From IMG/VR virus record IMGVR_UViG_3300019776_000324, positions 248,001 to 312,000 of that record: a stretch of 64,000 nt of DNA. The stretch is one strand, 5' to 3'. Numbering within the stretch: position 1 is the stretch's first letter; each line of letters starts with the position of its first letter. Below are positions 1 to 64,000 of the stretch, piece by piece. Below the pieces are notes generated by a model that had not been told where the DNA came from, ran no database searches, and was given only the letters and a program-made list of their open reading frames with translations. Both the position numbers and the translations under genes were made by a program.

Positions 1-96
1 TTATTGAAGCAAACTGGGACTTTTTATTGTATCAAAGCACACTGGAATACCAGTCAAGAATGATTGGTTTCAGTACCATTTAAAATAAATATTAAT

Positions 97-639
97 ATGC
101 GTAACGAAATCAACTTAATTGAAGCAAGCACCCGTCCAGCTAAACTGGAAACTACTCCACTGCCATATGCAGAAAAGGCCTTAGATCCTGTAATGAGCAA
201 AGAGACCATAGAATATCACTATGAACATCTTGCAAAAGGCTACGCAAAACGCTATAATAGTGGTGAAGGCAATGCAGACTTTAACCGTGCTGGTAGCTTT
301 TTACACAATAAATTTTTCCCACAACTACAACCGCCCAAAGGCGCAAACCGTCCCAAAGGAGCAGTACTTGAACTCATTGAAACAAACTTCAAAACATACG
401 AAGACTTTAAAGATGAATTTAAAAAAGTGGCCATGGCTGTGCAGGGATCGGGCTGGGTATACCTTAGCACATCGGGCACGATTAAAACCATTCCAAACCA
501 TCAGGTTAGAACAGATATCTGTTTACTCGTTGATTGGTGGGAGCATGCTTGGGCACTAGATTATCAATGGGACAAAGAAAAGTACCTGGATAATATTTGG
601 AAAATTATTAATTGGAATGTTTGTAGCGAAAGATTATGA
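97..639 (+). CDS. sod: Fe/Mn superoxide dismutase
   Basis: LPY..AL.P..S.ETIEYHY, LHNKFF, GSGW and DWWEHA metal-ligand motifs. Start moved to ATG 97, 5 nt after TAAATA. Confidence 0.92.
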
Positions 640-962
640 TAACAGTAACCGAACAAGCAGTAGCTAAAATCAAGGATATTTTAGCAGAAGAAAACAACCC
701 AGATCTCAAACTCCGTGTATTTGTACAGGGAGGCGGATGTTCAGGCATGAGCTATGGCTTTACCTTGGACGATGCCCAGGCAGAAGATGACTGGGATTTA
801 GAAGTTTCTGGCATAAAAGTGCTGGTTGACAGCATGTCGGGTGGCTACCTACAAGGTGCTACAGTTGACTACAAAGAAAGTGATTACGGTAGCAGTTTTA
901 CCATTGATAATCCACAAGCAACTACAACCTGTGGTTGCGGTTCCAGCTTTAGTCCTTACTAA
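636..962 (+). CDS. erpA: A-type Fe-S cluster carrier (ErpA/IscA, HesB family)
   Basis: [15 protein letters not shown] and C-terminal TCGCGSSF. Confidence 0.93.
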
Positions 963-981
963 AATACCCAAAACACCTTAA

Positions 982-1017
982 ATCTAGTTTCTGCTAAATA
1001 CAGCAGAGGAACTAGAT
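982..1017 (+). promoter_or_regulatory. Late promoter TAAATA (995-1000) inside a 14-bp hairpin that sequesters the GAGGA RBS
   Basis: ATCTAGTTTCTGCT / AGCAGA(GG)AACTAGAT inverted repeat; T4-like late -10 element. Confidence 0.7.
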
Positions 1018-1019
1018 CT

Positions 1020-2483
1020 ATGGCTCAACAAATTATCAATATTGGCGCGGCTCCGAACGACGGGCAAGGTACCCCTTTACGGACAAGTTTTGAATATTGT
1101 GATGAAAATTTTACAGAATTATACGCTAGAGCACAAACAGAACCACCACCTACACTAGTAGGCAGCGCTGGCGATGTGCCCGGAATGTATGCATATAATA
1201 GTACATATTTTTACTATTGTTTTGGCACCTACAATGGCTCCAGTGTTATTTGGGCGCAGTTGACCAACACTGGTAATATTGCAGCCACACAAATTTCAAG
1301 TGGGACCAGCAGTGTTGCAATTGCTAGTCCCAACGCAAATGTTACTTTTACAGTCAACGGCACTAGTAATGTAATTGTAGTCAATTCATCTGGTGCTAAT
1401 CTTAATGGATACTTAAACGCTACAGGCAATATCACAGGCGGCAATGTTTCAACTGCTGGTAATGTTTCTGCTGGATACTTTGTTGGTAACGGTAGTTTAT
1501 TAACTGGATTACCAGCAACCTATGGCAATGCTCAAGTTGCTGCATACATGCCATTTTACACTGGCACCTTGTCTCCTATAGGAATATATACCAACAATTA
1601 TTATTATGCCAACGGCACTCCGGTTTCATTCAGTGGAAACGGTGGCGGATCATATGGCAATGCTCAAGTCGCTGATTACTTGCCAACATACACTGGCAAC
1701 CTTGGTGGGACATTAACCACCGTCAGTCAACCACACATTACTACAATTGGTACATTAACTGGACTTACTGTCACCGGACTAGGTGCTGTAGCATTAAACC
1801 CAACTGCAAATAATGTTTCAATTAGTCCAACCTTTGGTGGAACTGTAACTATTAATCCAGCAGGCATCGGATCAATAGATAATATGAACATTGGTGTTAC
1901 TACACCGGGCACCGGTAAGTTCAGCACATTATCTGCTACTGGTAATATTACTGGTGCATATTTTGTAGGTGACGGCAGTCAATTAACCAATTTGCCAGTT
2001 GGCAATTATTCCAACGCCAATGTGGCAGCATACTTGCCAACCTACACCGGAGATGTTACTGCTGGCAATGTTTTAGTTACAGCCAATGTTAGTGCAACTG
2101 GTAACATTACTGGTACATATTTTGTTGGTAATGGTAGTTTATTAACTGGAATCACCGGTAGCGGAAGCAACTATACCAATGCCAATGTGGCAGCATATCT
2201 ACCAACCTACACTGGCAATTTAACTGCTGGTAATATATCAGTTACTGGAACCACAACCAGTAGCGTAGTTGGCAATGTAACAGGAATAGTTACCGGACAA
2301 CTTTATGGATTAACCAACGGTGTTAATACCACTTATGGCGCATGGGACTTTGGATACATTGCTGCCAACACATATACCAATCCATTACAATGGATTTTTG
2401 CCCAGACCTCAGCAGGAAACATTGACATGGGAACAATTGCATCACCGGCGTCTTATGAAATAGACATTGGCACAATATTCTAG
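1020..2483 (+). CDS. Virion structural protein (baseplate/tail fibre) with T4 gp9/gp10-like N-terminal motif
   Basis: N-terminal INIGAAPNDGQGTPLR motif; internal repeats YGNA.VA.YLPTYTG and ATGNITG..F.G.GS.LT. Confidence 0.7.
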   Translation: MAQQIINIGAAPNDGQGTPLRTSFEYCDENFTELYARAQTEPPPTLVGSAGDVPGMYAYNSTYFYYCFGTYNGSSVIWAQLTNTGNIAATQISSGTSSVAIASPNANVTFTVNGTSNVIVVNSSGANLNGYLNATGNITGGNVSTAGNVSAGYFVGNGSLLTGLPATYGNAQVAAYMPFYTGTLSPIGIYTNNYYYANGTPVSFSGNGGGSYGNAQVADYLPTYTGNLGGTLTTVSQPHITTIGTLTGLTVTGLGAVALNPTANNVSISPTFGGTVTINPAGIGSIDNMNIGVTTPGTGKFSTLSATGNITGAYFVGDGSQLTNLPVGNYSNANVAAYLPTYTGDVTAGNVLVTANVSATGNITGTYFVGNGSLLTGITGSGSNYTNANVAAYLPTYTGNLTAGNISVTGTTTSSVVGNVTGIVTGQLYGLTNGVNTTYGAWDFGYIAANTYTNPLQWIFAQTSAGNIDMGTIASPASYEIDIGTIF

Positions 2484-2492
2484 GAGAAATAA

Positions 2493-4712
2493 ATGAGTTT
2501 GCAAATTAGACGCGGAACAGCCGCACAACTAGCTAACATAACACCAGTCACTGGCGAGTTGATTTATACAACTGACAGCAAGGCTGTATTTGTTGGCGAC
2601 GGTACTACAGCAGGTGGTATTGCTATTGCAGTTGGCGGATCTGGTAACGTTACCGGCACTAACTTGCTCACTAGCGGAATCGCAAGTGCTGCAGGCAATG
2701 TAACCGGTGGCAATGTTAATACAGGCGGCCAAGTAAGTGCCACAGGAAATATCACTGCAAACTATTTCATTGGTAACGGATCTGCGTTGACTGGGTTGGT
2801 AGCTAGTAGTGTCAATGCTAACTCTTTAACAGGTACTGTATTAAATTCAGGTGTAGTTACTTCTAGTTTAACAAGTGTTGGAACTCTTACAAGTGTAAGT
2901 ATCACCGGAAATGTTAACGGTGGAAATTTAAGAACAGCTGGATTAGTTAGTGCCACTGGTTCAATTACAGGCGCCAGTGTTGTTGGTGGTGTAATGACTG
3001 GTACAAGTTTATCAGTAAGCGGTGCAGTCACAGGCGCCAGTGTTGTTGGTGGTGTAATGACTGGTACAAGTTTAAGTACAAGTGGTGCAGTTACTGGAGC
3101 AAGTTTAGCCACAGGTGGAACAGCAAGTGCAACTGGTAACATTACAGGCGGTAATGTCTTAACAGGTGGCATTGTAAGTGCAACTGGAAACATCACAGGT
3201 GGCAATGTTAGTGCCACAGCTCATACTGGCGTTACAGTATCTGTAGTAGGAAACATCACAGGTGGCAACTTAGTTACTAGTGGAACTGTTATTAATTCTT
3301 CAGTATCATCAACTGGTAATGTGATTGGTGGCAATGTTACAACCGGAGGTGTTGTAAGTGCAACTGGTAATATTAGTACTGCTGGATTCTTTATAGGTAA
3401 CGGTTCTGCATTAACTGGTGTTATTTCTTCATATGGTAATACTAATGTTACAACATTATTATCTGCATTTGGTAGCAATAGTATATCTACAACAGGTACA
3501 ATTACTTCAGGTAATGCCACAGTTGGAAATGTATTAACAGGTGGTATCGTAAGTGCTACTGGTAACATCACAGGTGGTAATATTACAATTTCTACTGTGA
3601 CTGCTACTACAGTTAGTGCAACTGGTAATGTACAGGGCGGCAATTTAAGAACCGCAGGATTAATTTCAGCTACTGGTAATATTTCTGGTGGCAATGCGAT
3701 TGTTACAGGAGATGTTAATGCTGGCGGTAATGTCAGTGCTACAAATCATACAGGTAGTACTGTGTCAGTTGCTGGTAACATCACTGGCGGCAATATTAGT
3801 GCTAGTTTACACAGTGGTACTACAGTTAGTGTAACTGGTAACATCACTGGTGGTAATATTTCAAGCGGTGCTGCTGTTAGTGCAATCACATACACAGGTA
3901 CCACATTTAGTGCAACCGGTAACATCACTGGCGGCAATGTTAACACAGCCTCTTTAAGTGCTAGTGGTACTGTAACAGCTGCAAGTACAGTAGGTGGCGT
4001 TATTACAGGAACAAGTGCAAGCACTTCTGGCAATGTTACAGGTGGTAATGTATTAACTGGTGGCATTGTAAGTGCTATCGGAAACATTTCTGGTAATTAC
4101 TTTGTTGGTAACGGTTCTGCATTGACCGGTGTATTAGCTACTGAAGTTGGTACTTTGGCTAGTTTGAGTGTAACTGGTAATACAGTAAGTGGCAATTTAA
4201 CCACAGCTGGTGTACTTACAGTTAACAGTGGCGCAGCCGCAACAGCAATTGTCAATGGTGGATCAAATGCAGCTGGTAACATTGGTAGCTCAACCAAGTA
4301 CTTCAATACTGTTTATGCCACAGCAACTACAGCACTCTACGCTGACTTAGCTGAATCATATACTGCCGATGCTGACTATGAGCCAGGAACAGTTGTATGT
4401 TTTGATGGCACAGCCGAAGTTACACAATGTAACACAGATGCATGTCCTACTATAGCTGGTGTTGTTTCTACTGACCCAGCTTACAGAATGAATTCTGGAT
4501 TAGCTAGTGAATTTGTTGCCGTAGTAGCTCTAACAGGTCGTGTACCAACCAAGGTACGAGGTCCTGTTAAGAAAGGTGCTATGATGGTCAGTGCCGGCGA
4601 TGGTTATGCTCGTGCTGAATCTGCTCCAGCAATTGGAACAGTAATTGGCAAGGCACTTGAATCGTTTGATGGCGACTCTGGAATAATTGAGGTCGTAGTC
4701 GGAAGGCTCTAA
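2493..4712 (+). CDS. Tail fibre with Mtd_N-like head, SATGNITGGN repeats and C-terminal intramolecular-chaperone (peptidase G2-like) domain
   Basis: MSLQIRRGT..GELIY..D..VFVGDG; many Gly/Thr/Asn repeats; YADLAE...GTVIGKALE C-terminus. Confidence 0.8.
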   Translation: MSLQIRRGTAAQLANITPVTGELIYTTDSKAVFVGDGTTAGGIAIAVGGSGNVTGTNLLTSGIASAAGNVTGGNVNTGGQVSATGNITANYFIGNGSALTGLVASSVNANSLTGTVLNSGVVTSSLTSVGTLTSVSITGNVNGGNLRTAGLVSATGSITGASVVGGVMTGTSLSVSGAVTGASVVGGVMTGTSLSTSGAVTGASLATGGTASATGNITGGNVLTGGIVSATGNITGGNVSATAHTGVTVSVVGNITGGNLVTSGTVINSSVSSTGNVIGGNVTTGGVVSATGNISTAGFFIGNGSALTGVISSYGNTNVTTLLSAFGSNSISTTGTITSGNATVGNVLTGGIVSATGNITGGNITISTVTATTVSATGNVQGGNLRTAGLISATGNISGGNAIVTGDVNAGGNVSATNHTGSTVSVAGNITGGNISASLHSGTTVSVTGNITGGNISSGAAVSAITYTGTTFSATGNITGGNVNTASLSASGTVTAASTVGGVITGTSASTSGNVTGGNVLTGGIVSAIGNISGNYFVGNGSALTGVLATEVGTLASLSVTGNTVSGNLTTAGVLTVNSGAAATAIVNGGSNAAGNIGSSTKYFNTVYATATTALYADLAESYTADADYEPGTVVCFDGTAEVTQCNTDACPTIAGVVSTDPAYRMNSGLASEFVAVVALTGRVPTKVRGPVKKGAMMVSAGDGYARAESAPAIGTVIGKALESFDGDSGIIEVVVGRL
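2967..3074 (+). repeat. 45-nt identical direct repeat, period 63 nt (21 codons), inside the tail fibre gene
   Basis: ACAGGCGCCAGTGTTGTTGGTGGTGTAATGACTGGTACAAGTTTA at 2967-3011 and 3030-3074. Confidence 0.9.
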
Positions 4713-4714
4713 TA

Positions 4715-7240
4715 ATGTCTTCAATACCAAGTTGGGTCACTCCAGCCGGCACGCTCGGGTCCATACCAGAAGGTGTTTTTTATCAAACACCGCTGGTAGC
4801 TATCTCGGATGCTGATGTATATTACCGAGTTATTGCTGGCAATTTGCCACCTGGTATTCAAATAAACGAAACAGGTGTGTTATCTGGCAACCCACAGATT
4901 GGTGCGGTTATTCAAGGTGTTCCTTTAGATGTTCCTGTTGATACCACTAGTAAATTTGCTGTTCGTGCATTTACTAAACGAGTGATCGACGGAGTTACTG
5001 TAGTTGATAAATTAGCCGATAGAACTTTTACATTAACAGTAACAGGTCAAAGCGAAGTTACTTGGACTACTCCTCCTGGCCAAATTGCTACTTACTATGA
5101 TGGACAACAGATTACTGATCTTGCTGTTGATTATTATGATCCAGATGTATATGCAATCAATGTAGTTACCCTAATTGCTGGTTCACTGCCTACAGGATTA
5201 ACTATTTCTGCGGCAGGAATAATTTCTGGATACATTAGCCCTAATCCAGATTCAACTGTGACCTCTACAGATTATTCTTTTACATTACGAGTTACCAATG
5301 GTGTTACTAGCGATGTTAGAACTTTTAGTATTTTAGTTTATGCTCGCAGTACTATGACTGCAGATAACACTAACATTACCGCTGACAATACATTTATTAC
5401 TGCTGACGCCAGCCCATTACAACCACCAATTATTACAACCCCAGAAGGAAGTATTGGATCTGTTCGTAGTGATAATTTCTACGCATTTCAATTTGCTGGC
5501 TTGGACTTTGCCGGTAATGAATTTCAATTCATTGGCACCGATCTGCCACCAGGATTGACACTAGATCCTAATTCTGGTTGGCTTTATGGATATATTCCAT
5601 TTGAAGGATTAAGTTCAACTACCTATACATTTAGTGTTATAGCCAAAGAAGTTTTGAATCCTGATGTGTTTAGCGATCCTTACTACTATTCATTGACTAT
5701 CAATGGCCCAGTTAACTCTGATGTTATCTGGTTAACCGATAGCGACTTAGGAACCATCGACAATGGCGCCACCAGCACCTTGTATGTTGAGGCTGTGAAT
5801 GTTGCTGGTCTAGGATTACAATATCAATTACTGTCAGGTAGTGATAGTTTATTACCTCAAGGTTTACAATTACTATCGTCTGGACATATTGCTGGTCGTG
5901 TTAGTTTTGATACTTTTGCTGTTGATGGCGGCGCCACTACATTTGATGTGGATCTTAATACAGTTCGACAACCAACTACATTTGACATGGTGCATACATT
6001 TACTGTGAATGCGTATAGCGTAAATGGTATAGTTAATGTTAATAAAACTTTTTCAATTCGTGTGGTCAGAAGATACAACGAACCATATGATAATCTTTAT
6101 ATCCAGGCAATGCCCCCATTCAATGACAGAGCAATACTAGATAGCTTGTTACAGGATACTAGTATATTTCCTCCTGCTCTAATTTATCGAGGTGATGATC
6201 CAAACTTTGGCATAGCAAAAAAAGTTGTGTATCCACATGCCTATGGTCTTACTGTTGCGACATTAGATGAGTATGTGGCTAGTTTAAATTTAAACCACTA
6301 CTGGAAAGATTTGACACTGGGCGAAATTAAAACTGCTCGTGCATTAGATGATGTAGGTAATGTTATCTACGAAGTTGTTTACAGCGAAGTCATTGACAAT
6401 TTAGTAAACAACAGTGGTACCAGTGTAGGCAAGGAAGTAAATTTAGCATTTCCAATCGCTGAACCTGATTCAACTGAAACTTCAAAGGTATATCCAAATA
6501 GTCTATTTGACATGCGTAATCAAGTTATTGATGTTGTTGGACAAACCAGTAATGTATTACCTCGCTGGATGTTGAGCCGTCAAGCCAACGGACAGACTCT
6601 GGGCTTTACTAATGCTTGGGTAATTGCTTATACCAATCCTGGACAAAGTGGACAAGTTGCATATAATATACAACAACGATTTACTCAGCAGTTAAATTTA
6701 ATTGACTTTGAAGCAGATCGTTATGAATTAGATAATCTGTTGACTAAAAACTGGGACAGAGAAAATCAACACTGGATTCCTCGACCTCCTACCATTACTA
6801 CTTTTGATTTCGACACTTATTACATTATTACCTCTTTCAATGGTGGTGTAGGATATAGAGGAATCGAAACAGCGTCAAATGGAGACATTACCTATCCAGG
6901 CGATCAAATCAAAATTTTAGGCAGTCAAATTGGCGGCCAAGATGGTGTAAATGATATTATAATCACAGTATCCGGAGTCAACTCAATTGGCACAATTCAA
7001 ACTGTATTTTATAACCAACTTTCACCATTGACCACAGTGGGCAATAATTACGATAATATTGCTGGAACCAATATCTCGGGTGTTGGTAACGGAGCAATTT
7101 GGAATATTGAATCAGCAGATGGAACACCAACCGTATTTGATGGAAATAGTTTACAGTTTATAGCCCCTGTAGATATGTATTCGTCTACTCAGATATACGA
7201 TAAATACCTCGTATTCCCCAAACGGAACATTTTACAATAA
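4715..7240 (+). CDS. Virion structural protein with putative Ig (He_PIG-like) domains
   Basis: Repeated GxLPxG(L/I)x(I/L)..G.ISG motifs; lies in a structural operon. Confidence 0.65.
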   Translation: MSSIPSWVTPAGTLGSIPEGVFYQTPLVAISDADVYYRVIAGNLPPGIQINETGVLSGNPQIGAVIQGVPLDVPVDTTSKFAVRAFTKRVIDGVTVVDKLADRTFTLTVTGQSEVTWTTPPGQIATYYDGQQITDLAVDYYDPDVYAINVVTLIAGSLPTGLTISAAGIISGYISPNPDSTVTSTDYSFTLRVTNGVTSDVRTFSILVYARSTMTADNTNITADNTFITADASPLQPPIITTPEGSIGSVRSDNFYAFQFAGLDFAGNEFQFIGTDLPPGLTLDPNSGWLYGYIPFEGLSSTTYTFSVIAKEVLNPDVFSDPYYYSLTINGPVNSDVIWLTDSDLGTIDNGATSTLYVEAVNVAGLGLQYQLLSGSDSLLPQGLQLLSSGHIAGRVSFDTFAVDGGATTFDVDLNTVRQPTTFDMVHTFTVNAYSVNGIVNVNKTFSIRVVRRYNEPYDNLYIQAMPPFNDRAILDSLLQDTSIFPPALIYRGDDPNFGIAKKVVYPHAYGLTVATLDEYVASLNLNHYWKDLTLGEIKTARALDDVGNVIYEVVYSEVIDNLVNNSGTSVGKEVNLAFPIAEPDSTETSKVYPNSLFDMRNQVIDVVGQTSNVLPRWMLSRQANGQTLGFTNAWVIAYTNPGQSGQVAYNIQQRFTQQLNLIDFEADRYELDNLLTKNWDRENQHWIPRPPTITTFDFDTYYIITSFNGGVGYRGIETASNGDITYPGDQIKILGSQIGGQDGVNDIIITVSGVNSIGTIQTVFYNQLSPLTTVGNNYDNIAGTNISGVGNGAIWNIESADGTPTVFDGNSLQFIAPVDMYSSTQIYDKYLVFPKRNILQ

Positions 7241-7253
7241 ATTAGGATAACTT

Positions 7254-8141
7254 ATGACTAGTGCAATTAACCCACAAAATATTGACGGCGCCTACCCAGT
7301 CGCTGGACAAGATAACAATTCACAAGGTTTTCGTGATAACTTTACCAACACGAAAACTAACTTTCAGTATGCAGCTGATGAAATCACAGACCTGCAGAAT
7401 AAAGCTGTATTAAAAGCAGCACTAACAGGCACTACATTAAACAATGACATGCAAGGTGCAGTGTTAAGTAATGCTCAATTACAAGATATGAGCGAAACAG
7501 TTGTACCACTAGGTACAGTCAGCGGTTCACAAACTATTAATTACAGTTTGGGTTCATATCAAACTTTAACTACTAACGGATCAGTTAGTTTAGCGTTTAG
7601 TAATTTTCCAGCAGCAGGCACAGCTGGAAGTGTTACTGTTCAAGTTACAGTTGCAAGTGCTACTCATACATTAACTCTTCCTGCGGCAGTATCAGTTAAT
7701 AATATCGGTATCCAAGGTTTAAATACTTCAACAAATACTATAAGTTTTGCTGCTCCTGGTGTGTATAGTTTCCAATTTATTACCAGCAATGGTGGCACAA
7801 CTATTACAGTTAACGAAACTAATAAACTTTTACAAGCATTAAATGGAAGTGGTGAGACTTTGCCATCATCAGGTTTCCCATGTGATTTAGGAGTTACCAG
7901 TACTAAATTTGCAACCACAGGTTCATGGACAGCAACATTGGGCAACGGTGTAGCTGGTCAGGTCAAAGACTTTATTATGATTGCAGACGGTGGCGATATG
8001 GTTATCACTGTGGCCAATGCTGGATGGAAAACTTCTGGATCTGGCACAATGACATTCAATGACATTGGTGATTCTTGTATATTGCGCTTTGCTGCTAGTA
8101 AATGGTATTGCATAGGTAATAACGGCGTTGTATTTGCCTAA
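7254..8141 (+). CDS. Putative virion structural protein
   Basis: YPVAGQDNNSQGFRDNF N-terminus, beta-rich Thr/Ser/Gly composition, last gene of the structural run, AGGA RBS. Confidence 0.55.
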   Translation: MTSAINPQNIDGAYPVAGQDNNSQGFRDNFTNTKTNFQYAADEITDLQNKAVLKAALTGTTLNNDMQGAVLSNAQLQDMSETVVPLGTVSGSQTINYSLGSYQTLTTNGSVSLAFSNFPAAGTAGSVTVQVTVASATHTLTLPAAVSVNNIGIQGLNTSTNTISFAAPGVYSFQFITSNGGTTITVNETNKLLQALNGSGETLPSSGFPCDLGVTSTKFATTGSWTATLGNGVAGQVKDFIMIADGGDMVITVANAGWKTSGSGTMTFNDIGDSCILRFAASKWYCIGNNGVVFA

Positions 8142-8146
8142 ATCGT

Positions 8147-8175
8147 TTGACTTTTAGATGGATGTGCTGTACAAT
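8147..8175 (+). promoter_or_regulatory. sigma70-type promoter TTGACT-17-TACAAT
   Basis: Near-consensus with 17-nt spacer, 6 nt before ATG 8182. Confidence 0.7.
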
Positions 8176-8181
8176 TACAGT

Positions 8182-8406
8182 ATGGAACATCCATTAATAC
8201 CCAATCTTGACAGTTTAACTGAACAAGAACTACTTGATAAAATTTCAGAACTAAATCGAAAACTTAGTATTGCCTACGGAACTGGCAATGCTTATCTTTG
8301 CAATCAACTAAGAATGGCTATTGAAAGTTTTCAAACCAAATATCGAGAAAAGATCCGTGGTGGCGACAATGGCAATAACTTTGATGATGTGATTGATATT
8401 TCATGA
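8182..8406 (+). CDS. Hypothetical protein
   Basis: ORF track; start reassigned to MEHPLIP downstream of promoter; ATGA overlap with next gene. Confidence 0.7.
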   Translation: MEHPLIPNLDSLTEQELLDKISELNRKLSIAYGTGNAYLCNQLRMAIESFQTKYREKIRGGDNGNNFDDVIDIS

Positions 8407-9005
8407 ATGTAAGAATAGCACAATTAACTAGTTTTAATGCTGGAAACTGGCACGACGACTCATTAGAAATGACCGAGTACACAGTCAAGCTATGGATGAT
8501 CACTCAGACTTATAATGCACTTGAACAGAATATTGCTATCAGTCGAGCCAAACATTTTATTTTTGATCAAATTGAAAATACTATATTCATTGATTCAGAT
8601 GATGTAACCAAGGCAACAGCACTTGCTAGTGCCGGCCTTGATATTACAACTTTACCAGGAGACCCTGGGGATCAATTGGTTGGTATTATGCTATTTCATA
8701 AATTAAATGCTATAATGGAAGACCGCATCAAGATTGTTGAAATTGAAATTTCGTCAGGCAATGGTATAATTTATCTGCATGGTGAAAACGAAACCTCAGA
8801 TGACTTGTCTATTCCAGACTGGTGGGCAGCAGCAGATCTTGTACACTCTGACTTGCAATTGATCGAGTCCGACAAAGTTGTAACCATGCAACAAACCAGT
8901 GCCTGGAGAGATGTTGGACTAGCATGGCCCGACGAAGTAGTAGATATGGAACCTGGAAATACTGTAGTTTTTGCAAATTTTAAATCAACTAATGATACAG
9001 AATAA
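8403..9005 (+). CDS. Hypothetical protein
   Basis: 200-aa ORF coupled to neighbours. Confidence 0.7.
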   Translation: MNVRIAQLTSFNAGNWHDDSLEMTEYTVKLWMITQTYNALEQNIAISRAKHFIFDQIENTIFIDSDDVTKATALASAGLDITTLPGDPGDQLVGIMLFHKLNAIMEDRIKIVEIEISSGNGIIYLHGENETSDDLSIPDWWAAADLVHSDLQLIESDKVVTMQQTSAWRDVGLAWPDEVVDMEPGNTVVFANFKSTNDTE

Positions 9006-9504
9006 GTTTGGCGAAATGATTTTTAATGAATCAGATGTGTGTGACTTAGTCATGCAGGGCCAAGCTGAATCGTTGCATAGAATGGTAGTAGATAAATCTG
9101 TTAATTTAGAAACGGCTGCATTGGTTTTAGAAAATATTCCAGAGTTTTTAGATTACAACGAATTATCACAACTGTCAGTTGAAGAATTTGATCATCTTAA
9201 TCAAAGCAATTGGCACATGCCAACCAAGTATAAAGAATTAGATATTGCAGAATATGTGTTGGGCTTATGTACAACAGAGGCAGAATTACAAAGATGCGGA
9301 GAAGAATTACTATTGTACCAAGAAAAAGATTTGTTTAATCTATTACGATATTTAAAATATCTAGTAGATGTTATGACTGAAAATAATCTTATTTGGGGTG
9401 TAGGAAGAGGATCTAGTGTAGCTAGTTATATCTTGTATAAATTAGGTGTGCATCGAATCGATAGCATGTTCTATAAATTAGATATACACGAATTTCTCCG
9501 TTAA
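8992..9504 (+). CDS. Stand-alone fragment of DNA polymerase III alpha (DnaE NTPase/palm region)
   Basis: R..EEL, WGVGRGSSVAS..LY.LGV..ID...Y.L...EFL; stops before the PDID catalytic motif. Confidence 0.8.
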   Translation: MIQNKFGEMIFNESDVCDLVMQGQAESLHRMVVDKSVNLETAALVLENIPEFLDYNELSQLSVEEFDHLNQSNWHMPTKYKELDIAEYVLGLCTTEAELQRCGEELLLYQEKDLFNLLRYLKYLVDVMTENNLIWGVGRGSSVASYILYKLGVHRIDSMFYKLDIHEFLR

Positions 9505-9533
9505 ATATACAAACAAATTTAAGGAACAACAAA

Positions 9534-10019
9534 ATGACTAGTAAAGTTTACAAAACAGCGCAAGGTAAAACAGTTGATTTGGGCACTATCATGCTACAAA
9601 ACGAACATGTACGAGCAGTTGGCAACATGAATGTCAATGCCCGCGGCGATCAACTTGACAGCAACAATCGAGTAATTGAAACTAAGAATCGTCAAATACA
9701 AAGACAAAATTCTCGTACAACTACTCCTGCAACAACTGTAGCTGAAGTTCATACTAGTACAGGTAAAGCCAAGCGAGCACAACAGCAAGCATTGTTGCAA
9801 GCACAGGAAGCACAAAATAATGTTGAAGAGTCAGTAGATGATACTGAGTTGGAAGATGTTACAACTGTTGATGAAGCCACAGACGCTGACACAGAAGTAT
9901 CAGCCACTGGCGGCGGACTTGCTGCGGCAATTGCTAGATCAAAAATTGTCAAGCAAGAAAAAGAAAAAACACTTAGAGAACTTGCAAGAGAAGCCAACCC
10001 TGGAGTTAGAAGAATATAA
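9534..10019 (+). CDS. Hypothetical late protein
   Basis: AAGGA RBS; TAAATA at 9502-9507. Confidence 0.7.
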   Translation: MTSKVYKTAQGKTVDLGTIMLQNEHVRAVGNMNVNARGDQLDSNNRVIETKNRQIQRQNSRTTTPATTVAEVHTSTGKAKRAQQQALLQAQEAQNNVEESVDDTELEDVTTVDEATDADTEVSATGGGLAAAIARSKIVKQEKEKTLRELAREANPGVRRI

Positions 10020-10411
10020 TGAAACCAGCATTTTCACCACATCAAATTAAACAGTCAGATTTACGAGCATTAAAAAAGGATGTACTTGTGACTGATATGA
10101 GTTTTGATCATCGTATAACACAAGGCGGCCTGATACTGCTCAATGACAACGGTACTAGCTTGGGTATTCGTCCTCGCTGGGGTCGCGTTTACGCTATAGG
10201 ATCTGACCAAAAGGATGTGCATGTAGGGCAATGGATCTGTGTAGCACATGGTCGTTGGACTCGCGGAATCGACATTGAAGACGAATCTGGTAAACGCACT
10301 CTTCGTAAAATTGATCCTAAAGATATTTTATTAATCTCTGACTCAGCAGAAATGCCACAGGACGATAGTATGAGTACTGCTGTTCATGTGTCTAAACAAA
10401 CCAAAGAGTAA
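10019..10411 (+). CDS. GroES-like co-chaperonin
   Basis: T.GGLIL mobile-loop-like segment, G.V.AIG, V.VG..I, DILLI pattern. Confidence 0.75.
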   Translation: MKPAFSPHQIKQSDLRALKKDVLVTDMSFDHRITQGGLILLNDNGTSLGIRPRWGRVYAIGSDQKDVHVGQWICVAHGRWTRGIDIEDESGKRTLRKIDPKDILLISDSAEMPQDDSMSTAVHVSKQTKE

Positions 10412-10572
10412 TGAAAACAAACAAGACTGATTGCAAAACTTGCGGTAAACCATATTCGCCCATGTGCGACTACATGCAAGGTCGTTGTCCGCATCATCCA
10501 TCAATGATTAATACCTTGCAATTTAAAACAAGGCTAACAAATTTAATTAACTTTTTAACAGGAAAAAAATAA
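10411..10572 (+). CDS. Small Cys/His-rich (putative Zn-binding) protein, 53 aa, not in ORF track
   Basis: MKTNKTDCKTCGKPYSPMCDYMQGRCPHH...; TAATG coupling to upstream gene. Confidence 0.6.
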   Translation: MKTNKTDCKTCGKPYSPMCDYMQGRCPHHPSMINTLQFKTRLTNLINFLTGKK

Positions 10573-10573
10573 C

Positions 10574-10762
10574 ATGGCACTAACTAAACCAAAAAAATCA
10601 CAATTAGAACATCCGGATCCAAAATTGCATCGCAATATTAGTTTTGTTAAAAGTGGATTCCGTATTGTTGCTGGTGCACTACTTTGCACAGGCCAATTGT
10701 TTGCCGCTGGTGCTTTCCTAATTCTAGCAGAAGCATTGGGCGTTGTTGAGGAACTAGTATGA
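10574..10762 (+). CDS. Small membrane protein
   Basis: 62 aa, hydrophobic C-terminal half, AGGA RBS. Confidence 0.65.
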   Translation: MALTKPKKSQLEHPDPKLHRNISFVKSGFRIVAGALLCTGQLFAAGAFLILAEALGVVEELV

Positions 10763-10974
10763 AAAAGTTAATTCACCAAGTCGATGAACAAAGCGGATCG
10801 GTATATCAACTGTGGGCAGAACTTACTGAATGCATGCGTCCAGAAGGCTACAAGAGTTTGAAATTTACCAGCACATACACAGGTAGCAAAGAGCCAGAGA
10901 AGCCTTGGAACAAGGGTGAATTCTTTTTGCCGCCAGAAGCCCTACAAAATCTCAAAGATCTTTTGGATGCCTAA
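10759..10974 (+). CDS. Hypothetical protein
   Basis: ATGA overlap, GAGG RBS. Confidence 0.6.
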   Translation: MKKLIHQVDEQSGSVYQLWAELTECMRPEGYKSLKFTSTYTGSKEPEKPWNKGEFFLPPEALQNLKDLLDA

Positions 10975-11117
10975 TGACTCCGAAGTGGTTGCAAAAGTTA
11001 CGCGACCAGCGTAAAATCAAAGAACAAGAAGAATTAATCAAGGCGCTAAAACGCCCTGAGAATGAACCACGCCGTAGACCGGCAGCTAAATTTTCAAATA
11101 ATATGGGACCGAAATGA
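10974..11117 (+). CDS. Small basic hypothetical protein, 47 aa, not in ORF track
   Basis: MTPKWLQKLRDQRK...; TAATG and ATGA couplings on both sides. Confidence 0.55.
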   Translation: MTPKWLQKLRDQRKIKEQEELIKALKRPENEPRRRPAAKFSNNMGPK

Positions 11118-12034
11118 AACAACTTTGGGTAGAAAAGTATAGACCAACTACAGTAGATGGTTATGTGTTTGTTGATGATAATCAACGAAAGCAAGTACAA
11201 GCATGGATTAAAGATGGAACTATTCCGCAATTATTGTTTAGCGGAAGTCCGGGCACAGGTAAAACTACCTTGGCTAAAATGTTAATCAACGAACTCAAGG
11301 TTGATGAATATGATGTTATGTATGTTAACGGATCCAAGGAAGGTCGTAAGATTGAGTGGGTTACTAAATTAGAATCGTTTTGTCAAACCATGCCTTATGG
11401 CACATTTAAGGTTGTATTGATCGACGAAGCAGACTACATGAATCAGCAGTCAGTACAGCCAGCACTTCGTAACTTGATGGAAGACTACAGTGAAACAGTT
11501 AGATTTATTTTGACTTGTAACTATCCTAACAAGATTATTCCACCGCTACATTCAAGGCTACAACAGTTTCATATTCTTAAAACTGATCATACAGAGTTTA
11601 CGGCTAGAGTGGCCACAGTGTTGGTTGAAGAAGGTGTTGAATTTGATATTGACACCCTAGACAGTTATGTTCGCGCTACCTATCCAGACTTGCGCAAGTG
11701 TTTAAATCTTGTACAACAAAACAGCATCAGCGGATCGTTAAATGCGCCTAGCAGTGCAGATAAGAGTGTAGGTGACTGGAAGTTGGACTGTGTAGAATTA
11801 TTCAAGCATGGCAAGATTCGCGAAGCTCGTACATTGTTGTGTCAACAAAGCACACCAGAAGAAGCTGATGAAATCTTCCGTTGGATGTATGACAACTTAG
11901 ACTTGTGGTCAACTGATCCGCACAAGCAAGATCAAGCTATTGTTATTATTCGCAATGGATTAGTTAATATTCCATTGGTAGCAGATCAAGAAATTAACTT
12001 GTCAGCAACTATTACAGAACTATGTCAACTATAA
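11114..12034 (+). CDS. Sliding-clamp loader AAA+ subunit (T4 gp44/RFC-small-like)
   Basis: LWVEKYRP, GSPGTGKTT Walker A, LIDEAD Walker B, FILTCN, SRL arginine finger, DLRK..N. Confidence 0.93.
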   Translation: MKQLWVEKYRPTTVDGYVFVDDNQRKQVQAWIKDGTIPQLLFSGSPGTGKTTLAKMLINELKVDEYDVMYVNGSKEGRKIEWVTKLESFCQTMPYGTFKVVLIDEADYMNQQSVQPALRNLMEDYSETVRFILTCNYPNKIIPPLHSRLQQFHILKTDHTEFTARVATVLVEEGVEFDIDTLDSYVRATYPDLRKCLNLVQQNSISGSLNAPSSADKSVGDWKLDCVELFKHGKIREARTLLCQQSTPEEADEIFRWMYDNLDLWSTDPHKQDQAIVIIRNGLVNIPLVADQEINLSATITELCQL

Positions 12035-13195
12035 ATGGATCGAGACTATTATTGCTCGATGAAATTCAAGTATCTTAAAGTAGATCTTGAATCAAATCTA
12101 ACTTATTGTTGCCATGCTGCTACACCGCATGCCATTGACAAACAGTGGCTAAAGGAAAATCCAGGGCAACTGTTTAATACACCATTGATACACAAAGAGC
12201 GTACAATGATGTTGAATAACCAGCGTAATAGTAGTTGCGAGCAAAATTGTTGGCCTGCCGAAGACAAAGGCGCTACTAGTCCTAGAATATATCAACACGG
12301 TATTGAAAAGACGCACACTGATATCAATGTACAGCCAGAAGAAATTGAATTTACAGTAACCAGCGAATGTAATTTAACTTGCTCGTATTGCTGTAAAGAA
12401 TACAGTACAGCTTGGAAACGAGATTTACTGGACAACGGCGATTACGGGCTTGATGACAACAGATATAAACTCATTGACAAAGATAAAATATTATACCGGT
12501 TATCACAAAACGAAAAAATAAATTCAAAACAGTATCAAACTTTACTCAATGAAGTTAGTCTTATTACAGATGCTAATGTTAGAGAATTTACAATTACCGG
12601 TGGTGAACCGTTTTTAAATAACCAGCTAATGTCAGTGGTTGAGCTGGCTCGATCATGTGGTAAACTTATAATCTATACTGGACTTGGTATAGCTAACACA
12701 CGATTTGAAAAGATTCTGGAGCAGTTAAAAGACTATCCTAACTTGGAATTGCGCATCAGTGCAGAAAACATTGGAAAAAAATTAGAGTTTAATCGATACG
12801 GCATCAATTCAGATGAGTTCTTACACAAGGTTGAACTTATAAAACAGTCGGGCATTAAGCATGTATTTCACCTGACTCTAACAAACTTAACAATATTCGG
12901 ACTGGCAGAATTTTATGAAAAATTTGCAGGCACCAAGTTACTGATCACTTATGCATATCAACCCGAGTTCATGGCAATCAATGTACTTGACAATGCAAGC
13001 AAGCAACAGTTACTAAAAGAGCTAGTTGCACTTCCAGAATTACACTATAATAGGATCACGCAATCAATTGCAGAGACTCCAACTGATCAACAACGAGCTG
13101 ACTTAAAAATGTTCATCAACAAATTTGCCTCTAGACGAAATTTAGATTTAAATATCTACCCAACTAACTTTATTAACTGGATTAACCAACAATGA
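12035..13195 (+). CDS. Radical SAM protein with N-terminal auxiliary Cys (SPASM/twitch-like) domain
   Basis: CNLTCSYC, TGGEP; N-terminal C..CC..C...C. Confidence 0.85.
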   Translation: MDRDYYCSMKFKYLKVDLESNLTYCCHAATPHAIDKQWLKENPGQLFNTPLIHKERTMMLNNQRNSSCEQNCWPAEDKGATSPRIYQHGIEKTHTDINVQPEEIEFTVTSECNLTCSYCCKEYSTAWKRDLLDNGDYGLDDNRYKLIDKDKILYRLSQNEKINSKQYQTLLNEVSLITDANVREFTITGGEPFLNNQLMSVVELARSCGKLIIYTGLGIANTRFEKILEQLKDYPNLELRISAENIGKKLEFNRYGINSDEFLHKVELIKQSGIKHVFHLTLTNLTIFGLAEFYEKFAGTKLLITYAYQPEFMAINVLDNASKQQLLKELVALPELHYNRITQSIAETPTDQQRADLKMFINKFASRRNLDLNIYPTNFINWINQQ

Positions 13196-13494
13196 GATAC
13201 TTACTATTAACTTACTATCACAAAGCTTCAGGTCAAATTGACGAAGCTATGGCTGTCAGCACTCGGGTGCGTACAAAGGATTGGCAAACAGCCAATGTCA
13301 TTTTGGACTTTAAAGAACTCAAAGTTCTCAAATGCTCAATGCGTGATACTACAGTACCCAAGGACTGGGATAGAATTGTCAGCTATTACTACCCATTTTA
13401 TACCAACATCATTGAACGCTTGTTTCACGAAAACGGGCATGAAATTGATTTGGGTAACAAACCCCCTGCTACTACGGAGTCTGTAGCTGGTTGA
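13192..13494 (+). CDS. Hypothetical protein
   Basis: 100-aa ORF, ATGA overlap. Confidence 0.65.
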   Translation: MRYLLLTYYHKASGQIDEAMAVSTRVRTKDWQTANVILDFKELKVLKCSMRDTTVPKDWDRIVSYYYPFYTNIIERLFHENGHEIDLGNKPPATTESVAG

Positions 13495-13519
13495 CCATTA
13501 ATTCCGATTCAAGTATAAT
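13491..13519 (+). promoter_or_regulatory. sigma70-type promoter TTGACC-17-TATAAT
   Basis: Near-consensus; ATG 13526 is 6 nt downstream. Confidence 0.75.
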
Positions 13520-13525
13520 AATACT

Positions 13526-14134
13526 ATGAAATCGAAATTTAAGAACCTAAGCAAACTTATCCTAACTGACTGTGATGGCGTATGCCTTGACTGGGAGTGG
13601 GCCTTTAATGTTTGGATGCAGGAGCATGGTTTCGAAGAAGTGCCCGGTAGCAAACTCAGCTACGATATGGGCAAACGCTACGGCATCAGCAGAGATCAAG
13701 TAGTTAAACTGATCAAAGTGTTTAACGAGTCAGCGGCAATTGGATTCTTACCAGCACAGCGGGATGCCATGTACTATATCAAACGCTTGCATGAAGAATA
13801 CGGTTTCCGTTTCCATGCTATTACTAGTGTTAGTTTAGATCCTAATGCTATTAAATTGCGTGAAATGAATATCCACAAGTTGTTTGGTGATGCATTTGAA
13901 CGGGTTGTATGCCTGGATACTGGTGCACACAAAGACGAAGCCTTGGAAGAATACGAAGGCACTGGTTGCTGGTGGATCGAAGACAAAATTGAAAATGCCG
14001 AAGCAGGCTATAGGGCAGGACTGAAATGCCTTCTGGTAGAGCACGGTCATAACATGCACTACTACCACGAAGGCATTCAGCTGGTTAAAAACTGGCGTGA
14101 AATCTTTGAATTGATTTCAGGTCAGTCAGCGTAA
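13526..14134 (+). CDS. HAD-superfamily 5'(3')-deoxyribonucleotidase-like protein (T4 30.2-like)
   Basis: ILTDCDGV motif I, IT-S motif II, K and IEDK motif III/IV. Confidence 0.8.
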   Translation: MKSKFKNLSKLILTDCDGVCLDWEWAFNVWMQEHGFEEVPGSKLSYDMGKRYGISRDQVVKLIKVFNESAAIGFLPAQRDAMYYIKRLHEEYGFRFHAITSVSLDPNAIKLREMNIHKLFGDAFERVVCLDTGAHKDEALEEYEGTGCWWIEDKIENAEAGYRAGLKCLLVEHGHNMHYYHEGIQLVKNWREIFELISGQSA

Positions 14135-14859
14135 AGGTCTAGCACAGAGTCAATAATACTATGACGCTGAATGTCGCGATTATCTAAATCACAAACGGCT
14201 ATACCTTTTACACCCCCTTCCTTCAATCTTTTGCACAAATCTGCAAGGCCATTGTTAGCCTTACTACGGTCAGCTTGTTCCACATCTCCTGTGATAACAA
14301 TTTTACTATTTTCCCCGATACGGGTCATTAGCATCTTACACTGAGCTGGTGTTGCGTTCTGCATTTCATCAGCAATAATATAAGCGTTCTTAAAGGTACG
14401 ACCACGCATAAAGGCCAGTGGGGCAATCTCAATTTTTTGCTCCTCAATCATGGCTTGAATATCAGGTTGGCGATAGTACTCGCGCAAGATATCAGTAAGC
14501 GGGCGAACCCATGGGTCCATCTTTTGATTCAAGTCTCCGGGCAAGAACCCGTGCTTTTCATCATCTACACCCACTGCTGGGCGTGTTAATATAATGCGTT
14601 CTACAGCTCCTTCACGAAATGCTTTTACAGCGGCTAACATGGCCAGATAGGTTTTACCTGTACCAGCTGGACCGGCTGTGACCACAATATGTTGACCATC
14701 ATCTTGTAAAGCCAATACCAAACGCTCTTGATTCCTTGTGCGCGGCACGATATCAATGGGTCGTTGTTTTACTGGTTTTACCTGATCAAATCTTATGGTG
14801 TTTTCTTGGTTTGTCATTAGTTGACGCTTTTGTGATTTTACTGCGCTTTTTCTACTCAA
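14122..14859 (-). CDS. phoH: PhoH-like ATPase
   Basis: GPAGTGKT, LTRPAV, GFLPG, FMRGRT, DEMQN, TGD..Q.D. Probable TTG start at 14859 after GGAG. Confidence 0.95.
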   Translation of the reverse strand: MSRKSAVKSQKRQLMTNQENTIRFDQVKPVKQRPIDIVPRTRNQERLVLALQDDGQHIVVTAGPAGTGKTYLAMLAAVKAFREGAVERIILTRPAVGVDDEKHGFLPGDLNQKMDPWVRPLTDILREYYRQPDIQAMIEEQKIEIAPLAFMRGRTFKNAYIIADEMQNATPAQCKMLMTRIGENSKIVITGDVEQADRSKANNGLADLCKRLKEGGVKGIAVCDLDNRDIQRHSIIDSVLDLYAD

Positions 14860-15036
14860 AGTTAACTCCGTTGTAGTTAGAAATAAAACTGACAGCACCC
14901 TGCTGTCCAAGATATTTACGGAGTATTCACAGTGAGTTTAGTGTGGGTAGTAAATGATTTAAAATAGTCATAAGTATTAGGCTGTCCACCCAAATATCAA
15001 ACTTCTACTAGTATATAAACTACCATAAATAACTAT

Positions 15037-15609
15037 ATGGATCAAGAACTCTTTAAAGACCACGCAGATTATTGGCAAGTTGCCGAAAACATTCGCGACA
15101 TTTACATGTCAGAAGGATCATTGCTTACATTATTAGACTTTGAGCGTGTGCTTGATGAGCTAGATATCTATGCATTTAAAAACTGGGCTCTGGGCGAATT
15201 AGTAGCCGGTCCAGAAGTAACCAAATACCGTGTAGCCTGCACATTTATGTGGCCTGAAAAACTCATGCCAGACCCAAGAGGTGCCCGCAGATTATTACCA
15301 TTTGATTGTAAAGTACTTTACAAACGAACCAACATGAAAGTGCCTGTTAAGATTGAAGATCCAAGTGATTATCGTCCTGGCACACACAAAGCTAAGATTG
15401 AAGAAAAGAAAGTATGGCTAGTAGAAATTACTATGCCTAAAGCCTTGATGAGCGACATTCGTACAGGTAGTATCGAATTAGAAGATCAAGACATTGATTT
15501 AGCAGATTTAGATGATGCGTACGAGAAGGATCTAGATCAAGACAGTTATCAAAATGATGAGCAAGCCGACAATGCACAACAACAACTCCAACAACCAGCC
15601 CCTATTTGA
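15037..15609 (+). CDS. Hypothetical late protein (acidic C-terminus)
   Basis: TAAATA 5 nt before ATG; 190-aa ORF. Confidence 0.7.
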   Translation: MDQELFKDHADYWQVAENIRDIYMSEGSLLTLLDFERVLDELDIYAFKNWALGELVAGPEVTKYRVACTFMWPEKLMPDPRGARRLLPFDCKVLYKRTNMKVPVKIEDPSDYRPGTHKAKIEEKKVWLVEITMPKALMSDIRTGSIELEDQDIDLADLDDAYEKDLDQDSYQNDEQADNAQQQLQQPAPI

Positions 15610-16135
15610 AAGTCTAGGATTTAAAGAACTAGAAGGCCTAATGAAGCCGACTATTCACATAGACGAATTTTCAAGTAAAATGGGTGACGATGATGACATT
15701 ATCGTTGTTAGTTTTTTTGTACGAGATCAACAAGCAGCCAAGGATCTCATGAATTGGTTTGAGCGTGGTTACGACTTTGTACTTGATGCTGATCGTAGCC
15801 CAGGTGAAATTAAACCTAATCGTTATCTAGTCTATGTAGAAATTCGCCGTCGCAGTAATGCTGGCAGTAATGTAGAAACCTTATTGGACGATCTTAATAC
15901 TCTAACCGAATATGAAGATAGTGCAGATTGGACCATGCACTACAAAGGTGAAGAAATTCCTTTTAGTCGCGATGCGTTTGATGCCACAGTTCCACTTAGT
16001 CCAAAAGCCTATCGCGATCGTTATGAAACAGATCTCAACGAAATGCGTATTGCAGCAGGTATGCCAGTGGTTGCCACATACGACAAAAAAGATCCTGAAT
16101 TACAAGCAATCCAATCAGCCGCAGGATTAATTTAA
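15554..16135 (+). CDS. Hypothetical protein
   Basis: ORF track; true start possibly 15572. Confidence 0.7.
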   Translation: MMSKPTMHNNNSNNQPLFESLGFKELEGLMKPTIHIDEFSSKMGDDDDIIVVSFFVRDQQAAKDLMNWFERGYDFVLDADRSPGEIKPNRYLVYVEIRRRSNAGSNVETLLDDLNTLTEYEDSADWTMHYKGEEIPFSRDAFDATVPLSPKAYRDRYETDLNEMRIAAGMPVVATYDKKDPELQAIQSAAGLI

Positions 16136-16166
16136 CTGTAATCTAAAAGTAGGTATATAATTACCT

Positions 16167-16862
16167 ATGAATCTTAAAAGTTTTGGATGCAGTTTTATTT
16201 TTGGCACTGACTTAAACGGCCCCACACAACCAAATTCTCGAATTCATCCTAGTCAACTGACTTGGCCAGCTCACTTGGCCAAACATCTTGGGCGCACTTA
16301 TAAATGCTATGCTCGTCCAGCTGCTGGAAATTTACAAATATTAGAAAAAATACTCAATCGAATTTGTACCAGCGACGAGTCTGATTTGTTTGTGATTGGA
16401 TGGACTTGGATTGATCGATTTGATTATTATCCTTCTGTTCCGCCTACTCCGGGACAAACTCCTTGGCGCACTGTTATGCCATCTGATTCAGATGATTTAT
16501 CTAAGGTTTATTATAGAGATTTGCACTCTGAATACCGCGACAAACTTACCAGCTTGTCGTATATCAAACTGGCTATTGATACTTTAAATCAAAAAAATAT
16601 TCCATTTATTATGACTTACATGGATCGTTTATTATTTGATCAGCAATGGCATGTGAGTCCGGCTGTAAAAGACCTACAAGAGTATATAAAGCCTTACATG
16701 ACTGAATTTGATGGCAAAACTTTTTTAGACTGGAGTCGAGAAAACGGCTATCCAGAATCCGCAAGCTGGCACCCATTACACACAGCACATAAAGAAGCAG
16801 GGGATTACATGATTAAAATGTTTGATAGTGCTCAACCCAGCACAATAAGTATTACACAATAA
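16167..16862 (+). CDS. SGNH/GDSL-hydrolase-like protein
   Basis: FGCSF, A.P.AGN, C-terminal WHP...AH; paralog of 62899-63579. Confidence 0.55.
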   Translation: MNLKSFGCSFIFGTDLNGPTQPNSRIHPSQLTWPAHLAKHLGRTYKCYARPAAGNLQILEKILNRICTSDESDLFVIGWTWIDRFDYYPSVPPTPGQTPWRTVMPSDSDDLSKVYYRDLHSEYRDKLTSLSYIKLAIDTLNQKNIPFIMTYMDRLLFDQQWHVSPAVKDLQEYIKPYMTEFDGKTFLDWSRENGYPESASWHPLHTAHKEAGDYMIKMFDSAQPSTISITQ

Positions 16863-16878
16863 CAGCGAGAATGAAACT

Positions 16879-17718
16879 ATGACACAACGCATTTTAATCA
16901 TGGGCCTACCTGGCGCAGGCAAAACAACATTAGCGGCAGAACTTAAAAAGTATTTAGAAGCGCACGGCGAGATTAGTTATGGTCGTGCGTTAAACGAACA
17001 CATCGGCGATTTAAATGCTCAAGTAACTTGGTTCAATGCCGACGATATTCGTCGCAAGTACAACGACTGGGATTTTAGTAACGATGGTCGTATTCGTCAA
17101 AGCATGCGTATGTTTCAATTTAGTATGGAAGCCGGCGGCGACTATGTTATTTGCGACTTTGTTGCTCCTTTGGTAGAAATGCGTAACAACTTCAAAGCCG
17201 ACTGGACTATTTGGATGGACACTATCCGTGAAGGGCGTTACGCAGATACCAATGCGGCCTTTGTTGAGCCCGAAGTATATGACTTCCGTGTTACAGAACA
17301 AAACGCAGAAAAGTGGGCAGAGTTTATCGGTGAGCATATTATTAGCAATCGCCGTAGACCTACTTTTGATTGGCAAAAAGAAACAGTACAGATGCTGGGC
17401 CGTTGGCAACCTTGGCATGACGGACACCGCGCCTTGTTTGAACGAGCTATTGCTAAAACAGGACAAGTAGTCATACAAATCCGCGACTGTCAAGGCTGGC
17501 AAGGTAGTAACCCGTTTGAAATAGAACGAGTCAAAGCATTTATCAAGCGTGATCTAGATCCTATCTATCAAGGGCAGTATGAAATACAAGTAGTGCCTAA
17601 CATTGTAAACATTACTTACGGGCGTGATGTGGGTTATAAAATTGAACAAGAATCATTTGATGAAACAATTACAGACATCAGTGCTACAAAGATTCGTAAA
17701 GAGCTGGGCCTTAAATAA
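16879..17718 (+). CDS. Adenylylsulfate-kinase-like P-loop domain fused to cytidylyltransferase-like (HxGH) domain
   Basis: GLPGAGKTT, NADDIR, DFS..GR; then GRWQPWHDGH and ISATKIR. Confidence 0.8.
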   Translation: MTQRILIMGLPGAGKTTLAAELKKYLEAHGEISYGRALNEHIGDLNAQVTWFNADDIRRKYNDWDFSNDGRIRQSMRMFQFSMEAGGDYVICDFVAPLVEMRNNFKADWTIWMDTIREGRYADTNAAFVEPEVYDFRVTEQNAEKWAEFIGEHIISNRRRPTFDWQKETVQMLGRWQPWHDGHRALFERAIAKTGQVVIQIRDCQGWQGSNPFEIERVKAFIKRDLDPIYQGQYEIQVVPNIVNITYGRDVGYKIEQESFDETITDISATKIRKELGLK

Positions 17719-17923
17719 CACAGAGACTGCTACTCGCAGTTTTGTTAAAGCCTACTCCTATCGTTGCTGTGGGACTTTAACCACCATTGTAATATCCTAC
17801 ATAATAACTGGGCAGTTTATTGTTAGCCTGGGCATAGGTGCCACAGAAATGGTTGTTAAACCGTTTATATACTGGTGCCACGAACGAGTTTGGTCCAGGG
17901 TAAAGTGGGGTACAAAACGGTAA
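17624..17923 (+). CDS. DUF2061-like small membrane protein (true start probably near 17705)
   Basis: ET..RS..KA.SYR ... K..IY..HER.W..V.WG. Confidence 0.7.
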   Translation: MMWVIKLNKNHLMKQLQTSVLQRFVKSWALNNTETATRSFVKAYSYRCCGTLTTIVISYIITGQFIVSLGIGATEMVVKPFIYWCHERVWSRVKWGTKR

Positions 17924-17951
17924 ATATTGGTATCAAGGAGCATGCCAATAT
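17924..17951 (+). promoter_or_regulatory. 10-bp hairpin overlapping the late promoter (TAAATA 17921-17926), RBS in loop, endolysin start codon in stem
   Basis: ATATTGGTAT-CAAGGAGC-ATGCCAATAT. Confidence 0.7.
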
Positions 17952-18573
17952 GGAAATTACACAACAACAACTACAACAAATTATACCAAACAATCCTTAT
18001 GTGGATCATTGGTGCGAAGCATTAAACTCAATATTACCAGATTATGAAATCAACACACCACAGCGTGTGGCTGCTTTCCTAGCACAGTGCGCTCATGAGT
18101 CCGGTGGATTCACAGCACTACATGAAAACTTAAACTATCGTGCCGCTACATTGCGCAAGGTATTTCCTAAGTATTTCCCAACAGACGAACTAGCAGAGCA
18201 GTATGCTAGTCAGCCCAACAAGCAAGAACTAATTGCCAATCGTGTTTATGCTAATCGCATGGGCAATGGCGACGAAGCGTCAGGTGATGGTTATCGTTAC
18301 TGCGGTCGTGGATTGATTCAACTTACAGGCAAAAACAACTATCAATCATTTGCTGACAGTTTAGAAATGCCTGTTGAATCAGTACCAGAGTTCTTACAAA
18401 CATTCGAAGGCGCTATTCAATCAGCTTGCTGGTTCTGGGAAGCCAACAACTTGAATCAATATGCTGACATAGATGATATCCTTACCATGACCAAGCGTAT
18501 TAACGGTGGCACAATTGGCCTAGAAGATCGTACAAAACACTACGAACACGCCAAACATATCTTTGGAGCATAA
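17950..18573 (+). CDS. Endolysin, glycoside hydrolase family 19
   Basis: R.AAFLAQ..HESGGF...ENLNY, GRGLIQLTG..NY, A.WFW, TKRINGG..GL.DR; start MEITQQQ after AAGGAG. Confidence 0.92.
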   Translation: MEITQQQLQQIIPNNPYVDHWCEALNSILPDYEINTPQRVAAFLAQCAHESGGFTALHENLNYRAATLRKVFPKYFPTDELAEQYASQPNKQELIANRVYANRMGNGDEASGDGYRYCGRGLIQLTGKNNYQSFADSLEMPVESVPEFLQTFEGAIQSACWFWEANNLNQYADIDDILTMTKRINGGTIGLEDRTKHYEHAKHIFGA

Positions 18574-18574
18574 T

Positions 18575-19003
18575 ATGTGGATTTTAAAATGGTTACCAGA
18601 CTTTGTATTCTACTTGATCTTGCTGGCGGGCCTAGCTGGCATTGCCGCTAGTTTTGTTCTCAAGTTCATTCCTTTTGTAGCACAGTATCGACTGCCTATT
18701 CAATGGGCCGCTGGCATTATGACTGCATTTGGTTTGTATATGGTAGGTGCTATCAGTGACAACAATGCTTGGTTGGCTCGTGTAAGTGACTTAGAAAAAC
18801 AAATAGCAGTAGCAGAAGCCAAGAGTGCAGAAGCCAACACAGTATTAGTAAGCAAGATTGCTGAAAAGCAAAAAGAGATTGCCGCTGTACAAGCAGATGC
18901 ACATGCTCGCGTACAACGAGCCGCTGCTAGTATGGATGCTCAATGTCGAGTACCAAGTGATGTTGTTAGTATATTAAATGATGCCGCAGGAGTTAAAAAA
19001 TGA
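18575..19003 (+). CDS. Putative inner-membrane spanin (Rz-like)
   Basis: N-terminal TM helices, coiled-coil periplasmic domain with C-terminal Cys; follows endolysin. Confidence 0.7.
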   Translation: MWILKWLPDFVFYLILLAGLAGIAASFVLKFIPFVAQYRLPIQWAAGIMTAFGLYMVGAISDNNAWLARVSDLEKQIAVAEAKSAEANTVLVSKIAEKQKEIAAVQADAHARVQRAAASMDAQCRVPSDVVSILNDAAGVKK

Positions 19004-19263
19004 AACTAGCCGTTGTATTATCAGCATTAATGTTAACTGCTTGCGTATCAGTTCCAGTTGAGCGCAAGTTCCCTAGTGTACCGGGTGAGTTGCAACAGCC
19101 ATGTCCTAACTTACAAACTATTGATCCTAGTACAACCAAGTTAAGCACAGTAGTAGATACTGTAGTTACTAACTATGGACAGTATCGCGAGTGTCAATAC
19201 AAAGTTGAAGCGTGGAACGAGTGGTACACTAAACAGAAAGAAATATTTGATAGCGTAAAGTAA
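19000..19263 (+). CDS. Putative outer-membrane spanin (Rz1-like lipoprotein)
   Basis: Lipobox LTAC, Pro-rich segment, Y..C motif. Confidence 0.75.
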   Translation: MKLAVVLSALMLTACVSVPVERKFPSVPGELQQPCPNLQTIDPSTTKLSTVVDTVVTNYGQYRECQYKVEAWNEWYTKQKEIFDSVK

Positions 19264-19306
19264 AACAAATAATAGACATAACAAAAATAATAATAAAGGA
19301 GCAAAT

Positions 19307-19783
19307 ATGTCGGAACAAGGAAAAGAAGTGTTAGACGGAGATAAAAAAGAAGACTGGATGAATGCCAAATGGCGTCCAATGATGGGTTGGATGTACATGC
19401 TGGTATGTACAATGGACTTTGTTGTATTCCCAATCCTATGGGGTATCTTACAAACCCTAGGTGGCGGTAAAGTAGAAACACAATGGATGCCAATCACCCT
19501 TCAAGGTGCAGGATTGTTCCATATGGCCATGGGTGCTATTATCGGTGTTGCAGCATTTGGTCGTACACAAGAGAAGTTAGCAGGCGCAAGCCAAGTTGGT
19601 ACAACTGTAGCGGCACCTACACCAAGTTTTGGTAGTTCTTCTGCACCAGCACCAAGTTTTGGCAATGCACCGTTGGGTGGTAATTCAGTAAGCACCGCTC
19701 CTGCGTTTAACAGCGCACCAGCTCCAGCATTTGGTGGTACTAAACCTGTTGCTCCGCCTCCAGCGGCTCAACCAGAACTATAA
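19307..19783 (+). CDS. Putative holin
   Basis: W...WRP.MGW.Y, TM segments, G...FGRT.EK; position in lysis cassette. Confidence 0.7.
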   Translation: MSEQGKEVLDGDKKEDWMNAKWRPMMGWMYMLVCTMDFVVFPILWGILQTLGGGKVETQWMPITLQGAGLFHMAMGAIIGVAAFGRTQEKLAGASQVGTTVAAPTPSFGSSSAPAPSFGNAPLGGNSVSTAPAFNSAPAPAFGGTKPVAPPPAAQPEL

Positions 19784-19793
19784 GGATAACAAA

Positions 19794-19991
19794 ATGAAAA
19801 AATTAATCGCACTAGTGTTAGTGGCATTTGCAACTACAGCATTTGCTAAAGCAGAAGTCAAAAAGGTTTGCCATACAGACCCAAAAACCAAGAAGGAAGT
19901 GTGTAAGAATGTTAAAACACACAAAAAGGTAGAAGGCACAAAGGTTCCTGAAAAGGCACCAGCACCAGCCAAAAAACTAGCCAAGAAGTAA
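19794..19991 (+). CDS. Small secreted Lys-rich protein
   Basis: Signal peptide MKKLIALVLVAFATTAFA, two Cys; AAGGA RBS. Confidence 0.65.
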   Translation: MKKLIALVLVAFATTAFAKAEVKKVCHTDPKTKKEVCKNVKTHKKVEGTKVPEKAPAPAKKLAKK

Positions 19992-20020
19992 TTGACAGTA
20001 CCCCGAGCAGACAGTATAAT
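19992..20020 (+). promoter_or_regulatory. Consensus sigma70 promoter TTGACA-17-TATAAT for dnaJ
   Basis: Perfect consensus and spacing. Confidence 0.8.
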
Positions 20021-20045
20021 TAATATGCTGTCTGCTTTTTCTTTT
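20006..20045 (+). terminator. Intrinsic terminator after the lysis cassette
   Basis: AGCAGACAGTATA/TATGCTGTCTGCT 13-bp stem followed by TTTTCTTTT. Confidence 0.75.
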
Positions 20046-20047
20046 AT

Positions 20048-20836
20048 ATGAATAACTATTACCAAACCTTGGGTGTCAATCGTGATGCCAGCGCCGACGA
20101 AATCAAGCGAGCTTATCGCAAGCTGGCCAGCCAACATCATCCTGACAAAGGTGGCGATAAAACCCGTTTTCAAGAAATACAAAAGGCCTATGAAATCCTA
20201 GGCGATCCACAAAAGCGAGCACAGCACGATAATCCAATGAGTCAGGGCCGTGGATTTAATTTTAATGTCAACAACGGTCAATTTGATTTTGAATCTATAT
20301 TTGATATTTTTGGTGCTCGTTTTCACCATCCTGGTCAACAGCGTCAAAAACAACGAGCCATGATGAGCTTGTGGATTACTCTGCGTGATGCAGTAGTAGG
20401 CGGACAACGCACAGTAAGCATAGGCACACAGCAAGGCACACAAGCAGTAGAAATAGATATCCCGCCAGGAATAAACGAAGGCGAAAGCATTCAGTATCCA
20501 GGAATTGGACCAGGCGGTATTGATTTGATTATTACTTTTAGAGTACACCCAGATCCCAAGTGGGCTCGTCAAGGGCTTACCTTACATACAGAACACCCAG
20601 TTTCTGTTTGGGATCTTATACTAGGTTGTGAAACACCCATTAGAGATATTAATGGTAATGCCTTGAGTTTGACCATTCCTGCTGGCACACAGCCCGGAAC
20701 CATGTTAAGATTGCGTGGCCGTGGAATCACAACAAAACAAGGGCAATCGGGCGACCTGCTGGTTTTGATACAAGCCCGTTTACCAGACAACATTCCAGAA
20801 GAATTACTAACCCAAATTCGCCAAAATCGCAACTAA
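20048..20836 (+). CDS. dnaJ: DnaJ/CbpA-class co-chaperone (no Zn finger)
   Basis: J domain YYQTLGV..IKRAYRKLA..HHPDKGG; DnaJ C-terminal domain. Confidence 0.92.
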   Translation: MNNYYQTLGVNRDASADEIKRAYRKLASQHHPDKGGDKTRFQEIQKAYEILGDPQKRAQHDNPMSQGRGFNFNVNNGQFDFESIFDIFGARFHHPGQQRQKQRAMMSLWITLRDAVVGGQRTVSIGTQQGTQAVEIDIPPGINEGESIQYPGIGPGGIDLIITFRVHPDPKWARQGLTLHTEHPVSVWDLILGCETPIRDINGNALSLTIPAGTQPGTMLRLRGRGITTKQGQSGDLLVLIQARLPDNIPEELLTQIRQNRN

Positions 20837-20852
20837 TAAGTATTCATATAGA

Positions 20853-20881
20853 TTGCATTTTAATTCGATACATAGTATAAT
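20853..20881 (+). promoter_or_regulatory. sigma70-type promoter TTGCAT-17-TATAAT for clpA
   Basis: 17-nt spacer, consensus -10. Confidence 0.6.
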
Positions 20882-20911
20882 AGTGGTACAGGATATTATT
20901 TAAAGGAAGCT

Positions 20912-23191
20912 ATGCAAAACAATCCAGAAATCGAACAAATAGTTGAATCCGCAGTTAAAATTGCCCGTGATCTCAAACACGAGTATGTTTTAACCGAACA
21001 TGTGTTATTGGCATTGATTCGCTATAATCCGTTTAATAAAGTTTTAGAAAAATTTGGCACTGACATTACCATGTTAGACGCCGAGCTCGAATCATATCTG
21101 CATAGCCTAACCAGCTTGGTCACGGACAAGAATGTCCAGCCTAAAAAGACCAATGCACTTGAACGCTGTTTTAATCGTGCCATGACACAGGTTCTGTTTA
21201 CAGGCCGTCGCACAATGACCACAGCTGACTTGTACCTAGCAATGATGGCTGAAAACAATAGCCACGCACACTACTACTTGTTAAAGTACGGTATCAAGAA
21301 ACAGGAGTTTATGGATTTCTGGAACACCAACTACAATCAAGCAGATGCAGTAATCAGCGATCAACAAGCCAACGAAATCCTAACTGAACATTGTACTAAC
21401 CTTACCAAGTTGGCCAATGAAGATCGACTAGAACCAATGATTGGCCGTAGTGACGAACTACAAGAAATGATCACTGTACTAGCCCGTAGATTCAAACCCA
21501 ATGTGATCATGGTAGGTGATCCTGGTGTAGGTAAAACTGCCATCATCGAAGGACTTGCACAAGAAATTGCACAGGGCCGTGTACCTGAGTTTATTCGAGA
21601 CAACGAAGTATGGTCATTAGAAATTGGATCATTGCTTGCTGGTAGCAAATACCGTGGTGAGTTTGAAGAAAAGTTCAAGCAAGTTATCCAAGCATTAGAA
21701 GCCAAGAAGAATTGTATCTTGTTTATTGACGAAGCACACACTATGATGGGTGCTGGTAGTTCCAGCAACAGTAGTCTGGACTTTGCCAACATGCTAAAGC
21801 CGGCTATTACCAAAGGCAACATCAAGGTTGTAGCAAGTACAACTTGGGAAGAATACTACGAGAGCTTTGAAAAGGATCGTGCCCTGATGCGTCGCTTCCA
21901 TCGTGTCAGCATCGACGAGCCAAGCAATGAAGTTACTGAACAGATTCTTATTGGACTCAGTCCACGCTTGGAAAAGTTCCACAATGTGTTAATTGACACT
22001 GATGCTATCACAGCCGCAGTCGAACTGAGTGGCCGCTATATCCATGATCGTAAGAACCCAGACAAGAGTATTGACTTGATTGACGGTGCTTGTGCCAAAG
22101 AGCGTGTAAAAGATCAAGGCAATGTTACTGTTACTCGTGATATGATCATGGCACAGTTGAGTCGTGTAACTGATGTTCCGGTTGATCGACTACAAAATGA
22201 GCGCAGTGCTAATATCCTTGAGCTTGATAGCAATATCAAACAACGCTTGTATGGACAAGATAGCGCAGTAGACGCAGTGCTAGAGCGTGTGTATATCAAC
22301 TTCTCGGGCATTGGCAACAACAAGCGTCCTATTGCCAGCTTCTTGTTCTTAGGACCCACAGGTACAGGTAAAACAGAACTGGCCAAGTTGCTGGCTGAAA
22401 ACTTGGATATGAAACTGCTCAAGTATGACATGAGTGAGTATCAAGAAAAGCACACAGTAAGTAGCTTGATTGGTGCGCCTCCGGGCTATGTGGGCTTTGA
22501 AGATGGCAATGTGGGCGGTGGTAAACTCATCAGTGATGTAAGCAAGAACCCATTTAGTATCTTGTTGTTTGATGAAATTGAAAAGGCTCATCCAGATGTA
22601 ACCAATATCATGTTACAAATGCTAGACGAAGCCCGCATCACAAGTAGCAACGGTAAAACTGTAGATCTCAAGAACTGCATTATTATCATGACCAGTAACT
22701 TGGGTGCCCGCGACAACGAACAAAACAACATTGGCTTTGGACAAAGTTTAGAAAAGACCGGTAGTGAAGATAAAGCAATGAAGGACTTCTTCAAGCCAGA
22801 GTTGCGTAATCGTATTGATCAAGTATGTAAATTTGTCAAACTCGACAGCTTGGCTGTTAAGAAAGTTGTTGTTAAATTTGTTGATGAACTTAAAGTTAGT
22901 TTAGAAGCCAAGAACATTCGTTTAACTTTGACTGAATCTGCTATTGAGTTACTAGCAGAGCAGGGTTACGATAACAAGATGGGTGCTCGTCCGTTAAGTC
23001 GTAAAATTGACGAACTTATCCGTGTGCCATTGAGTAAGCGTATATTGTTTGATCAACTTGAAAATTGCACAATTCATGTGGTCACTCGTGATGGTGCTAT
23101 TGACTTTGTTACTGATGATCCAAACAGTGTACAACCTGTGGTAAACGAGGATGGGTATATAGTTCTTGACCAATTTAAACCTAACATTTAA
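20912..23191 (+). CDS. clpA: ATP-dependent Clp protease ATP-binding subunit ClpA
   Basis: Clp N-domain, two AAA+ modules (GDPGVGKT, GPTGTGKT), IGF ClpP-docking loop, GARPL; no ClpB M-domain. Confidence 0.93.
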   Translation: MQNNPEIEQIVESAVKIARDLKHEYVLTEHVLLALIRYNPFNKVLEKFGTDITMLDAELESYLHSLTSLVTDKNVQPKKTNALERCFNRAMTQVLFTGRRTMTTADLYLAMMAENNSHAHYYLLKYGIKKQEFMDFWNTNYNQADAVISDQQANEILTEHCTNLTKLANEDRLEPMIGRSDELQEMITVLARRFKPNVIMVGDPGVGKTAIIEGLAQEIAQGRVPEFIRDNEVWSLEIGSLLAGSKYRGEFEEKFKQVIQALEAKKNCILFIDEAHTMMGAGSSSNSSLDFANMLKPAITKGNIKVVASTTWEEYYESFEKDRALMRRFHRVSIDEPSNEVTEQILIGLSPRLEKFHNVLIDTDAITAAVELSGRYIHDRKNPDKSIDLIDGACAKERVKDQGNVTVTRDMIMAQLSRVTDVPVDRLQNERSANILELDSNIKQRLYGQDSAVDAVLERVYINFSGIGNNKRPIASFLFLGPTGTGKTELAKLLAENLDMKLLKYDMSEYQEKHTVSSLIGAPPGYVGFEDGNVGGGKLISDVSKNPFSILLFDEIEKAHPDVTNIMLQMLDEARITSSNGKTVDLKNCIIIMTSNLGARDNEQNNIGFGQSLEKTGSEDKAMKDFFKPELRNRIDQVCKFVKLDSLAVKKVVVKFVDELKVSLEAKNIRLTLTESAIELLAEQGYDNKMGARPLSRKIDELIRVPLSKRILFDQLENCTIHVVTRDGAIDFVTDDPNSVQPVVNEDGYIVLDQFKPNI

Positions 23192-23855
23192 ACCAGTTGT
23201 AAAAGACCAGCTATTTTATAATCGTTACAACTATTGCTTCGGCTTTACCCTGGCCGAAGCAAATTCCATGCGTGGACTGGATCACAAGGTAATTGATTCC
23301 AGACTGGATCAACGAATCGAATGGCGAGAAATTGCTCGACAGCGTTGGCAATCAGTGTTGCACGGAGGATCCACAGGATTAAATCCAATCACTGATCAAG
23401 TCAGAGAAGATTTGCACCGAGTATGTGATATGCTGGCCGATAAAACTTGTAAACTAGTGGTCAGTACAAATTTTGGCTGGGTATATACCAATGATTTAAC
23501 TCTAATAGATCAGCTTAGACAAGTCAGATGTTTGACAAACAAAACCTATACACAAGCTGTGGTCAATCGTCCAAGAAATACTGTACGATTAAAGAGAAGT
23601 ACTTACCAATACAGGAGTTATTTTCACAGTATCAAGTTGTCCACTGTGGAAAAAGAAATAATTAAAAACTTCTTTATTAACCAACAAGAGCATGTTAGAA
23701 CTAGTCCTAGTTTTAAACACTGGCTGTATGAATCGCCCTATTTGCGTGTTCAAGACTATTATTTTATAGATTATACTGGCGATCAGTGGCTAACCATGCT
23801 TAGTTTAATTAGGCCAGGATTAATTCGTAAAACCCAGACAATTATCACTAAATAA
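23166..23855 (+). CDS. Hypothetical protein
   Basis: 229-aa ORF. Confidence 0.65.
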   Translation: MTNLNLTFKPVVKDQLFYNRYNYCFGFTLAEANSMRGLDHKVIDSRLDQRIEWREIARQRWQSVLHGGSTGLNPITDQVREDLHRVCDMLADKTCKLVVSTNFGWVYTNDLTLIDQLRQVRCLTNKTYTQAVVNRPRNTVRLKRSTYQYRSYFHSIKLSTVEKEIIKNFFINQQEHVRTSPSFKHWLYESPYLRVQDYYFIDYTGDQWLTMLSLIRPGLIRKTQTIITK

Positions 23856-23861
23856 TACACT

Positions 23862-24029
23862 ATGGCAAAATTAATCGAACAAACCCTTATTATTACTGTT
23901 AGCAGAATGGTTCCAAATTCTATTGACAATCCAAACTTACCATTGCATGCAGAAAACATAGCAGAAATTGCTAGTGTTGTAGAAGCATTGGCTGGCGAAA
24001 ATACTCTGGTAGAAATTCAACAAGCATAA
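23862..24029 (+). CDS. Small hypothetical late protein, 55 aa, not in ORF track
   Basis: MAKLIEQTLIITVS...; TAAATA 7 nt upstream; TAATG coupling to next gene. Confidence 0.65.
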   Translation: MAKLIEQTLIITVSRMVPNSIDNPNLPLHAENIAEIASVVEALAGENTLVEIQQA

Positions 24030-24397
24030 TGAATTCTTATACCACTGTAACTTTACTTCCTGCTACAGTTAACGGCACACCATCCGGCAACTATGATGGC
24101 AGTAGCATGGAATTTTATGGTAATAGCTTGCCTGCTGCCAACTACTACAATGGACAAGGCAACTTGCAAACCATTGGATATCGTGTCAGCGACTTTGTAG
24201 GCATCGTTACTATTCAAGCCACACTACAAGATGCTCCAGATCAAAGTCATTGGTTTGATATAGATCATTACGGTGATGGCATCGACCCAGTTAGCAGTTA
24301 TCACACATCATCAGTGATTGGCAATTTTGCTCATGTGCGAGCACATGTCACTGAATTTTCCGCAGGCACTATTACCTTAGTAACAGCAGCATATTAA
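24029..24397 (+). CDS. Hypothetical (possibly structural, beta-rich) protein
   Basis: 122-aa ORF in late operon. Confidence 0.65.
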   Translation: MNSYTTVTLLPATVNGTPSGNYDGSSMEFYGNSLPAANYYNGQGNLQTIGYRVSDFVGIVTIQATLQDAPDQSHWFDIDHYGDGIDPVSSYHTSSVIGNFAHVRAHVTEFSAGTITLVTAAY

Positions 24398-24411
24398 CTT
24401 CAAATAAAATT

Positions 24412-24849
24412 ATGTCCGACACTGTACAGATATCCTGTAAAATCAACACCTCTGATGCGTCAGCACGACTGGGCTTGGAAATTCTAATAGACAACAATGT
24501 AATATTTGATTCTGACCATATTAAAGAAGAAATTGATTTTAGTTACGATTTAAATGATGACGAAGGCGAGCATTTATTAAATTTCGTTTTGAAAAATAAA
24601 ACTGCAACAGACACAGTAGTTGACGCAGACGGAAATATTCTTAAAGATGCCAGATTAATTATTTCAGACTTGGCATTTGATGGAATTAAATTAAATCAAA
24701 TTTTCATTGATCGAGCTGTATATGTTCACAATTATAATAATTCCGGAGACACTATACTGGACAAATTCTATGGTGAAATGGGTTGTAACGGCTCAGTAAA
24801 CCTGGAATTTACCACACCCATATACCTGTGGCTCTTAGAGAACATGTAA
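24412..24849 (+). CDS. Hypothetical protein
   Basis: 145-aa ORF. Confidence 0.65.
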   Translation: MSDTVQISCKINTSDASARLGLEILIDNNVIFDSDHIKEEIDFSYDLNDDEGEHLLNFVLKNKTATDTVVDADGNILKDARLIISDLAFDGIKLNQIFIDRAVYVHNYNNSGDTILDKFYGEMGCNGSVNLEFTTPIYLWLLENM

Positions 24850-24865
24850 CCATAAATATTAGATT

Positions 24866-25624
24866 ATGAATTTACTTGTTGTTTACCCTGGCAGATTCCA
24901 CCCATTTCATCTAGGGCATAAAGCCAGCTACGATTATCTTGCAAAAAAATACGGTGCAGATAATGTTTATATTGCCACTAGCGATGTACAGGCTCCTGTA
25001 ACCAGTCCATTTAGTTATGCAGATAAAGTCTCAATGATGACCAAGCTGGGTATTCCTGCAGGTCATATTGTAAAAGTACGCAATCCATATCAAGTAAAAG
25101 AATTAACAGATAATCTTCCTGACCCCGAAAATACAGCACTTATATTTGCTGTGAGTCAAAAAGACATGGCTGGAGATGGTGCTCGATTTAAATTTGGCAC
25201 AAAAAAGAATGGTGATCCCAGCTACATGCAAGCCCTGCCTGAAAATCTTAAAAAATTACAGCCATTGACCAAACATGCTTATGTGGATGTTGCGCCCACT
25301 GTCAACTTCCGTGTAAAAGGCGCAGATGCCAATAGTGCCAGTGAAATTCGCAAGATGTATATTGCTGGAAATGATGCTGACCGTGATCAAATCATAACTG
25401 ATTTATATGGAACTTATTATCCAGAATTGCGTGATATATTTGATGCCAAATTGGGTGCCAGTGAACGAGCACAAAACATAGTTCAAGAAGCTCGCCGTGG
25501 TAATTTAAGTGCAATCAAAGTATTAGAACAATTATTAATATTAGAGCGCCAAGCTCACGCCACAGGTCCTACTGAAGTGCTAGTAGAAGACTATATCGAC
25601 GAAAAAAAGCCTAGGAAAATTTAA
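24866..25624 (+). CDS. Cytidylyltransferase-like (HxGH) nucleotidyltransferase
   Basis: YPGRFHPFHLGH, SASEIR. Confidence 0.8.
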   Translation: MNLLVVYPGRFHPFHLGHKASYDYLAKKYGADNVYIATSDVQAPVTSPFSYADKVSMMTKLGIPAGHIVKVRNPYQVKELTDNLPDPENTALIFAVSQKDMAGDGARFKFGTKKNGDPSYMQALPENLKKLQPLTKHAYVDVAPTVNFRVKGADANSASEIRKMYIAGNDADRDQIITDLYGTYYPELRDIFDAKLGASERAQNIVQEARRGNLSAIKVLEQLLILERQAHATGPTEVLVEDYIDEKKPRKI

Positions 25625-25674
25625 CCACACCTGTTATACTCTATTAAATATCAGACACTTTAATAGAGGAAACC

Positions 25675-26583
25675 ATGGCTGAAAACCAAGCAACACCAAC
25701 AACACAAACACCAGGCAGTAATGTAAATGATGTAACTGAGCAACCACAGCCAGGGCAACAACAAATCCAAGTTAATATTGATTATTTAAAAACTACCCGT
25801 GTGCATATTTGTATGCCGTGTTATGGTGGTATGTTAACAGAATCCTGTTTTATGAGTTACATTAAATGGGCCAATATTTGCCGTCAAATTGGCATTGATT
25901 GGACAATGGAAACAATGACTAATGAAAGTTTAATTAGTCGTGCTAGAAATACATTAACAGCTAAATTCCTACACAATAAAGAATCTACTCATTTGATGTT
26001 TATTGATGCTGACATTGGCTGGGAGCCATGGCACCTGTTGGTAATGTTAAATCGCGATGTGGATGTTATTGGCGGTTTATACCCAATGAAATCATTACCA
26101 GTTAAATGGTGTGTAAATGGCTTTGAAGGCGCTGAAGAAGGCCCAGATGGCCTGCAAGAAGTAAGCAAAACAGGCACAGGCTTTATGCTGATCAAGCGTG
26201 GAGTATTTGAGAAATTAGATGCGCACCCTGCTACCAAACCATTTATGAATGATATCGGCTTGCCTGCAGAATTAAACCCTTACATGAAAACATACTTTGA
26301 CACAGCAGTTCGTGAGAACCGTTACTATTCAGAGGACTGGACATTCTGTGAAAACTGGCGTGACTTAGGCGGTAAAGTTTGGGTAGACAAGCGTGTGTTG
26401 CTCAAGCACACAGGAACTTATGTGTTTGATTATGCAGCTCAAGATCAACTGTATAAAGATCTACACAGTTTAGCCCTGACCAATAACACAGCTCTTGGCG
26501 GTCCTGTTGGCACAGCAGCACCAGTTGATGCTCCTAAACCTGCAGAAGCTAAAGTATTGGCCAGCAAAAAGAAAAAGAAATAA
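25675..26583 (+). CDS. GT-A fold glycosyltransferase-like protein
   Basis: ESLISRARN, THLMFIDADI (DxD), GTGFMLIKR.VFE, YSEDWTFC. Confidence 0.8.
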   Translation: MAENQATPTTQTPGSNVNDVTEQPQPGQQQIQVNIDYLKTTRVHICMPCYGGMLTESCFMSYIKWANICRQIGIDWTMETMTNESLISRARNTLTAKFLHNKESTHLMFIDADIGWEPWHLLVMLNRDVDVIGGLYPMKSLPVKWCVNGFEGAEEGPDGLQEVSKTGTGFMLIKRGVFEKLDAHPATKPFMNDIGLPAELNPYMKTYFDTAVRENRYYSEDWTFCENWRDLGGKVWVDKRVLLKHTGTYVFDYAAQDQLYKDLHSLALTNNTALGGPVGTAAPVDAPKPAEAKVLASKKKKK

Positions 26584-26605
26584 ACATAATAACCCTGTAT
26601 AACAC

Positions 26606-26633
26606 GAGCCGCTTTGATAGCGGCTTTTGTTTT
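26606..26633 (+). terminator. Intrinsic terminator
   Basis: GAGCCGCT-TTGAT-AGCGGCTT followed by TTGTTTT. Confidence 0.75.
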
Positions 26634-26649
26634 ACAAATAAATACATCT

Positions 26650-29600
26650 ATGAACATTCTTGAATTAGATTCCTATAATCTTGCTGACGCAGTTAAATTT
26701 AATAAAACATTAAATCCTAAAATCTGGGCTGGCGAAACAATGCGCCCCGAAGTTAGAGAAAAGCTATTAGCTATTGCTGAGGATTTTAAAGAATTTCTAG
26801 GCTTAAGTGACATTGAAGTCAAAGACATTACAGTGTCTGGCAGTAATGCCAACTACAGCTATACACCATACAGTGATATTGACTTGCATTTGGTAGTTGA
26901 TATTCCCCGTGCAGACAATGATGAAGTTTATCGTGAATTGTTTGATGCTAAAAAATATCAATACAACGATTTACATGATTACAAAATTGGCGGTTACGAT
27001 GTTGAGTTGTATGTAGAAAACGCAAACGAACCTCCTGTTTCTAAAGGTGTATACTCTATATTAAACAGCGACTGGATAAATATTCCTCGCAAGATTCGCA
27101 GTGAAGTCAACGACAATGCAGTTCGTAGCAAGTACGAAGATCTAAAACACCGTATTGACAATGCCATTGCTAGTGATGATTCTCAAGTGATTGATCGCTT
27201 GGCCAAGAAAATTAAAGATCTGCGTCAAGCAGGACTAGATGCACATGGCGAACTAGGAGCAGAAAATCTTGCTTATAAAATGTTACGCACACAGGGCAAG
27301 ATTAAAGAATTATACGATGCTCGTAATGCAGCCAAAGATCAAGAATTAAGTTTAAAAGAACGAGCACCAAAAGAAAAATTCACTTATGGATTTAAAGAAG
27401 ATGTTGGTATGAGCTGGGACGGAGTTAGTCCTACAACCAAAATGTTCTTGAGTGAAGAACCACCCGAACTCACAGACGAAGAAGTACTACGAGATTTTAT
27501 TAAATTCTGCGTTCAAGAATTAAAAATTGAAGCATTACCCAAAGTCAAGTTGCGCAGAGATCCACAGTGGAGTGTGCGTAACAAAACATTTGGTCGTTAT
27601 ATCAACGACATTCATACCTTGGAAGTGGCATTTGGTCAACGACACATCATGGATGTGCTCCGTACAGTGGCACACGAATTAACACACAAACATCAACACG
27701 AGCGTGACGGTGCCAAGATGGGTGCAGATGCAGGTGAAACTGGCAGTCCATGGGAAAATGAAGCCAATGCCCGTGCTGGTATTCTAATGCGTGACTATGG
27801 TCGACTACATCCAGAATTGTTTGATAGTAGCCAAACTGAATTGGGCGAAAGTGCCAGCGGTTATATTCCTACTAAGAAACAGGCCAACGATCCTCGTTTC
27901 AAAATGGCACTTACCAAAGATATTCGTCCGGGACAACTAGGCAAAGAAGCAAACAAATTAAAATTAAAGACAGACAGTCAGGGTCATCCACAAATAGCTA
28001 ACCCAAATGGCCTGTTTGAAAAACTAGCATTAGAATTAAATCAGTTCAAGCGCCGTGGTACTGTATTAGAGTCTGAGCAGTTGGATGAAGTTAGTATGCG
28101 TCCCAGCAGTCTTAAACAGTTTGCCAACAGCGAAGAAGCCAAGGGCATACAAGCTGGCTTTGAAGCAGAATTAATTTTCCGTGACACTACCAGCGATGAA
28201 AATGATGGCGAGGACATGGAACCTGACTATGACATGGACGAGCGTTGCCGTAGCATTAGTCAAGTTGTAGAGTTTTTCCAAGATGACGAATACGGATACG
28301 GATTAACTGAGCGTCAAGCTTCACGCTTACAAGACAGCTTGGACGAACAGTACATGGAGTGGTCAGACGAGCAAATGTACGACGCCTGGCGCGATGAGCG
28401 TGATGAATTGATTAAAGATGCGTGGTTGCGTGAAAAATCAATGGACGAGCGCATTCATGCTGCCCTAGTAGACGGATTAGATTTAACAGATGCGCAAGCC
28501 GATGCTGTTGTTAAACTGCACGATGATCGTGCCAGTGGCAAAATCAAAGGCAGTGAAATGAGCGATGAGCAGTTGGAGATGGCCAGCCAGTACAGCGAAG
28601 CTGTTTCCATTGCTGAAGATATTTTACAAGAAGATGTTGAACAAACCATAGAAAAAGAAGATGGTTTCTATGATGAAGTCTTAGATGATTTCCGCAGTAA
28701 TTTTTATGTTGATGATGATTCGGGCTTTTTTGATGATGTTGGCCTGCGCTGGATGAGTGATGTTGCTAACTCATATGACTTGGGTTGGCCTTATCTAACT
28801 GGCGGTGGCGGCAATGATGGCTCACGCAGTTGGGAAGAAATTGGCGATAGTTTACAACAAGCTGTTGATATGCCGGTTAAAGTAAGTAGCGGATATCACA
28901 GTGCTACACGCAAACCAGGTTTGTGGATTGTAGAACCAGACTCTAGTTTAGAACCAGATGATCGTGAAGATTATGGTTTAGAAATTGTAAGCCCTCCTAT
29001 GCCGTTGGAGCAGGCTTTAGAAAAATTAAAACAAGTTGCTGACTGGGCCAACCGCGAGGGTGATGCTTATACCAACAGTTCAACTGGCTTACATATGGGC
29101 GTAAGTGTACCTTACAAAGGTGGTGATGTTGACTACTTAAAGTTGATCCTGTTCCTAGGCGATGAGTATGTGTTAAAATCATTTGGTCGTCAAGCCAACA
29201 CCTATACCAAGAGTGCAATGAGCAAGTTTAAAGAAAACATCAAAGGTGGCCGTACTGATCCAATGAGCGTGATCAAACTCATGCAACACGGCCTGCTTGA
29301 GTTGGCACAGCGTGAAGTACAAAAAGGTGTTGGTGAAGGCAAGTATACCAGTGCTCACAAACAAAACAAATATATTGAATTCCGTAGTGCCGGAGGAGAT
29401 TGGTTAGCAGGTACCAATCCAATGCTAGGCGAAGCTGATGATGGATTTGTCGCTGGTAGTATGGACAAATTACAAAACACCATGATGCGCTATGCCTATG
29501 CCATGTATCTGGCAAGTCGTCCAGATCTTGAGCGCAGAGAATATGCTAAAAAGTTATACAAGCTAATTGCTCCCGAAGGCGATAGTCAACTGGCCCTGTT

Positions 29601-30849
29601 TAGTCAGTATGCTGCAGGCGAGCTCACAGCTGAGCAACTCAAAAAGCAATGGGCCGAAAAGACCATTGGCAAAGAAAAGAAAATGAACCAGCGTTGGAAA
29701 CTGTTCCAATTTGATAAAGTTGCTGACCAATGGTTGCCTGTCCCGGGTGCTGAGTGGAACGGTTACACTGAAGATCAAGTTAAAAATGCAGTATGGAGCA
29801 AGTATGGTCGCGAAGCATTAGACTCAGGTGAGTATGAATTACGCAACATGAGTGAAGATCAACAGTGGGAAGTCTACGATGTCAACACCGGTGATGTTCT
29901 TGAAATTGTTAAAGGCAAGAACAAAGGCGAAGTTGCTGACAAAGTGTACGACAAGTATAAGGATCAAGGAATAGGATTCAATGTTCGTCCGTATGAGGAT
30001 CCAACTACATTGACTCCTCGTGCCAAGTTAGCCAAGCGTATCGCTCAACCCAAGCAAGAACCTGACCAGACTGTAGATATGACGCCCGGTAATTGGGAAT
30101 TTTTCTACGAACCAACTGGACGAGTACTTGACGCAGTCTCTGGCGTTAGCACAACTCAAGCTAGAGCTGTGCTGGCTGATGTTCAACGCCGTTATAATGA
30201 TTTGGCCGCACCTAGTATTAAGATGCGTAAAACTGGTGAAGCCGCACCGGATGTAGCACAAAACTTTAGTCAAAATCCTAACCCAACAGCACCTATAGCC
30301 AATCAAGTGCGTATGCCTAACGGTGTGCCTGTTTGGGAATTGTTTGATATTGATACTGGCAGTGCCTTACATGCTATTGCTGATCATACTGGTCGCGAAG
30401 CATATACTCAAGGCATGGCATGGTTGCGCTCAGTTGGTGCTGAAAATCCAGAAACATACGGCGAGCGTTTTGCTATTCGTCCCAAGCGTTTACAACCAGG
30501 AGAACAAAATTTATCAGCTCCGCAAGATGCTACACAACGAGTAGGATCCTGGAGCATATATGATGTTACCTTAGGAAGAGAAATCAGTAGAATGGACGAT
30601 GTTTCGTTCGCACAGGCTGATGCTCGTGCTAATGAATTAGAGCGTAGCACTGGACATAACATGTCAGTTAGAGGTTTATCTGAGAACTTTGCCGATGGCA
30701 AGGGTCCCGGTCGCCCAGGAGATAGTCAGCGTCACGGAATACCTAAAGGTGCTACTATAGCTGAGTTAGAAAAAGCAGCTAAAGCACCAGGTCGTAAAGG
30801 ACAATTGGCCCGTTGGCAGTTAAATATGCGTAGAGGAAAGAAAAAATGA
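26650..30849 (+). CDS. Polyvalent protein: Pol-beta-type nucleotidyltransferase + HExxH metallopeptidase + putative amidoligase + small modules
   Basis: GSNA..SDIDLH; VAHELTH..E.EANA; GFEAE..EPDSSL..GLEIVSPP..STGLH..IEFRS. Start MNILE 5 nt after TAAATA. Confidence 0.8.
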   Translation: MNILELDSYNLADAVKFNKTLNPKIWAGETMRPEVREKLLAIAEDFKEFLGLSDIEVKDITVSGSNANYSYTPYSDIDLHLVVDIPRADNDEVYRELFDAKKYQYNDLHDYKIGGYDVELYVENANEPPVSKGVYSILNSDWINIPRKIRSEVNDNAVRSKYEDLKHRIDNAIASDDSQVIDRLAKKIKDLRQAGLDAHGELGAENLAYKMLRTQGKIKELYDARNAAKDQELSLKERAPKEKFTYGFKEDVGMSWDGVSPTTKMFLSEEPPELTDEEVLRDFIKFCVQELKIEALPKVKLRRDPQWSVRNKTFGRYINDIHTLEVAFGQRHIMDVLRTVAHELTHKHQHERDGAKMGADAGETGSPWENEANARAGILMRDYGRLHPELFDSSQTELGESASGYIPTKKQANDPRFKMALTKDIRPGQLGKEANKLKLKTDSQGHPQIANPNGLFEKLALELNQFKRRGTVLESEQLDEVSMRPSSLKQFANSEEAKGIQAGFEAELIFRDTTSDENDGEDMEPDYDMDERCRSISQVVEFFQDDEYGYGLTERQASRLQDSLDEQYMEWSDEQMYDAWRDERDELIKDAWLREKSMDERIHAALVDGLDLTDAQADAVVKLHDDRASGKIKGSEMSDEQLEMASQYSEAVSIAEDILQEDVEQTIEKEDGFYDEVLDDFRSNFYVDDDSGFFDDVGLRWMSDVANSYDLGWPYLTGGGGNDGSRSWEEIGDSLQQAVDMPVKVSSGYHSATRKPGLWIVEPDSSLEPDDREDYGLEIVSPPMPLEQALEKLKQVADWANREGDAYTNSSTGLHMGVSVPYKGGDVDYLKLILFLGDEYVLKSFGRQANTYTKSAMSKFKENIKGGRTDPMSVIKLMQHGLLELAQREVQKGVGEGKYTSAHKQNKYIEFRSAGGDWLAGTNPMLGEADDGFVAGSMDKLQNTMMRYAYAMYLASRPDLERREYAKKLYKLIAPEGDSQLALFSQYAAGELTAEQLKKQWAEKTIGKEKKMNQRWKLFQFDKVADQWLPVPGAEWNGYTEDQVKNAVWSKYGREALDSGEYELRNMSEDQQWEVYDVNTGDVLEIVKGKNKGEVADKVYDKYKDQGIGFNVRPYEDPTTLTPRAKLAKRIAQPKQEPDQTVDMTPGNWEFFYEPTGRVLDAVSGVSTTQARAVLADVQRRYNDLAAPSIKMRKTGEAAPDVAQNFSQNPNPTAPIANQVRMPNGVPVWELFDIDTGSALHAIADHTGREAYTQGMAWLRSVGAENPETYGERFAIRPKRLQPGEQNLSAPQDATQRVGSWSIYDVTLGREISRMDDVSFAQADARANELERSTGHNMSVRGLSENFADGKGPGRPGDSQRHGIPKGATIAELEKAAKAPGRKGQLARWQLNMRRGKKK

Positions 30850-31397
30850 GAGCTAGTGATTTTATAACAGAAGCAGTTAAACAACGCTTGGATCCCAAGT
30901 GCTGGAAGGGCAAGCACAAAGAAGGCACCAAAGTAAAAGGTGGTGTTAGAGTTAACAACTGTGTGCCCAACGAAAGTGTTGAACTAGATGAAGAATTTGA
31001 TCTTATCGAAAGCATTATTGAAACACTAGCTGAACGCAATCAAGTTGATGCTGAAGCTATCTGGGAAGATCTAGAGTCATTAACTGATGATGAGCTGTAT
31101 GTGTTTGCTACTACAACTCCAGTCATGGAAGATTGGCAAAAAGTCAATAAGAAGGACAAAACAGATGGCATGAGTACAAAAGCTGTTAAGGCCTATCGTC
31201 GTGAACATCCTGGTTCAAAGTTAAAGACTGCTGTGACTACCAAGCCCAGCAAGTTAAAGAAGGGTAGTAAAGCCAGCAAGCGTCGTAAGAGTTATTGCTC
31301 ACGCTCAAAGGGTCAAATGAAAATGCACAACATCAGCTGTGCGAAAACTCCAGATAAAGCTATCTGCAAAGCCCGCCGTCGTTGGAACTGTGAATGA
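30846..31397 (+). CDS. Putative head-internal protein with basic Cys-containing modules
   Basis: MRASDFITEA leader; CWKG..NCVP and RRKSYC.RS.GQ..ICKARRRWNC. Confidence 0.65.
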   Translation: MRASDFITEAVKQRLDPKCWKGKHKEGTKVKGGVRVNNCVPNESVELDEEFDLIESIIETLAERNQVDAEAIWEDLESLTDDELYVFATTTPVMEDWQKVNKKDKTDGMSTKAVKAYRREHPGSKLKTAVTTKPSKLKKGSKASKRRKSYCSRSKGQMKMHNISCAKTPDKAICKARRRWNCE

Positions 31398-33385
31398 GAT
31401 TTAAGGAATTTGTCACAGAATACAGCCAGCTAAAAACACAGCGGGCTCATCGTGATGGCTTAGATCTTGAGGTTCGTAGTAATGATGAAAATGTAAGCAT
31501 CTATGCTTATGCCAATGGTAAAGAACTTGCCCATGTGCATTTTGATCGAGTTGGTAACAATATTCTACCATATGATTTAGAAGTGGGCGAACACTATCGC
31601 GGTCAAGGTATTGCTAGTGTAATGTATGATTATGCCAAAGAGTTAGGCTATACAATAAAACGCAGTAGCGAGCAAACAGATGCAGGTCGTGCATTCTGGA
31701 ATAAGAATCGCGGTGAAGAAGGAAACATTTGGGAAGATAAAACACTAGATCCTGAGATCTATGGTGAGATGCTTCCCACCTCCACAGTCAAGCGCATTGT
31801 TACCAGTGTAATGAAACAAGTAGATCCTACAGCTAAAGTCACAGTTAAACAAAGTCCAGAAGGTTACTATAATGTTAATAGTGACAAACTTAGATTAGAC
31901 TTTGGTATCACTGCTGATGGTGGCGAGATCAATGCCAACATTGTTAATGCTTATAGTAGTTACAAGGGTGCTGGTGTTGTTACTAACATATTTGCTCAAT
32001 GCTTTAAGGCCGCAGAACAACTATGGGGCAAGCCCGCTAAGTTTGTTATGAGTGCTCACGAAGATCGTGGACACGGAGTATGGCAACACATAGCACAGAA
32101 ACTAGGTGCTGAGTGGCAAGGTAGCATAAGTGAAATAGCCCGCATACCAAATGATTACTATTCTGGAGGTAAAGAATCGTTACCCATTAACCCATCTGCT
32201 AGAAAATCCCAAATAAAACCGTTACCAGGTGGCAGTGGATTTGGATATTATACTCGCGAAGCGCCTGGTAGTATCATTATTTACATTGTGGATCCTAACA
32301 AGCCAGCTGAGCAACGAGATAATAAAAATGATATTATTGTAGCCATGTTAAGTTTAGATAAATGTCAATGGATTCCTGGTGCCTATACAGTTAATTCAGT
32401 CACTACAGACGAGGCGTATCGAGGTCGTGGACTTGGACATAGTTTGTATGGTATAGCATTATCAATCTTAGGTCTTACATTAGTTTCTGGAACCGAACAA
32501 ACATCTAGTGGTAGAAGTATGTGGAAAACAATAAGCAATTTTCCTGGAGTAGACATTAAAGGTTATACCAAAGCAACAGATAATCAAGCAAAACAACTAT
32601 TAAAACAAAATGGTGCTCAACCACTTACCGGAGACTATTGGACTTTTCCTATCAAACAAGGTAAACACGAACTTAAAAGCACCATACCGGATGTGCCAAC
32701 ATATCATACTCAATTTGCTAAAGATGTGCCGTACCACAAAATCTATAGAACTGGTCTAATTGCCAAGTGGAATCCAGGTCGAACTAATACTGTAAATGAA
32801 ATAGCCCGCATACCACAAAGCGAACTAGGTGACTGGGGAGAAGAAGGAACTATTGTTCCACCAGAACATCCAGTAGAAAAGAAGCCATTGCCTGGCGGCA
32901 GTAAGTTTACCTATGCTGTAGATAAAAACAGCCAGGGCAATCTAGAAATACTAATATTCGATGGCGAAAAGTTAGCTGCCGAATTAGACTTGTTTGAAAC
33001 AGGTGATGTGCTGAACACTTGGGGTGTAGAAACTATTGTAGTTGAACGCCCATATCGTGGACAGGGGTTGGGCAAAGCCTTATATGGTATTGCCTTAAGC
33101 ATACTAAAACTTACCATAGAAGCTGGCTCAACACAAACACGACATGGCCAACAGATGTGGTTAATGCTTAACAGTATTCCAGGAGTAGAAGTCAAAGGCT
33201 ACACTATGGTTCCTACTGCCAAGTATCAACCTAACAAGAATGATACCATTGTCAAGCAAGACAAAGACTGGACTCGTTATACATTCCCGGTTCATCCAGG
33301 AAAACAAAGTATGCGTAGTGGTCGCCCAGGTGCTGGACTTTATACTAGTCAAGCAACTATGATAGCTAAATGGACAGGTAAATGA
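31394..33385 (+). CDS. Tandem GNAT-acetyltransferase polyprotein (4 domains)
   Basis: Acetyl-CoA motif A: YRGQGIA (31595), YKGAGV (31961), YRGRGLG (32417), YRGQGLG (33053); three are followed by QT..G...W. Confidence 0.8.
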   Translation: MRFKEFVTEYSQLKTQRAHRDGLDLEVRSNDENVSIYAYANGKELAHVHFDRVGNNILPYDLEVGEHYRGQGIASVMYDYAKELGYTIKRSSEQTDAGRAFWNKNRGEEGNIWEDKTLDPEIYGEMLPTSTVKRIVTSVMKQVDPTAKVTVKQSPEGYYNVNSDKLRLDFGITADGGEINANIVNAYSSYKGAGVVTNIFAQCFKAAEQLWGKPAKFVMSAHEDRGHGVWQHIAQKLGAEWQGSISEIARIPNDYYSGGKESLPINPSARKSQIKPLPGGSGFGYYTREAPGSIIIYIVDPNKPAEQRDNKNDIIVAMLSLDKCQWIPGAYTVNSVTTDEAYRGRGLGHSLYGIALSILGLTLVSGTEQTSSGRSMWKTISNFPGVDIKGYTKATDNQAKQLLKQNGAQPLTGDYWTFPIKQGKHELKSTIPDVPTYHTQFAKDVPYHKIYRTGLIAKWNPGRTNTVNEIARIPQSELGDWGEEGTIVPPEHPVEKKPLPGGSKFTYAVDKNSQGNLEILIFDGEKLAAELDLFETGDVLNTWGVETIVVERPYRGQGLGKALYGIALSILKLTIEAGSTQTRHGQQMWLMLNSIPGVEVKGYTMVPTAKYQPNKNDTIVKQDKDWTRYTFPVHPGKQSMRSGRPGAGLYTSQATMIAKWTGK

Positions 33386-34113
33386 CAACAGTTACCGGTG
33401 GCGTAGTAACAACTGATGGTGCATATACTGTACGCACTTTTGAAACCTCTGGCACATTAACTGTGTCTGGCGGAACATTAACTGATGTGCAATACTTGTT
33501 GATTGCTGGCGGCGGTCGTGCCGCAGTTCCAACTAGTTCCTATGTGGCCGGTGGAGGTGCTGGTGGTGCTCTAACAGGCAACATTACTCTTAATGCTGGT
33601 ACATATCCTGTAGTCATAGGTGAAGCTACAATAAGTAGTGCTTTTAATGATCTTGTAACTATACCCGGCGGCACAGGAGGATTTTATGGTAATGGATTCT
33701 CAGGTGGTTCAGGTGGTGGTGGTGGAGTAATAGGTGTTACTCATATAAATTTTCAGAACTTTGTTGCTGGCAATGGCACACCCGGACAAGGACATGCAGG
33801 GGGCAATCCCTATGGTGGTGGATATCCACCATTTGGCCCAGGTGGCGGTGGTGGTGCATCAGGACCCGGTGGACAAGGCAGTGCTGACGGAGTTGGTGGT
33901 GCAGGTGGCCCAGGCTTAGCCAGCGATATAACTGGTAATACTGTTTATTATGCAGGTGGCGGTGCTGGCAAAGGACCCAAAGGTATTGGGAATAATAGCC
34001 CCGGATACGACAACTACGGAGCTGGCGGTGGTTACTCAAGCACGGTAAATAATAACTACGGAGAGTTACTATCTCCACAACCCGGAGTGTTGATTTTAAG
34101 GTACCTAACATGA
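33382..34113 (+). CDS. Glycine-rich domain protein (phage virion-associated type)
   Basis: YTV.TF..SG.L, YL.IAGGG, GGGAGG, YYAGGGAG, GV.ILRY. Confidence 0.7.
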   Translation: MTTVTGGVVTTDGAYTVRTFETSGTLTVSGGTLTDVQYLLIAGGGRAAVPTSSYVAGGGAGGALTGNITLNAGTYPVVIGEATISSAFNDLVTIPGGTGGFYGNGFSGGSGGGGGVIGVTHINFQNFVAGNGTPGQGHAGGNPYGGGYPPFGPGGGGGASGPGGQGSADGVGGAGGPGLASDITGNTVYYAGGGAGKGPKGIGNNSPGYDNYGAGGGYSSTVNNNYGELLSPQPGVLILRYLT

Positions 34114-34322
34114 GATTTCAAGAAATAGTCGAAGCTAAAAACACAAATCCTATTGTAAATTACAATTTGTGGACAGCACAGGTACAGATCAAACAACCTA
34201 ACTATGTTGGCCGTATTGATGTTACTGTAACTGCTGCCAACGCACAAGATGCTCGCTTGTTAATGAAATCACAGTATGGTGTTGAATTTTGGCAAATTGG
34301 CAGTGTTAAACAAGTAAAATGA
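34110..34322 (+). CDS. Small putative head-internal protein
   Basis: MRFQEIVEA leader; V.A.N..DAR..K.QYG. Confidence 0.6.
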   Translation: MRFQEIVEAKNTNPIVNYNLWTAQVQIKQPNYVGRIDVTVTAANAQDARLLMKSQYGVEFWQIGSVKQVK

Positions 34323-34681
34323 GACTCAAAGAATTCGAACAAAAAGGCACTGATGCTGAACATGTGCTTGCTTATGTAAACAGCATACATCACGGCTTCA
34401 ATATTCCTGATACTATTTTAAATCACCCACAATGGCGCAAGACTCGTGTGCCACTAAACAAGCTACATATTCCCGACGAAGAAGGCGAAGACCTAGAAGA
34501 TCCGTACAATCGAGTACAGTGGATTGACTATGATCAAGTTAAAAGCGTTGATCGCCAATACATTGAAACACATCCTATTGTAGTAGACACCAATGGGCAT
34601 ATTATCGACGGTAATCACCGTGCTATAGCCGCTAAACTAGGCGGCATGTTTGACATTCCGGCATACATACCCACCAAATAA
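34319..34681 (+). CDS. ParB/sulfiredoxin-like domain protein
   Basis: PIVV....IIDGNHR..AA..G...IPAY. Confidence 0.75.
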   Translation: MRLKEFEQKGTDAEHVLAYVNSIHHGFNIPDTILNHPQWRKTRVPLNKLHIPDEEGEDLEDPYNRVQWIDYDQVKSVDRQYIETHPIVVDTNGHIIDGNHRAIAAKLGGMFDIPAYIPTK

Positions 34682-34699
34682 TATACAGCTAAATACAGC

Positions 34700-34993
34700 A
34701 TGGATAAGAAATTTGTGCGAGTATTAGCTGATGTACATTGCGAATGGGAAGGCCTAGATCCTATCTATCGTTTGTATGTTAATGACGAACTATTTGCCGA
34801 GCGCACATGGACATGGGCCAGTGCTTATCTTGAAGAAAATCTACAAATTGAAGCTGAACCCGGCGAATATACTATACGCTACGAATTAGTACAGCCGCAT
34901 CTAGCTGAATTAAAAGTAGAAAATATCCGTGTTGATTTTGGACCCGGAGTTATAGAAAATAATGTACTAAGGATTACCAATGAGACTGTATGA
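34700..34993 (+). CDS. Hypothetical protein
   Basis: TAAATA 4 nt upstream; YRLYVNDELF.ERTW. Confidence 0.65.
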   Translation: MDKKFVRVLADVHCEWEGLDPIYRLYVNDELFAERTWTWASAYLEENLQIEAEPGEYTIRYELVQPHLAELKVENIRVDFGPGVIENNVLRITNETV

Positions 34994-35180
34994 ATTTGTT
35001 AACTTGACTGAAGAAGCAAGTGCTTGTAGCACCACAGCAGGCAGTATTGCTCCGGTAAGTTCACCCATTGGTGGAATGGTCGCAAGAAATGCAGGATCTT
35101 TCTTTGCTGGTAAATACACTACTGACGATGCAACGCCTAATACGCCTGCAGAGTACAAAAAGTATAAACGGAAGAAATAA
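34980..35180 (+). CDS. Small putative head-internal protein
   Basis: MRLYEFVNLTEE leader; basic C-terminus. Confidence 0.6.
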   Translation: MRLYEFVNLTEEASACSTTAGSIAPVSSPIGGMVARNAGSFFAGKYTTDDATPNTPAEYKKYKRKK

Positions 35181-35620
35181 TGTTAGCTGATTTATTAAAA
35201 ACTTACTTGGCCAGTACATTTTCGTACTATTTAAAAGCCCACATGTTCCATTGGAATGTGGAAGGTCCAGACTTTGGCGAACTACATGGTTTCTTTTCAC
35301 AAATTTATGAAGATGCGTTTGATGCAGTAGATCCTATTGCTGAATTTATCCGTACTGCAGAAGAATATGCCCCAGGAAGCCTAACCCGCTTTCATGAATT
35401 AACACAAATACAGGACCAAACCAAGGTCCCTCGTGCCCGATTAATGTTAGAAGAATTACTCGCAGATACACAGACCATGAAAGATCTAAGCAAACAAGTG
35501 TTTGATGTTTCAACCCAAGAAGGTCGTGATGATGTTGCAAACTTTGCCGCAGATAGACTAAGCCAACACGGCAAGTACATGTGGCAACTTAAGAGTTATT
35601 TGAAAGACGCTAGGGCATGA
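35180..35620 (+). CDS. dps: Dps family ferritin-like DNA-protection protein
   Basis: K.H.FHWNVEG..F.ELH..F..IYE.....D.IAE; H.KY.WQL. Confidence 0.92.
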   Translation: MLADLLKTYLASTFSYYLKAHMFHWNVEGPDFGELHGFFSQIYEDAFDAVDPIAEFIRTAEEYAPGSLTRFHELTQIQDQTKVPRARLMLEELLADTQTMKDLSKQVFDVSTQEGRDDVANFAADRLSQHGKYMWQLKSYLKDARA

Positions 35621-35623
35621 TCA

Positions 35624-36244
35624 ATGCAAGACCATAACGATATATACTCCATTGTAGAACGCCTCCGTATGTTGGAGGAAGGTCTTGACAAGAATCAAAA
35701 GAGTGTCAATCAACTCAGTGCCACATTTAAACCAAAAACAGTAGCAGTACTCACAGCCAAAACAGATCCTAAAAATCCTCTAGCCGGCAAGCTGGTTGGT
35801 GGCGCAGAAGAAAGCGTAGAGTCCGACGAAGAGCCATTGGAAGAAGCTATTACTAGCGAAGATGTGCTGGACAAAGTTAAAAAATCATTTGCTGATTATC
35901 TAAGTAATATAGCAGATGAAATCAAACAAGATTCCGATCTCAAAGACAAGAAAAAAGAAGATACTGATCTAAAGCAAAAAGAAAAGAAGGATCGTGATCT
36001 TGTTTCTAAACAAATCGATGAACATGGTACTAATCTTCCAGAAGCAGTCAAATGTGTCACTATGGAAGATGGTCGCGTTTGTGAAATACACGGCGATGAC
36101 AACTCTGGGTTTGAGATCCACCACGGTAACCGTAGTTTACCAACAAGATTTAAAGATTTAGCTGAAGCCGAAATGGCTTTAGAAATGTTTATGAGTCGTC
36201 GTCGTAAGACTGACGAAGCACAAGATTATATTGAAGAAGCTTAA
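35624..36244 (+). CDS. Hypothetical acidic/charged protein
   Basis: 206-aa ORF ending DYIEEA. Confidence 0.65.
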   Translation: MQDHNDIYSIVERLRMLEEGLDKNQKSVNQLSATFKPKTVAVLTAKTDPKNPLAGKLVGGAEESVESDEEPLEEAITSEDVLDKVKKSFADYLSNIADEIKQDSDLKDKKKEDTDLKQKEKKDRDLVSKQIDEHGTNLPEAVKCVTMEDGRVCEIHGDDNSGFEIHHGNRSLPTRFKDLAEAEMALEMFMSRRRKTDEAQDYIEEA

Positions 36245-36256
36245 GGAAAAAAAGAA

Positions 36257-38758
36257 ATGAATTTGTTAAACCTATTTGAAGGACGCGAACCGCATCAACA
36301 AGCTATTGACAAGCTGGAACAGGCTCGTATTGATCACTTAAAAGAAAAAATGGATTACTATGCTAAACACGGCATGGTAGAACAATTCAAAAAAGCCAAA
36401 GCTGAACACGACAGTTATTTTAAAGTTCAAGATGAGTGCATGGGATATGGTAGTGTTGTTGGCGAACAAGGCATTCCTGGTTCAGTACCAACAGAAAAGA
36501 TTCCTGGCAAAGAAGACTTACTCCGAGGCAAGGGTCGTAGCTACTACGAATCAGTCGAAGAAGTTAATCCAAGTAAAAAAGTATTCAAAGACAAAGCTGG
36601 TAAACCAGTAGGAGAGATTGGTATTGATCCTGAATCAAGTCCTGGCAATAGCGAATGGTATGTATATCATTACGGCACAGGTTATAGTGTTGTTGGATTC
36701 GATAGTGCCGCAGAAGCTAAACGCGAATTAATGTATGTTCACAAGCATCCAGAAGCGGTCGAAGGGCACGAATCAACATTTGACGAAGCTGGTATTCCTG
36801 GTAATGTTCCAGTTGAAAAGATTCCAGGTAAAGAAGATTTGCTAAAGGGCAAGGGTCGTAGCTACTACGAAGCCCAAGACCAAAAAAAAAATTCTGAAGA
36901 AGTAGATAAGCTACAAACAGCTGCAAGAGAGTTTATAGAATTAATAAACGATCGCACTGGTCCTATCTATAAAGCATATTATCGTAGTTTTCCAAAAGGT
37001 TCTGCACTAGAAGCAGAACTGCGTAAACGCATTGCCGCCAAGTATGGCGTTGCAGAAAAAGAACTTGCTAACGCCGAAGCTGGCGATCGTGCTCGTCGCA
37101 TGTTTGGTAATAAACTCAATGAAGATCAAAAGTTACATGTAGGTGATCCTATCATTGTTACAGCTCCTAATGAGTTTGAAGGCAAGACTGGTGAGATTGC
37201 AGAGTTCAGCCCAAGTGGCGCATTTGTTGTTGTAAACTTATACAACCACGGTGAACACAGCATGCACCTGAGTGATGTTGAGTTTAATCAATATGCCGCA
37301 GATCAAGAAGATGAAGATGACTGGTACGACGACGGTGCAGAAGATACATTAGAAGAAGAACAAAAAGAATTCCTGTACACAGTTGAATGCGATGGCTACA
37401 ACAAAGGTAACTTTGTTAATAAAAACGACGCAATCTTTAGTGCTCAGTACATGATCTACTATGGCGAAAAAGAATATAACAAGATTGAAGTTATTGAACT
37501 TAAAACAGGTGATGTAATCTGGGAATGGCATGGCAAGAAAGCAGACAACGATGTTGCTCCTACAGAAGTAGAAGTAGGTGAAGGTTGGAGCAACAAGATG
37601 GTTGCTCAAAGAACCGGTCAAGCTCCAACACCATATTCAGTTTATATCAAAGGTAAAGAATGGAAGAGCTTTGCTGACGATGATCATGCTGAAAATGTAG
37701 CTAACAAGTTAAGAGCTAAATTCAAAGCAGAAGGTAAAGATCCTAGTGTTATTACTATTGCACCTACTGACTACGATAAAGATCTTAAAGAATTCGCACC
37801 AGGTGGCGGATATCAAGAACCACCTCCACCAGTATTAAAGAAAAAAGATCCGTTTGATGACGATGATCGTAGTATCTATCCACGCAAGATTCAACAACTA
37901 TTAACCAGTGGTGCTAAAGTAGATAGCCGTGTTCCTGGTGCTATGGGACACATTATTGCAGCTAATGGCGAAATGATTAGAATGAAGCCATTGAACAAGC
38001 CATACAGCCAAAAGAAATATGCTTGGTATATTGATCAAGAGCGTGATGATAAACTTTTATTAAAGCAAGTTGAACCTAACCATTATGTATTGTATGATCG
38101 TGATTGGTTGCCACAAGGCACAACAGAGGCTGCTAATCCAGCACAACAGGCCGCTATTGCCGTTGCTATGAAGAAGGCTGGCAAGAAACCTAAGAGTGTT
38201 GATGAAGGTATCATGGATGTTGTTAAACAAACATTCAACGACAATGTAGTAGGTTGGCCAATGGGCACTTCTACTGAACAGTTTATACAAGGTTGGGCTA
38301 GAGATATTAAAAATCGCACAGGAAAAAATGTTCCAGTAGAAAAGTTAACACAGTTGTACAATAACTATGTTAAGCGTTCTGGTGAACTTATGCAATCACA
38401 TGGCACCACTAACGAAGCTGAAACAGATTATTCTAAGCGTCGCCAGCGTGAGCGTGATGTAGATGCAGGTAAGCCCGTAGCAAAACAGCGCCAACCCAAG
38501 ATGACTGATTATCAAAAGCGCCGTGCTCAGCAGAAGAAAGAAATGGAACTAGGCGAGGATCAAGACACTAGTGGTGTTGAGAGCGCAATTATTCGTCGTA
38601 TTATGGTAGCACACACAGACTTGTTACAACAGTTTGGCCCAGAAAAAGTCATGCAGGCCGCAGAAGAAGTTGCTTACAATGTAGGCGATGTTGACGAAAT
38701 TGGTACCAGTGATGTCAGTGCTTGGGTACACGAAGTCAAACAAATCCTTGGTGCCTAA
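36257..38758 (+). CDS. Modular polyprotein-like head protein
   Basis: MNLLNLFEG leader; many short modules separated by xxE junctions; duplicated 27-aa unit; KOW/SH3-like module LHVGDPIIV..GK.G.I. Confidence 0.65.
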   Translation: MNLLNLFEGREPHQQAIDKLEQARIDHLKEKMDYYAKHGMVEQFKKAKAEHDSYFKVQDECMGYGSVVGEQGIPGSVPTEKIPGKEDLLRGKGRSYYESVEEVNPSKKVFKDKAGKPVGEIGIDPESSPGNSEWYVYHYGTGYSVVGFDSAAEAKRELMYVHKHPEAVEGHESTFDEAGIPGNVPVEKIPGKEDLLKGKGRSYYEAQDQKKNSEEVDKLQTAAREFIELINDRTGPIYKAYYRSFPKGSALEAELRKRIAAKYGVAEKELANAEAGDRARRMFGNKLNEDQKLHVGDPIIVTAPNEFEGKTGEIAEFSPSGAFVVVNLYNHGEHSMHLSDVEFNQYAADQEDEDDWYDDGAEDTLEEEQKEFLYTVECDGYNKGNFVNKNDAIFSAQYMIYYGEKEYNKIEVIELKTGDVIWEWHGKKADNDVAPTEVEVGEGWSNKMVAQRTGQAPTPYSVYIKGKEWKSFADDDHAENVANKLRAKFKAEGKDPSVITIAPTDYDKDLKEFAPGGGYQEPPPPVLKKKDPFDDDDRSIYPRKIQQLLTSGAKVDSRVPGAMGHIIAANGEMIRMKPLNKPYSQKKYAWYIDQERDDKLLLKQVEPNHYVLYDRDWLPQGTTEAANPAQQAAIAVAMKKAGKKPKSVDEGIMDVVKQTFNDNVVGWPMGTSTEQFIQGWARDIKNRTGKNVPVEKLTQLYNNYVKRSGELMQSHGTTNEAETDYSKRRQRERDVDAGKPVAKQRQPKMTDYQKRRAQQKKEMELGEDQDTSGVESAIIRRIMVAHTDLLQQFGPEKVMQAAEEVAYNVGDVDEIGTSDVSAWVHEVKQILGA
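36470..36871 (+). repeat. Duplicated 81-nt/27-aa unit GIPG.VP.EKIPGKEDLL.GKGRSYYE
   Basis: Copies at 36470-36550 and 36791-36871; last 24 nt identical. Confidence 0.9.
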
Positions 38759-39378
38759 TGAGAGCAGAAGAGTTCACAGTTAGTCTAGACGAAAAATTAG
38801 ATGAAATTCTAGTTCGTCTCTGTGAACTTGTAGTTCAAGGTCAAAAAGAAAATCAAGACCTAGGCATGGTGGCTGCCGCTGTATTAGATCCCGATGATAA
38901 TTGTGTAACAGGTATTAACTATCCTGCACGAGATGGTAAGCGTGTTCATGCCGAGCGTGCCGCTATAAACAACTATATTGATCGTTTTGGCCCTGTTCCT
39001 CCTGGCAGTATTGTTATTACAACATTAAGTCCATGCAATCAAGATATGGATAGTCGAGCAGGAGAAAGTTGTCAAGCGTTATTAGATCAACACGGCATTG
39101 ATTCAGTTTACTGTGGTTATGTTGATCCTACACAAGATAAGCATCAAGTCGGCTTAACTGCTAATAAAAAAATACAAGCATTGTGTAAAGCATTCGCTGA
39201 CACTTTTCTTAAAGACAAACTAGACGAACTTGAATTTTTAGGTAGCCCTTGCACCAAAGACTGTTCAGGTCATCGTGCCGGATATGCATGGGCACAAAGC
39301 AAAGGCGGTCGTGTTGCTAACAGTCCATTTAGTCCTAGCTTTAATAACGGCAGTCAGCTTTATGTTGATGGTAAGTAA
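38758..39378 (+). CDS. Zn-dependent cytidine/dCMP-deaminase-fold protein with C-terminal small Cys module
   Basis: VHAERAA and TLSPC..(10)..C; start MRAEEF (TAATG coupling). Confidence 0.8.
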   Translation: MRAEEFTVSLDEKLDEILVRLCELVVQGQKENQDLGMVAAAVLDPDDNCVTGINYPARDGKRVHAERAAINNYIDRFGPVPPGSIVITTLSPCNQDMDSRAGESCQALLDQHGIDSVYCGYVDPTQDKHQVGLTANKKIQALCKAFADTFLKDKLDELEFLGSPCTKDCSGHRAGYAWAQSKGGRVANSPFSPSFNNGSQLYVDGK

Positions 39379-39383
39379 TAAAA

Positions 39384-39563
39384 ATGATTACAACTTTAAT
39401 AAAACAAAAATATTTAACAATCGTACAGACACTTGACAGGAAAGGTCCGTGGATTAAGGAAAATTTTGATCGTAAAGCATTTATTCGACAAATGGCTGAC
39501 GATCATAATACTACCACAGACATGATTGAGAAGTTACTTGAAAATTGCGAATGGTTTAAATAA
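39384..39563 (+). CDS. Small hypothetical protein, 59 aa, not in ORF track
   Basis: MITTLIKQKYL...CEWFK; fills the gap after the deaminase. Confidence 0.5.
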   Translation: MITTLIKQKYLTIVQTLDRKGPWIKENFDRKAFIRQMADDHNTTTDMIEKLLENCEWFK

Positions 39564-39564
39564 A

Positions 39565-39639
39565 ATGAACGACTATCCGATTATTCCAGAACAACAAGGT
39601 GACGAGGATTATAAACTTAATCCTTACGCACCAGTATAG
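39565..39639 (+). CDS. 24-aa peptide MNDYPIIPEQQGDEDYKLNPYAPV
   Basis: ATG 1 nt after the previous stop; ends 1 nt before the structured element. Confidence 0.4.
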   Translation: MNDYPIIPEQQGDEDYKLNPYAPV

Positions 39640-39640
39640 A

Positions 39641-39740
39641 ACACCCCTTAGGATCGTTTAGTTACGGTTTGGTGTAGGCGGCTGCTGCCTGCAAAACATT
39701 TCGGAGTCGTGCCCGATCGCGTGTTTGGCCAAGTGAGCAT
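39641..39740 (+). ncRNA. Candidate structured non-coding RNA, family not recognised
   Basis: GC-rich island in AT-rich DNA; stems ACACC/GGTGT, GGATCGT/ACGGTTT, AGGCGG/CTGCCT, AAACA/TGTTT with inner TCGG/CCGA. Confidence 0.55.
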
Positions 39741-39751
39741 TACCAAATTAC

Positions 39752-39779
39752 TTGCATTGTCTAGATAAACCTGTATAAT
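39752..39779 (+). promoter_or_regulatory. sigma70-type promoter TTGCAT-16-TATAAT
   Basis: Consensus -10; upstream of AGGAGA RBS and ATG 39806. Confidence 0.55.
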
Positions 39780-39805
39780 TAATACATTACTAACAGGAGA
39801 TTTAA

Positions 39806-40066
39806 ATGTCAGATCGCGTTTTTACATCAGAGCAAACCAACAAACTTACACAAATTATCAATGAAGGCATTAGTGTAATGTCCGAAATTGAAACACTCAC
39901 AGGCGGCCTCAACGACACAGTCAAAGCCATTGCTGAAGAATTAGAAATCAAACCAAGCATCTTGAAAAAAGCTATCAAGTTAGCACACAAAGCTGAGTTC
40001 GGTCGTGAACAACAGGATCACGAATTGCTTGAGCAAATTTTAGTACAAGTAGGAAAAACACTGTAA
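39806..40066 (+). CDS. Small helical dsDNA-binding-like protein (T4 DsbA/GapR-like)
   Basis: Helical, D..KAIAEELEIKP.IL.KAIKLAHK pattern. Confidence 0.5.
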   Translation: MSDRVFTSEQTNKLTQIINEGISVMSEIETLTGGLNDTVKAIAEELEIKPSILKKAIKLAHKAEFGREQQDHELLEQILVQVGKTL

Positions 40067-40939
40067 TTGCAAGCAGATTTTAAATTTTTAAATACGAACG
40101 GCGAGATTGTAGATACAGTCAGTGTAGAGTTACTTGATACACCTGCATCACTAGCATGGCAGTACGCCGTTCATTTAAATAATAAAAATCGTAAGATCAG
40201 TTCTCGTAGTACCATAGGTGGTTATTCTAATATTATTAATCAAGCACATGTTGATTCTACCTTTGAAAAAATATGTGCTTGTATCGATCAACTAGCCGAC
40301 ACAGAGTTTCCATATACAGGGTCGTTGCCAGAAACTGCGTTAGATATTGATCAGCAGTTTCTTAATCAATTACACAGATACTTTACTGATAGTTGTTTAG
40401 AAATTTGGAATTATAAATTTAGTGACTTTGCACTACAGATCACACTAAATGAAATTTTTCAGCAACTAAACATTCTAATACACGCAATCGAAAATTACTT
40501 TCCAACTCCTCAAAAACAACAATGGCAAGGATGCGGAAAAGAAATACACTTACACAGCAACGGTGACTCAACTAGCTACGATATAGCACCATTTCGTGGA
40601 TGCCACAGTTACGAAAGAGCAGATCTAGTATTAGACTCTCATATTTTAGGTAAAACTTTAATTGAAAGTTTCATGTGCAATGACAATCCTGCGCATTGGG
40701 ATACTTCAGGGCATGTGCGTACCAGTGGTGGATGTGTGTTTTTATTAACTGATCACCGCCAGCAAATTTACAACAGCAATGAATTCATTGAATGGTTATC
40801 TAGCCATCAAACTAGTAAACAAAAACAGTTTGCTGATTTGCCCTTGGGAAATTTAATTGCAGGGCACCGAGACCGCCTAGATACATTGTTAACTGACAAC
40901 ATGTTTAACAAGTATACATGTGAAATTGCCTTATTGTGA
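40067..40939 (+). CDS. Hypothetical protein
   Basis: 290-aa ORF with LN.LH..F and LN..IH.IE His pairs. Confidence 0.65.
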   Translation: MQADFKFLNTNGEIVDTVSVELLDTPASLAWQYAVHLNNKNRKISSRSTIGGYSNIINQAHVDSTFEKICACIDQLADTEFPYTGSLPETALDIDQQFLNQLHRYFTDSCLEIWNYKFSDFALQITLNEIFQQLNILIHAIENYFPTPQKQQWQGCGKEIHLHSNGDSTSYDIAPFRGCHSYERADLVLDSHILGKTLIESFMCNDNPAHWDTSGHVRTSGGCVFLLTDHRQQIYNSNEFIEWLSSHQTSKQKQFADLPLGNLIAGHRDRLDTLLTDNMFNKYTCEIALL

Positions 40940-41985
40940 TTATAAAACCTCAATTCTTTGGTCACAAACAATATCAAGGCAAATATTGTCTAAGCCCTTT
41001 TTGTATGATACAAATAGAAACCAATGGACAAGTTCGTCTCTGCGGTTGTGCTGCATGGATGCCAGCTACTATCGGCAACATACTTGAAACGCCACTTTCT
41101 GAGTTGTTAGCTACACCGCTGGCGCAATCTATTCGTCAAAGTATTATCAACGGCACTTATCAATTTTGTAATGAAAAAGTTTGCGGGGTCATTCAGAATA
41201 ACGGTTTAAACACTATAGATACTGTTCCGGAAAATATCAAATACCTACTAGAAGATTCAGCTAGATTTCAACTGCCATATGAAATCAGTATTCATGGCGA
41301 CTTTACTTGTAATCTAAGTTGTCCTAGTTGTAGAACTAAAGTTATTAAAGTTGACGACGACAAAGTTGAACAACAAAACAAGGTTGGCGAGATAATTTTT
41401 AATAATTTGTTAGGAGAGCCAACAGATCGCCGCATGCATTTGATGTTAAGCGGCACCGGAGAAGTGTTTGCTAGCCCGATGTTATTAAATTTCATGAATA
41501 AAATAACACTTGATAAGTTTCCTAATGTAGCTTTTAGTATCGGCACCAATGGGTTATTATGCGAAAAGCGATGGGAACGAATTGAGCACTTAGAATCAGC
41601 CATTGAAAAAATTACAGTAAGCATTGATGCTACTTGTGCAGATACCTACGAAAAAATTCGACGAGGTGGCAACTGGGATCAACTATTAACAAATATGAAT
41701 TTCTTAAAAAATAAGAAACAGTTAACTGGTATGAAGTTACACACTCGCATGATTGTTCAAGATGGTAACTACTCTGAGATATTAAAATTTTATGAGTTTT
41801 CTAAACAGTTTGATGCAGATGTTGTTGAGTATTCTCGATTGATCAATTGGGGCACTTGGACTAACGATGAATTTAAATTGCATAATGTTTTTGATGTTGC
41901 TCACCCCAACAGAGATCAAGCACTAGAGTCAATAACAGAATTAAAAAGGTTAACCGATGTGTGGTTTGAAGGAAATTTTAGTTGA
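40936..41985 (+). CDS. Radical SAM protein with N-terminal SPASM/twitch-like domain
   Basis: CNLSCPSC, GTGE.F.S, TNG, VSIDA; N-terminal C.SPF..G.V.LC.C..IGNI. Confidence 0.87.
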   Translation: MIIKPQFFGHKQYQGKYCLSPFCMIQIETNGQVRLCGCAAWMPATIGNILETPLSELLATPLAQSIRQSIINGTYQFCNEKVCGVIQNNGLNTIDTVPENIKYLLEDSARFQLPYEISIHGDFTCNLSCPSCRTKVIKVDDDKVEQQNKVGEIIFNNLLGEPTDRRMHLMLSGTGEVFASPMLLNFMNKITLDKFPNVAFSIGTNGLLCEKRWERIEHLESAIEKITVSIDATCADTYEKIRRGGNWDQLLTNMNFLKNKKQLTGMKLHTRMIVQDGNYSEILKFYEFSKQFDADVVEYSRLINWGTWTNDEFKLHNVFDVAHPNRDQALESITELKRLTDVWFEGNFS

Positions 41986-42022
41986 TTTTTAAACAAAATA
42001 AGTATATCATAAACAATGAATC

Positions 42023-42068
42023 GCTCACATTACGAGCATGAATCATGGCTTACCGGCCATAAACGGAG
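42023..42068 (+). promoter_or_regulatory. Structured leader of DNA polymerase gene (two hairpins, possible pseudoknot on RBS)
   Basis: GCTC/GAGC and ATGGC/GCCAT stems; loop CCG complementary to CGG of CGGAG; upstream TTGATT-17-TATCAT promoter (41982-42010). Confidence 0.5.
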
Positions 42069-42074
42069 AAAAAT

Positions 42075-44732
42075 TTGAGTTATATAGATGCACTATTTGA
42101 TCGTGAACACGATCGTATTCATGTTGTAGAACGACGAGATGGAAAGAGATGTTATCAAGAATATCCAGCCAACTATGTGTTCTACTACGAAGACCCTCGC
42201 GGTAAATTCCAAAGTATTTTTAACACACCTGTAAGTAGATTCTCTACTCGCAACAACAAAGAATTTCGCAAAGAGATTCGCATACAGTCAGGCAAGCAAT
42301 TATACGAGTCGGATATCAATCCAATCTTTCGTTGCCTAGAAGAAAACTACAAAGGACAAGACGGTCCTAAATTAAATGTAGCGTTCTTCGACATTGAGGT
42401 GGACTTTGATCCTGATCGCGGATTTAGTCCACCAAGTGATCCGTTCAATGCTATCACTGCTATTTCAGTTTACTTGCAGTGGTTAGATCAGCTAGTCACT
42501 CTAGTAGTTCCACCCAAACATATGAGCACAGAAACTGCTCAGGAAATTGCCAGCGAGTTTGAAAACACCATTATCTTCCAAGACGAAGGTGAAATGTTAA
42601 AAACATTCCTGGACTTGATTGAAGATGCTGATGCACTGTCAGGTTGGAACAGTGAAGGCTTCGATATTCCGTACACAGTTAATCGTGTTACTCGTGTGTT
42701 AAGCAAAGACGACACACGGCGCTTCTGCTTGTGGAATCAATATCCTAAAAAGCGTATGTTTGAACGCTTTGGTAACGAACAAGAAACATATGACTTGATT
42801 GGCCGTGTGCATATGGACTATATGCAACTGTATCGCAAATACACATATGAAGAGCGTCATAGTTATAGCTTGGATGCTATTCTTGAATACGAAGGTCTGG
42901 AAGGCAAGACCAAGTTTGAAGGCACACTGGATCAGCTTTACAATCAAAACTTCAAGACATTTATTGAGTATAACCGACAAGACGTTAACGGGTTGGCACA
43001 GATGGATAAGAAGTTAAAGTTCTTGGATCTTGCCAATACACTGGCGCATGAAAACACAGTGTTGCTACAGACTACCATGGGTGCTGTGGCTGTAACAGAA
43101 CAGGCTATTATTAATGAAGCACACGAGCGTGGCATGGTTGTTCCAAACCGTAAGGAACGCTATTCGGATGAAGACACTCAAGCGGCGGGTGCGTATGTTG
43201 CGTATCCACGCAAGGGCGTTCATGAATATGTCGGGTCGATAGACATTAACTCACTGTACCCTAGTGCGATTCGTGCGCTTAACATGGGACCTGAAACTAT
43301 TGTTGGTCAACTTCGACCAGTAATGACTGATCGCTATATTGCTGACAAGATGCGTAGCGGTAGTAGTTTTGCTGCGGCATGGGAAGGCTTGTTTGGTTCA
43401 TTGGAATTCACAGCAGTAATGGAAATGCAAACAGGCACAGAAATTACTATTGATTGGCAAGGCGGAGAAGAATCAGTTCACAGTGCCGCAGAAGTATGGA
43501 AGATTATCTTTGACAGTAATCAACCTTGGATGATCAGTGCCAACGGAACAATCTTTACCTATGAGCGTGAAGGTGTTATTCCCGGACTATTAAAACGCTG
43601 GTATGCCGAGCGTAAAGAAATGCAGGCTAAACTTAAACAATGTACAACGGCAGAAGATGAAGAATACTGGGATAAACGACAACTCGTTAAAAAGATTAAC
43701 CTTAATAGTTTGTATGGCGCAATTCTTAACCCTGGTTGCCGCTTTTTTGATAAGCGCATTGGACAATCTACCACACTAACTGGTCGTGCTATTGCCAAGC
43801 ATATGGATGCGTATGTAAACGAATGTATTACAGGCAAGTATGACCATGTGGGCGAATCAATCATCTATGGTGATACTGACTCTTGTTACTTTACTGCTTG
43901 GCCTGCTGTCAAGGAAGCAGTAGAGAAGGGCGAGATGGAATGGTCTAAAGATATTGCTGTCCAACTTTACAACAGTATAGCTGATCAAGTCAATGCTAGT
44001 TTCCCAGGATTTATGGAACAGTCATTCCATGTGCCTAGAGAGATGGGCAGTGTGATTAAAGGTGGCCGCGAGATTGTAGCAAGCAAAGGCTTGTTTATTA
44101 CCAAGAAGCGTTATGCTGTCCTGTATTATGACAAAGAAAACAAGCGTGTGGACACACATGGCGAACCAGGCAAAGTAAAAGCCATGGGCTTGGACTTGAA
44201 GCGTAGTGATACTCCTAAGGTTATTCAAGAATTCTTAAGCGAGATCTTAAACGATGTACTGACTGGTAAAACTCGTGAAGAAATCATTGAAAAGATTCGA
44301 AACTTTAAATATGAATTCAAAGAGCGACCAGGTTGGGAGAAGGGTAGTCCCAAGCGTGTAAACAACTTGACCAAGTATGGCAAGGAAGAAGAACGCCTAG
44401 GTAAAGCCAATATGCCAGGACATGTCCGTGCTGCACTTAACTGGAATAATTTGCGTAGAATGAACAGCGACAAGTATAGTTTACAAATTGTTGATGGAAT
44501 GAAAACTATTGTATGTAAACTAAAGCAAAATCCCCTGGGTTGGACCAGCATAGGCTATCCTACAGATGAATTGCATTTACCACAGTGGTTCAAAGAATTA
44601 CCATTTGACGATAGTGAAATGGAAGCAACAGTGGTTGATCAAAAATTAGACAACTTATTAGGTGTGCTAGAATGGGATTTAAAGTCGGCCACTAATACTG
44701 AAAACACCTTCCAAAGTTTATTCGAGTTCTAA
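42075..44732 (+). CDS. polB: Family B DNA polymerase (T4 gp43-like)
   Basis: Exo FDIE, GWN..FDIPY, YN.QDV; Pol DINSLYPS, K...NSLYG, YGDTDS, KKRY; TTG start. Confidence 0.97.
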   Translation: MSYIDALFDREHDRIHVVERRDGKRCYQEYPANYVFYYEDPRGKFQSIFNTPVSRFSTRNNKEFRKEIRIQSGKQLYESDINPIFRCLEENYKGQDGPKLNVAFFDIEVDFDPDRGFSPPSDPFNAITAISVYLQWLDQLVTLVVPPKHMSTETAQEIASEFENTIIFQDEGEMLKTFLDLIEDADALSGWNSEGFDIPYTVNRVTRVLSKDDTRRFCLWNQYPKKRMFERFGNEQETYDLIGRVHMDYMQLYRKYTYEERHSYSLDAILEYEGLEGKTKFEGTLDQLYNQNFKTFIEYNRQDVNGLAQMDKKLKFLDLANTLAHENTVLLQTTMGAVAVTEQAIINEAHERGMVVPNRKERYSDEDTQAAGAYVAYPRKGVHEYVGSIDINSLYPSAIRALNMGPETIVGQLRPVMTDRYIADKMRSGSSFAAAWEGLFGSLEFTAVMEMQTGTEITIDWQGGEESVHSAAEVWKIIFDSNQPWMISANGTIFTYEREGVIPGLLKRWYAERKEMQAKLKQCTTAEDEEYWDKRQLVKKINLNSLYGAILNPGCRFFDKRIGQSTTLTGRAIAKHMDAYVNECITGKYDHVGESIIYGDTDSCYFTAWPAVKEAVEKGEMEWSKDIAVQLYNSIADQVNASFPGFMEQSFHVPREMGSVIKGGREIVASKGLFITKKRYAVLYYDKENKRVDTHGEPGKVKAMGLDLKRSDTPKVIQEFLSEILNDVLTGKTREEIIEKIRNFKYEFKERPGWEKGSPKRVNNLTKYGKEEERLGKANMPGHVRAALNWNNLRRMNSDKYSLQIVDGMKTIVCKLKQNPLGWTSIGYPTDELHLPQWFKELPFDDSEMEATVVDQKLDNLLGVLEWDLKSATNTENTFQSLFEF

Positions 44733-44733
44733 C

Positions 44734-45669
44734 ATGAAATTAAGTCAACTTGTCTCTTTTAAAAACGAACTTGAAAAACTTTCAGCAATACCAGCACATC
44801 AAACAGCTGATCTGGAAGTTAAAAAAATTACACATTTGGTTGAATCGTTTCCAACAACAGCTTCTCAATTTGATAAATTTGAACAGGCTAGACTTTCTAT
44901 TACAGAAAAATTTGTTGAACTCGAATCTCAACTTGATGAATTAAAGCAATCGATTAAGAAACAAATTGAAGATGCTGAGCGTCCTTGGTTTGCTGAAAGT
45001 TATCGTTTGTACGAGAAGGAGATGGTCTTTGAATCAGTTGACTACATTTTAAATCGTCAACCTGCTATATTAGATGAAACCAACGAGTTCTATAAAACTC
45101 GTATCACAAGATATACAAACTGGAAATATCCAGCTATGATTATTCGTCCTGGACTAGAAACACATAGCAACTATATGGTTGACTGCGATCCATTATATCT
45201 AGTTGATGAACAATACGATTTATTAACTCCGGTTATAAATCAACACAGCGAAGTTTACCAAAAAAGATTGCGCCCTTATGTTATCAACGAAAGACAGGAT
45301 GGCGAAATACTTACTCGTTTGCCCAACAACCAATTTGGATTAATACTTGCTTATAACTTTTTTAATTTTAGACCGTTAGAAGTTATTCGAAAATATCTTA
45401 CTGAACTTTATGAAAAATTAAGAACAGGCGGAGTATTGATCATGACCATAAATGACTGTGATCGGGACAAAGGTGTAATGCTAGTAGAACAACATTTTGC
45501 TTGTTATACTCCTGGAAACATGATCATCGATCTGGCAAAGAGTATCGGGTATGAAGTAGAGTTTGTTTGGGACGACCAAGGACCATCTACCTGGATCGAA
45601 TTCCGCAAACCGGGCGAGTTGATTAGTCTTAGAGGCGGTCAAACTTTGGCAACAATTGTACCAAAATAA
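44734..45669 (+). CDS. Coiled-coil plus class I SAM-methyltransferase-like fold protein
   Basis: LP.NQFG.I..YNFF ... L..LY.KLR.GG.L.M pattern; canonical GxGxG absent. Confidence 0.5.
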   Translation: MKLSQLVSFKNELEKLSAIPAHQTADLEVKKITHLVESFPTTASQFDKFEQARLSITEKFVELESQLDELKQSIKKQIEDAERPWFAESYRLYEKEMVFESVDYILNRQPAILDETNEFYKTRITRYTNWKYPAMIIRPGLETHSNYMVDCDPLYLVDEQYDLLTPVINQHSEVYQKRLRPYVINERQDGEILTRLPNNQFGLILAYNFFNFRPLEVIRKYLTELYEKLRTGGVLIMTINDCDRDKGVMLVEQHFACYTPGNMIIDLAKSIGYEVEFVWDDQGPSTWIEFRKPGELISLRGGQTLATIVPK

Positions 45670-45728
45670 ATCAAAAACAGTTGCAAAATCTAAATAAACC
45701 AGTTATAATCAACAACAAGGAGAATTAC

Positions 45729-46451
45729 ATGAGAGATCACTTATTAGACTTAGTAGAACACACGCACGACTTAGGTTGCATTGACCTAGTTAAAATTACA
45801 GGAACTGCCCAAGAGACAGATATCTTTGGTATTGCCGAAGATCGTAGCGTTATTGTAGAAGGCAAGTATGCTGGCCCAGTGGGAGAATTTGTTGGCTTAT
45901 TTGGTATGCCAAACTTGGCAAAACTTAAGGTATTGTTAAACTTGCAAGAGTACAAAGAAGATGCCAAACTCAGTATCACTAACAAAGCTGATGGCACATT
46001 AGATGGCATCAACTTTGAAAACAAATCAGGCGACTTTAAAAACAACTATCGTTTCATGACAGCGGCTGCAGTTAACGAAAAGGCTAAGACAGCTAAGATG
46101 CGCCCAGTTACATGGCAAGTTGAGTTTACTCCTACTGTAGGATCAATCCAGCGTTTAAAAATGCAAGCACAGGCCAATGCCGAGGAACCAACATTCCAAG
46201 TTAGCACTGATGGTAGTGATTTAAAATTTGCATTTGGTGATCATTCAACTCACAGTGGTAACTTTGTATTCCAATCTGGTGTAGGCGGACAACTCAAACG
46301 AGCATGGTCATATCCAATTGCTCATGTCATTAGTATTTTAAATTTAACTGGTGACAAGACTATGCGTTTCAGTGATGACGGTGTTGCAGAGATTACTGTT
46401 GATTCTGGCTTGGCTGTTTATAGTTACAAGATTCCAGCGCAGTCTAAATAA
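45729..46451 (+). CDS. Sliding clamp (gp45/PCNA-like)
   Basis: About 240 aa, alpha/beta repeat, near PolB; C-terminal M.FSD.G...I.VDSG...Y.Y.IP; AAGGAG RBS; dual TTGCAA-17-TATAAT / TAAATA promoter. Confidence 0.7.
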   Translation: MRDHLLDLVEHTHDLGCIDLVKITGTAQETDIFGIAEDRSVIVEGKYAGPVGEFVGLFGMPNLAKLKVLLNLQEYKEDAKLSITNKADGTLDGINFENKSGDFKNNYRFMTAAAVNEKAKTAKMRPVTWQVEFTPTVGSIQRLKMQAQANAEEPTFQVSTDGSDLKFAFGDHSTHSGNFVFQSGVGGQLKRAWSYPIAHVISILNLTGDKTMRFSDDGVAEITVDSGLAVYSYKIPAQSK

Positions 46452-46454
46452 TCA

Positions 46455-47075
46455 ATGGGGGCTCCTTATACTATCCTGGATCACATTCAACTTGACTGTG
46501 ATTCAGCTACTGACATTGTTGTTGAAATTGGTAGCGAAAATGGAGAGGGGAGCAGTCGATGGTTATATCAGTGGTCTAGTAACCGTGATGTAAAATTTTA
46601 TAGTATAGATGTAGAGCACAGTGAAAGAGAAATAAGTTATCCAGAAATACCTTGGGTAGTATCGGAATCTGGATCATTGTGGTGTAAAAACATATTACCA
46701 ACTCTAAATAAAGCTATTAAAGTATTATACTTAGATAATTTTGATTACATGTACAACACTAACAACCCATCGGTATTGGAACAGTATGCTCGTCAAGTAA
46801 CCTTGTATGCGCAACGAGGAGTAGTTATGAATAATCAAAATTGCATGGAAGAACATCGATTACAAGTTGAATATTGTTTACCGTACATGGCAGAACAATC
46901 TGTAATTATAATGGATGATACTTATTATGACCCAGCATTAGAATTTCAACCAGCAAACGAACTTCCACAATGGTATGGTAAATGTGCTACTGCTATGCCA
47001 CTAATGATCGAAGCTGGATATTCTATAATTAGAGACCAAGAACACAATATAAATTATGCCATTAAATCAAGATAA
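46455..47075 (+). CDS. Class I SAM-dependent methyltransferase-like protein
   Basis: IVVEIGS..G.GS, FYSID, LYLD, IIMDDT. Confidence 0.65.
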   Translation: MGAPYTILDHIQLDCDSATDIVVEIGSENGEGSSRWLYQWSSNRDVKFYSIDVEHSEREISYPEIPWVVSESGSLWCKNILPTLNKAIKVLYLDNFDYMYNTNNPSVLEQYARQVTLYAQRGVVMNNQNCMEEHRLQVEYCLPYMAEQSVIIMDDTYYDPALEFQPANELPQWYGKCATAMPLMIEAGYSIIRDQEHNINYAIKSR

Positions 47076-48693
47076 CTTAACAGCCAAACAAAACGATTAC
47101 GCTGTATTCTTACCAGCTATCAGTGGCTTCTATGCTACTTTTGTCGGTAAACAACGAGATCCAGTAAATGGACCTTATGTAGATCCAGCTCGCTTGCCAG
47201 CTGGCATTCCGGACATGGAAATGCTTAACTGGCTTAATCCACAGAAAGGTATGTTTCCGTACAAGTGGTCTTTGTACTCAGGCGGACATGCTAACTTAGA
47301 TCTTAACAAACAAGACTGGTCCGAAGACATGGTTCGCAATCGCGATCCGGGTTCAGTTATCCTTGGCGACTCGGGTGGATTCCAGATTGCTAAAGGCTTG
47401 TGGGAAGGTGACTGGAAGGCTAACAGTGGTTGTCCTAAAGCGCAGAAGAAGCGTGATGCTGTACTTAAATGGTTAGATGGTGTTGCTGACTATGGCATGA
47501 TTCTTGATATTCCAACTTGGGTTATCCACGATAAGAAAGCCAGTGCCGCTTGTCAAATTACCACACTTCAAGAAGCTGTGGACGCTACCAAGTACAACAA
47601 CGACTACTTTATGAAGCATCGCAAAGGTGTTAAGAATGGTGGTGCCAAGTTCTTAAATGTTTTACAAGGTGCTAATCATGCTGACGCAGATCGTTGGTAT
47701 GAAACAATGAAACACTATTGTGATCCTAAAGTATATCCAGACACACATTTTAATGGCTGGTCCATGGGTGGTCAGAACATGTGTGATGTACACTTGGTAC
47801 TTCGTCGGTTGGTAGCACTTAGACACGATGGCTTGCTACAAGAAGGTGTTCACGATTGGATGCACTTCTTGGGCACAAGCAAACTAGAGTGGGCAGTATT
47901 ATTAACAGACATTCAACGAGCTGTTCGCAAATATGTTAATCCTGCATTTACTATTAGTTTTGACTGCGCTAGTCCATTCTTAGCCACAGCTAACGGACAA
48001 GTATATCATCATATTGACTTGCCACACAATGACAAGTGGTGTTATCGAATGAGTCCTATTGTGGACGATAAGAAATATGCCACAGACACTCGTCCATATG
48101 GTCCTACAGTAGTTCAAGAAGGCTATGTTGATCACTTTGATGAAAGTCCAATCAGCCGAGAGCTTAAGATGAAAGACATTTGCATCTATAAAGCAGGTGT
48201 TCGTAAAACTGATGCTGAACTAAACGGAGAAACATTTGATCCCAACAACATGAATCATTTCCATGTTGCTCCAGACTTAAACAAAATTGGTAAGAATGGC
48301 AAGACATCATGGGATAGTTTCAGTTATGCATTGTTAATGGGCCATAATGTTTGGATGCACTTGGAAGCAGTACAACGAGCCAACCGTGAATACGATGCTG
48401 GATCTTGGCCCAAGATGATGTGGAACGAAAACGGTGACCATGCCCGCTTTAAAGACATTGTGGATGCTATCTTTGCCACATCTGATCGTGCAGAAGCTGA
48501 AGCTATCATTGAACACTATGATCGCTATTGGATGGACATTGTTGGTACTCGTGGATTCAAAGGCAAGAAAGCCAAGAACGCACACAGTCAGTTTAATGCC
48601 TTGTTTGAAGTTGATGACAATGACGGAGTCGACGGCGACGAAGTGGAATTTGATGAGTCAAAACTGGATCACTTGGGAGACCAAATTGTTTAA
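47056..48693 (+). CDS. TGT-fold guanine transglycosylase (DpdA/Tgt-like)
   Basis: DSGGFQ, MILD, VLQG, SMGG, HFLG, SFDCASP, HN motifs colinear with tRNA-guanine transglycosylase. Confidence 0.8.
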   Translation: MPLNQDNLTAKQNDYAVFLPAISGFYATFVGKQRDPVNGPYVDPARLPAGIPDMEMLNWLNPQKGMFPYKWSLYSGGHANLDLNKQDWSEDMVRNRDPGSVILGDSGGFQIAKGLWEGDWKANSGCPKAQKKRDAVLKWLDGVADYGMILDIPTWVIHDKKASAACQITTLQEAVDATKYNNDYFMKHRKGVKNGGAKFLNVLQGANHADADRWYETMKHYCDPKVYPDTHFNGWSMGGQNMCDVHLVLRRLVALRHDGLLQEGVHDWMHFLGTSKLEWAVLLTDIQRAVRKYVNPAFTISFDCASPFLATANGQVYHHIDLPHNDKWCYRMSPIVDDKKYATDTRPYGPTVVQEGYVDHFDESPISRELKMKDICIYKAGVRKTDAELNGETFDPNNMNHFHVAPDLNKIGKNGKTSWDSFSYALLMGHNVWMHLEAVQRANREYDAGSWPKMMWNENGDHARFKDIVDAIFATSDRAEAEAIIEHYDRYWMDIVGTRGFKGKKAKNAHSQFNALFEVDDNDGVDGDEVEFDESKLDHLGDQIV

Positions 48694-49048
48694 TCCAATT
48701 TTTATTCCGTTGGTGTTGTTGTTTATTAAACATTGGTATGTTGATTTTGTCAATCAAACACAGGACGAAATTGACAGCAAAGGTACCTACGGTGGACTGG
48801 ATGGCATGTCACACAGTGCCAAACACGGATTAGGAACTATATTTGTATTTTTATTAGTAGGATTAGATCCAGCACTATCTGTAACACTAGGTGCAATTGA
48901 TATGGTTGTACACTATCACATCGATTGGATCAAAATGCGGTTTGGTACTCGTGATGTTGCTACTAAGGAATTTTGGAACCAATTAGGGTTAGATCAGTTA
49001 GCACACGCTCTAACCTATATTGGACTTGTTTGGTTATTATGGATATAA
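48686..49048 (+). CDS. DUF3307-like membrane protein
   Basis: H..VDF..Q, H..KH, HYHID..K, G.DQ..H; start estimated. Confidence 0.7.
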   Translation: MFNPIFIPLVLLFIKHWYVDFVNQTQDEIDSKGTYGGLDGMSHSAKHGLGTIFVFLLVGLDPALSVTLGAIDMVVHYHIDWIKMRFGTRDVATKEFWNQLGLDQLAHALTYIGLVWLLWI

Positions 49049-49050
49049 AA

Positions 49051-49257
49051 ATGATTGATAAATTACAGCACAGACTCAACCACTTAGAAAACGATCATGC
49101 TGCACTTAACAAGCGTATTGACGGAATGGAATCAACTGGTGTCTTTGAAGATGCTACCTTAGAGGTTTTGAAGAAGCAAAGGTTGCATTTGAAGGACGAA
49201 ATCTCTAAAATAAAACTTCAACTTGCATACGAAGCTGGACAACAGGAAAACGATTAA
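49051..49257 (+). CDS. DUF465/YdcH-like coiled-coil protein
   Basis: L...H..L...I ... LKKQRL.LKDEI. Confidence 0.7.
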   Translation: MIDKLQHRLNHLENDHAALNKRIDGMESTGVFEDATLEVLKKQRLHLKDEISKIKLQLAYEAGQQEND

Positions 49258-49790
49258 TGATTAGAGATGGGCACGATGATGTAAGTTTCTTTGTAGGAAC
49301 TGAAGTAGAACACACTCCTGCATTTGGACAAATTACATTATTTGTAGTAGGCTTACAGTCTATAGCAGATATTAAGAACGCACTTAAGACACACCGTGCT
49401 CTAGGCGGATACCTTGTTACCCATATATATTTTGGTGCTAACCAAAGTTTTCCTAACCCAGAATATAGTGATGCTCCTACCTGGCGTGATTGGGAAGGAA
49501 TGATTAATACATTCTTGCAAGACGGATACTTATGCACACTTGATATTGATGTAAAGTGTGTAGAAGGCCTGCTTGAATCTCCGTTGGTGGAATACCACAA
49601 CTTTATTCCAATGATTTCTATTAAACTCCCTTATATTAACCAACTTGGATACAATGCAACTATTAAACTTGATGACAAAGATTTTAAAGCAACCAACCCG
49701 GGCGTCTGGTGCCACTCGCTACACAGCTTACAAAAGCGCGAGGTGTTTACTGACTGGTCTAAATACACAAAGGACGAAGTAATTAAATGA
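49257..49790 (+). CDS. Hypothetical protein in the deazaguanine cluster
   Basis: 177-aa ORF coupled to the T-fold gene; HIYFGANQSF, TNPGVWCH. Confidence 0.7.
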   Translation: MIRDGHDDVSFFVGTEVEHTPAFGQITLFVVGLQSIADIKNALKTHRALGGYLVTHIYFGANQSFPNPEYSDAPTWRDWEGMINTFLQDGYLCTLDIDVKCVEGLLESPLVEYHNFIPMISIKLPYINQLGYNATIKLDDKDFKATNPGVWCHSLHSLQKREVFTDWSKYTKDEVIK

Positions 49791-50251
49791 TACAAGAACA
49801 ACGAGAAACAATAGAGAGAATTAAATCCGCAGCCAATCGTAAGATATGGGTTACTTTCCAGCGAGAAGGTATTCACTGCTATCCTGCGGCAGCAACAGAT
49901 CCTGCGTTAAATACTAACGATGAATACAATGTTGCGTTCCTTGCTAGCCCTCACCGTCATATCTTTCACTTTAGGGTGTCAATCAATGTCTTCCACAATG
50001 ACCGAGACATTGAGTTCATCCAGTTCAAACGCTGGCTCGAGAACTTATACAGTGGGACCGGTCCCTATAATGAAAATCGAGTTTTAGAACTCAACTACAA
50101 GTCCTGCGAAATGATTGCAGACGACTTGTACTTACAAATTGCAGGCCGCTATCCTGGTCGTGCTGTAGAAATCGAAGTGTCCGAAGACGGCGAGAACGGA
50201 TGCTTGATTAGTTATAACCTTACTCGTCCAACACAATCAATTGTAATTTAA
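49787..50251 (+). CDS. QueD-paralog T-fold protein (DpdL-like)
   Basis: GIH ... LASPHRHIF (LxxxHRHxF rather than CxxxHGH), IEF, SCE.IA, V.EDGENG. Confidence 0.7.
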   Translation: MIQEQRETIERIKSAANRKIWVTFQREGIHCYPAAATDPALNTNDEYNVAFLASPHRHIFHFRVSINVFHNDRDIEFIQFKRWLENLYSGTGPYNENRVLELNYKSCEMIADDLYLQIAGRYPGRAVEIEVSEDGENGCLISYNLTRPTQSIVI

Positions 50252-50263
50252 AAAGGAAATAAA

Positions 50264-50491
50264 ATGGGAAAGCCACAACATCGTGTAAACCCTAGAGCTT
50301 TGCAAGCATTGGAAGATTTGTCAAACTATTTGGAATTCTGTGTAGACTACGGTTACAGATATCGCGAAGAAGATTTGTATAACTTCAAAGCGTATGCTTG
50401 GCAACAGTACAACAAGTTTAGCCAGGGTAAAAATGCCAAGAACATGTGGGATGAAGATTCACGCAGATTCTCAGGATATCGCCGTGCGTAA
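50264..50491 (+). CDS. Hypothetical protein
   Basis: AGGA RBS; DL..YL.FC..YGY.Y.E.DLY. Confidence 0.65.
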   Translation: MGKPQHRVNPRALQALEDLSNYLEFCVDYGYRYREEDLYNFKAYAWQQYNKFSQGKNAKNMWDEDSRRFSGYRRA

Positions 50492-51689
50492 GTTATTCTA
50501 CATGGGCTTAGAGAGTTATGAGGCTCGCTATACCTTACAACTAACTGAATGGAATCGGCGTGTGTTTGATCGTCGCGGACTAGATGTGGTATATGTTCCA
50601 GGCCAAACCATTGACGACACTCAGGCTATCTGTGTAGGACAAGTATTAGATGCACATGGTCGTAGTTACTTTGGTATGAGTCAGATGATGAATCTGGTTC
50701 AAATGATGCGTAACGGAGAAGTTACCAGTGAAGATGTTATCTACTTCGAAGACATGTTCCAGCCTGGCATTGAAAGTTTGCCATACATCATGGATCAAGT
50801 TCCAGTAACACATCGTCCGCGTGTGTATGTACGCTGTCTAGCACAAGCTATTGACCCAGATGACTTTGTTCATGTATGGGGCATGCAAAAGTGGATGGAC
50901 TTGTACGAAAAGATGGTCAATGAGTTTGTTACAGGCGTACTAGCTACTAACGAAGAGATGGTAGCTCATATGCGTATTGCAGGCTGGTCGGCTCCAATTT
51001 ACAATATTAGTGGACTAGCATTTGGCAAAGAAGAAGTTCTAGAGCGTATAGGTGGCTCGCAAAATATTAAACCGTTTGACCAACGCAAGATGCGTGTGGG
51101 CTTTGCCGCTAGGTTTGACCAAGAGAAGCAACCAGACTTCTTTATGGACTTGATTGATATGTATCACGATCAGGGCAAACACAAGGATGTAGAGTTTGCT
51201 ATATTCCAAGGTGGCCCGTTGCGTAGTAACAATCAAAAGTATATCGATCGTGCTCGTCAGTTAGAGCGTGAAGGTAAACTTAAAATTTATGAGAACCTAA
51301 AGAAAAATGATTATTATAATCTCCTTAATGATACTCGTGTGCTTTTCAATTGCGCTTTACAAGACTGGGTATCAAACACAGTATCCGAAGCAGATACACT
51401 TGGATCGAATGTTCTATTTCCTGCTTATCGTTCTTTTCCTGAAACTTTCGCAGATGATCCTAACAGGCTTTACATTCCTTGGTCAATAGATGATGCTTAT
51501 CACAAGTTAGAAAACTTGCTAGGTGAACTACATCATAACACAGGACTTATTAGTGACTGGACCGATGGTACTGTGGATCGTGTTGTAGACATTTTAGAAG
51601 GCAAAGGCGAACAATGGAATCGTGCAGGTAATCGCTATCGTGATCATGTAAGCCAAGCCAAGTATCATGTAAGAAAGATCGAAGGATGA
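50484..51689 (+). CDS. GT-B fold glycosyltransferase
   Basis: F.ARFDQEKQP.F, Y..LL...RVL...ALQD.VS.TV.EA...G..VL.P..RSFPE; GTG start. Confidence 0.75.
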   Translation: MRKLFYMGLESYEARYTLQLTEWNRRVFDRRGLDVVYVPGQTIDDTQAICVGQVLDAHGRSYFGMSQMMNLVQMMRNGEVTSEDVIYFEDMFQPGIESLPYIMDQVPVTHRPRVYVRCLAQAIDPDDFVHVWGMQKWMDLYEKMVNEFVTGVLATNEEMVAHMRIAGWSAPIYNISGLAFGKEEVLERIGGSQNIKPFDQRKMRVGFAARFDQEKQPDFFMDLIDMYHDQGKHKDVEFAIFQGGPLRSNNQKYIDRARQLEREGKLKIYENLKKNDYYNLLNDTRVLFNCALQDWVSNTVSEADTLGSNVLFPAYRSFPETFADDPNRLYIPWSIDDAYHKLENLLGELHHNTGLISDWTDGTVDRVVDILEGKGEQWNRAGNRYRDHVSQAKYHVRKIEG

Positions 51690-52636
51690 GAGTAATAGTA
51701 ACTGGTGGTGCCGGCTATATTGGCGGCACAACTGTTCTTAAATTGCTTGATGCTGGACACAGTGTTTTGGCAATTGATCGTCAAATGCCTCCAAAACATT
51801 TAGTTGACTGTGGTGCTAAATGGCATACTGGTGACTTTTCTAGTGAAATTGGATTAGACTGTATAAGATTGTTTGCACCAGATGCTATTATACATTGTGC
51901 TGGTACTAGTTTAGTTGGACCCAGTATGACAAATCCTGGCGAGTACTACGACAATAATTTTGTTAAGACTTTAAGTATGGTTAACTATTTGGTTAACAAC
52001 AAGATGACTAACATTAGAGTTATTTTCAGTAGTAGTGCTGCAACTTATGGCAATCCAGTAATGACGCCTATACAAGAAGTTGATCCAACTGAACCAATCA
52101 GTCCATATGGTCAGAGCAAGCTCATGATTGACTGGATGTTGAGTAGCTATCGCAATGCTTACGGTCTGGACTTTGTAAGTTTTAGATACTTTAATGCTTG
52201 TGGTGCAGAGAGTCAAGCTAGAAATGGACAACTTCCTGGTGCCACGCATATTATTGCTAGAGTATTAGAAGCCATGCGAGATAAAAAACCATTTACTCTT
52301 AATGGCACAGACTATCCTACCAAAGACGGTACCTGTGTTCGAGACTACATTCATGTTGAAGATTTAGCATTGGCACATATTTTAGCAATTGATAAATCTA
52401 TTCCTAGTGACATTTATAATCTTGGCACTTCTGAGGGAACAAGCAATGCCGAAATTATTGACACAGCTAGAATTGTCACAGGACAGAAAATAGAAGTTGT
52501 AGTTGGACCGCAACGCCCAGGTGATCCTGCTATCCTTACTGCTGATGCTGGCAAGTTTATCAAGGTCAGCAATTGGCAACCACAATTCAAGTTAAATGAT
52601 ATTATTCAACATGCATGGGCTTGGTATAATAGATGA
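51686..52636 (+). CDS. galE: UDP-glucose 4-epimerase
   Basis: VTGGAGYIG, FSSSAATYG, YGQSK, RYFNA.G, DGTCVRDYIHV.DLA.AH, RPGDP. Confidence 0.92.
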   Translation: MRVIVTGGAGYIGGTTVLKLLDAGHSVLAIDRQMPPKHLVDCGAKWHTGDFSSEIGLDCIRLFAPDAIIHCAGTSLVGPSMTNPGEYYDNNFVKTLSMVNYLVNNKMTNIRVIFSSSAATYGNPVMTPIQEVDPTEPISPYGQSKLMIDWMLSSYRNAYGLDFVSFRYFNACGAESQARNGQLPGATHIIARVLEAMRDKKPFTLNGTDYPTKDGTCVRDYIHVEDLALAHILAIDKSIPSDIYNLGTSEGTSNAEIIDTARIVTGQKIEVVVGPQRPGDPAILTADAGKFIKVSNWQPQFKLNDIIQHAWAWYNR

Positions 52637-53223
52637 GCTTTCAAGCCTTATTTGATTTTGAATCTACTCTAGCTGAATATACCGGTGCACCATATGTTGT
52701 ATTAACAGATGGTTGCACCCATGCTCTTGAACTTTGTTTTAGACACGACAATATCAAACAAACAGCGTTTACTCCATATACCTATCTGAGTGTTCCTATG
52801 CTTATGCATCACTTGGGAATCAAATACGATTATCACACTCAAGAACATAGACAACAATGGGTCGGGGAATACAAGTTTGAAGGTACTCGTATTTGGGACA
52901 GTGCCCGCAGACTTGAGCGCAATATGTATCGCCCAGGACAGTTTCAATGTTTAAGTTTTGGTTGGTCTAAACCTTTGCAACTAGGCAAGGTTGGTGCTAT
53001 ACTGTTAGACGATGAGCTAGCATACAAAAAGTTCAGTCGACAACGAGCAGACGGTCGCGATCTACATGTTGCTTGGGAAACTGAAACAGACCTAATACTA
53101 GGTTATCATTACTGCCCAACATTAGAATTGTGTGCTAAGGGATTAGAATTGTTACCAACTGTAGAACCAAAATCACAACCTGGAGTTTATCCTGATTGCA
53201 GAAATATTTCATTTGCCTCTTGA
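52633..53223 (+). CDS. Short DegT/DnrJ/EryC1-like PLP-dependent aminotransferase
   Basis: FE..LAEY.GA.Y.V....CT.AL, IWDSA, CLSF...KPL..G..GAIL. Confidence 0.7.
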   Translation: MSFQALFDFESTLAEYTGAPYVVLTDGCTHALELCFRHDNIKQTAFTPYTYLSVPMLMHHLGIKYDYHTQEHRQQWVGEYKFEGTRIWDSARRLERNMYRPGQFQCLSFGWSKPLQLGKVGAILLDDELAYKKFSRQRADGRDLHVAWETETDLILGYHYCPTLELCAKGLELLPTVEPKSQPGVYPDCRNISFAS

Positions 53224-53293
53224 TAAAACTCTAAATAACTGTTACAATAGAAGTAAGACTGGTCATCCACGACTATAACTCGGAGAAAAAGAA
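53220..53293 (+). promoter_or_regulatory. folE promoter pair (TTGATA-17-TACAAT; TAAATA) and small structured leader
   Basis: TGGTC/GACTA stem with loop ATCCAC; TCC complementary to GGA of the RBS. Confidence 0.45.
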
Positions 53294-54091
53294 TTGACAA
53301 CATTTACATCAGAAGATCGAAACAACGCTACTAAACTAGTAGATGAAGCACCGTTCCATCCTGGATACGAAGATGCCGCAGTAAATCCTAACGAAAGCGG
53401 TCGTCCACTTAGCGTGGTAATTCGCGAACAAATGAAGCTTAGAGGCAAACGCTTTTGGGCAGGTGATAATGTATCTGAATACATTACACAAGAATCAGAC
53501 AAAGAAATGCTTATCAACGAAGCTACACAGGCTTTTGAAAAGGTATTAGACACCTTGTTGATTGATCGTGAAAATGATCCTAACAGTAAGGGCACAGCTC
53601 GTCGTTTGGCTAAGATGTATTATAATGAAATTATGGCAGGTAGATATGAGAAGGCACCAGATGCTACTGCTTTTCCAAATGATAGTGAGGATAGATATGA
53701 AGGTATGTTGGTTGTACGCAGTGAATTGCGTTCTATGTGTAGTCATCATCATCAGCCAGTTAGCGGGGTGGCCTATATTGGCATCATCGCAGCAAACAAA
53801 CTCATTGGTCTTAGCAAGTATACTCGCATTGCTCAATGGTGTGCTCGCCGTGGCACTTTACAAGAAGAGTTATGTAACGACATCGCAAGAGAAATAATGA
53901 AGGCTACAGATTCACAGAATGTTGGCGTGTATATTCAAGCAACACATGGTTGCTGTGAGAATCGCGGCATTATGGCACACAGTAGTTTAACACAAACTAC
54001 AGTACTTAAAGGTGTGTTCAACACAGATCCAGCAACTAAGAAAGAGTTTATGGACAATATTAAATTACAACAGGAGTTTGCCCCAAGATGA
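53294..54091 (+). CDS. folE: GTP cyclohydrolase I
   Basis: T..RLAKMY, SMCSHHHQP, IGLSK..RI, R..LQE, A.H.C...RG, EF; TTG start. Confidence 0.95.
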   Translation: MTTFTSEDRNNATKLVDEAPFHPGYEDAAVNPNESGRPLSVVIREQMKLRGKRFWAGDNVSEYITQESDKEMLINEATQAFEKVLDTLLIDRENDPNSKGTARRLAKMYYNEIMAGRYEKAPDATAFPNDSEDRYEGMLVVRSELRSMCSHHHQPVSGVAYIGIIAANKLIGLSKYTRIAQWCARRGTLQEELCNDIAREIMKATDSQNVGVYIQATHGCCENRGIMAHSSLTQTTVLKGVFNTDPATKKEFMDNIKLQQEFAPR

Positions 54092-54417
54092 GAACATGGT
54101 TAAGACAACGATTAATTAACTTATTAGTAAACGACGATAATAGCGGTAATAAAGTATCTCGTTCGACGCCCTCTGTAGGAAGCATAAGTGTTAGGTTAGC
54201 TCGAGAACAAGATATTTGCGTTAGTGACGGCAATATCGATCTTCCAGATCCTATCAACTTCCGTGTGCAGACAGTGTCGGGTGGCACAGTGGTCGAATCA
54301 CGCTGGTATGATCACAAGAAGGATGAACATCGCACTAAGCTACACATCATTACTCCAGATGAAAGTTTATCCGAGTCTATCGGTAAAATTGTAACTATGG
54401 AATTGTTACAACGATGA
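54088..54417 (+). CDS. Hypothetical protein
   Basis: 109-aa ORF, ATGA overlaps. Confidence 0.65.
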   Translation: MRTWLRQRLINLLVNDDNSGNKVSRSTPSVGSISVRLAREQDICVSDGNIDLPDPINFRVQTVSGGTVVESRWYDHKKDEHRTKLHIITPDESLSESIGKIVTMELLQR

Positions 54418-54779
54418 TCAAGACCATCAGCACCGGACATTCACAGTGGCTTAATATAAATTCGCCACCACCACCGTCAGTTTATGGCAATATGACAAAT
54501 GGTGTAGATGGTCAAATAAGATTTAATGCTTCCACACAACAGTATGAAGTATTTGCCAGTGGTGTGTGGAACCCTACAGGAGCATTTGCTACAGTGGATC
54601 CAAGTCAAAGAATGATTCAAATATTAGAGTGGGCAGAAAGTAAAATGCACATGGAACGAGAGGTTATGGAATTGCTTGCAAAGAATCCCACTGTAGCTGA
54701 CTCGTACAACAACTATAAACAAGCTGAAGCCCAGCTTAAAATGGTAATGACCCTGGTGAAAAAAGATTCTGTAGCATAA
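54414..54779 (+). CDS. Hypothetical protein
   Basis: 121-aa ORF; G.IRFN....YEV...W. Confidence 0.65.
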   Translation: MIKTISTGHSQWLNINSPPPPSVYGNMTNGVDGQIRFNASTQQYEVFASGVWNPTGAFATVDPSQRMIQILEWAESKMHMEREVMELLAKNPTVADSYNNYKQAEAQLKMVMTLVKKDSVA

Positions 54780-54798
54780 AAACAACACTTTTTACCGT

Positions 54799-54828
54799 TT
54801 GACCTAAAAATCCGTTTCGCTGTATAAT
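54799..54828 (+). promoter_or_regulatory. sigma70-type promoter TTGACC-18-TATAAT
   Basis: Near consensus, upstream of the lipoprotein gene. Confidence 0.6.
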
Positions 54829-54859
54829 ACTAGTATTGTTAATTAATCTAGGTTATACG

Positions 54860-57274
54860 ATGAAGCGGATTTTGCTTTTAGCAACAGTAGTTCTACAACT
54901 AGCGGCCTGTGCTGGTGGAGGTGGTGGAGGTGGCGCAAATAATCCTGGCGGTAGTGCTCCACCAACCCCAAGCAGTGGGCCAACTTATCTTCGATCAGAA
55001 GTACCCTTTTCAACTCCGACCAAGGTAGCTACAGTTGATCCATTGGTAGCTATTACAACTTCAGCCGCAGTGGTTGATACCTTTACTGCAAATATTTCTG
55101 GGTCAGGCGAAGATGTTATTATTGCCGGCCGTCAAACTCAACCAACTAGTATTGCCAATTGGAGCAATAGTAAAATTAGTATGCTAAGTTGGTCAAATGG
55201 TACATTGGTTGATCGAACAGCGCAATGGTTCACAGGAGACTCTAATGTAATACTAGGAGCAGATCCTAATATTAAATTTGCTGACTTCTTTAAGAGCGGG
55301 CGCACTGATATGTTTGTGGCACCTAGTACCGATGCACAAAATTATGGTCCAGCATACCTTTATCAAAATACAGGAACTACATTCAATCGCATTACAATTC
55401 CGTTGTCCAATGTATGGGGACACGATACTGCTGTAGCTGATTTAAATGGCGATGGATATAAGGATTTTGTAATTACCGACTATGGTCCTAATATGACTGT
55501 CGGTATCAATAACCGAGTTAACGGTTTTAAAACTTATACCTCTGCGTTTGGGCCTGGGCCTAGTGCCGCATCAGTTGCAGTTGCAGATTTTATGGGCAAC
55601 GGAACTACCACTATGGTATTAACTGATACCGACACTAATATTGCTAACAGCACAAAATTATACAAGTGGGCTATTGACGGCGCAGATCAATTAAAGTTTG
55701 ACATGGTCAGTGTATTGCCTGCTCCTAGGCCTGGTATTAATCATAATATTAGAAGTTTGGTGTATGACTTTGATTCAAGTGGCGCCAACAGCTTGTTAAT
55801 CTTTGGAACCAACACCGCAACAAAATATTCTGACATACAATTTTTAAAAAATAACGGAAGCGGAGCATTTACAGATGTTACAGATACTACTCTAGTAGGG
55901 TATAATCACAACACATACAGTAGCTACAATCCAAAAATTGTTGATGTCAATGGAGATGGATTAACTGACATTTTAGTTAGTGGACAGGACTTTTCTGGTA
56001 ATAACAACAGCACTCAAGTCTTGTTGCGTAGTCGAGATAACAAATATGTGGCGGCCTATCAAAATTTATTAACTGATTTTGCCACACAATCAAATCAAAT
56101 ACAAGGAACAGACAATTCCTCCAACACCGTAAATGTTGTAAAGGGGCCTAACGGAAAAATGTATCTGGTTACTGCTACTAGTTTTATGAATGGTGCAGAC
56201 CGTCAACTAGCAGTATATCTTAGTAATATCAGTGACTCAACTAGTGTAGTGACTCCAAAGTTGGCCTTGGACTTGATTAAATCCAAATGGCCATACATGA
56301 CTGATATTCAAGCCAACACTGCACTGGCCATGACTTCGTCTACATACATGACTAATGCAGGCACTGGGCTAGTAATCAATCCAGATTCATTGCTACAACC
56401 AATTGGGTCGTTGTCCTTGATGACACAAAATGGATTAACACCGATCAAAGGATATATTGCAGGTGCAGACATTGGTGACGGTAATACACTAGTGCTAGAT
56501 AGCATAGGGCGTGGGTTTACTACTAGTCTTAAAGCAATGAATGTATCTGGATTAAACAGTTTTGGTTATAACACCGAGCATGTTGACCAACACAACTTAA
56601 CTAGTCATGCAGAATATCTAGTCAACGGTAGTCCAATGACCTATGGTAACATGCGTATTGCTACTGAAAATCGTAATGCCTTGTTTGGTAACGATCAAGG
56701 TCCGGGTATGTTGCAGAAACCCACACAATATTCCATAGGTATTCCCGAAGCATACAGAAATGGTAAGTTTAGTTATGGTATGCAGTACACCAACTTGAAC
56801 ACCAATCCGTGGATAGCATTTGGTGGAGCATGGGGTAGCATTACTAATTCTGGTATTATGGATAATGTGGCCACTTACAAAGATGGTGGATTTAGTGCCC
56901 AGGCCAGCATGATGCATGTTACCACTAATGTTACTCCTGGATTGATTACTAAAGTTAATAATATAGTTGGTGGCTGGGCCGAAAGTGGTTATCGTTATAC
57001 TGAAGATCAGTTTGGTGATATTGGAGTTTATGCTGGTGTTAAGCCCGTGGTACTGTCAGGCAATGTTGAAGCAAGAATGCCAACTAGTGTTGACAGCGCA
57101 GGCAATATAGTGTACACTAACAAGAAATTAGCGATACAAAATCAAGTCACCCCTTATGTTAGAGCACTATATACTAACATGATCGATAAGAAGACCATGT
57201 ATCGTTTTAGTGTAATGGGTACACAGCAAGGTCAATATCGACTCATGCACGAACTTAGATTTTGGATAGATTAA
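54860..57274 (+). CDS. Large lipoprotein with FG-GAP/VCBS repeats and C-terminal beta-barrel-like domain
   Basis: MKRILLLATVVLQLAAC lipobox plus poly-Gly tether; ADLNGDGYKD, VDVNGDGLTD, F.D.T repeats; amphipathic beta strands ending LRFWID. Confidence 0.7.
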   Translation: MKRILLLATVVLQLAACAGGGGGGGANNPGGSAPPTPSSGPTYLRSEVPFSTPTKVATVDPLVAITTSAAVVDTFTANISGSGEDVIIAGRQTQPTSIANWSNSKISMLSWSNGTLVDRTAQWFTGDSNVILGADPNIKFADFFKSGRTDMFVAPSTDAQNYGPAYLYQNTGTTFNRITIPLSNVWGHDTAVADLNGDGYKDFVITDYGPNMTVGINNRVNGFKTYTSAFGPGPSAASVAVADFMGNGTTTMVLTDTDTNIANSTKLYKWAIDGADQLKFDMVSVLPAPRPGINHNIRSLVYDFDSSGANSLLIFGTNTATKYSDIQFLKNNGSGAFTDVTDTTLVGYNHNTYSSYNPKIVDVNGDGLTDILVSGQDFSGNNNSTQVLLRSRDNKYVAAYQNLLTDFATQSNQIQGTDNSSNTVNVVKGPNGKMYLVTATSFMNGADRQLAVYLSNISDSTSVVTPKLALDLIKSKWPYMTDIQANTALAMTSSTYMTNAGTGLVINPDSLLQPIGSLSLMTQNGLTPIKGYIAGADIGDGNTLVLDSIGRGFTTSLKAMNVSGLNSFGYNTEHVDQHNLTSHAEYLVNGSPMTYGNMRIATENRNALFGNDQGPGMLQKPTQYSIGIPEAYRNGKFSYGMQYTNLNTNPWIAFGGAWGSITNSGIMDNVATYKDGGFSAQASMMHVTTNVTPGLITKVNNIVGGWAESGYRYTEDQFGDIGVYAGVKPVVLSGNVEARMPTSVDSAGNIVYTNKKLAIQNQVTPYVRALYTNMIDKKTMYRFSVMGTQQGQYRLMHELRFWID

Positions 57275-57275
57275 A

Positions 57276-57458
57276 ATGTTAGCACTTACCGCACTGATGT
57301 GTGCCTTGTTAGGATACCAGGTAACTATGCCTGCTGTAGACAATGCCAAGTACACCTTTACTGTTCACAAAGAACAAATTGTTCGCATGAATACTCAAAA
57401 TGGTTCATTTGAAGTGTGCGATGAGCATCTGAAGTGTACACCAGTTGAGAATAAATAG
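57276..57458 (+). CDS. Small exported hypothetical protein
   Basis: Hydrophobic N-terminus; VRMNT..G..E.C. Confidence 0.55.
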   Translation: MLALTALMCALLGYQVTMPAVDNAKYTFTVHKEQIVRMNTQNGSFEVCDEHLKCTPVENK

Positions 57459-57464
57459 TAGTCC

Positions 57465-57530
57465 AGCGGCCTTTCGGCGTCATCCCGCTTTACAAATTCT
57501 GCCGCCTATGCTATAATCTAACATAGGAGA
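57465..57530 (+). promoter_or_regulatory. Candidate riboswitch-like pseudoknot plus RBS-sequestering hairpin upstream of the queD operon, overlapping a TTTACA-17-TATAAT promoter
   Basis: AGCGG/CCGCT stem, loop CGGCG pairs TGCCG, A-rich linker TTACAAA; CCTATG/CATAGG covers AGGAGA. Confidence 0.5.
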
Positions 57531-57536
57531 ATAATC

Positions 57537-57674
57537 ATGGCAAAACAAATTTATGTATTTCATATCTTACACGAAGGTAAGAATCGTATCGAATTCCTTA
57601 GAGCCGAAACCGAAGACCAAGCTCGTGCTCAATTACCAGACGGTTGTACAGTAAACAAGGTTGAGGTGAAATAA
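57537..57674 (+). CDS. Small hypothetical protein, 45 aa, not in ORF track
   Basis: AGGAGA RBS; MAKQIYVFHILHEG...; stop abuts queD ATG. Confidence 0.65.
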   Translation: MAKQIYVFHILHEGKNRIEFLRAETEDQARAQLPDGCTVNKVEVK

Positions 57675-58181
57675 ATGAACTACACCGGATCAAGACCTTA
57701 CAAATATACAAGTACTAAAGAATATCACGATGCATTTCCTTGCGCTTATCGTCAATGGAGAGCAGATAGTCACTGCAACTTGATTCATGGCTACTCATTT
57801 AGCATGAAGTTTTACTTTGGCACAGACGACTTAGATGTGCGTAACTGGGCTGCTGACTACGGCGGACTCAAAGAACTCAAAGGTATCCTTGAAAGTCAAT
57901 TTGATCATACCTTACTAGTAGCAGAAGATGATCCTGAACTAGAAACATACAAGTTATTACAAGAAAAGAATCTTGCTAAACTAACTATACTACCTAAGCT
58001 AGGTTGCGAAGGTCTAGCAGATCAATTGTACAAGTTTGTAAATGGTGTTTATATTCCAGACATGTGGGGTCAATCAGAAGCAGATCGCTTGTGGTGCTAT
58101 CGTGTGGAAGTTCGCGAAACAATGTCTAACATGGCATATCGCGAAGGACATCGTGAATGGAATGAAGATCTCTTCGAATAA
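57675..58181 (+). CDS. queD: 6-carboxy-5,6,7,8-tetrahydropterin synthase
   Basis: HCNLIHGY (CxxxHG), D.G.LK.LK, FDH.LL, GCE.LA, VEVRET. Confidence 0.88.
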   Translation: MNYTGSRPYKYTSTKEYHDAFPCAYRQWRADSHCNLIHGYSFSMKFYFGTDDLDVRNWAADYGGLKELKGILESQFDHTLLVAEDDPELETYKLLQEKNLAKLTILPKLGCEGLADQLYKFVNGVYIPDMWGQSEADRLWCYRVEVRETMSNMAYREGHREWNEDLFE

Positions 58182-58443
58182 AGTTAACGAAATCCTTGAC
58201 ATACTTCAGGAGGAGTGTGGAGAGGTTATTGTTGCTATCAGCAAGTGTCGTCGCTTTGGTATGGATAACTCCTACAAAGACGGCGGCACACAACGCGAAC
58301 ATTTAATCCAAGAACTTGGCGATGTTACCTTGTTGATCGAATTACTTCACGCACATCAAGTTTTTACTGAACAAGAATTACATCAAGCACAAGTAAGAAA
58401 AAGTCAAAAGTTAGTCAAGTGGTCAAAAATCTATGAAGAATAG
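58162..58443 (+). CDS. MazG-like NTP pyrophosphohydrolase
   Basis: LQEECGEVI.A.SK..RFG ... L..ELGDV. Confidence 0.8.
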   Translation: MKISSNKVNEILDILQEECGEVIVAISKCRRFGMDNSYKDGGTQREHLIQELGDVTLLIELLHAHQVFTEQELHQAQVRKSQKLVKWSKIYEE

Positions 58444-58471
58444 AAATTTATTTTGACTAATAATATACGCA

Positions 58472-58479
58472 TATAAATA
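58472..58479 (+). promoter_or_regulatory. T4 consensus late promoter TATAAATA
   Basis: Exact 8-mer, 8 nt before ATG 58488. Confidence 0.75.
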
Positions 58480-58487
58480 TTCGCACT

Positions 58488-59306
58488 ATGTCAAATGAAT
58501 ACAAAATATCTATTTTATTGCCCACACGAGGGCGCACAAAAGCACTGGATCGAAGCCTAATAGGTTTATTAGAAAAAGCCTCGGACCTCAGCAGTATCCA
58601 GTTACTGTTAGGATTGGATTCCGACGACTCTATAGGAGTTGAACATTTTCAAAATGAACTACAACCTAAATTAGATGACATGGGCATTGATTACACTGCC
58701 ATGTTGTTTAGTCCAATGGGTTATGGTCGCCTGAATGAATACATTAACAAACTAGCTGAAAATTCTTCTGCTGATTGGTTATTCTTTTGGAATGACGATG
58801 CAATCATGGAAACCACGGATTGGGATCTAGAGATTACCAAGCACACTGGCGAATTTAAATTATTAGCTGTACATACTCACAATGATCATCCATACAGCAT
58901 TTTCCCAATCGTACCTAAAGAGTGGTTGGATGTCATTGGTCATTTAAGTTTACACTCAATGACTGATGCTTGGTTGAGCCAAATTGCATACTGTGTGGAT
59001 ATTTGGGAACGAATTGATATTGATGTATTACACGACCGTGCAGACTTAACTGGCAACAATCAAGATGCTACCTACAAACAAAGAGAACTGCTCGAAGGCA
59101 ATCCTAATAATCCTAGAGACTTCCATCACCCTGCACAGACCATGTTGCGTATGAAAGAATGCGATATACTAGACAACTATCTTAAAAGCATCGGAAAAGG
59201 TAGCGATTGGTGGGATCGTGTTAAATCAGGAGATCAAGATCCTTGGGACCGATTGAAAGAAAACGACATTAATAAACAAATGGTTCAGTTCCAATTAAAA
59301 AAATAA
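58488..59306 (+). CDS. GT2-family (GT-A) glycosyltransferase
   Basis: ISILLPTRGR, LD.DD, WNDD, D.WL. Confidence 0.8.
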   Translation: MSNEYKISILLPTRGRTKALDRSLIGLLEKASDLSSIQLLLGLDSDDSIGVEHFQNELQPKLDDMGIDYTAMLFSPMGYGRLNEYINKLAENSSADWLFFWNDDAIMETTDWDLEITKHTGEFKLLAVHTHNDHPYSIFPIVPKEWLDVIGHLSLHSMTDAWLSQIAYCVDIWERIDIDVLHDRADLTGNNQDATYKQRELLEGNPNNPRDFHHPAQTMLRMKECDILDNYLKSIGKGSDWWDRVKSGDQDPWDRLKENDINKQMVQFQLKK

Positions 59307-59309
59307 CTT

Positions 59310-60359
59310 ATGACTAACAAACAAAAAACTATACTTGTAACAGGCGGTGCTGGATTTATCGGACACCATATGATTCGTCGTTTACTCAAGCACGAAGAAT
59401 ATCGAATTATCTCAATGGATCGACTAGACTTTTCTGGCAATCTTAATCGCTTGCACGAACTAAGTCAAGAGTTTGGCACCGATGCAATGAGTCGTTTGCG
59501 TGTGATTTTTCACGATCTTCGTGCAGAAATTAATCCACAACTAGCACATCAGATTGGTCCTGTGGATTACATTATTCATATGGCCGCTGGTAGTCATGTC
59601 ACACGATCAATTGAGAATCCCATGTTGTTTGTACAGGACAATGTGGTTGGTACTTGTAACCTATTAGAATATGCTCGTAAGTATTTGCCCAACTTGGAAA
59701 AGTTTATTAACTTTGGCACCGACGAAGTGTTTGGATCGGCTCCAGAAGGTGTAGAATACAAAGAATACGATCGTTACAACAGTCGTAGTCCTTACAGTGC
59801 TACTAAAGCTGGCGCAGAAGAATTATGTGTATGCTACGAAAATACCTATAACATGCCTATCTACTGTACACACACAATGAATGTGTTTGGTGAGCGTCAA
59901 TTACCGGAGAAGTTTATTGGTATTGCTATGCGCAAGATACTTGCTGGGGAAGAAGTTACTATCCACTGTGATGAAGAAACAGGAACCAAGAGTGGATTGC
60001 GTCACTGGGTTCATGCTGCCGATGTTGCTGATGCTACTATGTTTATCATGGACTTGCCTCATAAAGGCTTTCCACTTGCTGATGACTTTGGCGGTGCTAC
60101 ATGTCCTAAGTTCAACATTGTAGGGCAACAAGAAGTTTCTAACTTTGATGTAGCACAAAAGATTGCCGACATCCTGGGCAAGGAATTAAAGCACACAATG
60201 ATTGGCTACGATACACAACGCCCAGGGCATGATTTCCGTTATGCACTCAGCGGAGAGTATATGAAGAAGTTAGGTTGGGAACCCAAGTACGACTTTGAAA
60301 CACGCATTGAACAAATGGTTCTTTGGACATTGAAGAATGATCGCTGGTTAAAAATATGA
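59310..60359 (+). CDS. rmlB: dTDP-glucose 4,6-dehydratase-like (RmlB)
   Basis: VTGGAGFIG, HMAA.SHV.RSI, TDEVFG, SPYSATKA, Q.PEKF, RPGHD.RY. Confidence 0.9.
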   Translation: MTNKQKTILVTGGAGFIGHHMIRRLLKHEEYRIISMDRLDFSGNLNRLHELSQEFGTDAMSRLRVIFHDLRAEINPQLAHQIGPVDYIIHMAAGSHVTRSIENPMLFVQDNVVGTCNLLEYARKYLPNLEKFINFGTDEVFGSAPEGVEYKEYDRYNSRSPYSATKAGAEELCVCYENTYNMPIYCTHTMNVFGERQLPEKFIGIAMRKILAGEEVTIHCDEETGTKSGLRHWVHAADVADATMFIMDLPHKGFPLADDFGGATCPKFNIVGQQEVSNFDVAQKIADILGKELKHTMIGYDTQRPGHDFRYALSGEYMKKLGWEPKYDFETRIEQMVLWTLKNDRWLKI

Positions 60360-61567
60360 AACATGTAACAGAAAATACACATTGCCTAGCGTGTGGGTCA
60401 GGCGACATACACACAGCACTAGATTTAGGCAAGCAACCTTTAGCAAACAGTTATAAAGATTCAGCAGACGAGCCAGAAGCACGATACCCACTGGGTGTTA
60501 GGCTATGTCGTAAGTGCTATCACTTGCAACTGAGTCACACTGTGGATCCCGAAATCATTTATAAAAACTACCTGTATGCTACTGGTACTAATCAAACTAT
60601 CAAAGATTACTCAGCGTGGTTTGCTAACTTTTGTTTAGAGTCATGTAATCGTGCCGGTACAGTGTTAGACATTGGTTGTAATGATGGTACTCAACTTGAT
60701 TACTTCAAAGCACTTGGTGTCAAGACATATGGAATTGATCCTGCGGAAAATTTGCACTCTAGAAGTGGTGCCAATCACAATGTAGTATGCGATTTCTTTG
60801 GCCCGCAGGCTGTGGAAAAATTAAACACGGTCTACTATGATCTTATCATAGCACAAAATGTATGTGCTCATAATCCAGATCCACGGGCATTTTTAGAATC
60901 ATGCTATCAATTAATGGCCGATCATACTGTGTTGTTTGTACAGACTAGCCAGGCTGACATGGTTCTACACAATGAATTTGATACTATCTATCACGAACAT
61001 GTAAACTTTTTCAATGCTAATAGCATGAACGAACTGGCCAAACGAGTTGGTTTGCATCTGATTGATGTTATTAAAGCTCCTATTCATGGCAACAGTTATA
61101 TTTTTATTTTAAGTAAACAGCCGTTTAACAAAAATCGTATTAGCAACATTATCGGACTTGAAGCGGCCTATGGACTGCTTGATGTAGAAACATATATCAA
61201 GTGGGAAAAGTATGTGCAGTCACTTGTTCGTAAATTAAAAGCACAGATTAATGCTTATCGCAAAGATGGTTACGCTATTGCAGGTTATGGTGCTGCGGCC
61301 AAGGGTAATACCTTGCTGAATTTTACTGATATCAAACTTGATTTTATCATTGACGACAATCCGCTCAAGCAAGGAAAGTTTACGCCAGGTACTAGTTGTC
61401 CTATTGTTAGTATTGATCATCTTACAAAGTTTAAAAAGAAAGACAAGATTTTGTTTATGCCCTTGGCTTGGAACTTCTTTCCAGAGATCAAGTCAAAAAT
61501 TCAATCTGCTAGAAGCAATCCTAACGATCTCTTTATTCGTTATTTTCCACAGGTTGATGTACAATAA
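60356..61567 (+). CDS. NDP-hexose C-methyltransferase
   Basis: N-terminal CxxC...CxxC Zn domain, LDIGCNDG, FDTIYHEH, YGAAAKGNT.LN, LAWNF. Confidence 0.88.
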   Translation: MKHVTENTHCLACGSGDIHTALDLGKQPLANSYKDSADEPEARYPLGVRLCRKCYHLQLSHTVDPEIIYKNYLYATGTNQTIKDYSAWFANFCLESCNRAGTVLDIGCNDGTQLDYFKALGVKTYGIDPAENLHSRSGANHNVVCDFFGPQAVEKLNTVYYDLIIAQNVCAHNPDPRAFLESCYQLMADHTVLFVQTSQADMVLHNEFDTIYHEHVNFFNANSMNELAKRVGLHLIDVIKAPIHGNSYIFILSKQPFNKNRISNIIGLEAAYGLLDVETYIKWEKYVQSLVRKLKAQINAYRKDGYAIAGYGAAAKGNTLLNFTDIKLDFIIDDNPLKQGKFTPGTSCPIVSIDHLTKFKKKDKILFMPLAWNFFPEIKSKIQSARSNPNDLFIRYFPQVDVQ

Positions 61568-62334
61568 TGAAAAATTATCTAATCAAAGGCCTGCATCGTA
61601 TTGGTAGTACTCAGTGGTGGCCTGGGCGTGATCGTGCCGACGAAGGTGACTTATTTTATTACTATACAAAGATGGCCGAACTAAGCGAAGCCAGCTTCTT
61701 TCACAACTTACAAGGCGATTGGGAATACATCAAGCTAGAGTCTGAAGCTACCGATGTAAACCATGTGTTCCGTCAGCAATTTGCTGCCATTTGGGATATT
61801 TGGAAATCAGAACCTTGTAACATTTATTACTGCGGCAGTGATGTACAAGTGTTAAAACCTGTGGAAGTGTTTGGTCGATACAAGCATTTCTTGATGTTTA
61901 ATTATACCGATCCAAAGAGTTTGGATGAGCATGCTCATTTCTTGAACGCTGACATACGCTATTATCCTGCCGAAATGGATCGAGACATGTTTGAACAAGC
62001 AACTCGAGATGTTGCTCAAGCTACAGAATGGAACAATGATCAAAAGCTGTATAATCGCATGGTGTGGTCGCAAGGGCTCGCTCCAGACGAAGTAATCGAT
62101 CCAACAATGGCCTATCAGGGTCCTTGGTTGCCAGGGCCGCAAGAAGCCAGAGACTTTACAGATAAGTGGAACGGATGCCGATTAGAAGATGCCAACATTG
62201 TACACTGGCATGGTAGCCGAAATGCCAATGGTAAATTACAACTTATGCAATCGGTAAATGATCAATTGGGCATACCAGCTGTTCCGGTTAATCCTAGACC
62301 AACAAAGACCTTAGATATCTCACATTATCCTTGA
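61567..62334 (+). CDS. Putative nucleotide-diphospho-sugar transferase
   Basis: Y.GSD, N.D.RY, DQ..YN, IVHWHGSR; lies in the sugar operon. Confidence 0.5.
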   Translation: MKNYLIKGLHRIGSTQWWPGRDRADEGDLFYYYTKMAELSEASFFHNLQGDWEYIKLESEATDVNHVFRQQFAAIWDIWKSEPCNIYYCGSDVQVLKPVEVFGRYKHFLMFNYTDPKSLDEHAHFLNADIRYYPAEMDRDMFEQATRDVAQATEWNNDQKLYNRMVWSQGLAPDEVIDPTMAYQGPWLPGPQEARDFTDKWNGCRLEDANIVHWHGSRNANGKLQLMQSVNDQLGIPAVPVNPRPTKTLDISHYP

Positions 62335-62359
62335 CAAGACTGCTAATAAGTGTTAAAAT
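62331..62359 (+). promoter_or_regulatory. sigma70-type promoter TTGACA-17-TAAAAT
   Basis: Consensus -35; ATG 62366 is 6 nt downstream. Confidence 0.7.
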
Positions 62360-62365
62360 AGTAAT

Positions 62366-62902
62366 ATGAAAAAAGTATATTACACTTGGCAGGATGTTGA
62401 AAATCAAACACAAGAAATTCTGCGTCAACTACAGCGTGATGCATGGATGCCCGATTATGTTGTAGGGCTTACTAGAGGCGGACTTGTTCCAGCTAATCTT
62501 ATTAGCCAATACTTAGAAGTGCCAATGGAAACACTCAAAGTAAGCCTGCGTGACGATGCTAGCCAACCCGAATCAAACTTATGGATGGCCGAAGATGCAT
62601 ACGGTCATGTAGATTATGATCCAATGTCAGGTGGTGATGGGCGTCAAAAGATTCTTATTGTAGACGACATCAATGATTCGGGTGCTACACTTAATTGGAT
62701 TAAACAAGACTGGATGAGTAGTTGTATGCCTGGCGATCTAGAACGCTGGAATCATGTATGGAACGATAATGTTCGTGTTGCTGTACTAGTTGATAACGAA
62801 GCCAGCGCCAGTGAATTAAATGTTAGATATTCAGCCATTGACCTAAATAAAGCTGAAGAAGATTGTTGGATTGTGTTTCCTTGGGAAGATTGGTGGAAGT
62901 GA
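62366..62902 (+). CDS. Purine phosphoribosyltransferase (Gpt-like)
   Basis: VVGLTRGGLVPA, LIVDDINDSGAT PRPP loop, WIVFPWE. Confidence 0.9.
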   Translation: MKKVYYTWQDVENQTQEILRQLQRDAWMPDYVVGLTRGGLVPANLISQYLEVPMETLKVSLRDDASQPESNLWMAEDAYGHVDYDPMSGGDGRQKILIVDDINDSGATLNWIKQDWMSSCMPGDLERWNHVWNDNVRVAVLVDNEASASELNVRYSAIDLNKAEEDCWIVFPWEDWWK

Positions 62903-63579
62903 AAAGTATAGTATCTTTTGGCGATAGCTTTGTATTTGGCAGTGAACTAGCTGACAACAACGATGGCTCCAAGGCCTGGCCTGCGCTGGTGGCCAAAGAA
63001 CTAGGATATTCTTATAATACATCTGCGGTTCCAGGGTGCGGCAATGATCATATTGCTAGACAAATTTATACATGGTTTTCTAATAACTCACCTGAAAATA
63101 CTCTAGCAGTGATCAACTGGACTTGGATGAGTCGTTGGGACTTTTATATTGTTGAGCACGAAACATGGATTACCTTAGGACCAACTTGTGTTCCAGAAAA
63201 ACTCAAAGATTTAGTTGATCGTACACAAGCCGAAGACATGATTGATTTTTATAAGACTCGAGCCAATAGTAGCTTGCTATGGAACAAGTTTAGAAACTTA
63301 CAAACCATTTGGGCTGTGCAACAATACATGAATCACAAGGGTATCAAGTCTGTACAAACTTACATGGACTATGAGTTGTTTGATCAAACCTTTCACGCAC
63401 CGGATTATATTAAAGAACTACAACAATTAGTGTTACCAAAATTACAATTATTTGATGATAAAAACTTTGTTGATTGGTCGCATGAACATGAATATCCTGT
63501 TACAATACAAGGGTGGCATCCGCTGGAACAAGCACATCAAGCGGCAGCAGAATATTGGAAAGATATTTACAAAATCTAA
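62899..63579 (+). CDS. SGNH/GDSL-hydrolase-like protein
   Basis: FGDSF, PG.GN, WT..SR.D, WHP...AH; GTG start. Confidence 0.55.
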   Translation: MKSIVSFGDSFVFGSELADNNDGSKAWPALVAKELGYSYNTSAVPGCGNDHIARQIYTWFSNNSPENTLAVINWTWMSRWDFYIVEHETWITLGPTCVPEKLKDLVDRTQAEDMIDFYKTRANSSLLWNKFRNLQTIWAVQQYMNHKGIKSVQTYMDYELFDQTFHAPDYIKELQQLVLPKLQLFDDKNFVDWSHEHEYPVTIQGWHPLEQAHQAAAEYWKDIYKI

Positions 63580-63587
63580 ATACTATT

Positions 63588-63794
63588 ATGAACATATACT
63601 ATAGAGAATCAACATTGTTAGAACAAATAAATGATGCTATTAGCGACTGCGCTACTAGTAAAAAGCACATTGACTATTTTGAATTAACCAGCGAAGAACT
63701 TGCTTCTAATTGGACCAGTTTTGATAGAACCACAAATAATGGTATCGATGTTAGATATTCCTATAAAGGTATTCCTATAAAGGTTAAAGAATGA
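63588..63794 (+). CDS. Hypothetical protein
   Basis: TAAATA 5 nt before ATG; ATGA overlap with queE. Confidence 0.6.
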
Positions 63795-64000
63795 AAATTA
63801 AAGTATCAGAATTATTTTATAGTTTACAAGGCGAAGGTCGCTTTGTTGGTGTGCCAAGTGTGTTCTTGCGTACATATGGATGTAACTTTAAGTGTGCAGG
63901 CTTTGGTTGCAAGCCAGGCGAAAAGTCAACAGGCGCAGATGAAGTTGCTAAAGAAGTCAGCAAGTATGATACATTCTTAAGTTTGCCATTGGTTGAAACT
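63791..64000 (+). CDS. queE: 7-carboxy-7-deazaguanine synthase QueE (radical SAM), truncated by window end
   Basis: [32 protein letters not shown]. Confidence 0.85.

What the first reader, a model, noticed from the sequence alone, without database searches (positions are those of the whole stretch)
26650..39378. A 13-kb block of putative capsid-packaged effectors sharing a T4-CTS-like N-terminal signal
Seen: unrelated ORFs begin MNILE (26650), MRASDFITEA (30846), MRFKEFVTEY (31394), MRFQEIVEA (34110), MRLKEFE (34319), MRLYEFVNLTEE (34980), MNLLNLFEG (36257) and MRAEEFTVSLDE (38758), consensus roughly M-R-x-x-E-F-x-x-E. Established: T4 internal proteins use a capsid-targeting sequence (MKTYQEFIAE) removed by the gp21 protease after (I/L)-x-E and are injected with the DNA. 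The cargo here is enzymatic: nucleotidyltransferase, metallopeptidase, amidoligase, four GNATs, ParB-like and deaminase. Inference: a modular injected arsenal that covalently modifies host targets before phage transcription begins.
Basis: partly seen in the sequence, partly recalled or inferred. Interest (0 to 1): 0.85.

Follow-up and report, generated by a model that had tools for sequence, protein, structure and literature searches.

The report
T4-like capsid tag on phage enzymes
Six neighbouring genes of an uncultivated 344-kb T4-related phage begin with the same ten-residue tag, which closely resembles the signal phage T4 uses to load proteins into its head for injection; the phage therefore probably ships a changeable kit of enzymes into its host, but no experiment has shown this.

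Summary
The N-terminal motif is real and far beyond chance. Six ORFs (starts 30846, 31394, 34110, 34319, 34980, 38758) begin M-R-x-x-[ED]-[FI]. No other gene does in 188 kb read from the same contig. MNILE (26650) and MNLLNLFEG (36257) do not fit this consensus.

In 52 related metagenomic loci the tag heads 106 ORFs in at least 15 unrelated cargo families. All lie on the operon strand, and synonymous codons vary at the conserved residues.

A matrix built only from these leaders ranks T4 IPII, IPIII and IPI at places 1, 2 and 5 of 1,326 T4 Met-starts. A gp21-type [LIV]-x-E site follows the core in 46% of leaders, against 3% of controls.

The phage belongs to the T4 superfamily, and isolated relatives encode gp21-type proteases. 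The tag also heads the small gene after the portal gene across the clade; its PA5oct homologue was detected in virions.

The operon follows a terminator and a T4-late-type promoter motif.

Not shown: packaging, cleavage, injection, or a protease in this genome (45% unread).

Verdict: a probable new variant of the T4 capsid-targeting system.

The parts
26606..26636 (+). Terminator-like hairpin (8 bp stem, 5 GC) followed by a T-run. It closes the upstream transcription unit.
   Evidence: best terminator-like site in 24000-42200
26638..26644 (+). ATAAATA, a T4-late-promoter-like motif 12 nt before the ATG of the first gene of the operon.
   Evidence: [ACT]TAAATA lies 11-16 nt before an ATG 18 times in 275 genes (about 0.4 expected). 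It also precedes the 1656-aa and 487-aa tail-fibre-like genes.
26650..30849 (+). 1399-aa polyvalent-type protein: nucleotidyltransferase (aa 10-234), HELTH motif (aa 342-346, nt 27673-27687) and Amidoligase_2 (aa 729-818). It has no MR-type tag.
   Evidence: N-terminus is domain-internal in the Molly homologue; orthologues in L002/L003
30846..31397 (+). Tagged gene 1 (183 aa, pI 9.4): leader MRASDFITEA, a CWKG..NCVP module, an acidic linker and a C-terminal DUF6321 domain.
   Evidence: Cyanophage homologues lie between terS and terL, and one is annotated as a T4-like structural protein.
31394..33385 (+). Tagged gene 2 (663 aa): leader MRFKEFVTEY, then three repeat units each with a GNAT motif A (aa 69, 343, 555).
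33382..34113 (+). Untagged glycine-rich 243-aa protein (phrog_2295).
34110..34322 (+). Tagged gene 3 (70 aa, pI 9.5): leader MRFQEIVEAK. The family has 7 members in relatives.
34319..34681 (+). Tagged gene 4 (120 aa): leader MRLKEFEQKG plus a ParB-like nuclease domain (DGNHR motif).
   Evidence: phrog_620, E 4.9e-6; ParBc_2 in a tagged relative
34700..34993 (+). Untagged 97-aa protein preceded by CTAAATA 11 nt upstream (34689-34695).
34980..35180 (+). Tagged gene 5 (66 aa, pI 9.2): leader MRLYEFVNLTEE and a basic C-terminus KKYKRKK. This is the most widespread tagged family (27 members) and resembles T4 internal proteins in size and charge.
35180..35620 (+). Untagged Dps/ferritin-like protein, conserved in relatives.
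35624..36244 (+). Untagged conserved 206-aa acidic protein.
36257..38758 (+). 833-aa protein with no domain hit. Its N-terminal family is MNLLNLFE / MFALDLFN, loosely like T4 Alt MELITELFDE. It has two 27-aa repeats (nt 36470-36550 and 36791-36871).
38758..39378 (+). Tagged gene 6 (206 aa): leader MRAEEFTVSLDE plus a CDA-fold deaminase with a C-terminal CTKDCSGH extension. It is a second deaminase; the housekeeping dCMP deaminase lies elsewhere and is untagged.
39384..39563 (+). Last small ORF of the operon (59 aa), followed by a 242-nt intergenic gap.

Best explanation
The M-[RK]-[A/L]-x-[ED]-F-[VIL]-x-E leader is the counterpart, in this jumbo-phage clade, of the T4 capsid-targeting sequence.

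Proposed mechanism, with its status:
- The operon 26650-39563 is transcribed late from a T4-type late promoter (inferred).
- The tag docks each cargo protein onto the prohead scaffolding core (inferred).
- Where a [LIV]-x-E site follows, a gp21-type prohead protease removes the tag (inferred from the sequence motif).
- The proteins stay inside the filled head and leave with the DNA at infection (inferred by analogy with T4).

Shown here: the tag, its specificity for N-termini, its portability across unrelated cargo, its similarity to the T4 CTS, and the T4-type ancestry of the phage.

The cargo is hypervariable between relatives. It includes GNAT arrays, ParB-like nucleases, a CDA-fold deaminase, HTH proteins, DUF6321, DUF6934 and small basic proteins. 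The locus therefore behaves like the hyperplastic internal-protein loci of T-even phages, with larger and enzymatic cargo, next to a polyvalent-type protein.
For: 1. Specificity. Only six genes carry the tag among 1,718 Met-starts in 188 kb of the source contig.

2. Portability. In 52 related loci, 106 tagged ORFs lie on the operon strand, are 62-699 aa long and fall into at least 15 sequence clusters with different domains. Gene content differs among the window, L002 and L003 while the tag is kept.

3. Peptide-level selection. Synonymous codons vary at conserved residues: GAA 56 / GAG 14, TTT 59 / TTC 18, GCC 18 / GCT 17 / GCA 14.

4. Similarity to the T4 CTS. A matrix from these leaders, allowing a one-residue deletion, ranks IPII, IPIII and IPI at places 1, 2 and 5 of 1,326 T4 Met-starts. 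The best-conserved residues (E5, F6, [VIL]7, E9) align with T4 E6, F7, I8 and E10. T4 residues 4 and 7 govern targeting and 8 and 10 govern processing (PMC9026906).

5. Cleavage motif. [LIV]-x-E occupies positions 7-9 in 46% of leaders against 3% of control N-termini (P = 3e-25).

6. Ancestry. gp43, gp44 and gp41 homologues are in the contig. Phosso, Atu_ph07, RsoM2USA, PA5oct, XacN1 and RaK2 all encode gp21-type proteases.

7. Head-module link. The tag heads the 66-88-aa gene directly after the portal gene (the position of T4 gp67; phrog_13986) in many clade members. The PA5oct homologue gp333 (MKINDIITEG) is annotated as a structural protein found by ESI-MS/MS.

8. Cargo precedent. DUF6321 homologues in T4-like cyanophages lie between terS and terL, and one is annotated as a T4-like structural protein.

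9. Timing. A terminator and an ATAAATA motif precede the operon, and the same motif precedes tail-fibre-like genes.

10. Contrast. The housekeeping dCMP deaminase, next to the ribonucleotide reductase genes, has no tag.

11. Literature. Diverse T-even internal proteins share only the CTS (PMC3012670). Polyvalent proteins are predicted to be packaged and injected (PMC5512222).
Against: - There are no proteomic, N-terminal or expression data for this phage or any close relative.
- No portal, protease or capsid gene lies in contig positions 151-339 kb. The head module must be in the unread 45%.
- About 30% of leaders, including the whole deaminase family (KLD followed by Q, A, S, D, E or N), have no conserved Glu site before the folded domain.
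- The T4 match needs a one-residue gap. T4 gp61.1 and rI.-1 also score high, and I know of no evidence that they are packaged.
- The cleavage-motif enrichment is partly circular, because positions 7-9 contribute to the selecting matrix.
- RsoM2USA (one region read) and PA5oct (0-150 kb read) carry no tagged cargo, so the arsenal is confined to a sub-clade.
- In cyanophage S-P4 the segment homologous to the gene-30846 leader is internal to a longer protein.
Confidence: 0.62

Rival explanations
1. The tag is an address or recognition label for something other than the prohead core. Candidates are the phage's own Clp machinery (ClpA-like, ClpX, ClpP and ClpS are all encoded), another virion compartment, or a shared partner protein that regulates the cargo.
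For: The genome encodes ClpA-like (window 20912-23191), ClpX, ClpP and ClpS. About 30% of leaders lack a gp21-type site. No head genes lie near the block.
Against: The sequence match is specifically to the T4 CTS, including the residues that matter for targeting and processing. The tag also sits on the portal-adjacent head-module protein, which is virion-associated in PA5oct. [LIV]-x-E is enriched after the core.
Confidence: 0.12
2. The conserved 5' gene end is mainly a DNA-level homology patch that lets cargo cassettes be swapped by recombination, as described for regulatory cassettes in T4-type hyperplastic regions. The peptide itself would have no targeting role.
For: Gene content between the polyvalent gene and the Dps gene differs among the window, L002 and L003 while the 5' ends stay alike. 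Modular shuffling is documented in T4-type hyperplastic regions (PMC2839356).
Against: Synonymous codons vary freely at the conserved residues and the nucleotides upstream are not conserved, so constraint acts on the peptide. A ~27-nt degenerate patch is short for homologous recombination. This role could still coexist with targeting.
Confidence: 0.07
3. The motif is a translation-initiation feature (favourable early codons linked to ATGA stop/start coupling), or simply the first helix of homologous domains.
For: Four of the six window starts are ATGA overlaps, which force codon 2 to begin with A. AGA and AAA dominate position 2.
Against: Other ATGA-coupled genes in the window start MIT, MNV, MKK, MKQ and so on, without E-F. 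Positions 5-9 are conserved at the amino-acid level, not the codon level. The mature parts fall into at least 15 unrelated clusters. Only one internal position reaches score 11 or more; the five others at that level are block N-termini.
Confidence: 0.04

Closest known systems
T4 internal proteins IPI, IPII, IPIII and their capsid-targeting sequence (Mullaney and Black 1996; reviews PMC3012670, PMC9026906)
   Same: A ~10-residue N-terminal tag with an E-F-[IVL]-x-E core on otherwise unrelated proteins. Cargo is hypervariable between related phages. A (L/I)-x-E site follows the tag. The genes lie away from the head-gene cluster. Some cargo is small and basic (66-70 aa, pI about 9.3).
   Different: The tag is one residue shorter and uses Arg-Ala rather than Lys-Thr. 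Six to seven tagged genes are clustered in one operon. Cargo reaches 699 aa and is mostly enzymatic or multidomain (GNAT arrays, ParB-like, deaminase, HTH). Many tags lack a cleavable Glu. Nothing has been verified experimentally.
T4 Alt (packaged ADP-ribosyltransferase with terminal propeptides)
   Same: It is the precedent for a large enzyme (682 aa) loaded into a T4-type head and ejected. The 833-aa protein family starts MNLLNLFE / MFALDLFN, loosely like Alt's MELITELFDE.
   Different: No ART domain was found here, and the resemblance of the 833-aa N-terminus rests on a few residues only.
Polyvalent proteins of phages and conjugative elements (Iyer et al. 2017, PMC5512222)
   Same: ORF 26650 combines a nucleotidyltransferase, an HExxH peptidase-like region and an amidoligase in one 1399-aa chain. 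The ParB-like and GNAT domains of the tagged genes are typical of that repertoire. Those proteins are predicted to be packaged and injected.
   Different: Here most domains are split over separate genes that each carry their own address tag, instead of being fused into one giant protein. The MPTase-PolyVal model is not matched.
Ejection and inner-body proteins of phiKZ-like giant phages (SPN3US; PMC5694885, PMC10052503)
   Same: Many head-internal proteins are processed by a prohead protease after Glu and ejected into the host.
   Different: They belong to a different phage lineage. By my recollection their cleavage motif is S/A/G-x-E and they share no short N-terminal tag; neither point was checked here.

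Membership tests
T4-type CTS-bearing internal (head-packaged) proteins | A short extreme-N-terminal propeptide matching the CTS (MKTYQEFIAE / MKTFKEFTST) | tested here: met
   A leader matrix ranks T4 IPII, IPIII and IPI at places 1, 2 and 5 of 1,326 Met-starts when a one-residue gap is allowed. The logo is M-[RK]-A-x-E-F-[VIL]-x-E.
T4-type CTS-bearing internal (head-packaged) proteins | The same tag on otherwise unrelated, rapidly exchanged proteins | tested here: met
   At least 15 cargo clusters in 52 loci. Content differs among the window, L002 and L003.
T4-type CTS-bearing internal (head-packaged) proteins | The phage has a T4-type prohead core with a gp21 protease | tested here: inconclusive
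   gp43, gp44 and gp41 homologues are present. All isolated relatives have gp21 homologues. None lies in the 188 kb (55%) of the source contig that I read, and the rest could not be fetched.
T4-type CTS-bearing internal (head-packaged) proteins | gp21 cleavage site (L/I)-x-E at the end of the propeptide | tested here: inconclusive
   [LIV]-x-E occupies positions 7-9 in 46% of leaders and starts within residues 5-12 in 69%, against 3% and 16% of controls. It is absent or not conserved in about 30%, for example the deaminase family. Actual cleavage cannot be tested here.
T4-type CTS-bearing internal (head-packaged) proteins | Late expression | tested here: inconclusive
   A terminator and an ATAAATA motif lie 12 nt before the first ATG. 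The motif is positionally enriched about 44-fold and is shared with tail-fibre-like genes. There are no expression data, and no gp55 homologue was found in the part read.
T4-type CTS-bearing internal (head-packaged) proteins | Presence in virions and ejection with the DNA | not testable with these tools
   Support is indirect only. PA5oct gp333, the small tagged head-module protein, is annotated as found by ESI-MS/MS. A cyanophage DUF6321 homologue is annotated as a structural protein.
Polyvalent proteins (Iyer et al. 2017), for ORF 26650-30849 | Two or more unrelated enzymatic domains in one polypeptide of a phage or conjugative element | tested here: met
   NTP_transf_2/phrog_36119 and Amidoligase_2 are both matched, and there is an HELTH motif.
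Polyvalent proteins (Iyer et al. 2017), for ORF 26650-30849 | Zincin-like MPTase-PolyVal domain | tested here: not met
   Only a sub-threshold Peptidase_M78 hit (E 0.023, 14.9 bits against a cut-off of 22) around the HExxH motif.
MuF/Dar-type head-targeted effectors | MuF (SPP1 gp7-like) or DarA/DarB-type domains | tested here: not met
   No such Pfam, PHROG or NCBIfam hit in any block protein.

The most novel reading that the evidence does not exclude
An abundant environmental sub-clade of T4-related jumbo phages uses a short CTS-like peptide as a general address label. With it the phages load a fast-evolving, mix-and-match arsenal into the capsid for co-injection: acetyltransferase arrays, ParB-like nucleases, a deaminase, DNA-binding proteins and many unknowns, six to seven per genome. 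If so, injected phage effectors could be read directly from metagenomic sequence by their first ten residues.
Probability: 0.5. Interest if true: 0.72.

Novelty: new variant of a known kind. Interest (0 to 1): 0.6.

Why it matters
Proteins that phages inject with their DNA act before any phage gene is expressed, and they are first-line counter-defence and takeover factors. They are hard to recognise from sequence.

If this tag is a capsid-targeting signal, it is a ten-residue marker that flags more than a hundred candidate injected proteins in uncultivated jumbo phages. Many carry enzymatic domains not known as virion cargo.

It would also show that the T4 CTS mechanism is ancient and widespread in the T4 superfamily, and would offer alternative packaging tags for T4-style protein-delivery engineering.

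If it is not, the motif is still an unexplained, strongly selected N-terminal label.

Tried and rejected
1. Finding a gp21 protease in the source contig.
- A large protein search gave more than 8,000 PF03420 homologues, none with a matching contig length.
- Walking with all 12 look-ups plus one scan covered contig positions 151-339 kb and found no head gene.

2. Testing the tag against a published virion proteome. PA5oct 0-150 kb holds only gp333 as a tagged protein, so no enrichment test was possible and I stopped fetching that genome.

3. RsoM2USA. The region with the amidoligase homologue has no tagged genes.

4. The idea that the tag is an internal linker of polyvalent proteins. Only one internal position in the window proteins reaches score 11 or more, so I rejected it for this genome. 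In cyanophage S-P4, however, the segment homologous to the gene-30846 leader is internal.

5. MNILE as a leader. Rejected, because it is domain-internal in the Molly homologue.

6. Window gene 39806 as a T4 gp33 homologue. No BLASTP similarity.

7. Closer naming of the deaminase. The PDB sequence search gave only a spurious repeat match.

8. Nucleotide-level relatives among isolated phages. None found.
Full report
**What the window is.** All genes lie on the + strand. There is no nucleotide match among 50,697 isolated phage records. The DNA polymerase (42075-44732) is 50% identical to that of Sinorhizobium phage Phosso, 46% to Agrobacterium phage Atu_ph07 and 44% to CBB and GAP32. These are jumbo members of the T4 superfamily. 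The window is positions 248,001-312,000 of a 344,244-bp metagenomic contig, JGI 3300019776 Ga0197937_1108542, also held as IMGVR_UViG_3300019776_000324. An ENA assembly of the same phage (344,530 bp) is a circular permutation of it, so the genome is probably complete. T4 gp43, gp44 and gp41 homologues are present in the part I read.

**The observation.** All eight quoted N-termini are at the stated coordinates. Six share M-R-x-x-[ED]-[FI]: starts 30846, 31394, 34110, 34319, 34980 and 38758. None of the other ~70 window genes does. A position matrix built only from relatives' leaders puts exactly these six at the top of 76 window N-termini. Only one of 19,392 internal positions scores as high as 11. 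In 188 kb of the source contig, which I read by walking (positions 151-339 kb; 1,718 Met-starts), nothing outside the block exceeds 7.4, while the six score 12-23.

Two quoted leaders do not belong. MNILELD (26650) aligns with an internal segment of the nucleotidyltransferase domain in a Maribacter phage homologue. MNLLNLFEG (36257) is part of a separate N-terminal family, MFALDLFN / MNLLNLFE. Only 6 of the 13 ORFs in the operon are tagged.

**The tag in relatives.** Two syntenic contigs (L002, 228 kb; L003, 317 kb) have the same layout:
- a polyvalent-type gene;
- a variable set of tagged genes;
- the 70-aa and 66-aa tagged genes;
- a Dps-like gene, a 206-270-aa gene and an 800-1160-aa gene;
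- the tagged deaminase.

The tagged cargo between these anchors differs.

A scan with the deaminase returned 52 more loci. They hold 106 Met-starts scoring 9 or more out of 8,947, all on the operon strand, encoding proteins of 62-699 aa. With leaders removed, these proteins fall into at least 15 sequence clusters. The domains found are GNAT, ParB-like nuclease, DUF6934, DUF6321 and triple HTH, with weak RegB and LysM hits; many have no hit at all.

The logo from 87 unique leaders is:
- position 1: M;
- position 2: R 69, K 18;
- position 3: A 49, L 19, I 10;
- position 4: variable;
- position 5: E 70, D 17;
- position 6: F 77, I 10;
- position 7: V, I or L in 58;
- position 8: variable;
- position 9: E 44.

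Synonymous codons vary at the conserved residues, so the constraint acts on the peptide and not on the DNA or mRNA.

**Similarity to the T4 CTS.** From the T4 record, IPII and IPIII start MKTYQEFIAEA, IPI starts MKTFKEFTST and Alt starts MELITELFDE. I scored all 1,326 Met-starts of at least 50 codons in T4 with the jumbo-phage matrix, allowing one deleted residue. IPII and IPIII ranked 1 and 2 and IPI ranked 5. rI.-1 and gp61.1 took places 3 and 4.

The conserved E5-F6-[VIL]7-x-E9 aligns with T4 E6-F7-I8-A9-E10. In T4, residues 4 and 7 govern targeting and 8 and 10 govern processing. Asp at position 10 blocks cleavage but not targeting (PMC9026906). That review and PMC3012670 already state that T-even internal proteins are diverse and share only the CTS.

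A gp21-type [LIV]-x-E occupies positions 7-9 in 46% of leaders, against 3% of control N-termini from the same loci (P = 3e-25). This test is partly circular, because those positions feed the selecting matrix. About 30% of leaders have no such site. Across the 120 best-listed of about 1,280 deaminase homologues, M-[RK]-x-x-[DE]-F is kept but the Glu of 'LDE' is not.

**Links to the head.**
- T4 gp21 homologues are present in Phosso, Atu_ph07, RsoM2USA, PA5oct, XacN1 and RaK2.
- In many loci recovered with the protease, the 66-88-aa gene directly after the portal gene (the position of T4 gene 67; phrog_13986) starts MRLxEFYxPExD or MRYxEF. A DNA pattern for tag plus YxPExD hit at least 120 viral contigs.
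- The PA5oct homologue, gp333 (MKINDIITEGYYNP), is annotated 'structural protein, ESI-MS/MS'.
- DUF6321 homologues of gene 30846 lie between terS and terL in T4-like cyanophages. S-P4 gp060 is annotated as a T4-like structural protein.

**Timing.** A terminator-like hairpin at 26606-26626, with its T-run, is followed by ATAAATA 12 nt before the ATG of 26650. In the 188 kb read, [ACT]TAAATA occurs 93 times on both strands. Eighteen of these lie 11-16 nt before one of 275 gene starts, where about 0.4 would be expected. Ten more lie 24-30 nt upstream, including those before the 1656-aa and 487-aa tail-fibre-like genes. This matches the T4 late-promoter consensus TATAAATA, which I give from my own knowledge. 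It is suggestive of late expression, not proof.

**A useful contrast.** A canonical 139-aa dCMP deaminase sits beside the ribonucleotide reductase and glutaredoxin genes at contig position ~164 kb and starts MKQKLKLAYM, without the tag. The tagged deaminase of the block is therefore an additional enzyme.

**Cargo annotation in the window.**
- ORF 26650 (1399 aa): nucleotidyltransferase (phrog_36119, E 1e-40; NTP_transf_2), an HELTH motif with only a sub-threshold Peptidase_M78 hit, and Amidoligase_2. It fits the 'polyvalent protein' concept of packaged, injected multidomain effectors (PMC5512222), but it carries no MR tag.
- Gene 31394: three GNAT motif-A units.
- Gene 34319: ParB-like.
- Gene 35180: Dps-like, untagged.
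- Gene 36257: no domain hit.

**What I could not show.** No portal, protease or capsid gene lies in contig positions 151-339 kb. PA5oct (0-150 kb) and one RsoM2USA region have no tagged cargo, so the arsenal is a feature of a sub-clade and no proteome-based enrichment test was possible. No paper in the held library describes CTS-like tags in this jumbo clade.

**Verdict.** The best explanation, which I put at about 0.62, is a CTS-type capsid-targeting leader on a hyperplastic set of mostly enzymatic cargo proteins. That would make it a new variant of the known T4 internal-protein system. Packaging, cleavage and injection remain to be demonstrated.

Noticed in passing
T4 NC_000866: 18966-19130 (-) gp61.1; 58819-59205 (-) rI.-1: Two T4 proteins that I do not know to be head proteins have CTS-like N-termini: gp61.1 MKTFKEFIKEDM and rI.-1 MKFSDFSQSG. 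They rank 4th and 3rd with the jumbo-phage leader matrix, among the three internal proteins.
   Followed up: no
source contig 151-339 kb; in the window at 994, 15025, 23848, 24852, 26638, 34689, 46444, 58472: The late-promoter-like motif [ACT]TAAATA sits at a fixed 11-16 nt before many ATGs. Transcripts from it would have almost no 5' leader. A second class sits at 24-30 nt with a purine-rich stretch in between.
   Followed up: partly
window 19992-20047: A perfect TTGACA-17-TATAAT promoter lies before the DnaJ-like gene. Its -10 box sits inside a stem-loop (GCAGACAG..CTGTCTGC) followed by a T-run. This resembles the promoter-early stem-loop cassettes described for T4-type hyperplastic regions (PMC2839356).
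   Followed up: no
L324:3382-3801 (contig ~164.4 kb) versus window 38758-39378: The phage encodes two CDA-fold deaminases: an untagged housekeeping dCMP deaminase in the nucleotide-metabolism module, and the tagged one with a C-terminal CTKDCSGHRAGYAWA extension.
   Followed up: yes
window 20048-23191; source contig 170-200 kb (L323, L322, L265): The phage has a large chaperone, protease and translation gene set: DnaJ-like, ClpA-like, ClpX, ClpP, ClpS, GroES, GroEL, HSP20, ribosomal protein bS21, IF1-like and RF-1-like. It also encodes CsgF/CsgG, porins, OmpA and a CHASE2-guanylate cyclase.
   Followed up: no
window 35180-35620: A Dps/ferritin-like DNA-protection gene is embedded in the tagged-gene operon and conserved at the same place in relatives. 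Whether it is packaged is unknown.
   Followed up: no
window 36470-36550 and 36791-36871: Two near-identical 27-residue repeats (GIPGxVPxEKIPGKEDLLxGKGRSYYE) occur in the 833-aa protein of unknown function.
   Followed up: no
L244:2876-4465 (Synechococcus phage S-P4 gp060); L245:3443-4573 (phage B23 gp266): In T4-like cyanophages the DUF6321 domain ends a longer protein encoded between the small and large terminase genes. That protein has repeated CWKG..NC mini-modules. The segment homologous to the leader of window gene 30846 is internal there.
   Followed up: partly
L320:301-1053 (Synechococcus phage DSL-LC02): The stand-alone nucleotidyltransferase of this T4-like cyanophage starts MNLQEFVDKK, which is tag-like. 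CTS-like N-termini may therefore be more widespread in the T4 superfamily.
   Followed up: no
window 14135-15036: A 0.9-kb stretch has no + strand ORF in an otherwise tightly packed + strand genome. It holds only a 262-aa TTG-started ORF on the - strand.
   Followed up: no

Follow-up and report, generated by a model that had tools for sequence, protein, structure and literature searches.

Polyvalent proteins of phages and conjugative elements, as described by Iyer, Burroughs, Anand, de Souza and Aravind in 2017 (PMC5512222), join disparate enzymatic domains in one polypeptide. Autoproteolysis by their MPTase domains has been proposed, and delivery without cutting is described for some of them, for example the N4 virion RNA polymerase and ArdC/TraC1 (PMC5512222). 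In T4, the enzyme Alt starts MELITE↓L (arrows mark cuts, predicted ones in the proteins described below) and is trimmed at both ends (PMC9026906, PMC5694885), with cuts at ITE-6 and LTE-619 (PMC5694885). The T4 internal proteins IPII and IPIII start MKTYQEFIAE↓A, and the role of their capsid targeting sequence is given in PMC9026906. In phiKZ-like giant phages (phiKZ, 201phi2-1 and SPN3US), many head-internal proteins are cut after Glu by a gp21-like protease, at a short motif and sometimes at several sites (PMC5694885).

Here we describe a 1,399-aa gene product of an uncultured, T4-like jumbo phage (344 kb) that we read as a variant of both the polyvalent proteins and, probably, the internal proteins of T4, set apart from them by the T4 prohead-protease motif at its junctions, with cassettes exchanged precisely there. 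Like the polyvalent proteins, it holds disparate enzymatic domains in one phage polypeptide, its zincin-like MPTase core consists of a helix, a three-stranded sheet, the HExxH helix and a Glu helix, GNAT, ParB-like, lysozyme and deaminase domains are found in its neighbours or relatives, and delivery with the DNA is predicted. An amidoligase domain is nowhere mentioned in PMC5512222, and processing is credited there to embedded peptidases, whereas here the junctions carry the motif of the T4 prohead protease. As for T4, the head module and the protease (34% identity to gp21) are T4-like, the genes next to the polyprotein begin with sequences that nearly copy the T4 targeting peptide, the N-terminus of the polyprotein is similar to that of Alt, and small basic products, like the T4 internal proteins, would be released from it. 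To our knowledge, a T4 gene of this kind yields a single product, from which no more than short terminal propeptides are removed; here, in contrast, several full-size enzymes would come from one 158-kDa precursor, and the set of cassettes differs from phage to phage. The phiKZ-like lineage differs in its motif, S/A/G-x-E, and in its long propeptides, and the proteins concerned do not string unrelated enzymes together in shuffled cassettes. RNA virus polyproteins are comparable in their logic, with a single translated chain divided at short conserved sites to yield separate proteins. Homology to them is absent; the cutting proposed here would fall to a capsid-maturation protease whose gene lies elsewhere in the genome of a dsDNA phage, and accessory effectors would result rather than a replication core.

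The phage and the polyprotein gene

The virus record comprises 344,244 bp with terminal repeats. By its gene content, which includes a family-B DNA polymerase, a prohead protease and a capsid protein like that of T4, it is taken to be a phage with portal-terminase packaging. Coordinates below are those of the window, the whole 64,000-nucleotide stretch of this record that was analysed.

26607..26633, plus strand: terminator-like hairpin (stem agccgc/gcggct) and T-run, closing the upstream gene; read from the sequence
26638..26644, plus strand: ATAAATA box, like a T4 late promoter, 5 nt 5' of the ATG; promoter role putative
26650..30849, plus strand: polyvalent polyprotein ORF, 1399 aa, from the ATG at 26650 to the stop at 30849

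The reading frame that had been proposed is borne out; it runs from ATG to stop, and most homologues start MNILE. The longest ORF call reaches back to a TTG at 26614, but ATG 26650 is favoured because of these homologous starts and because the hairpin overlaps the extension. The product has a computed mass of 158 kDa and a pI of 5.0, and more than 1300 full-length relatives are carried on jumbo-phage contigs. The ATAAATA box adjoins the 3' side of the terminator and precedes the ATG, and in the genome ATAAATA occurs 39 times on the plus strand and 7 times on the minus strand, with 27 copies at most 50 nt upstream of gene starts, several of them those of large structural-type genes. The box may thus be a late promoter of the polyprotein gene.

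Modules of the polyprotein

26650..27360, plus strand: module 1 (aa 1-237, MNILE5↓L to LKE237↓), predicted pol-beta nucleotidyltransferase and helical domain, from profile matches
27361..27465, plus strand: variable linker (aa 238-272) containing FKE and LSE, predicted disordered (pLDDT 30-35)
27466..27849, plus strand: module 2 (aa 273-400, ending LGE400↓S), HExxH gluzincin, putatively of MPTase type, from motif, model and Foldseek
27850..28071, plus strand: module 3 (aa 401-474, ending VLE474↓S), conserved basic module, 74 aa, pI 10.1, from alignment and model
28090..29679, plus strand: module 4 (aa 481-1010), Amidoligase_2 with glutamine-synthetase-like fold, from PF12224 and AFDB matches
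29680..30684, plus strand: module 5 (aa 1011-1345, ending LSE1345↓N), five beta-beta-alpha-beta repeats with W-x-[LVI]-[FY]-D, from the model
30685..30846, plus strand: module 6 (aa 1346-1399), basic peptide, 54 aa, pI 11.4, ending RRGKKK, from alignment

The motifs from which the original prediction was built are all present, namely SDIDLH (aa 75-80), FKE (248-250), LSE (267-269), VAHELTH (340-346), LGE (398-400), LDE (478-480), EPDSSL (762-767), TGLH (812-815), IEFRS (909-913), LSE (1343-1345) and the terminal RRGKKK, and its domain calls hold for the nucleotidyltransferase (NTase), the zincin fold, the amidoligase, the acidic insert and the repeats, of which there are five. The protein is accordingly polyvalent in the sense foreseen, with NTase, zincin and amidoligase joined in one chain to repeats and a basic peptide.

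Module 1 matches PHROG 36119 (E 1e-40), scores just below the cut-off for NTP_transf_2 (PF01909; 20.6 bits, cut-off 21) and keeps the NTase motif GS..DxD and third carboxylate invariant (G64, S65, D76, D78, D117/E119); its fold resembles ANT/AadA and CD-NTases (CdnE), in weak matches with a TM of about 0.25. In Maribacter, Synechococcus and Lak phages the same module forms a protein of its own, and these homologues stop 1 aa past the position aligned to q235. The border between NTase and zincin had been placed at FKE/LSE; by conservation it is instead LKE237, with L and E of LKE 235-237 each kept in 99% of homologues, against 4% for E250 of FKE and 51% for E269 of LSE.

Module 2 is a zincin by its modelled fold, which comprises a helix, a three-stranded sheet and two helices, and is a predicted peptidase. 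Foldseek matches it to abylysin/selecase (minigluzincins) and to SprT-like proteins with probabilities of 0.97-1.0, the match to Peptidase_M78 is weak (15.8 bits, cut-off 22), and H342, E343, H346, E369 and E371 are invariant, as are HELTH and ENEANA. For module 3, the model gave no confident fold and the family profile search no match.

Module 4 is, by profile and catalytic-type residues, a member of Amidoligase_2 and a predicted enzyme: it matches PF12224 (E 6e-9; 36.6 bits, cut-off 22) and AFDB clusters named 'Amidoligase enzyme' (probability 1.0), and the 35 sequences compared all share E505, E507, E762, E778, H815, E910 and R912. An acidic helical insert (aa about 515-725, pI 4.1), modelled as a confident helical bundle over aa 554-708, separates its first strand, GFEAELIF, from the core. 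The number of repeats in module 5 differs between homologues, and searches found neither a family nor an Atlas match for it. Module 6 is 83-98% identical across the family.

Junctions and exchanged cassettes

27841..27849, plus strand: junction A, LGE 398-400, with a cassette of ~60-360 aa directly upstream in 61/119 homologues
28063..28089, plus strand: junction B, VLE 472-474 and LDE 478-480, with a cassette directly upstream in 47/119 homologues
30676..30684, plus strand: junction C, LSE 1343-1345, with a cassette of up to ~540 aa directly upstream in 47/119 homologues

The polyprotein contains 32 [LIVMF]xE sites, against 27.8 +/- 4.3 in shuffles, and overall enrichment is thus absent; with one such site per 44 aa, the coincidence of motif and border in this single sequence is uninformative. 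Comparison across the family is another matter. In an alignment of 120 members, with hot spots defined as insertions of at least 30 aa in at least two sequences, insertions concentrate after q397 (61 sequences), q468/470 (47) and q1342 (47). These are the only three hot spots, and each lies 3-4 aa upstream of a [LIVMF]xE[SANG] site, of which there are six (p about 1e-5), a coincidence far beyond chance on these comparative sequence data. Hydrophobic-x-Glu module borders, a central element of the original prediction, are therefore supported at LGE400, LDE480 and LSE1345 and not at FKE/LSE.

At the ends of the cassettes the P1 Glu is kept and P3 is usually V/L/I/M, at positions that differ between phages. 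Where junction C carries inserts, 47/47 sequences have E at P1 and 98% have L/I/V/M at P3, with 24 differing upstream contexts, and at junction B LDE↓V is invariant. With inserts at junction A, P3 is hydrophobic in just 51%, with Q and T frequent there, and E is kept in 84%, a weaker pattern that may stem from noise in the alignment or from a less strict site. Conserved blocks that begin with E could explain part of the Glu conservation.

Other phages do carry the segments in shuffled arrangements, with the breaks falling at the Glu sites: the cassette at spot A of P0093 is that at spot C of P0099, and the cassette at spot A of P0107 is that at spot B of P0108, each pair with 94% identity and homology that stops at the Glu. 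The 54-aa peptide of module 6 gives the broadest view. Its profile matched 1329 clusters, and among the 148 unrelated representatives listed, E directly precedes the peptide in 149/150 occurrences, with V/L/I/M/F at P3 in 136/150 and 97 distinct 4-mers; internal copies of the peptide are followed by x-x-E after 1-5 aa. In the models the junctions lie in low-pLDDT linkers (238-272, 392-413, 470-480 and 1342-1351), so that the Glu sites are not buried in folds. Of the claim that this is a Glu-cleavable polyprotein, the conserved Glu junctions and the shuffling of cassettes stand as observations, and cleavage is what these sequence patterns point to.

The same junctions occur in related polyproteins apparently without a zincin (for example P0165, P0121 and P0178; some may be fragments). 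P0165 has the NTase, and P0250 combines the zincin with GNAT and gives no Pfam amidoligase match.

A prohead protease, its likely substrates and alternative readings

The genome encodes a Peptidase_S77 prohead protease (E 6e-24; PF03420, 82 bits) that keeps the His and Ser motifs GE(V/L)xHP and GVSSRG, in a T4-like locus of core protein, protease, scaffold and capsid protein. The junction motif of the polyprotein is the known motif of T4 gp21. In the scaffold homologue [LIVM]xE[SANG] occurs 14 times against 3.2 expected (z 6.1, the highest of 373 ORFs), and in the capsid protein ILE↓N and LKE↓N stand at the place of the T4 gp23 cut (LTE↓A). Two genes follow the polyprotein.

30846..31397, plus strand: gene of 183 aa with a DUF6321 end, starting MRASDFITE↓A, overlapping the polyprotein stop (ATGA)
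31394..33385, plus strand: gene of 663 aa with a GNAT domain at each end, starting MRFKEFVTE↓Y

Taking a T4-type targeting propeptide to be N-terminal, about 6-19 aa long and ending L/I-x-E, both genes clearly have one; that of the first resembles the T4 capsid targeting sequence. Both are translationally coupled, and their T4-like N-termini are kept in relatives. Cyanophage homologues of the DUF6321-end protein are annotated as structural protein, and in P0217 a fusion joins it to the polyprotein, with LSE↓ taking the place of the targeting peptide precisely where the cut is predicted. In the 663-aa gene an internal repeat begins after ISE↓ and VNE↓. The polyprotein's own start, MNILE↓L (E5 97%, I3 100% among homologues), resembles Alt but has only 5 residues, whereas the neighbours carry clear targeting peptides of 9-10 residues, and MNILE, which also aligns with the stand-alone NTases, may simply be part of the fold.

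We suggest, as a reasonably probable reading, that the polyprotein is packaged in the capsid, cut by the prohead protease and ejected. It would be made late and taken into the prohead, and the gp21-like protease would cut after Glu in [V/L/I/M]-x-E↓[S/N/G/A] linkers at LKE237, LGE400, VLE474/LDE480, LSE1345 and possibly ILE5. The products would be a nucleotidyltransferase, a small zincin peptidase, the basic 74-aa module, the amidoligase with its repeat array and the 54-aa basic peptide; these would remain in the head with the DNA and be ejected into the host on infection as early host-modifying or counter-defence effectors, like T4 Alt and the internal proteins. As a protease site flanks each cassette, cassettes could be gained, lost and moved without disturbing their neighbours. 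Indirect pointers to transfer into the host are the neighbours' targeting peptides, the junction motifs and the cyanophage structural annotation. Counting against packaging, the gene lies ~185 kb from the head module, and the size of the precursor is high for a protein inside the head.

The cutter is likely the T4 gp21-like prohead protease acting in trans rather than the embedded zincin: junctions shared by apparently zincin-free polyproteins, some maybe fragments, argue for a trans-acting protease, and the motif's occurrence in T4-like capsid targeting sequences, scaffold and capsid protein argues for the prohead protease. We hold it improbable, then, that the Glu junctions are cut by the chain's own HExxH zincin (aa 273-400), in cis or in trans, before or after delivery, even though all close family members have it intact, its catalytic residues do not vary, it adjoins junction A, and autoproteolysis by MPTase domains is a proposed precedent (PMC5512222). 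The junction motif is not confined to chains with an embedded protease, being found in the apparently zincin-free relatives and in scaffold, capsid protein and targeting peptides, which in T4 are substrates of the prohead protease. Moreover, we know of no M78/SprT-like or minigluzincin relative that is specific for Glu at P1. Somewhat less improbable, yet still unlikely, is one large polyvalent enzyme that stays uncleaved, in which x-x-E would be linker or block-edge residues at recombination-tolerant joints, kept for folding or docking. That polyvalent proteins like N4 virion RNA polymerase and ArdC/TraC1 reach the host uncut (PMC5512222) fits this reading, as does the bare motif's lack of enrichment, but it leaves unexplained the hydrophobic P3 and Glu P1 over 97 upstream contexts, the Glu on both sides of internal 54-aa peptide copies, the homology breakpoint of the downstream protein exactly at a T4-type targeting-peptide cleavage site, and the motif peak in the scaffold.

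The idea that amidoligase and zincin form an add/remove pair, tagging and untagging one host protein, found no support and seems to us very improbable. Both enzymes are intact by sequence and always co-occur in the close family, and Amidoligase_2 enzymes were reportedly proposed as makers of peptide or amide tags (by Iyer et al. in 2009, in Mol Biosyst). Against this, we found neither a shared substrate, a tag gene nor a precedent, the basic module and two junctions lie between amidoligase and zincin, and across the wider pool the zincin and the NTase are each found combined with other modules, as in P0250 and P0165; such independent recombination argues against an obligate ligase-peptidase pair.

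Further downstream in the same island, three candidate capsid-targeted genes (34319..39378), recognised by N-terminus and synteny, may belong to the same system as the polyprotein.

34319-34681, plus strand: candidate capsid-targeted gene, starting MRLKEF..., with a DGNHR motif
36257-38758, plus strand: candidate capsid-targeted gene, 833 aa, starting MNLLNLFE↓G, with internal repeats
38758-39378, plus strand: candidate capsid-targeted gene, starting MRAEEF..., cytidine deaminase-like

Architecture and setting of the polyprotein gene

The gene for the polyprotein, a putative multi-enzyme chain, is real, running on the + strand from ATG 26650 to TGA 30849 and encoding 1399 aa (158 kDa, pI 5.0), with a stop codon that overlaps the ATG of the following gene. 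A TTG start at 26614 was rejected because it overlaps a terminator-like hairpin and because MNILE is the start in most homologues. All motifs listed in the original prediction are present at their positions, and the gene and its upstream region comprise the following (nucleotide positions are those of the window):

26607-26633, terminator-like hairpin 5' of the polyprotein gene
26638-26644, ATAAATA box, 5 nt 5' of the ATG
aa 1-237, pol-beta nucleotidyltransferase (NTase) plus helical domain; PHROG 36119, E 1e-40; invariant GS..DxD
aa 273-400, small gluzincin (zincin); invariant HELTH and ENEANA
aa 401-474 (27850-28071), conserved module of basic character, pI 10.1; no fold predicted with confidence
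aa 481-1010, Amidoligase_2; 36.6 bits (cut-off 22); probability 1.0 for AFDB amidoligase clusters
aa 1011-1345, five beta-beta-alpha-beta repeats with W-x-[LVI]-[FY]-D
aa 1346-1399 (30685-30846), 54-aa basic peptide, pI 11.4; 83-98% identity across aligned homologues

For the NTase region, NTP_transf_2 scored 20.6 bits, slightly below cut-off, and fold matches to ANT/AadA and CD-NTases were weak; the module also occurs as a stand-alone protein in Maribacter, Synechococcus and Lak phages. The zincin, whose core of a helix, a three-stranded sheet and two helices is as described for MPTase domains, resembles minigluzincins and SprT-like proteins, with a Peptidase_M78 match below threshold. In the amidoligase model a confidently helical acidic insert parts the first strand, GFEAELIF, from the core, and a Foldseek search of this model against the PDB returned just weak glutamine synthetase and McsB matches. 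The polyprotein had no match in NCBIfam, the repeat region had none above 0.70 and no family in the ESM Atlas, PDB profile searches with two alignments (A1 and A2) gave no significant match, and loose-threshold Pfam searches yielded nothing credible for the 74-aa basic module, the end peptide or any of the repeats. A DUF1508/YegP-like identity of the repeats was rejected, as Pfam gave it no support. Despite its many invariant residues and high conservation, the 74-aa module (SASGYIPTKK...) is a predicted disordered segment with no family match. Searches of every module against the phage's own genome (tblastn) found no paralogues, so the 54-aa peptide is not a tag common to this genome's proteins.

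The window covers bases 248001-312000 of its source, a viral record of 344,244 bp that has terminal repeats. The DNA polymerase of this virus has as closest cultured relatives the jumbo phages Phosso and Atu_ph07 (~46-50% identity), followed by CBB and GAP32 (~44%). A megablast of the polyprotein gene against 50,697 phage records gave no match and cultured phages share just single modules with it (tblastn); full-length relatives number more than 1300 on jumbo-phage contigs. Genome-wide, ATAAATA is strongly strand-biased (39 on + vs 7 on -), precedes 27 genes by no more than 50 nt and is similar to the late promoter of T4, TATAAATA; one class of these boxes ends just 4-9 nt before the ATG, from which near-leaderless transcripts would result.

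Module exchange at glutamate junctions

From the polyprotein sequence alone, the Glu pattern is no more than chance: [LIVMF]xE occurs 32 times (roughly every 44 residues) and shuffled sequences give 27.8 +/- 4.3, and an overall enrichment was rejected on these numbers. Comparison with homologues, at the level of sequence, changes the picture. In BLASTP comparisons and in a MAFFT alignment that took in 120 of the >1300 full-length relatives, homology breaks and large insertions cluster at three places, after q397 (61 sequences), q468/470 (47) and q1342 (47), where q denotes the polyprotein residue. With an arrow marking each proposed cut, P1 the residue before it and P3 two residues before P1, these hot spots lie 3-4 residues before LGE400↓S (junction A), VLE474↓S (junction B, which includes LDE480) and LSE1345↓N (junction C), three of only six [LIVMF]xE[SANG] sites; the chance probability of this coincidence is ~1e-5. 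Inserted cassettes start after x-x-E and end in another x-x-E directly before homology resumes, and one cassette can occupy different hot spots from phage to phage, as in the homologues P0093 (spot A) and P0099 (spot C) and again in P0107 (spot A) and P0108 (spot B), each pair sharing 94% identity with homology that ends at Glu. Across 24 distinct upstream contexts, junction C keeps Glu at P1 in 47/47 and L/I/V/M at P3 in 98%; the P3 share is 86% for junction B and 51% for junction A. No insertion points were found at the amidoligase-internal [LIVMF]xE[SANG] sites, FKE862 (helix), VGE896 (loop) and LGE928 (part of an insert shared by only 5 homologues). In some homologues (P0010, P0026, P0055 and others) junction A holds a Sigma70 region 4 cassette, a hint that host RNA polymerase may be a target of an injected fragment.

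The exchange of cassettes between phages, with homology ending at Glu, bears out the original prediction that modules are bounded by Glu sites, and in AlphaFold models all proposed sites are predicted to lie in low-pLDDT linkers (238-272, 392-413, 470-480 and 1342-1351) rather than inside folds. The border between NTase and zincin has to be moved: FKE248 and LSE269, where it had been placed, were rejected as poorly conserved, their Glu being kept in just 4% and 51%, respectively. LKE237 is conserved (99%/99%). In Maribacter phage the stand-alone NTase stops one residue past the position aligned to q235, and in P0165, one of the other proteins that carry the 54-aa peptide, the NTase ends GLSLTE↓S and is followed by other cassettes, with the zincin apparently absent; these ends place the border at LKE237. 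The further idea that ligase and peptidase add and remove a tag found no support; the modules recombine independently.

The 54-aa peptide provides an independent probe, its profile matching 1329 protein clusters at 50% identity in a search against 1.84 billion representatives. In 150 occurrences (148 listed representatives, 97 upstream tetrapeptides) the preceding residue is Glu in all but one (149/150), and P3 is V/L/I/M/F in 136/150. Where the peptide is internal (23 proteins), another x-x-E follows it within 1-5 residues. In these other proteins its partner cassettes are ParB_N, GH19 lysozyme, NT5C, GNAT, DUF5661, DUF6934, wHTH, NTase and zincin. The peptide (NFADGKGPGRPGDS...NMRRGKKK; proteins P0121-P0268) is the final module in nearly all cases, has no match in Pfam and sometimes directly follows a targeting-like N-terminus (P0146: MKLFELFE↓NFADG).

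The prohead protease as candidate processing enzyme

The genome carries a T4-like head module consisting of an acidic core protein, a Peptidase_S77 protease, a scaffold and a Gp23-type capsid protein. The protease is 34% identical to T4 gp21 (E 6e-24) and retains the His and Ser motifs, and T4 gp21 cleaves after Glu in L/I-x-E (PMC9026906, PMC5694885). Among 373 ORFs, enrichment of [LIVM]xE[SANG] is highest in the scaffold homologue (14 vs 3.2 expected, z 6.1), which fits a protein that would be degraded by the prohead protease, and the capsid protein has ILE↓N and LKE↓N at the positions of IFE↓N and of the maturation site LTE↓A in T4 gp23. The polyprotein N-terminus, MNILE↓L, resembles MELITE↓L of T4 Alt, which is cut at ITE-6 and LTE-619 (PMC5694885).

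The next two genes 3' of the polyprotein, each joined on by a stop-start codon overlap, open with MRASDFITE↓A and MRFKEFVTE↓Y, both resembling the T4 IPII/IPIII capsid targeting sequence MKTYQEFIAE↓A; targeting-type N-termini are found in only a handful of the genome's ORFs and are kept in relatives. In the homologue P0217, polyprotein and downstream protein form a single reading frame, in which LSE↓ takes the place of the targeting peptide precisely where the cut is predicted. The polyprotein gene lies within a syntenic island conserved in relatives, with these features downstream:

30846-39378, island of candidate capsid-targeted effectors, which includes the next five proteins
DUF6321 protein, MRASDFITE↓A
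663-aa multi-GNAT protein, MRFKEFVTE↓Y, with internal ISE↓ and VNE↓ repeat joints
120-aa protein with a DGNHR ParB-like motif, MRLKEF
833-aa repetitive protein, MNLLNLFE↓G
cytidine-deaminase-like protein, MRAEEF
33382-34113, 243-aa glycine-rich protein with G-G-x-G-type repeats; PHROG 2295 positions 564-804 of 1183
35180-35620, 146-aa ferritin-like protein; PF00210, E 1e-19

Island gene lengths differ strongly among related phages, and the domain types are typical of polyvalent proteins (PMC5512222). The glycine-rich protein is kept 3' of the GNAT gene in relatives, and the position of the ferritin-like protein is likewise conserved.

We consider it reasonably probable, judging from these comparisons, that the polyprotein is a capsid-targeted ejection polyprotein cut by the prohead protease, which would release the NTase, the zincin, two basic peptides and an amidoligase-repeat protein; we infer its packaging, cleavage and ejection as well as the targets of its enzymes. 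Autoprocessing by the embedded zincin, an idea published for MPTase domains, appears very improbable, as relatives apparently without a zincin share the same joints and the junction motif is that of known gp21 substrates. That no cleavage occurs and the conserved motifs are mere linkers is unlikely, since this would leave unexplained both the combination of Glu at P1 with a hydrophobic P3 in ~100 unrelated contexts and the breakpoint at the targeting-peptide cleavage site.

If cut by the prohead protease, the polyprotein would belong to a large pool of such polyproteins that recombine within the phage clade. More tentatively, a large uncultured T4-like jumbo-phage clade might practise plug-and-play capsid loading of shuffled effector cassettes, each flanked by a prohead-protease site, so that head maturation is proposed to double as effector release. 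Whatever their kind, the cassettes seen (NTase, zincin, amidoligase, GNAT, ParB-like, lysozyme, nucleotidase, sigma region 4 and deaminase) would be strung into polyproteins, recombination at the protease sites would continually reshuffle the injected arsenal, and the ultra-conserved basic peptide of 54 aa would serve as a shared adaptor for packaging or DNA binding. To our knowledge, a polyprotein strategy of this type is so far undescribed for tailed phages.

Relation to known systems and further loci

The polyprotein belongs to the class of polyvalent proteins of Iyer et al. 2017 (PMC5512222), but it has an amidoligase, absent from that paper's text, and its proposed processing logic differs and is better evidenced. 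It is the first found in this analysis to join an amidoligase, an NTase and an MPTase. In its working it would be like T4 Alt and the internal proteins, and would give several full-size products per precursor; no description of an effector polyprotein processed by a prohead protease in tailed phages was found in the open-access literature. If cleavage does occur, tailed phages can make injected proteins by a polyprotein strategy, with the capsid-maturation protease as release enzyme and its short recognition site as a cassette-swapping joint, which would explain the fast evolution of polyvalent proteins. The targeting peptide together with [V/L/I/M]-x-E↓ joints would then constitute a sequence rule for ejected effectors in uncultured phage genomes, dozens of unnamed cassettes would become candidate early host-takeover or counter-defence factors, and the T4 principle of targeting and processing, already exploited to deliver proteins, would extend to multi-cargo precursors. 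Without cleavage, the polyprotein would still represent a well-documented new polyvalent-protein architecture.

A second cluster (G000:C1:124735-135441, outside the window) contains small genes that encode T4-like targeting N-termini (MKNFKDYLTE↓S, MRAVEFITE↓A and MRAKEFIRE↓D), adjoined by 675-685-aa proteins rich in [LIVM]xE[SANG]; the proteins of this cluster are probably further internal head proteins. One further feature lies within the window:

20048-23191, 759-aa Clp-type ATPase with two AAA+ domains; PHROG 4871 'ATP-dependent protease'

In relatives, Clp_N and ClpB_D2-small domains are present in the syntenic counterpart of this ATPase. Just 5' of the ATPase gene is a 262-aa ORF where relatives carry a DnaJ-like gene, the pair being syntenic with the polyprotein locus in those relatives.

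What the first reader, a model, noticed from the sequence alone, without database searches (positions are those of the whole stretch)
31394..33385. Four-GNAT concatemer with a nucleotide-identical 19-mer at module junctions
Modules 3 and 4 are clearly diverged paralogs, yet both start with exactly TGAAATAGCCCGCATACCA (32131-32149 and 32797-32815; ISE/VNE-IARIP), identical even at synonymous positions. Module 2 starts after IWE. Inference: the putative cleavage junction doubles as a recombination handle for adding or swapping effector cassettes.
Basis: partly seen in the sequence, partly recalled or inferred. Interest (0 to 1): 0.6.

Follow-up and report, generated by a model that had tools for sequence, protein, structure and literature searches.

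The report
Conserved in-frame cassette junction, phage polyprotein
A freshwater T4-like jumbo phage encodes a chain of four small acetyltransferase-like modules, and the 18-base stretch where a module begins is kept letter for letter across related phages and marks the exact point where modules have been swapped by recombination.

Summary
TGAAATAGCCCGCATACCA occurs exactly twice in the 344-kb genome, at the starts of modules 3 and 4 of one 663-aa gene.

- **Nucleotide conservation.** Its 18-nt core (GAA ATA GCC CGC ATA CCA, E-IARIP) is nearly invariant across 29 independently found relatives. Their module-4 proteins are only about 63% identical. The core shows roughly three-fold fewer synonymous changes than other conserved codons, and it uses minority codons.
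- **Variable architecture.** Relatives carry M1-M4, M1-M3-M4, X-M1-M4, stand-alone M4 and at least 15 other arrangements.
- **Breakpoints at the junction.** Pairwise and three-way comparisons place mosaic breakpoints inside or directly beside the 18-mer (Fisher p 1e-25 in one trio).
- **Cleavage signature.** Every module ends in [LIVMF]-x-Glu. The gene opens with MRFKEFVTE, which resembles the T4 capsid-targeting sequence MKTYQEFIAE. The genome encodes a T4-type prohead protease and gp23 capsid protein.

Best reading: a capsid-targeted polyprotein cut by the prohead protease into separate GNAT-like proteins, whose M3/M4-type junction also serves as an in-frame recombination site. Recombination at the junction and nucleotide-level constraint are shown. 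Cleavage, packaging and enzyme activity are inferred. Module 2 is GNAT-like only at a weak fold level.

The parts
31394..33385 (+). 663-aa gene (P0001): a CTS-like leader followed by four modules, M1-M2-M3-M4
   Evidence: ORF and translation. Pfam Acetyltransf_1 scores 49.5 bits over three stretches. 186 homologs with variable architecture.
31394..31420 (+). N-terminal leader MRFKEFVTE, a candidate capsid-targeting sequence ending in V-T-E
   Evidence: Resembles the T4 CTS MKTYQEFIAE (PMC8442874). The same MRxxEF[LIV]xE start is found on 5 genes of this genome and on nearly all homologs. In relatives it is replaced one-for-one by an upstream module ending ...DLFE, just before the same YSQLK...RAHRD.
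31421..31735 (+). Module 1 (aa 10-114), a minimal GNAT ending I-W-E (31727-31735)
   Evidence: Pfam Acetyltransf_7/_CG/_1 at 19-21 bits; NCBIfam N-acetyltransferase E 2e-7; RGQGIA acetyl-CoA loop.
31736..32134 (+). Module 2 (aa 115-247), a GNAT-like alpha/beta domain with no sequence-family hit, ending I-S-E
   Evidence: AlphaFold model pLDDT 92.9. Weak but mostly GNAT fold hits. No profile similarity to M4. The same module occurs in other architectures.
32131..32149 (+). First copy of the 19-mer (junction M2|M3; GAA = Glu247, the inferred P1 residue)
32135..32800 (+). Module 3 (aa 248-469), a paralog of M4 with insertions, ending V-N-E
   Evidence: 34% identity to M4, E 6e-33. Found in only 2 of 127 fetched loci and in P0002, P0007, P0031 and P0119.
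32797..32815 (+). Second copy of the 19-mer (junction M3|M4; GAA = Glu469). From here on, nucleotide homology to 40-70 other loci begins abruptly.
   Evidence: The read laying joint resumes at 32796.
32801..33382 (+). Module 4 (aa 470-663), the conserved C-terminal GNAT module present in almost all relatives
   Evidence: Pfam Acetyltransf_1 at 22.2 bits, above the cut-off. Model pLDDT 82; top PDB fold hits are all GNATs. Alignment A1.
30846..31397 (+). Upstream DUF6321 gene with a CTS-like start (MRASDFITE). Its 3' end (about 31000-31400) is the conserved left border of the variable region.
   Evidence: Pfam and PHROGs; blastn coverage profile; read laying depth.
26614..30849 (+). 1411-aa polyvalent-type protein (nucleotidyltransferase plus amidoligase). 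Its N-terminal MNIxEL module is fused to M2/M4 in other phages.
   Evidence: Pfam. N-terminus compared with P0014, P0098 and P0107.
38758..39378 (+). CTS-like start (MRAEEF...) followed by a cytidine/dCMP deaminase domain. The same domain family sits inside a GNAT polyprotein in another phage (P0024).

Best explanation
The gene encodes a polyprotein of head-internal (injected) proteins of a T4-like jumbo phage. A short N-terminal leader (MRFKEFVTE) targets it into the prohead. The T4-type prohead protease then cuts after Glu at V-T-E9, I-W-E114, I-S-E247 and V-N-E469, releasing four small GNAT-type acyltransferase-like proteins that would enter the host with the DNA.

The DNA that encodes the start of an M3/M4-type module is GAA ATA GCC CGC ATA CCA. 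It is held constant at the nucleotide level. It is the place where crossovers between phages (or between the two copies in this gene) join different upstream cassettes, in frame, to an M4-type module.

Shown here:
- the repeat;
- its nucleotide-level constraint across phages;
- the combinatorial architectures;
- breakpoints at the 18-mer;
- the presence of the protease and of the [LIVMF]-x-E signature.

Inferred:
- packaging, cleavage, injection and acetyltransferase activity;
- that the nucleotide constraint exists because of recombination.
For: - The genome encodes Peptidase_S77 (gp21-type, 82 bits, E 6e-24) and gp23 (E 1e-97). Its capsid protein carries four [LI]xE sites in the first 42 residues and only one in the remaining 356.
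- All 60 distinct contexts before an IARIP-type module start have Glu at P1, and 59 of 60 have I/V/L/M/F at P3 (background 24%), while P2 and P4 vary. M1, M2, M3 and other module types also end in [LIVF]xE.
- The leader is equivalent to an upstream module's C-terminus and resembles the T4 CTS (PMC9026906).
- Only 7 [LIVM]xE sites exist in P0001, and 4 of them are the leader plus the three junctions.
- Nucleotide constraint.
- Different histories on the two sides of the junction among 51 M1-M4 genes: Pearson 0.34 across the junction, against 0.85 and 0.71 within modules.
- Breakpoints: pairs that are 85-88% identical downstream and random upstream, switching exactly at GAA. In the trio L068/L069/L070 the best breakpoint lies between -1 and +17, p 1e-25. 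L102/L109 and L090/L118 are identical upstream and diverge just after the patch. Sharp transitions: 6 at the junction, against 1 and 0 at control positions.
- Precedent: recombination at short conserved motifs shuffles genes in T4-type phages, including the internal-protein loci (PMC2839356).
Against: - There are no proteomic, expression or enzymatic data, so cleavage and packaging rest on motifs and homology.
- Another shuffled junction (E|ISDELRR) and the M2 start show ordinary synonymous variation. Shuffling therefore happens without a nucleotide-identical handle, and the 18-mer's constraint may have another cause.
- The IARIP peptide is itself deeply conserved and partly docks on the domain in the model, so the boundary is also a structural one.
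- No within-population gain or loss of M3 was seen, but only assembled contigs were available.
- 18 nt is short for homologous recombination, although the conserved patch often extends to about 35 nt.
- M2's GNAT assignment is weak.
Confidence: 0.6

Rival explanations
1. The 18-mer is constrained for a different nucleic-acid-level reason, such as a translational pause between modules set by specific codons, a protein- or RNA-binding site on the mRNA, or the TAG that it places in the -1 frame. On this reading, breakpoints cluster there only because it is the one identical patch at a domain boundary.
For: Nucleotide conservation is specific to this junction type, and the equally shuffled E|ISDELRR junction lacks it. 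Minority codons (ATA twice, GCC, CGC) are conserved. Conservation is equally strong when the motif sits 12 nt after a start codon in stand-alone genes and when it is internal.
Against: No conserved RNA structure in the first 150 nt. No Rfam family. No promoter- or terminator-like site at the junction. No complementary sequence elsewhere in the genome. Upstream context is unrelated between loci, so any element would have to lie within about 18-35 nt. Breakpoints at the patch are directly observed.
Confidence: 0.2
2. The protein is not cleaved. It works as an intact tandem multi-GNAT enzyme, and [LIVMF]-x-E is simply a feature of the inter-domain linkers.
For: Tandem GNAT proteins are known among solved structures (2wpx and 7q3a appear among the fold hits). 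There is no proteomic evidence here.
Against: The P3/P1 signature is invariant in 59 of 60 unrelated upstream contexts while P2 and P4 vary. The N-terminal leader and an upstream module's C-terminus are interchangeable at exactly the Glu. The same modules exist as stand-alone genes with a short MRFFE leader. The phage has the matching protease, and its capsid protein has a propeptide full of the same sites.
Confidence: 0.17
3. The identity of the two copies is chance, codon bias, or a local gene-conversion event peculiar to this genome.
For: In the relative L065 both junctions carry GCT, whereas in the window both carry GCC. This hints at some copy-to-copy homogenisation within a genome.
Against: P = 0.0033 under this genome's codon usage, and the codons used are minority ones. 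The same 18-mer is kept in phages that have only one copy, so within-gene conversion cannot be the whole story.
Confidence: 0.03

Closest known systems
T4 internal proteins (IPI-III, Alt) with a capsid-targeting sequence, and their hypervariable loci
   Same: A T4-type prohead protease and capsid protein are present. There is a roughly 10-residue N-terminal leader ending in aliphatic-x-Glu that resembles MKTYQEFIAE. A cluster of diverse, rapidly exchanged genes shares only that leader. T-even IP loci are also thought to shuffle through short conserved flanking motifs (PMC9026906, PMC8442874, PMC2839356).
   Different: Here several cargo modules are strung into one reading frame, with protease-type sites between them. 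The conserved DNA motif lies inside the coding sequence at a module start, not in an intergenic promoter/stem-loop element. The cargo is GNAT-like enzymes rather than small basic proteins. Packaging and cleavage are untested.
PeSL (promoter-early stem-loop) cassettes of T4-type phages
   Same: A short conserved nucleotide motif flanks variable modules, and recombination breakpoints map to it (PMC2839356).
   Different: PeSLs are about 100-bp intergenic regulatory elements with a sigma-70-like promoter and a hairpin. The 18-mer is coding and in frame, and has no promoter, hairpin or Rfam match. It is not a PeSL.
Polymorphic-toxin junction motifs (CdiA VENN and similar pre-toxin motifs)
   Same: A short conserved peptide marks the border between a constant part and exchangeable modules. 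The border is proposed to be a processing site, and the DNA around it provides homology for swapping in other cassettes (PMC7662968).
   Different: That is a bacterial secreted-toxin system with immunity genes and orphan cassettes, in which the variable part is C-terminal. Here the constant module (M4) is C-terminal and the variable cassettes lie upstream. No immunity genes are present, and cleavage would be done in trans by the prohead protease.
Polyvalent proteins of phages and conjugative elements (Iyer et al. 2017)
   Same: Many effector-type domains (GNAT, ART-PolyVal, deaminase, nucleotidyltransferase, amidoligase) are combined combinatorially in one polypeptide that is presumed to be delivered with the DNA (PMC5512222; domains).
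   Different: Release in that class is proposed to use embedded peptidase domains. No peptidase domain is found in this protein; instead it has gp21-type sites. The nucleotide-conserved junction was not found in the passages of that paper that were searched.
Multi-site processing of inner-body and ejection proteins in phiKZ, 201phi2-1 and SPN3US
   Same: A gp21-related protease cuts many head proteins after Glu at short x-X-E motifs, sometimes at several sites per protein (PMC5694885, PMC9026906).
   Different: Those cleavages remove propeptides. They are not described as separating a chain of independent enzyme modules, and the motif there is A/S/G-X-E rather than aliphatic-X-E.

Membership tests
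GNAT acetyltransferase superfamily | Sequence match to a GNAT profile above the curated cut-off | tested here: met
   The whole protein scores Acetyltransf_1 49.5 bits against a cut-off of 20.7. By module: M4 22.2 bits (met); M1 19.3-20.8 bits (just below); M3 15.5 bits, but homologous to M4 at E 6e-33; M2 no hit.
GNAT acetyltransferase superfamily | GNAT fold (mixed beta-sheet, with the beta4-alpha3 acetyl-CoA loop) | tested here: inconclusive
   The M4 model (pLDDT 82) has only GNATs as top PDB hits, E 3e-4, but TM is only 0.3-0.45. The M2 model (pLDDT 93) gives mostly GNAT hits that are weak: E 4e-3 and weaker, Z up to 5.7. M1 and M3 were not folded.
GNAT acetyltransferase superfamily | Q/R-x-x-G-x-G/A pyrophosphate-binding loop | tested here: met
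   M1 has RGQGIA, M3 RGRGLG and M4 RGQGLG. M2 has the deviant KGAGVV at the equivalent beta4-alpha3 position.
GNAT acetyltransferase superfamily | Acyl-CoA-dependent transfer activity | not testable with these tools
   Needs an enzyme assay.
T4-type capsid-targeted internal head proteins | The phage has a gp21-type (Peptidase_S77) prohead protease and a gp23-type capsid | tested here: met
   PF03420 at 82 bits and PF07068 at 325 bits in the same genome.
T4-type capsid-targeted internal head proteins | A roughly 10-residue N-terminal leader ending in aliphatic-x-Glu | tested here: met
   MRFKEFVTE compared with T4 MKTYQEFIAE. The leader is shared by other genes of the locus and by the homologs.
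T4-type capsid-targeted internal head proteins | Physical packaging in the head, and removal of the leader by the protease | not testable with these tools
   No virion proteome exists. This phage lineage is known only from metagenomes: there was no match in cultured-phage records, although the tool warns that records of the window's own or a very near genome may be left out of that collection.
Polyvalent proteins (Iyer et al. 2017) | Two or more effector-type domains in one polypeptide, with combinatorial architectures | tested here: met
   At least 17 architectures. Fused Pfam families include PF00182, PF18760 (ART-PolyVal), PF00383 and PF22028.
Polyvalent proteins (Iyer et al. 2017) | An embedded peptidase domain for release of the domains | tested here: not met
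   No peptidase family was found in P0001. Release is inferred to be in trans, by the prohead protease.
PeSL regulatory cassettes | An intergenic element with a sigma-70-like promoter and a stem-loop terminator | tested here: not met
   The motif is coding. There is no promoter, terminator or conserved structure at the junction.
Conserved-linker modular shuffling (general mechanism) | The motif is conserved at the nucleotide level beyond the protein constraint, and mosaic breakpoints coincide with it | tested here: met
   constraint; breakpoints; discordant histories.

The most novel reading that the evidence does not exclude
The 18-mer is a dedicated, selectively maintained, in-frame recombination site. 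It would be a coding counterpart of an integron attachment site or of the VENN junction. One short sequence would serve at once as a protease cut site, as the docking strand of the downstream domain, and as the DNA crossover point. That would let a lineage of T4-like jumbo phages assemble and re-assort polyproteins of injected enzymes without ever breaking the reading frame.
Probability: 0.35. Interest if true: 0.8.

Novelty: new variant of a known kind. Interest (0 to 1): 0.68.

Why it matters
Injected phage proteins are front-line counter-defence tools, but how phages renew this arsenal is known mainly from the small T-even internal-protein loci.

This locus shows a concrete design. Independent enzyme modules are strung into one capsid-targeted reading frame and separated by protease-type sites. 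At least one junction is frozen at the DNA level, and natural recombinants switch partners exactly there.

If the inferred steps hold, three things follow:
- It explains how multi-enzyme payloads are packaged in fixed ratios.
- It gives a sequence signature (MRxxEF leader, [LIVMF]xE junctions, the 18-mer) for finding injected effectors in uncultured jumbo phages.
- It offers a natural template for loading several proteins into T4-type capsids.

It also gives a clean test case for whether synonymous sites can be conserved for the sake of recombination.

Tried and rejected
- **Cultured-phage records.** blastn and tblastn of the gene gave no match, so there is no isolate to lean on.
- **RNA-level explanations.** RNAalifold on 19 module starts found no structure involving the 18-mer. 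Rfam at E<=1 found nothing. The promoter/terminator scan found nothing at the junctions and no excess over shuffles. No complement of the motif occurs elsewhere in the genome.
- **General handle at all junctions.** Rejected. The E|ISDELRR junction and the P-side linker (VWE-SELDE) vary freely at synonymous sites.
- **M2 as a sequence relative of M4.** hhalign probability was 0.3%.
- **Reads.** Only assembled contigs from freshwater runs were available. They show a relative with M1 joined directly to M4, with the alignment resuming at 32796, and pieces identical to the window. There was no contig with a 666-bp deletion, and contigs cannot exclude rare variants.
- **Missing sources.** The DNA of P0007 (M1-M3-X) was not available. 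Repoila et al. 1994 is not held, so it is cited only through PMC2839356 and PMC9026906.
- **Biased sample set aside.** The exact-18-mer scans are biased towards the motif, so they were not used for the conservation statistics. About 23 of the 59 metagenome hits are chance matches in unrelated DNA.
- **Not used.** The large representative-protein search and complex prediction were not needed. No alternative genetic code was used.
Full report
**Setting.** The window is bases 248001-312000 of a single 344,244-bp contig with direct terminal repeats, rated complete, 40.5% G+C. All long ORFs lie on the + strand. The genome encodes a T4-type prohead protease (Pfam Peptidase_S77, 82 bits, E 6e-24) and a gp23-type major capsid protein (325 bits, E 1e-97). 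It is therefore a T4-like jumbo phage. Its relatives and the sequencing runs that hold parts of it come from freshwater lakes and wetlands. No record in the cultured-phage collection matched the gene; the tool notes that records of the window's own or a very near genome may be left out.

**The observation.** The ORF 31394-33385 encodes 663 residues. TGAAATAGCCCGCATACCA is exact at 32131-32149 and 32797-32815. It occurs nowhere else in the window or the genome, even at 3-4 mismatches, and no shuffle gave two matches.
- The two copies are 666 nt (222 codons) apart and extend to 23 nt with one mismatch.
- They encode (S/N)-E-I-A-R-I-P at the starts of two paralogous modules that are only 34% identical (E 6e-33). 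The best other shared stretch between these modules is 70% identical at the DNA level.
- Under the genome's codon usage, six identical codons for one peptide have probability 0.0033. ATA, GCC and CGC are minority codons at about 20% each.

**Modules.** The Pfam and NCBIfam scans cut the protein one residue earlier at the M2/M3 and M3/M4 boundaries (115-246, 247-468, 469-663). The ranges below follow the inferred cut after Glu.
- M1 (1-114) is a minimal GNAT that falls just under the Pfam cut-offs, with an NCBIfam N-acetyltransferase hit at E 2e-7.
- M3 (248-469) and M4 (470-663) are paralogs. M4 passes the Acetyltransf_1 cut-off.
- The M4 model (pLDDT 82) hits only GNATs in the PDB, at modest TM scores.
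- M2 (115-247) has no family hit and no profile similarity to M4. Its confident model (pLDDT 93) resembles GNAT folds only weakly, and it has a deviant KGAGVV loop where the acetyl-CoA loop sits.
- 'Four GNATs' is therefore three by sequence and one by weak fold resemblance.

**A protease-type signature at every boundary.**
- P0001 has only seven [LIVM]-x-E triplets. Four of them are V-T-E9, I-W-E114, I-S-E247 and V-N-E469: the end of the leader and the three junctions.
- Across homologs and loci, 60 distinct hexapeptides precede an IARIP-type module start. All have Glu at P1 and 59 have I/V/L/M/F at P3 (background 24%), while P2 and P4 vary freely.
- Other module types also end this way...DPDLFE...TGIME...VWE followed by a short xELDE linker...GSI(S/M/N)E.
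- The N-terminal leader MRFKEFVTE is exchangeable with an upstream module's C-terminus. The same mature start YSQLK.QRAHRD follows either MRFKEFVTE or ...DPDLFE.
- T4 internal proteins carry the 10-residue capsid-targeting sequence MKTYQEFIAE. gp21 removes it, with processing determinants at residues 8 and 10 (PMC8442874; PMC9026906). gp21-type proteases cut after Glu at short motifs (PMC5694885).
- The phage's own capsid protein has four [LI]xE sites in its first 42 residues and one in the remaining 356.
- MRxxEF-type starts mark a cluster of neighbouring genes (30846, 31394, 34110, 34319, 38758) and two genes elsewhere in the genome.
- Together this makes cleavage by the prohead protease and capsid targeting the most economical reading. 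Neither is demonstrated.

**Module number is highly variable.**
- The word search found 186 homologs of 368-1000 residues. Mapping the four modules onto the best 120 gives at least 17 architectures. X-M1-M4 is the commonest (54), followed by X-M1-X-M4 (25) and X-M4 (12). M1-M2-M3-M4 occurs only in the window.
- Nearly all end in an M4 module that starts with [LIVMF]xE-IAR(I/L)P.
- Other Pfam families fused in include a GH19 chitinase/lysozyme-like domain, ART-PolyVal and a cytidine deaminase.
- In relatives the same region holds M1-M4 (L002), an unrelated 90-residue module plus M4 (L001), M1-M3-M4 (L065) or a stand-alone M4 gene beginning MRFFE-IARIP.
- A blastn profile of the window against 127 fetched loci shows conserved DNA up to about 31400 (the end of the DUF6321 gene and the leader). 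Almost nothing matches across M2 and M3. Coverage then rises abruptly to 40-70 loci at 32800. The read laying joints show the same pattern.

**The 18-mer is constrained at the nucleotide level.**
- In 25 distinct M4 modules found through peptide patterns unrelated to the junction, pairwise protein identity is 42-96% (median 63%). The modal codons are ATA 100%, GCC 84%, CGC 71%, ATA 96% and CCA 96%.
- Other invariant residues typically show 30-70% for their modal codon. Only 4 of 100,000 random sets of six conserved columns reach the junction's excess.
- A tree-based parsimony count on 29 modules defined without using the junction gives 0, 4, 6, 0 and 2 synonymous changes for I, A, R, I and P. 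Same-degeneracy columns average about 6-10. The two Ile and the Pro columns are the lowest of their classes.
- One amino-acid variant (EITRIP) differs by a single base. Conservation decays in distant homologs.
- It is equally strong in stand-alone and internal contexts.
- It is specific to this junction: the equally mobile E|ISDELRR junction and the P-side linker vary normally.

**Recombination happens at the junction.**
- Among 51 genes with a direct M1-M4 junction, similarity is well correlated within modules (Pearson 0.85 and 0.71) but poorly across the junction (0.34). 132 of 1275 pairs are strongly discordant.
- At the DNA level, some pairs are 85-88% identical downstream and random upstream, and they switch exactly at the G of GAA.
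- L068 and L069 are 97-100% identical for 330 nt upstream through the 18-mer and about 77% after it. L070 and L069 show the reverse pattern.
- In this trio the best breakpoint lies between informative sites -1 and +17. The counts are 149:2 upstream against 47:58 downstream, Fisher p 1e-25.
- L102/L109 and L090/L118 are further cases that diverge just after the conserved patch.
- Among 1275 pairs of 51 segments, sharp identity transitions number 6 across the junction, 1 inside the upstream part and 0 inside M4.
- In L065 both junctions read GCT where the window has GCC in both. This is a weak hint of copy-to-copy homogenisation.

**What remains open.** The reason for the nucleotide constraint is not settled. 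I found no RNA structure, RNA family, promoter, terminator or complementary partner. That leaves recombination as the only function with positive evidence. But shuffling also occurs at junctions without such constraint, so a separate role such as translation kinetics cannot be excluded. Crossing over between the window's two copies would delete M3 in frame. No such variant was seen, but only contigs were available.

**Comparison with known systems.**
- The system works like the T-even internal-protein loci (CTS leader, protease, hypervariable cargo). It also works like conserved-linker shuffling in T4-type phages (PeSLs; PMC2839356). It is not a PeSL, because the motif is coding and lacks a promoter and a hairpin.
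- It fits the concept of polyvalent proteins (PMC5512222) but lacks the embedded peptidase.
- Its closest functional analogy is the VENN-type junction of polymorphic toxins (PMC7662968).
- I rate it a new variant of a known kind.

**Confidence in each step.**

| Step | Confidence |
|---|---|
| Breakpoints cluster at the junction | about 0.9 |
| Nucleotide-level constraint on the 18-mer | about 0.9 |
| Prohead-protease cleavage | about 0.7 |
| Packaging and injection | about 0.65 |
| Constraint exists because of recombination | about 0.45 |

Noticed in passing
window 20912-23191 (+): A 759-aa ClpA/ClpB-type double AAA+ protein (Clp_N, AAA, AAA_2 and ClpB_D2-small domains) encoded by the phage. 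PHROGs names it an 'ATP-dependent protease'.
   Followed up: partly
window 26614-30849 (+): A 1411-aa protein with nucleotidyltransferase and amidoligase domains. The likely true start is MNILELDSYNL, slightly inside the listed TTG ORF. The same N-terminal module is fused to M2 and/or M4 modules in other phages (P0014, P0098, P0107).
   Followed up: partly
window 38758-39378 (+): A gene with a CTS-like start (MRAEEF...) and a cytidine/dCMP deaminase domain. The same domain family sits inside a GNAT polyprotein in another phage (P0024). This suggests that stand-alone leader-bearing genes and polyprotein cassettes draw on one pool.
   Followed up: partly
window 35180-35620 (+): A ferritin/Dps-like protein (Pfam Ferritin, E 1e-19), conserved a few genes downstream of the GNAT gene in several related loci.
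   Followed up: no
window 33382-34113 (+): A glycine-rich protein (weak Gly_rich_2 hit; phrog_2295), present in only about 12 of 127 related loci. It may be another variable insert directly after the polyprotein gene.
   Followed up: no
window 30846-34681: Successive genes overlap by ATGA (stop and start share 4 nt) at 30846-30849, 31394-31397, 33382-33385, 34110-34113 and 34319-34322. This suggests translational coupling across the leader-bearing gene cluster.
   Followed up: no
window 32132-32138 and 32798-32804: The conserved GAAATAG places a TAG stop in the -1 frame right at the junction. It exists only because the minority ATA codon is used for Ile. Its significance is unknown.
   Followed up: no
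L065:2490-4121: In this M1-M3-M4 relative both junction copies read GCT for Ala (GAAATAGCTCGCATACCA and GAAATAGCTCGAATACCA), whereas both window copies read GCC. This may reflect concerted evolution of the two copies within a genome.
   Followed up: partly
L042 (ORF of about 1395 aa): A very long reading frame in a distant relative. It starts with an M4-like module and continues through a deaminase-like segment, DUF6321-like segments and further GNAT-like segments. This is an extreme polyprotein version of the same locus.
   Followed up: no
genome 129153-129551 and 129548-129949 (outside the window): Two adjacent small genes (132 and 133 aa) that start with MRAVEFITE and MRAKEFIRE. They are further candidates for capsid-targeted proteins, away from the main cluster.
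   Followed up: no
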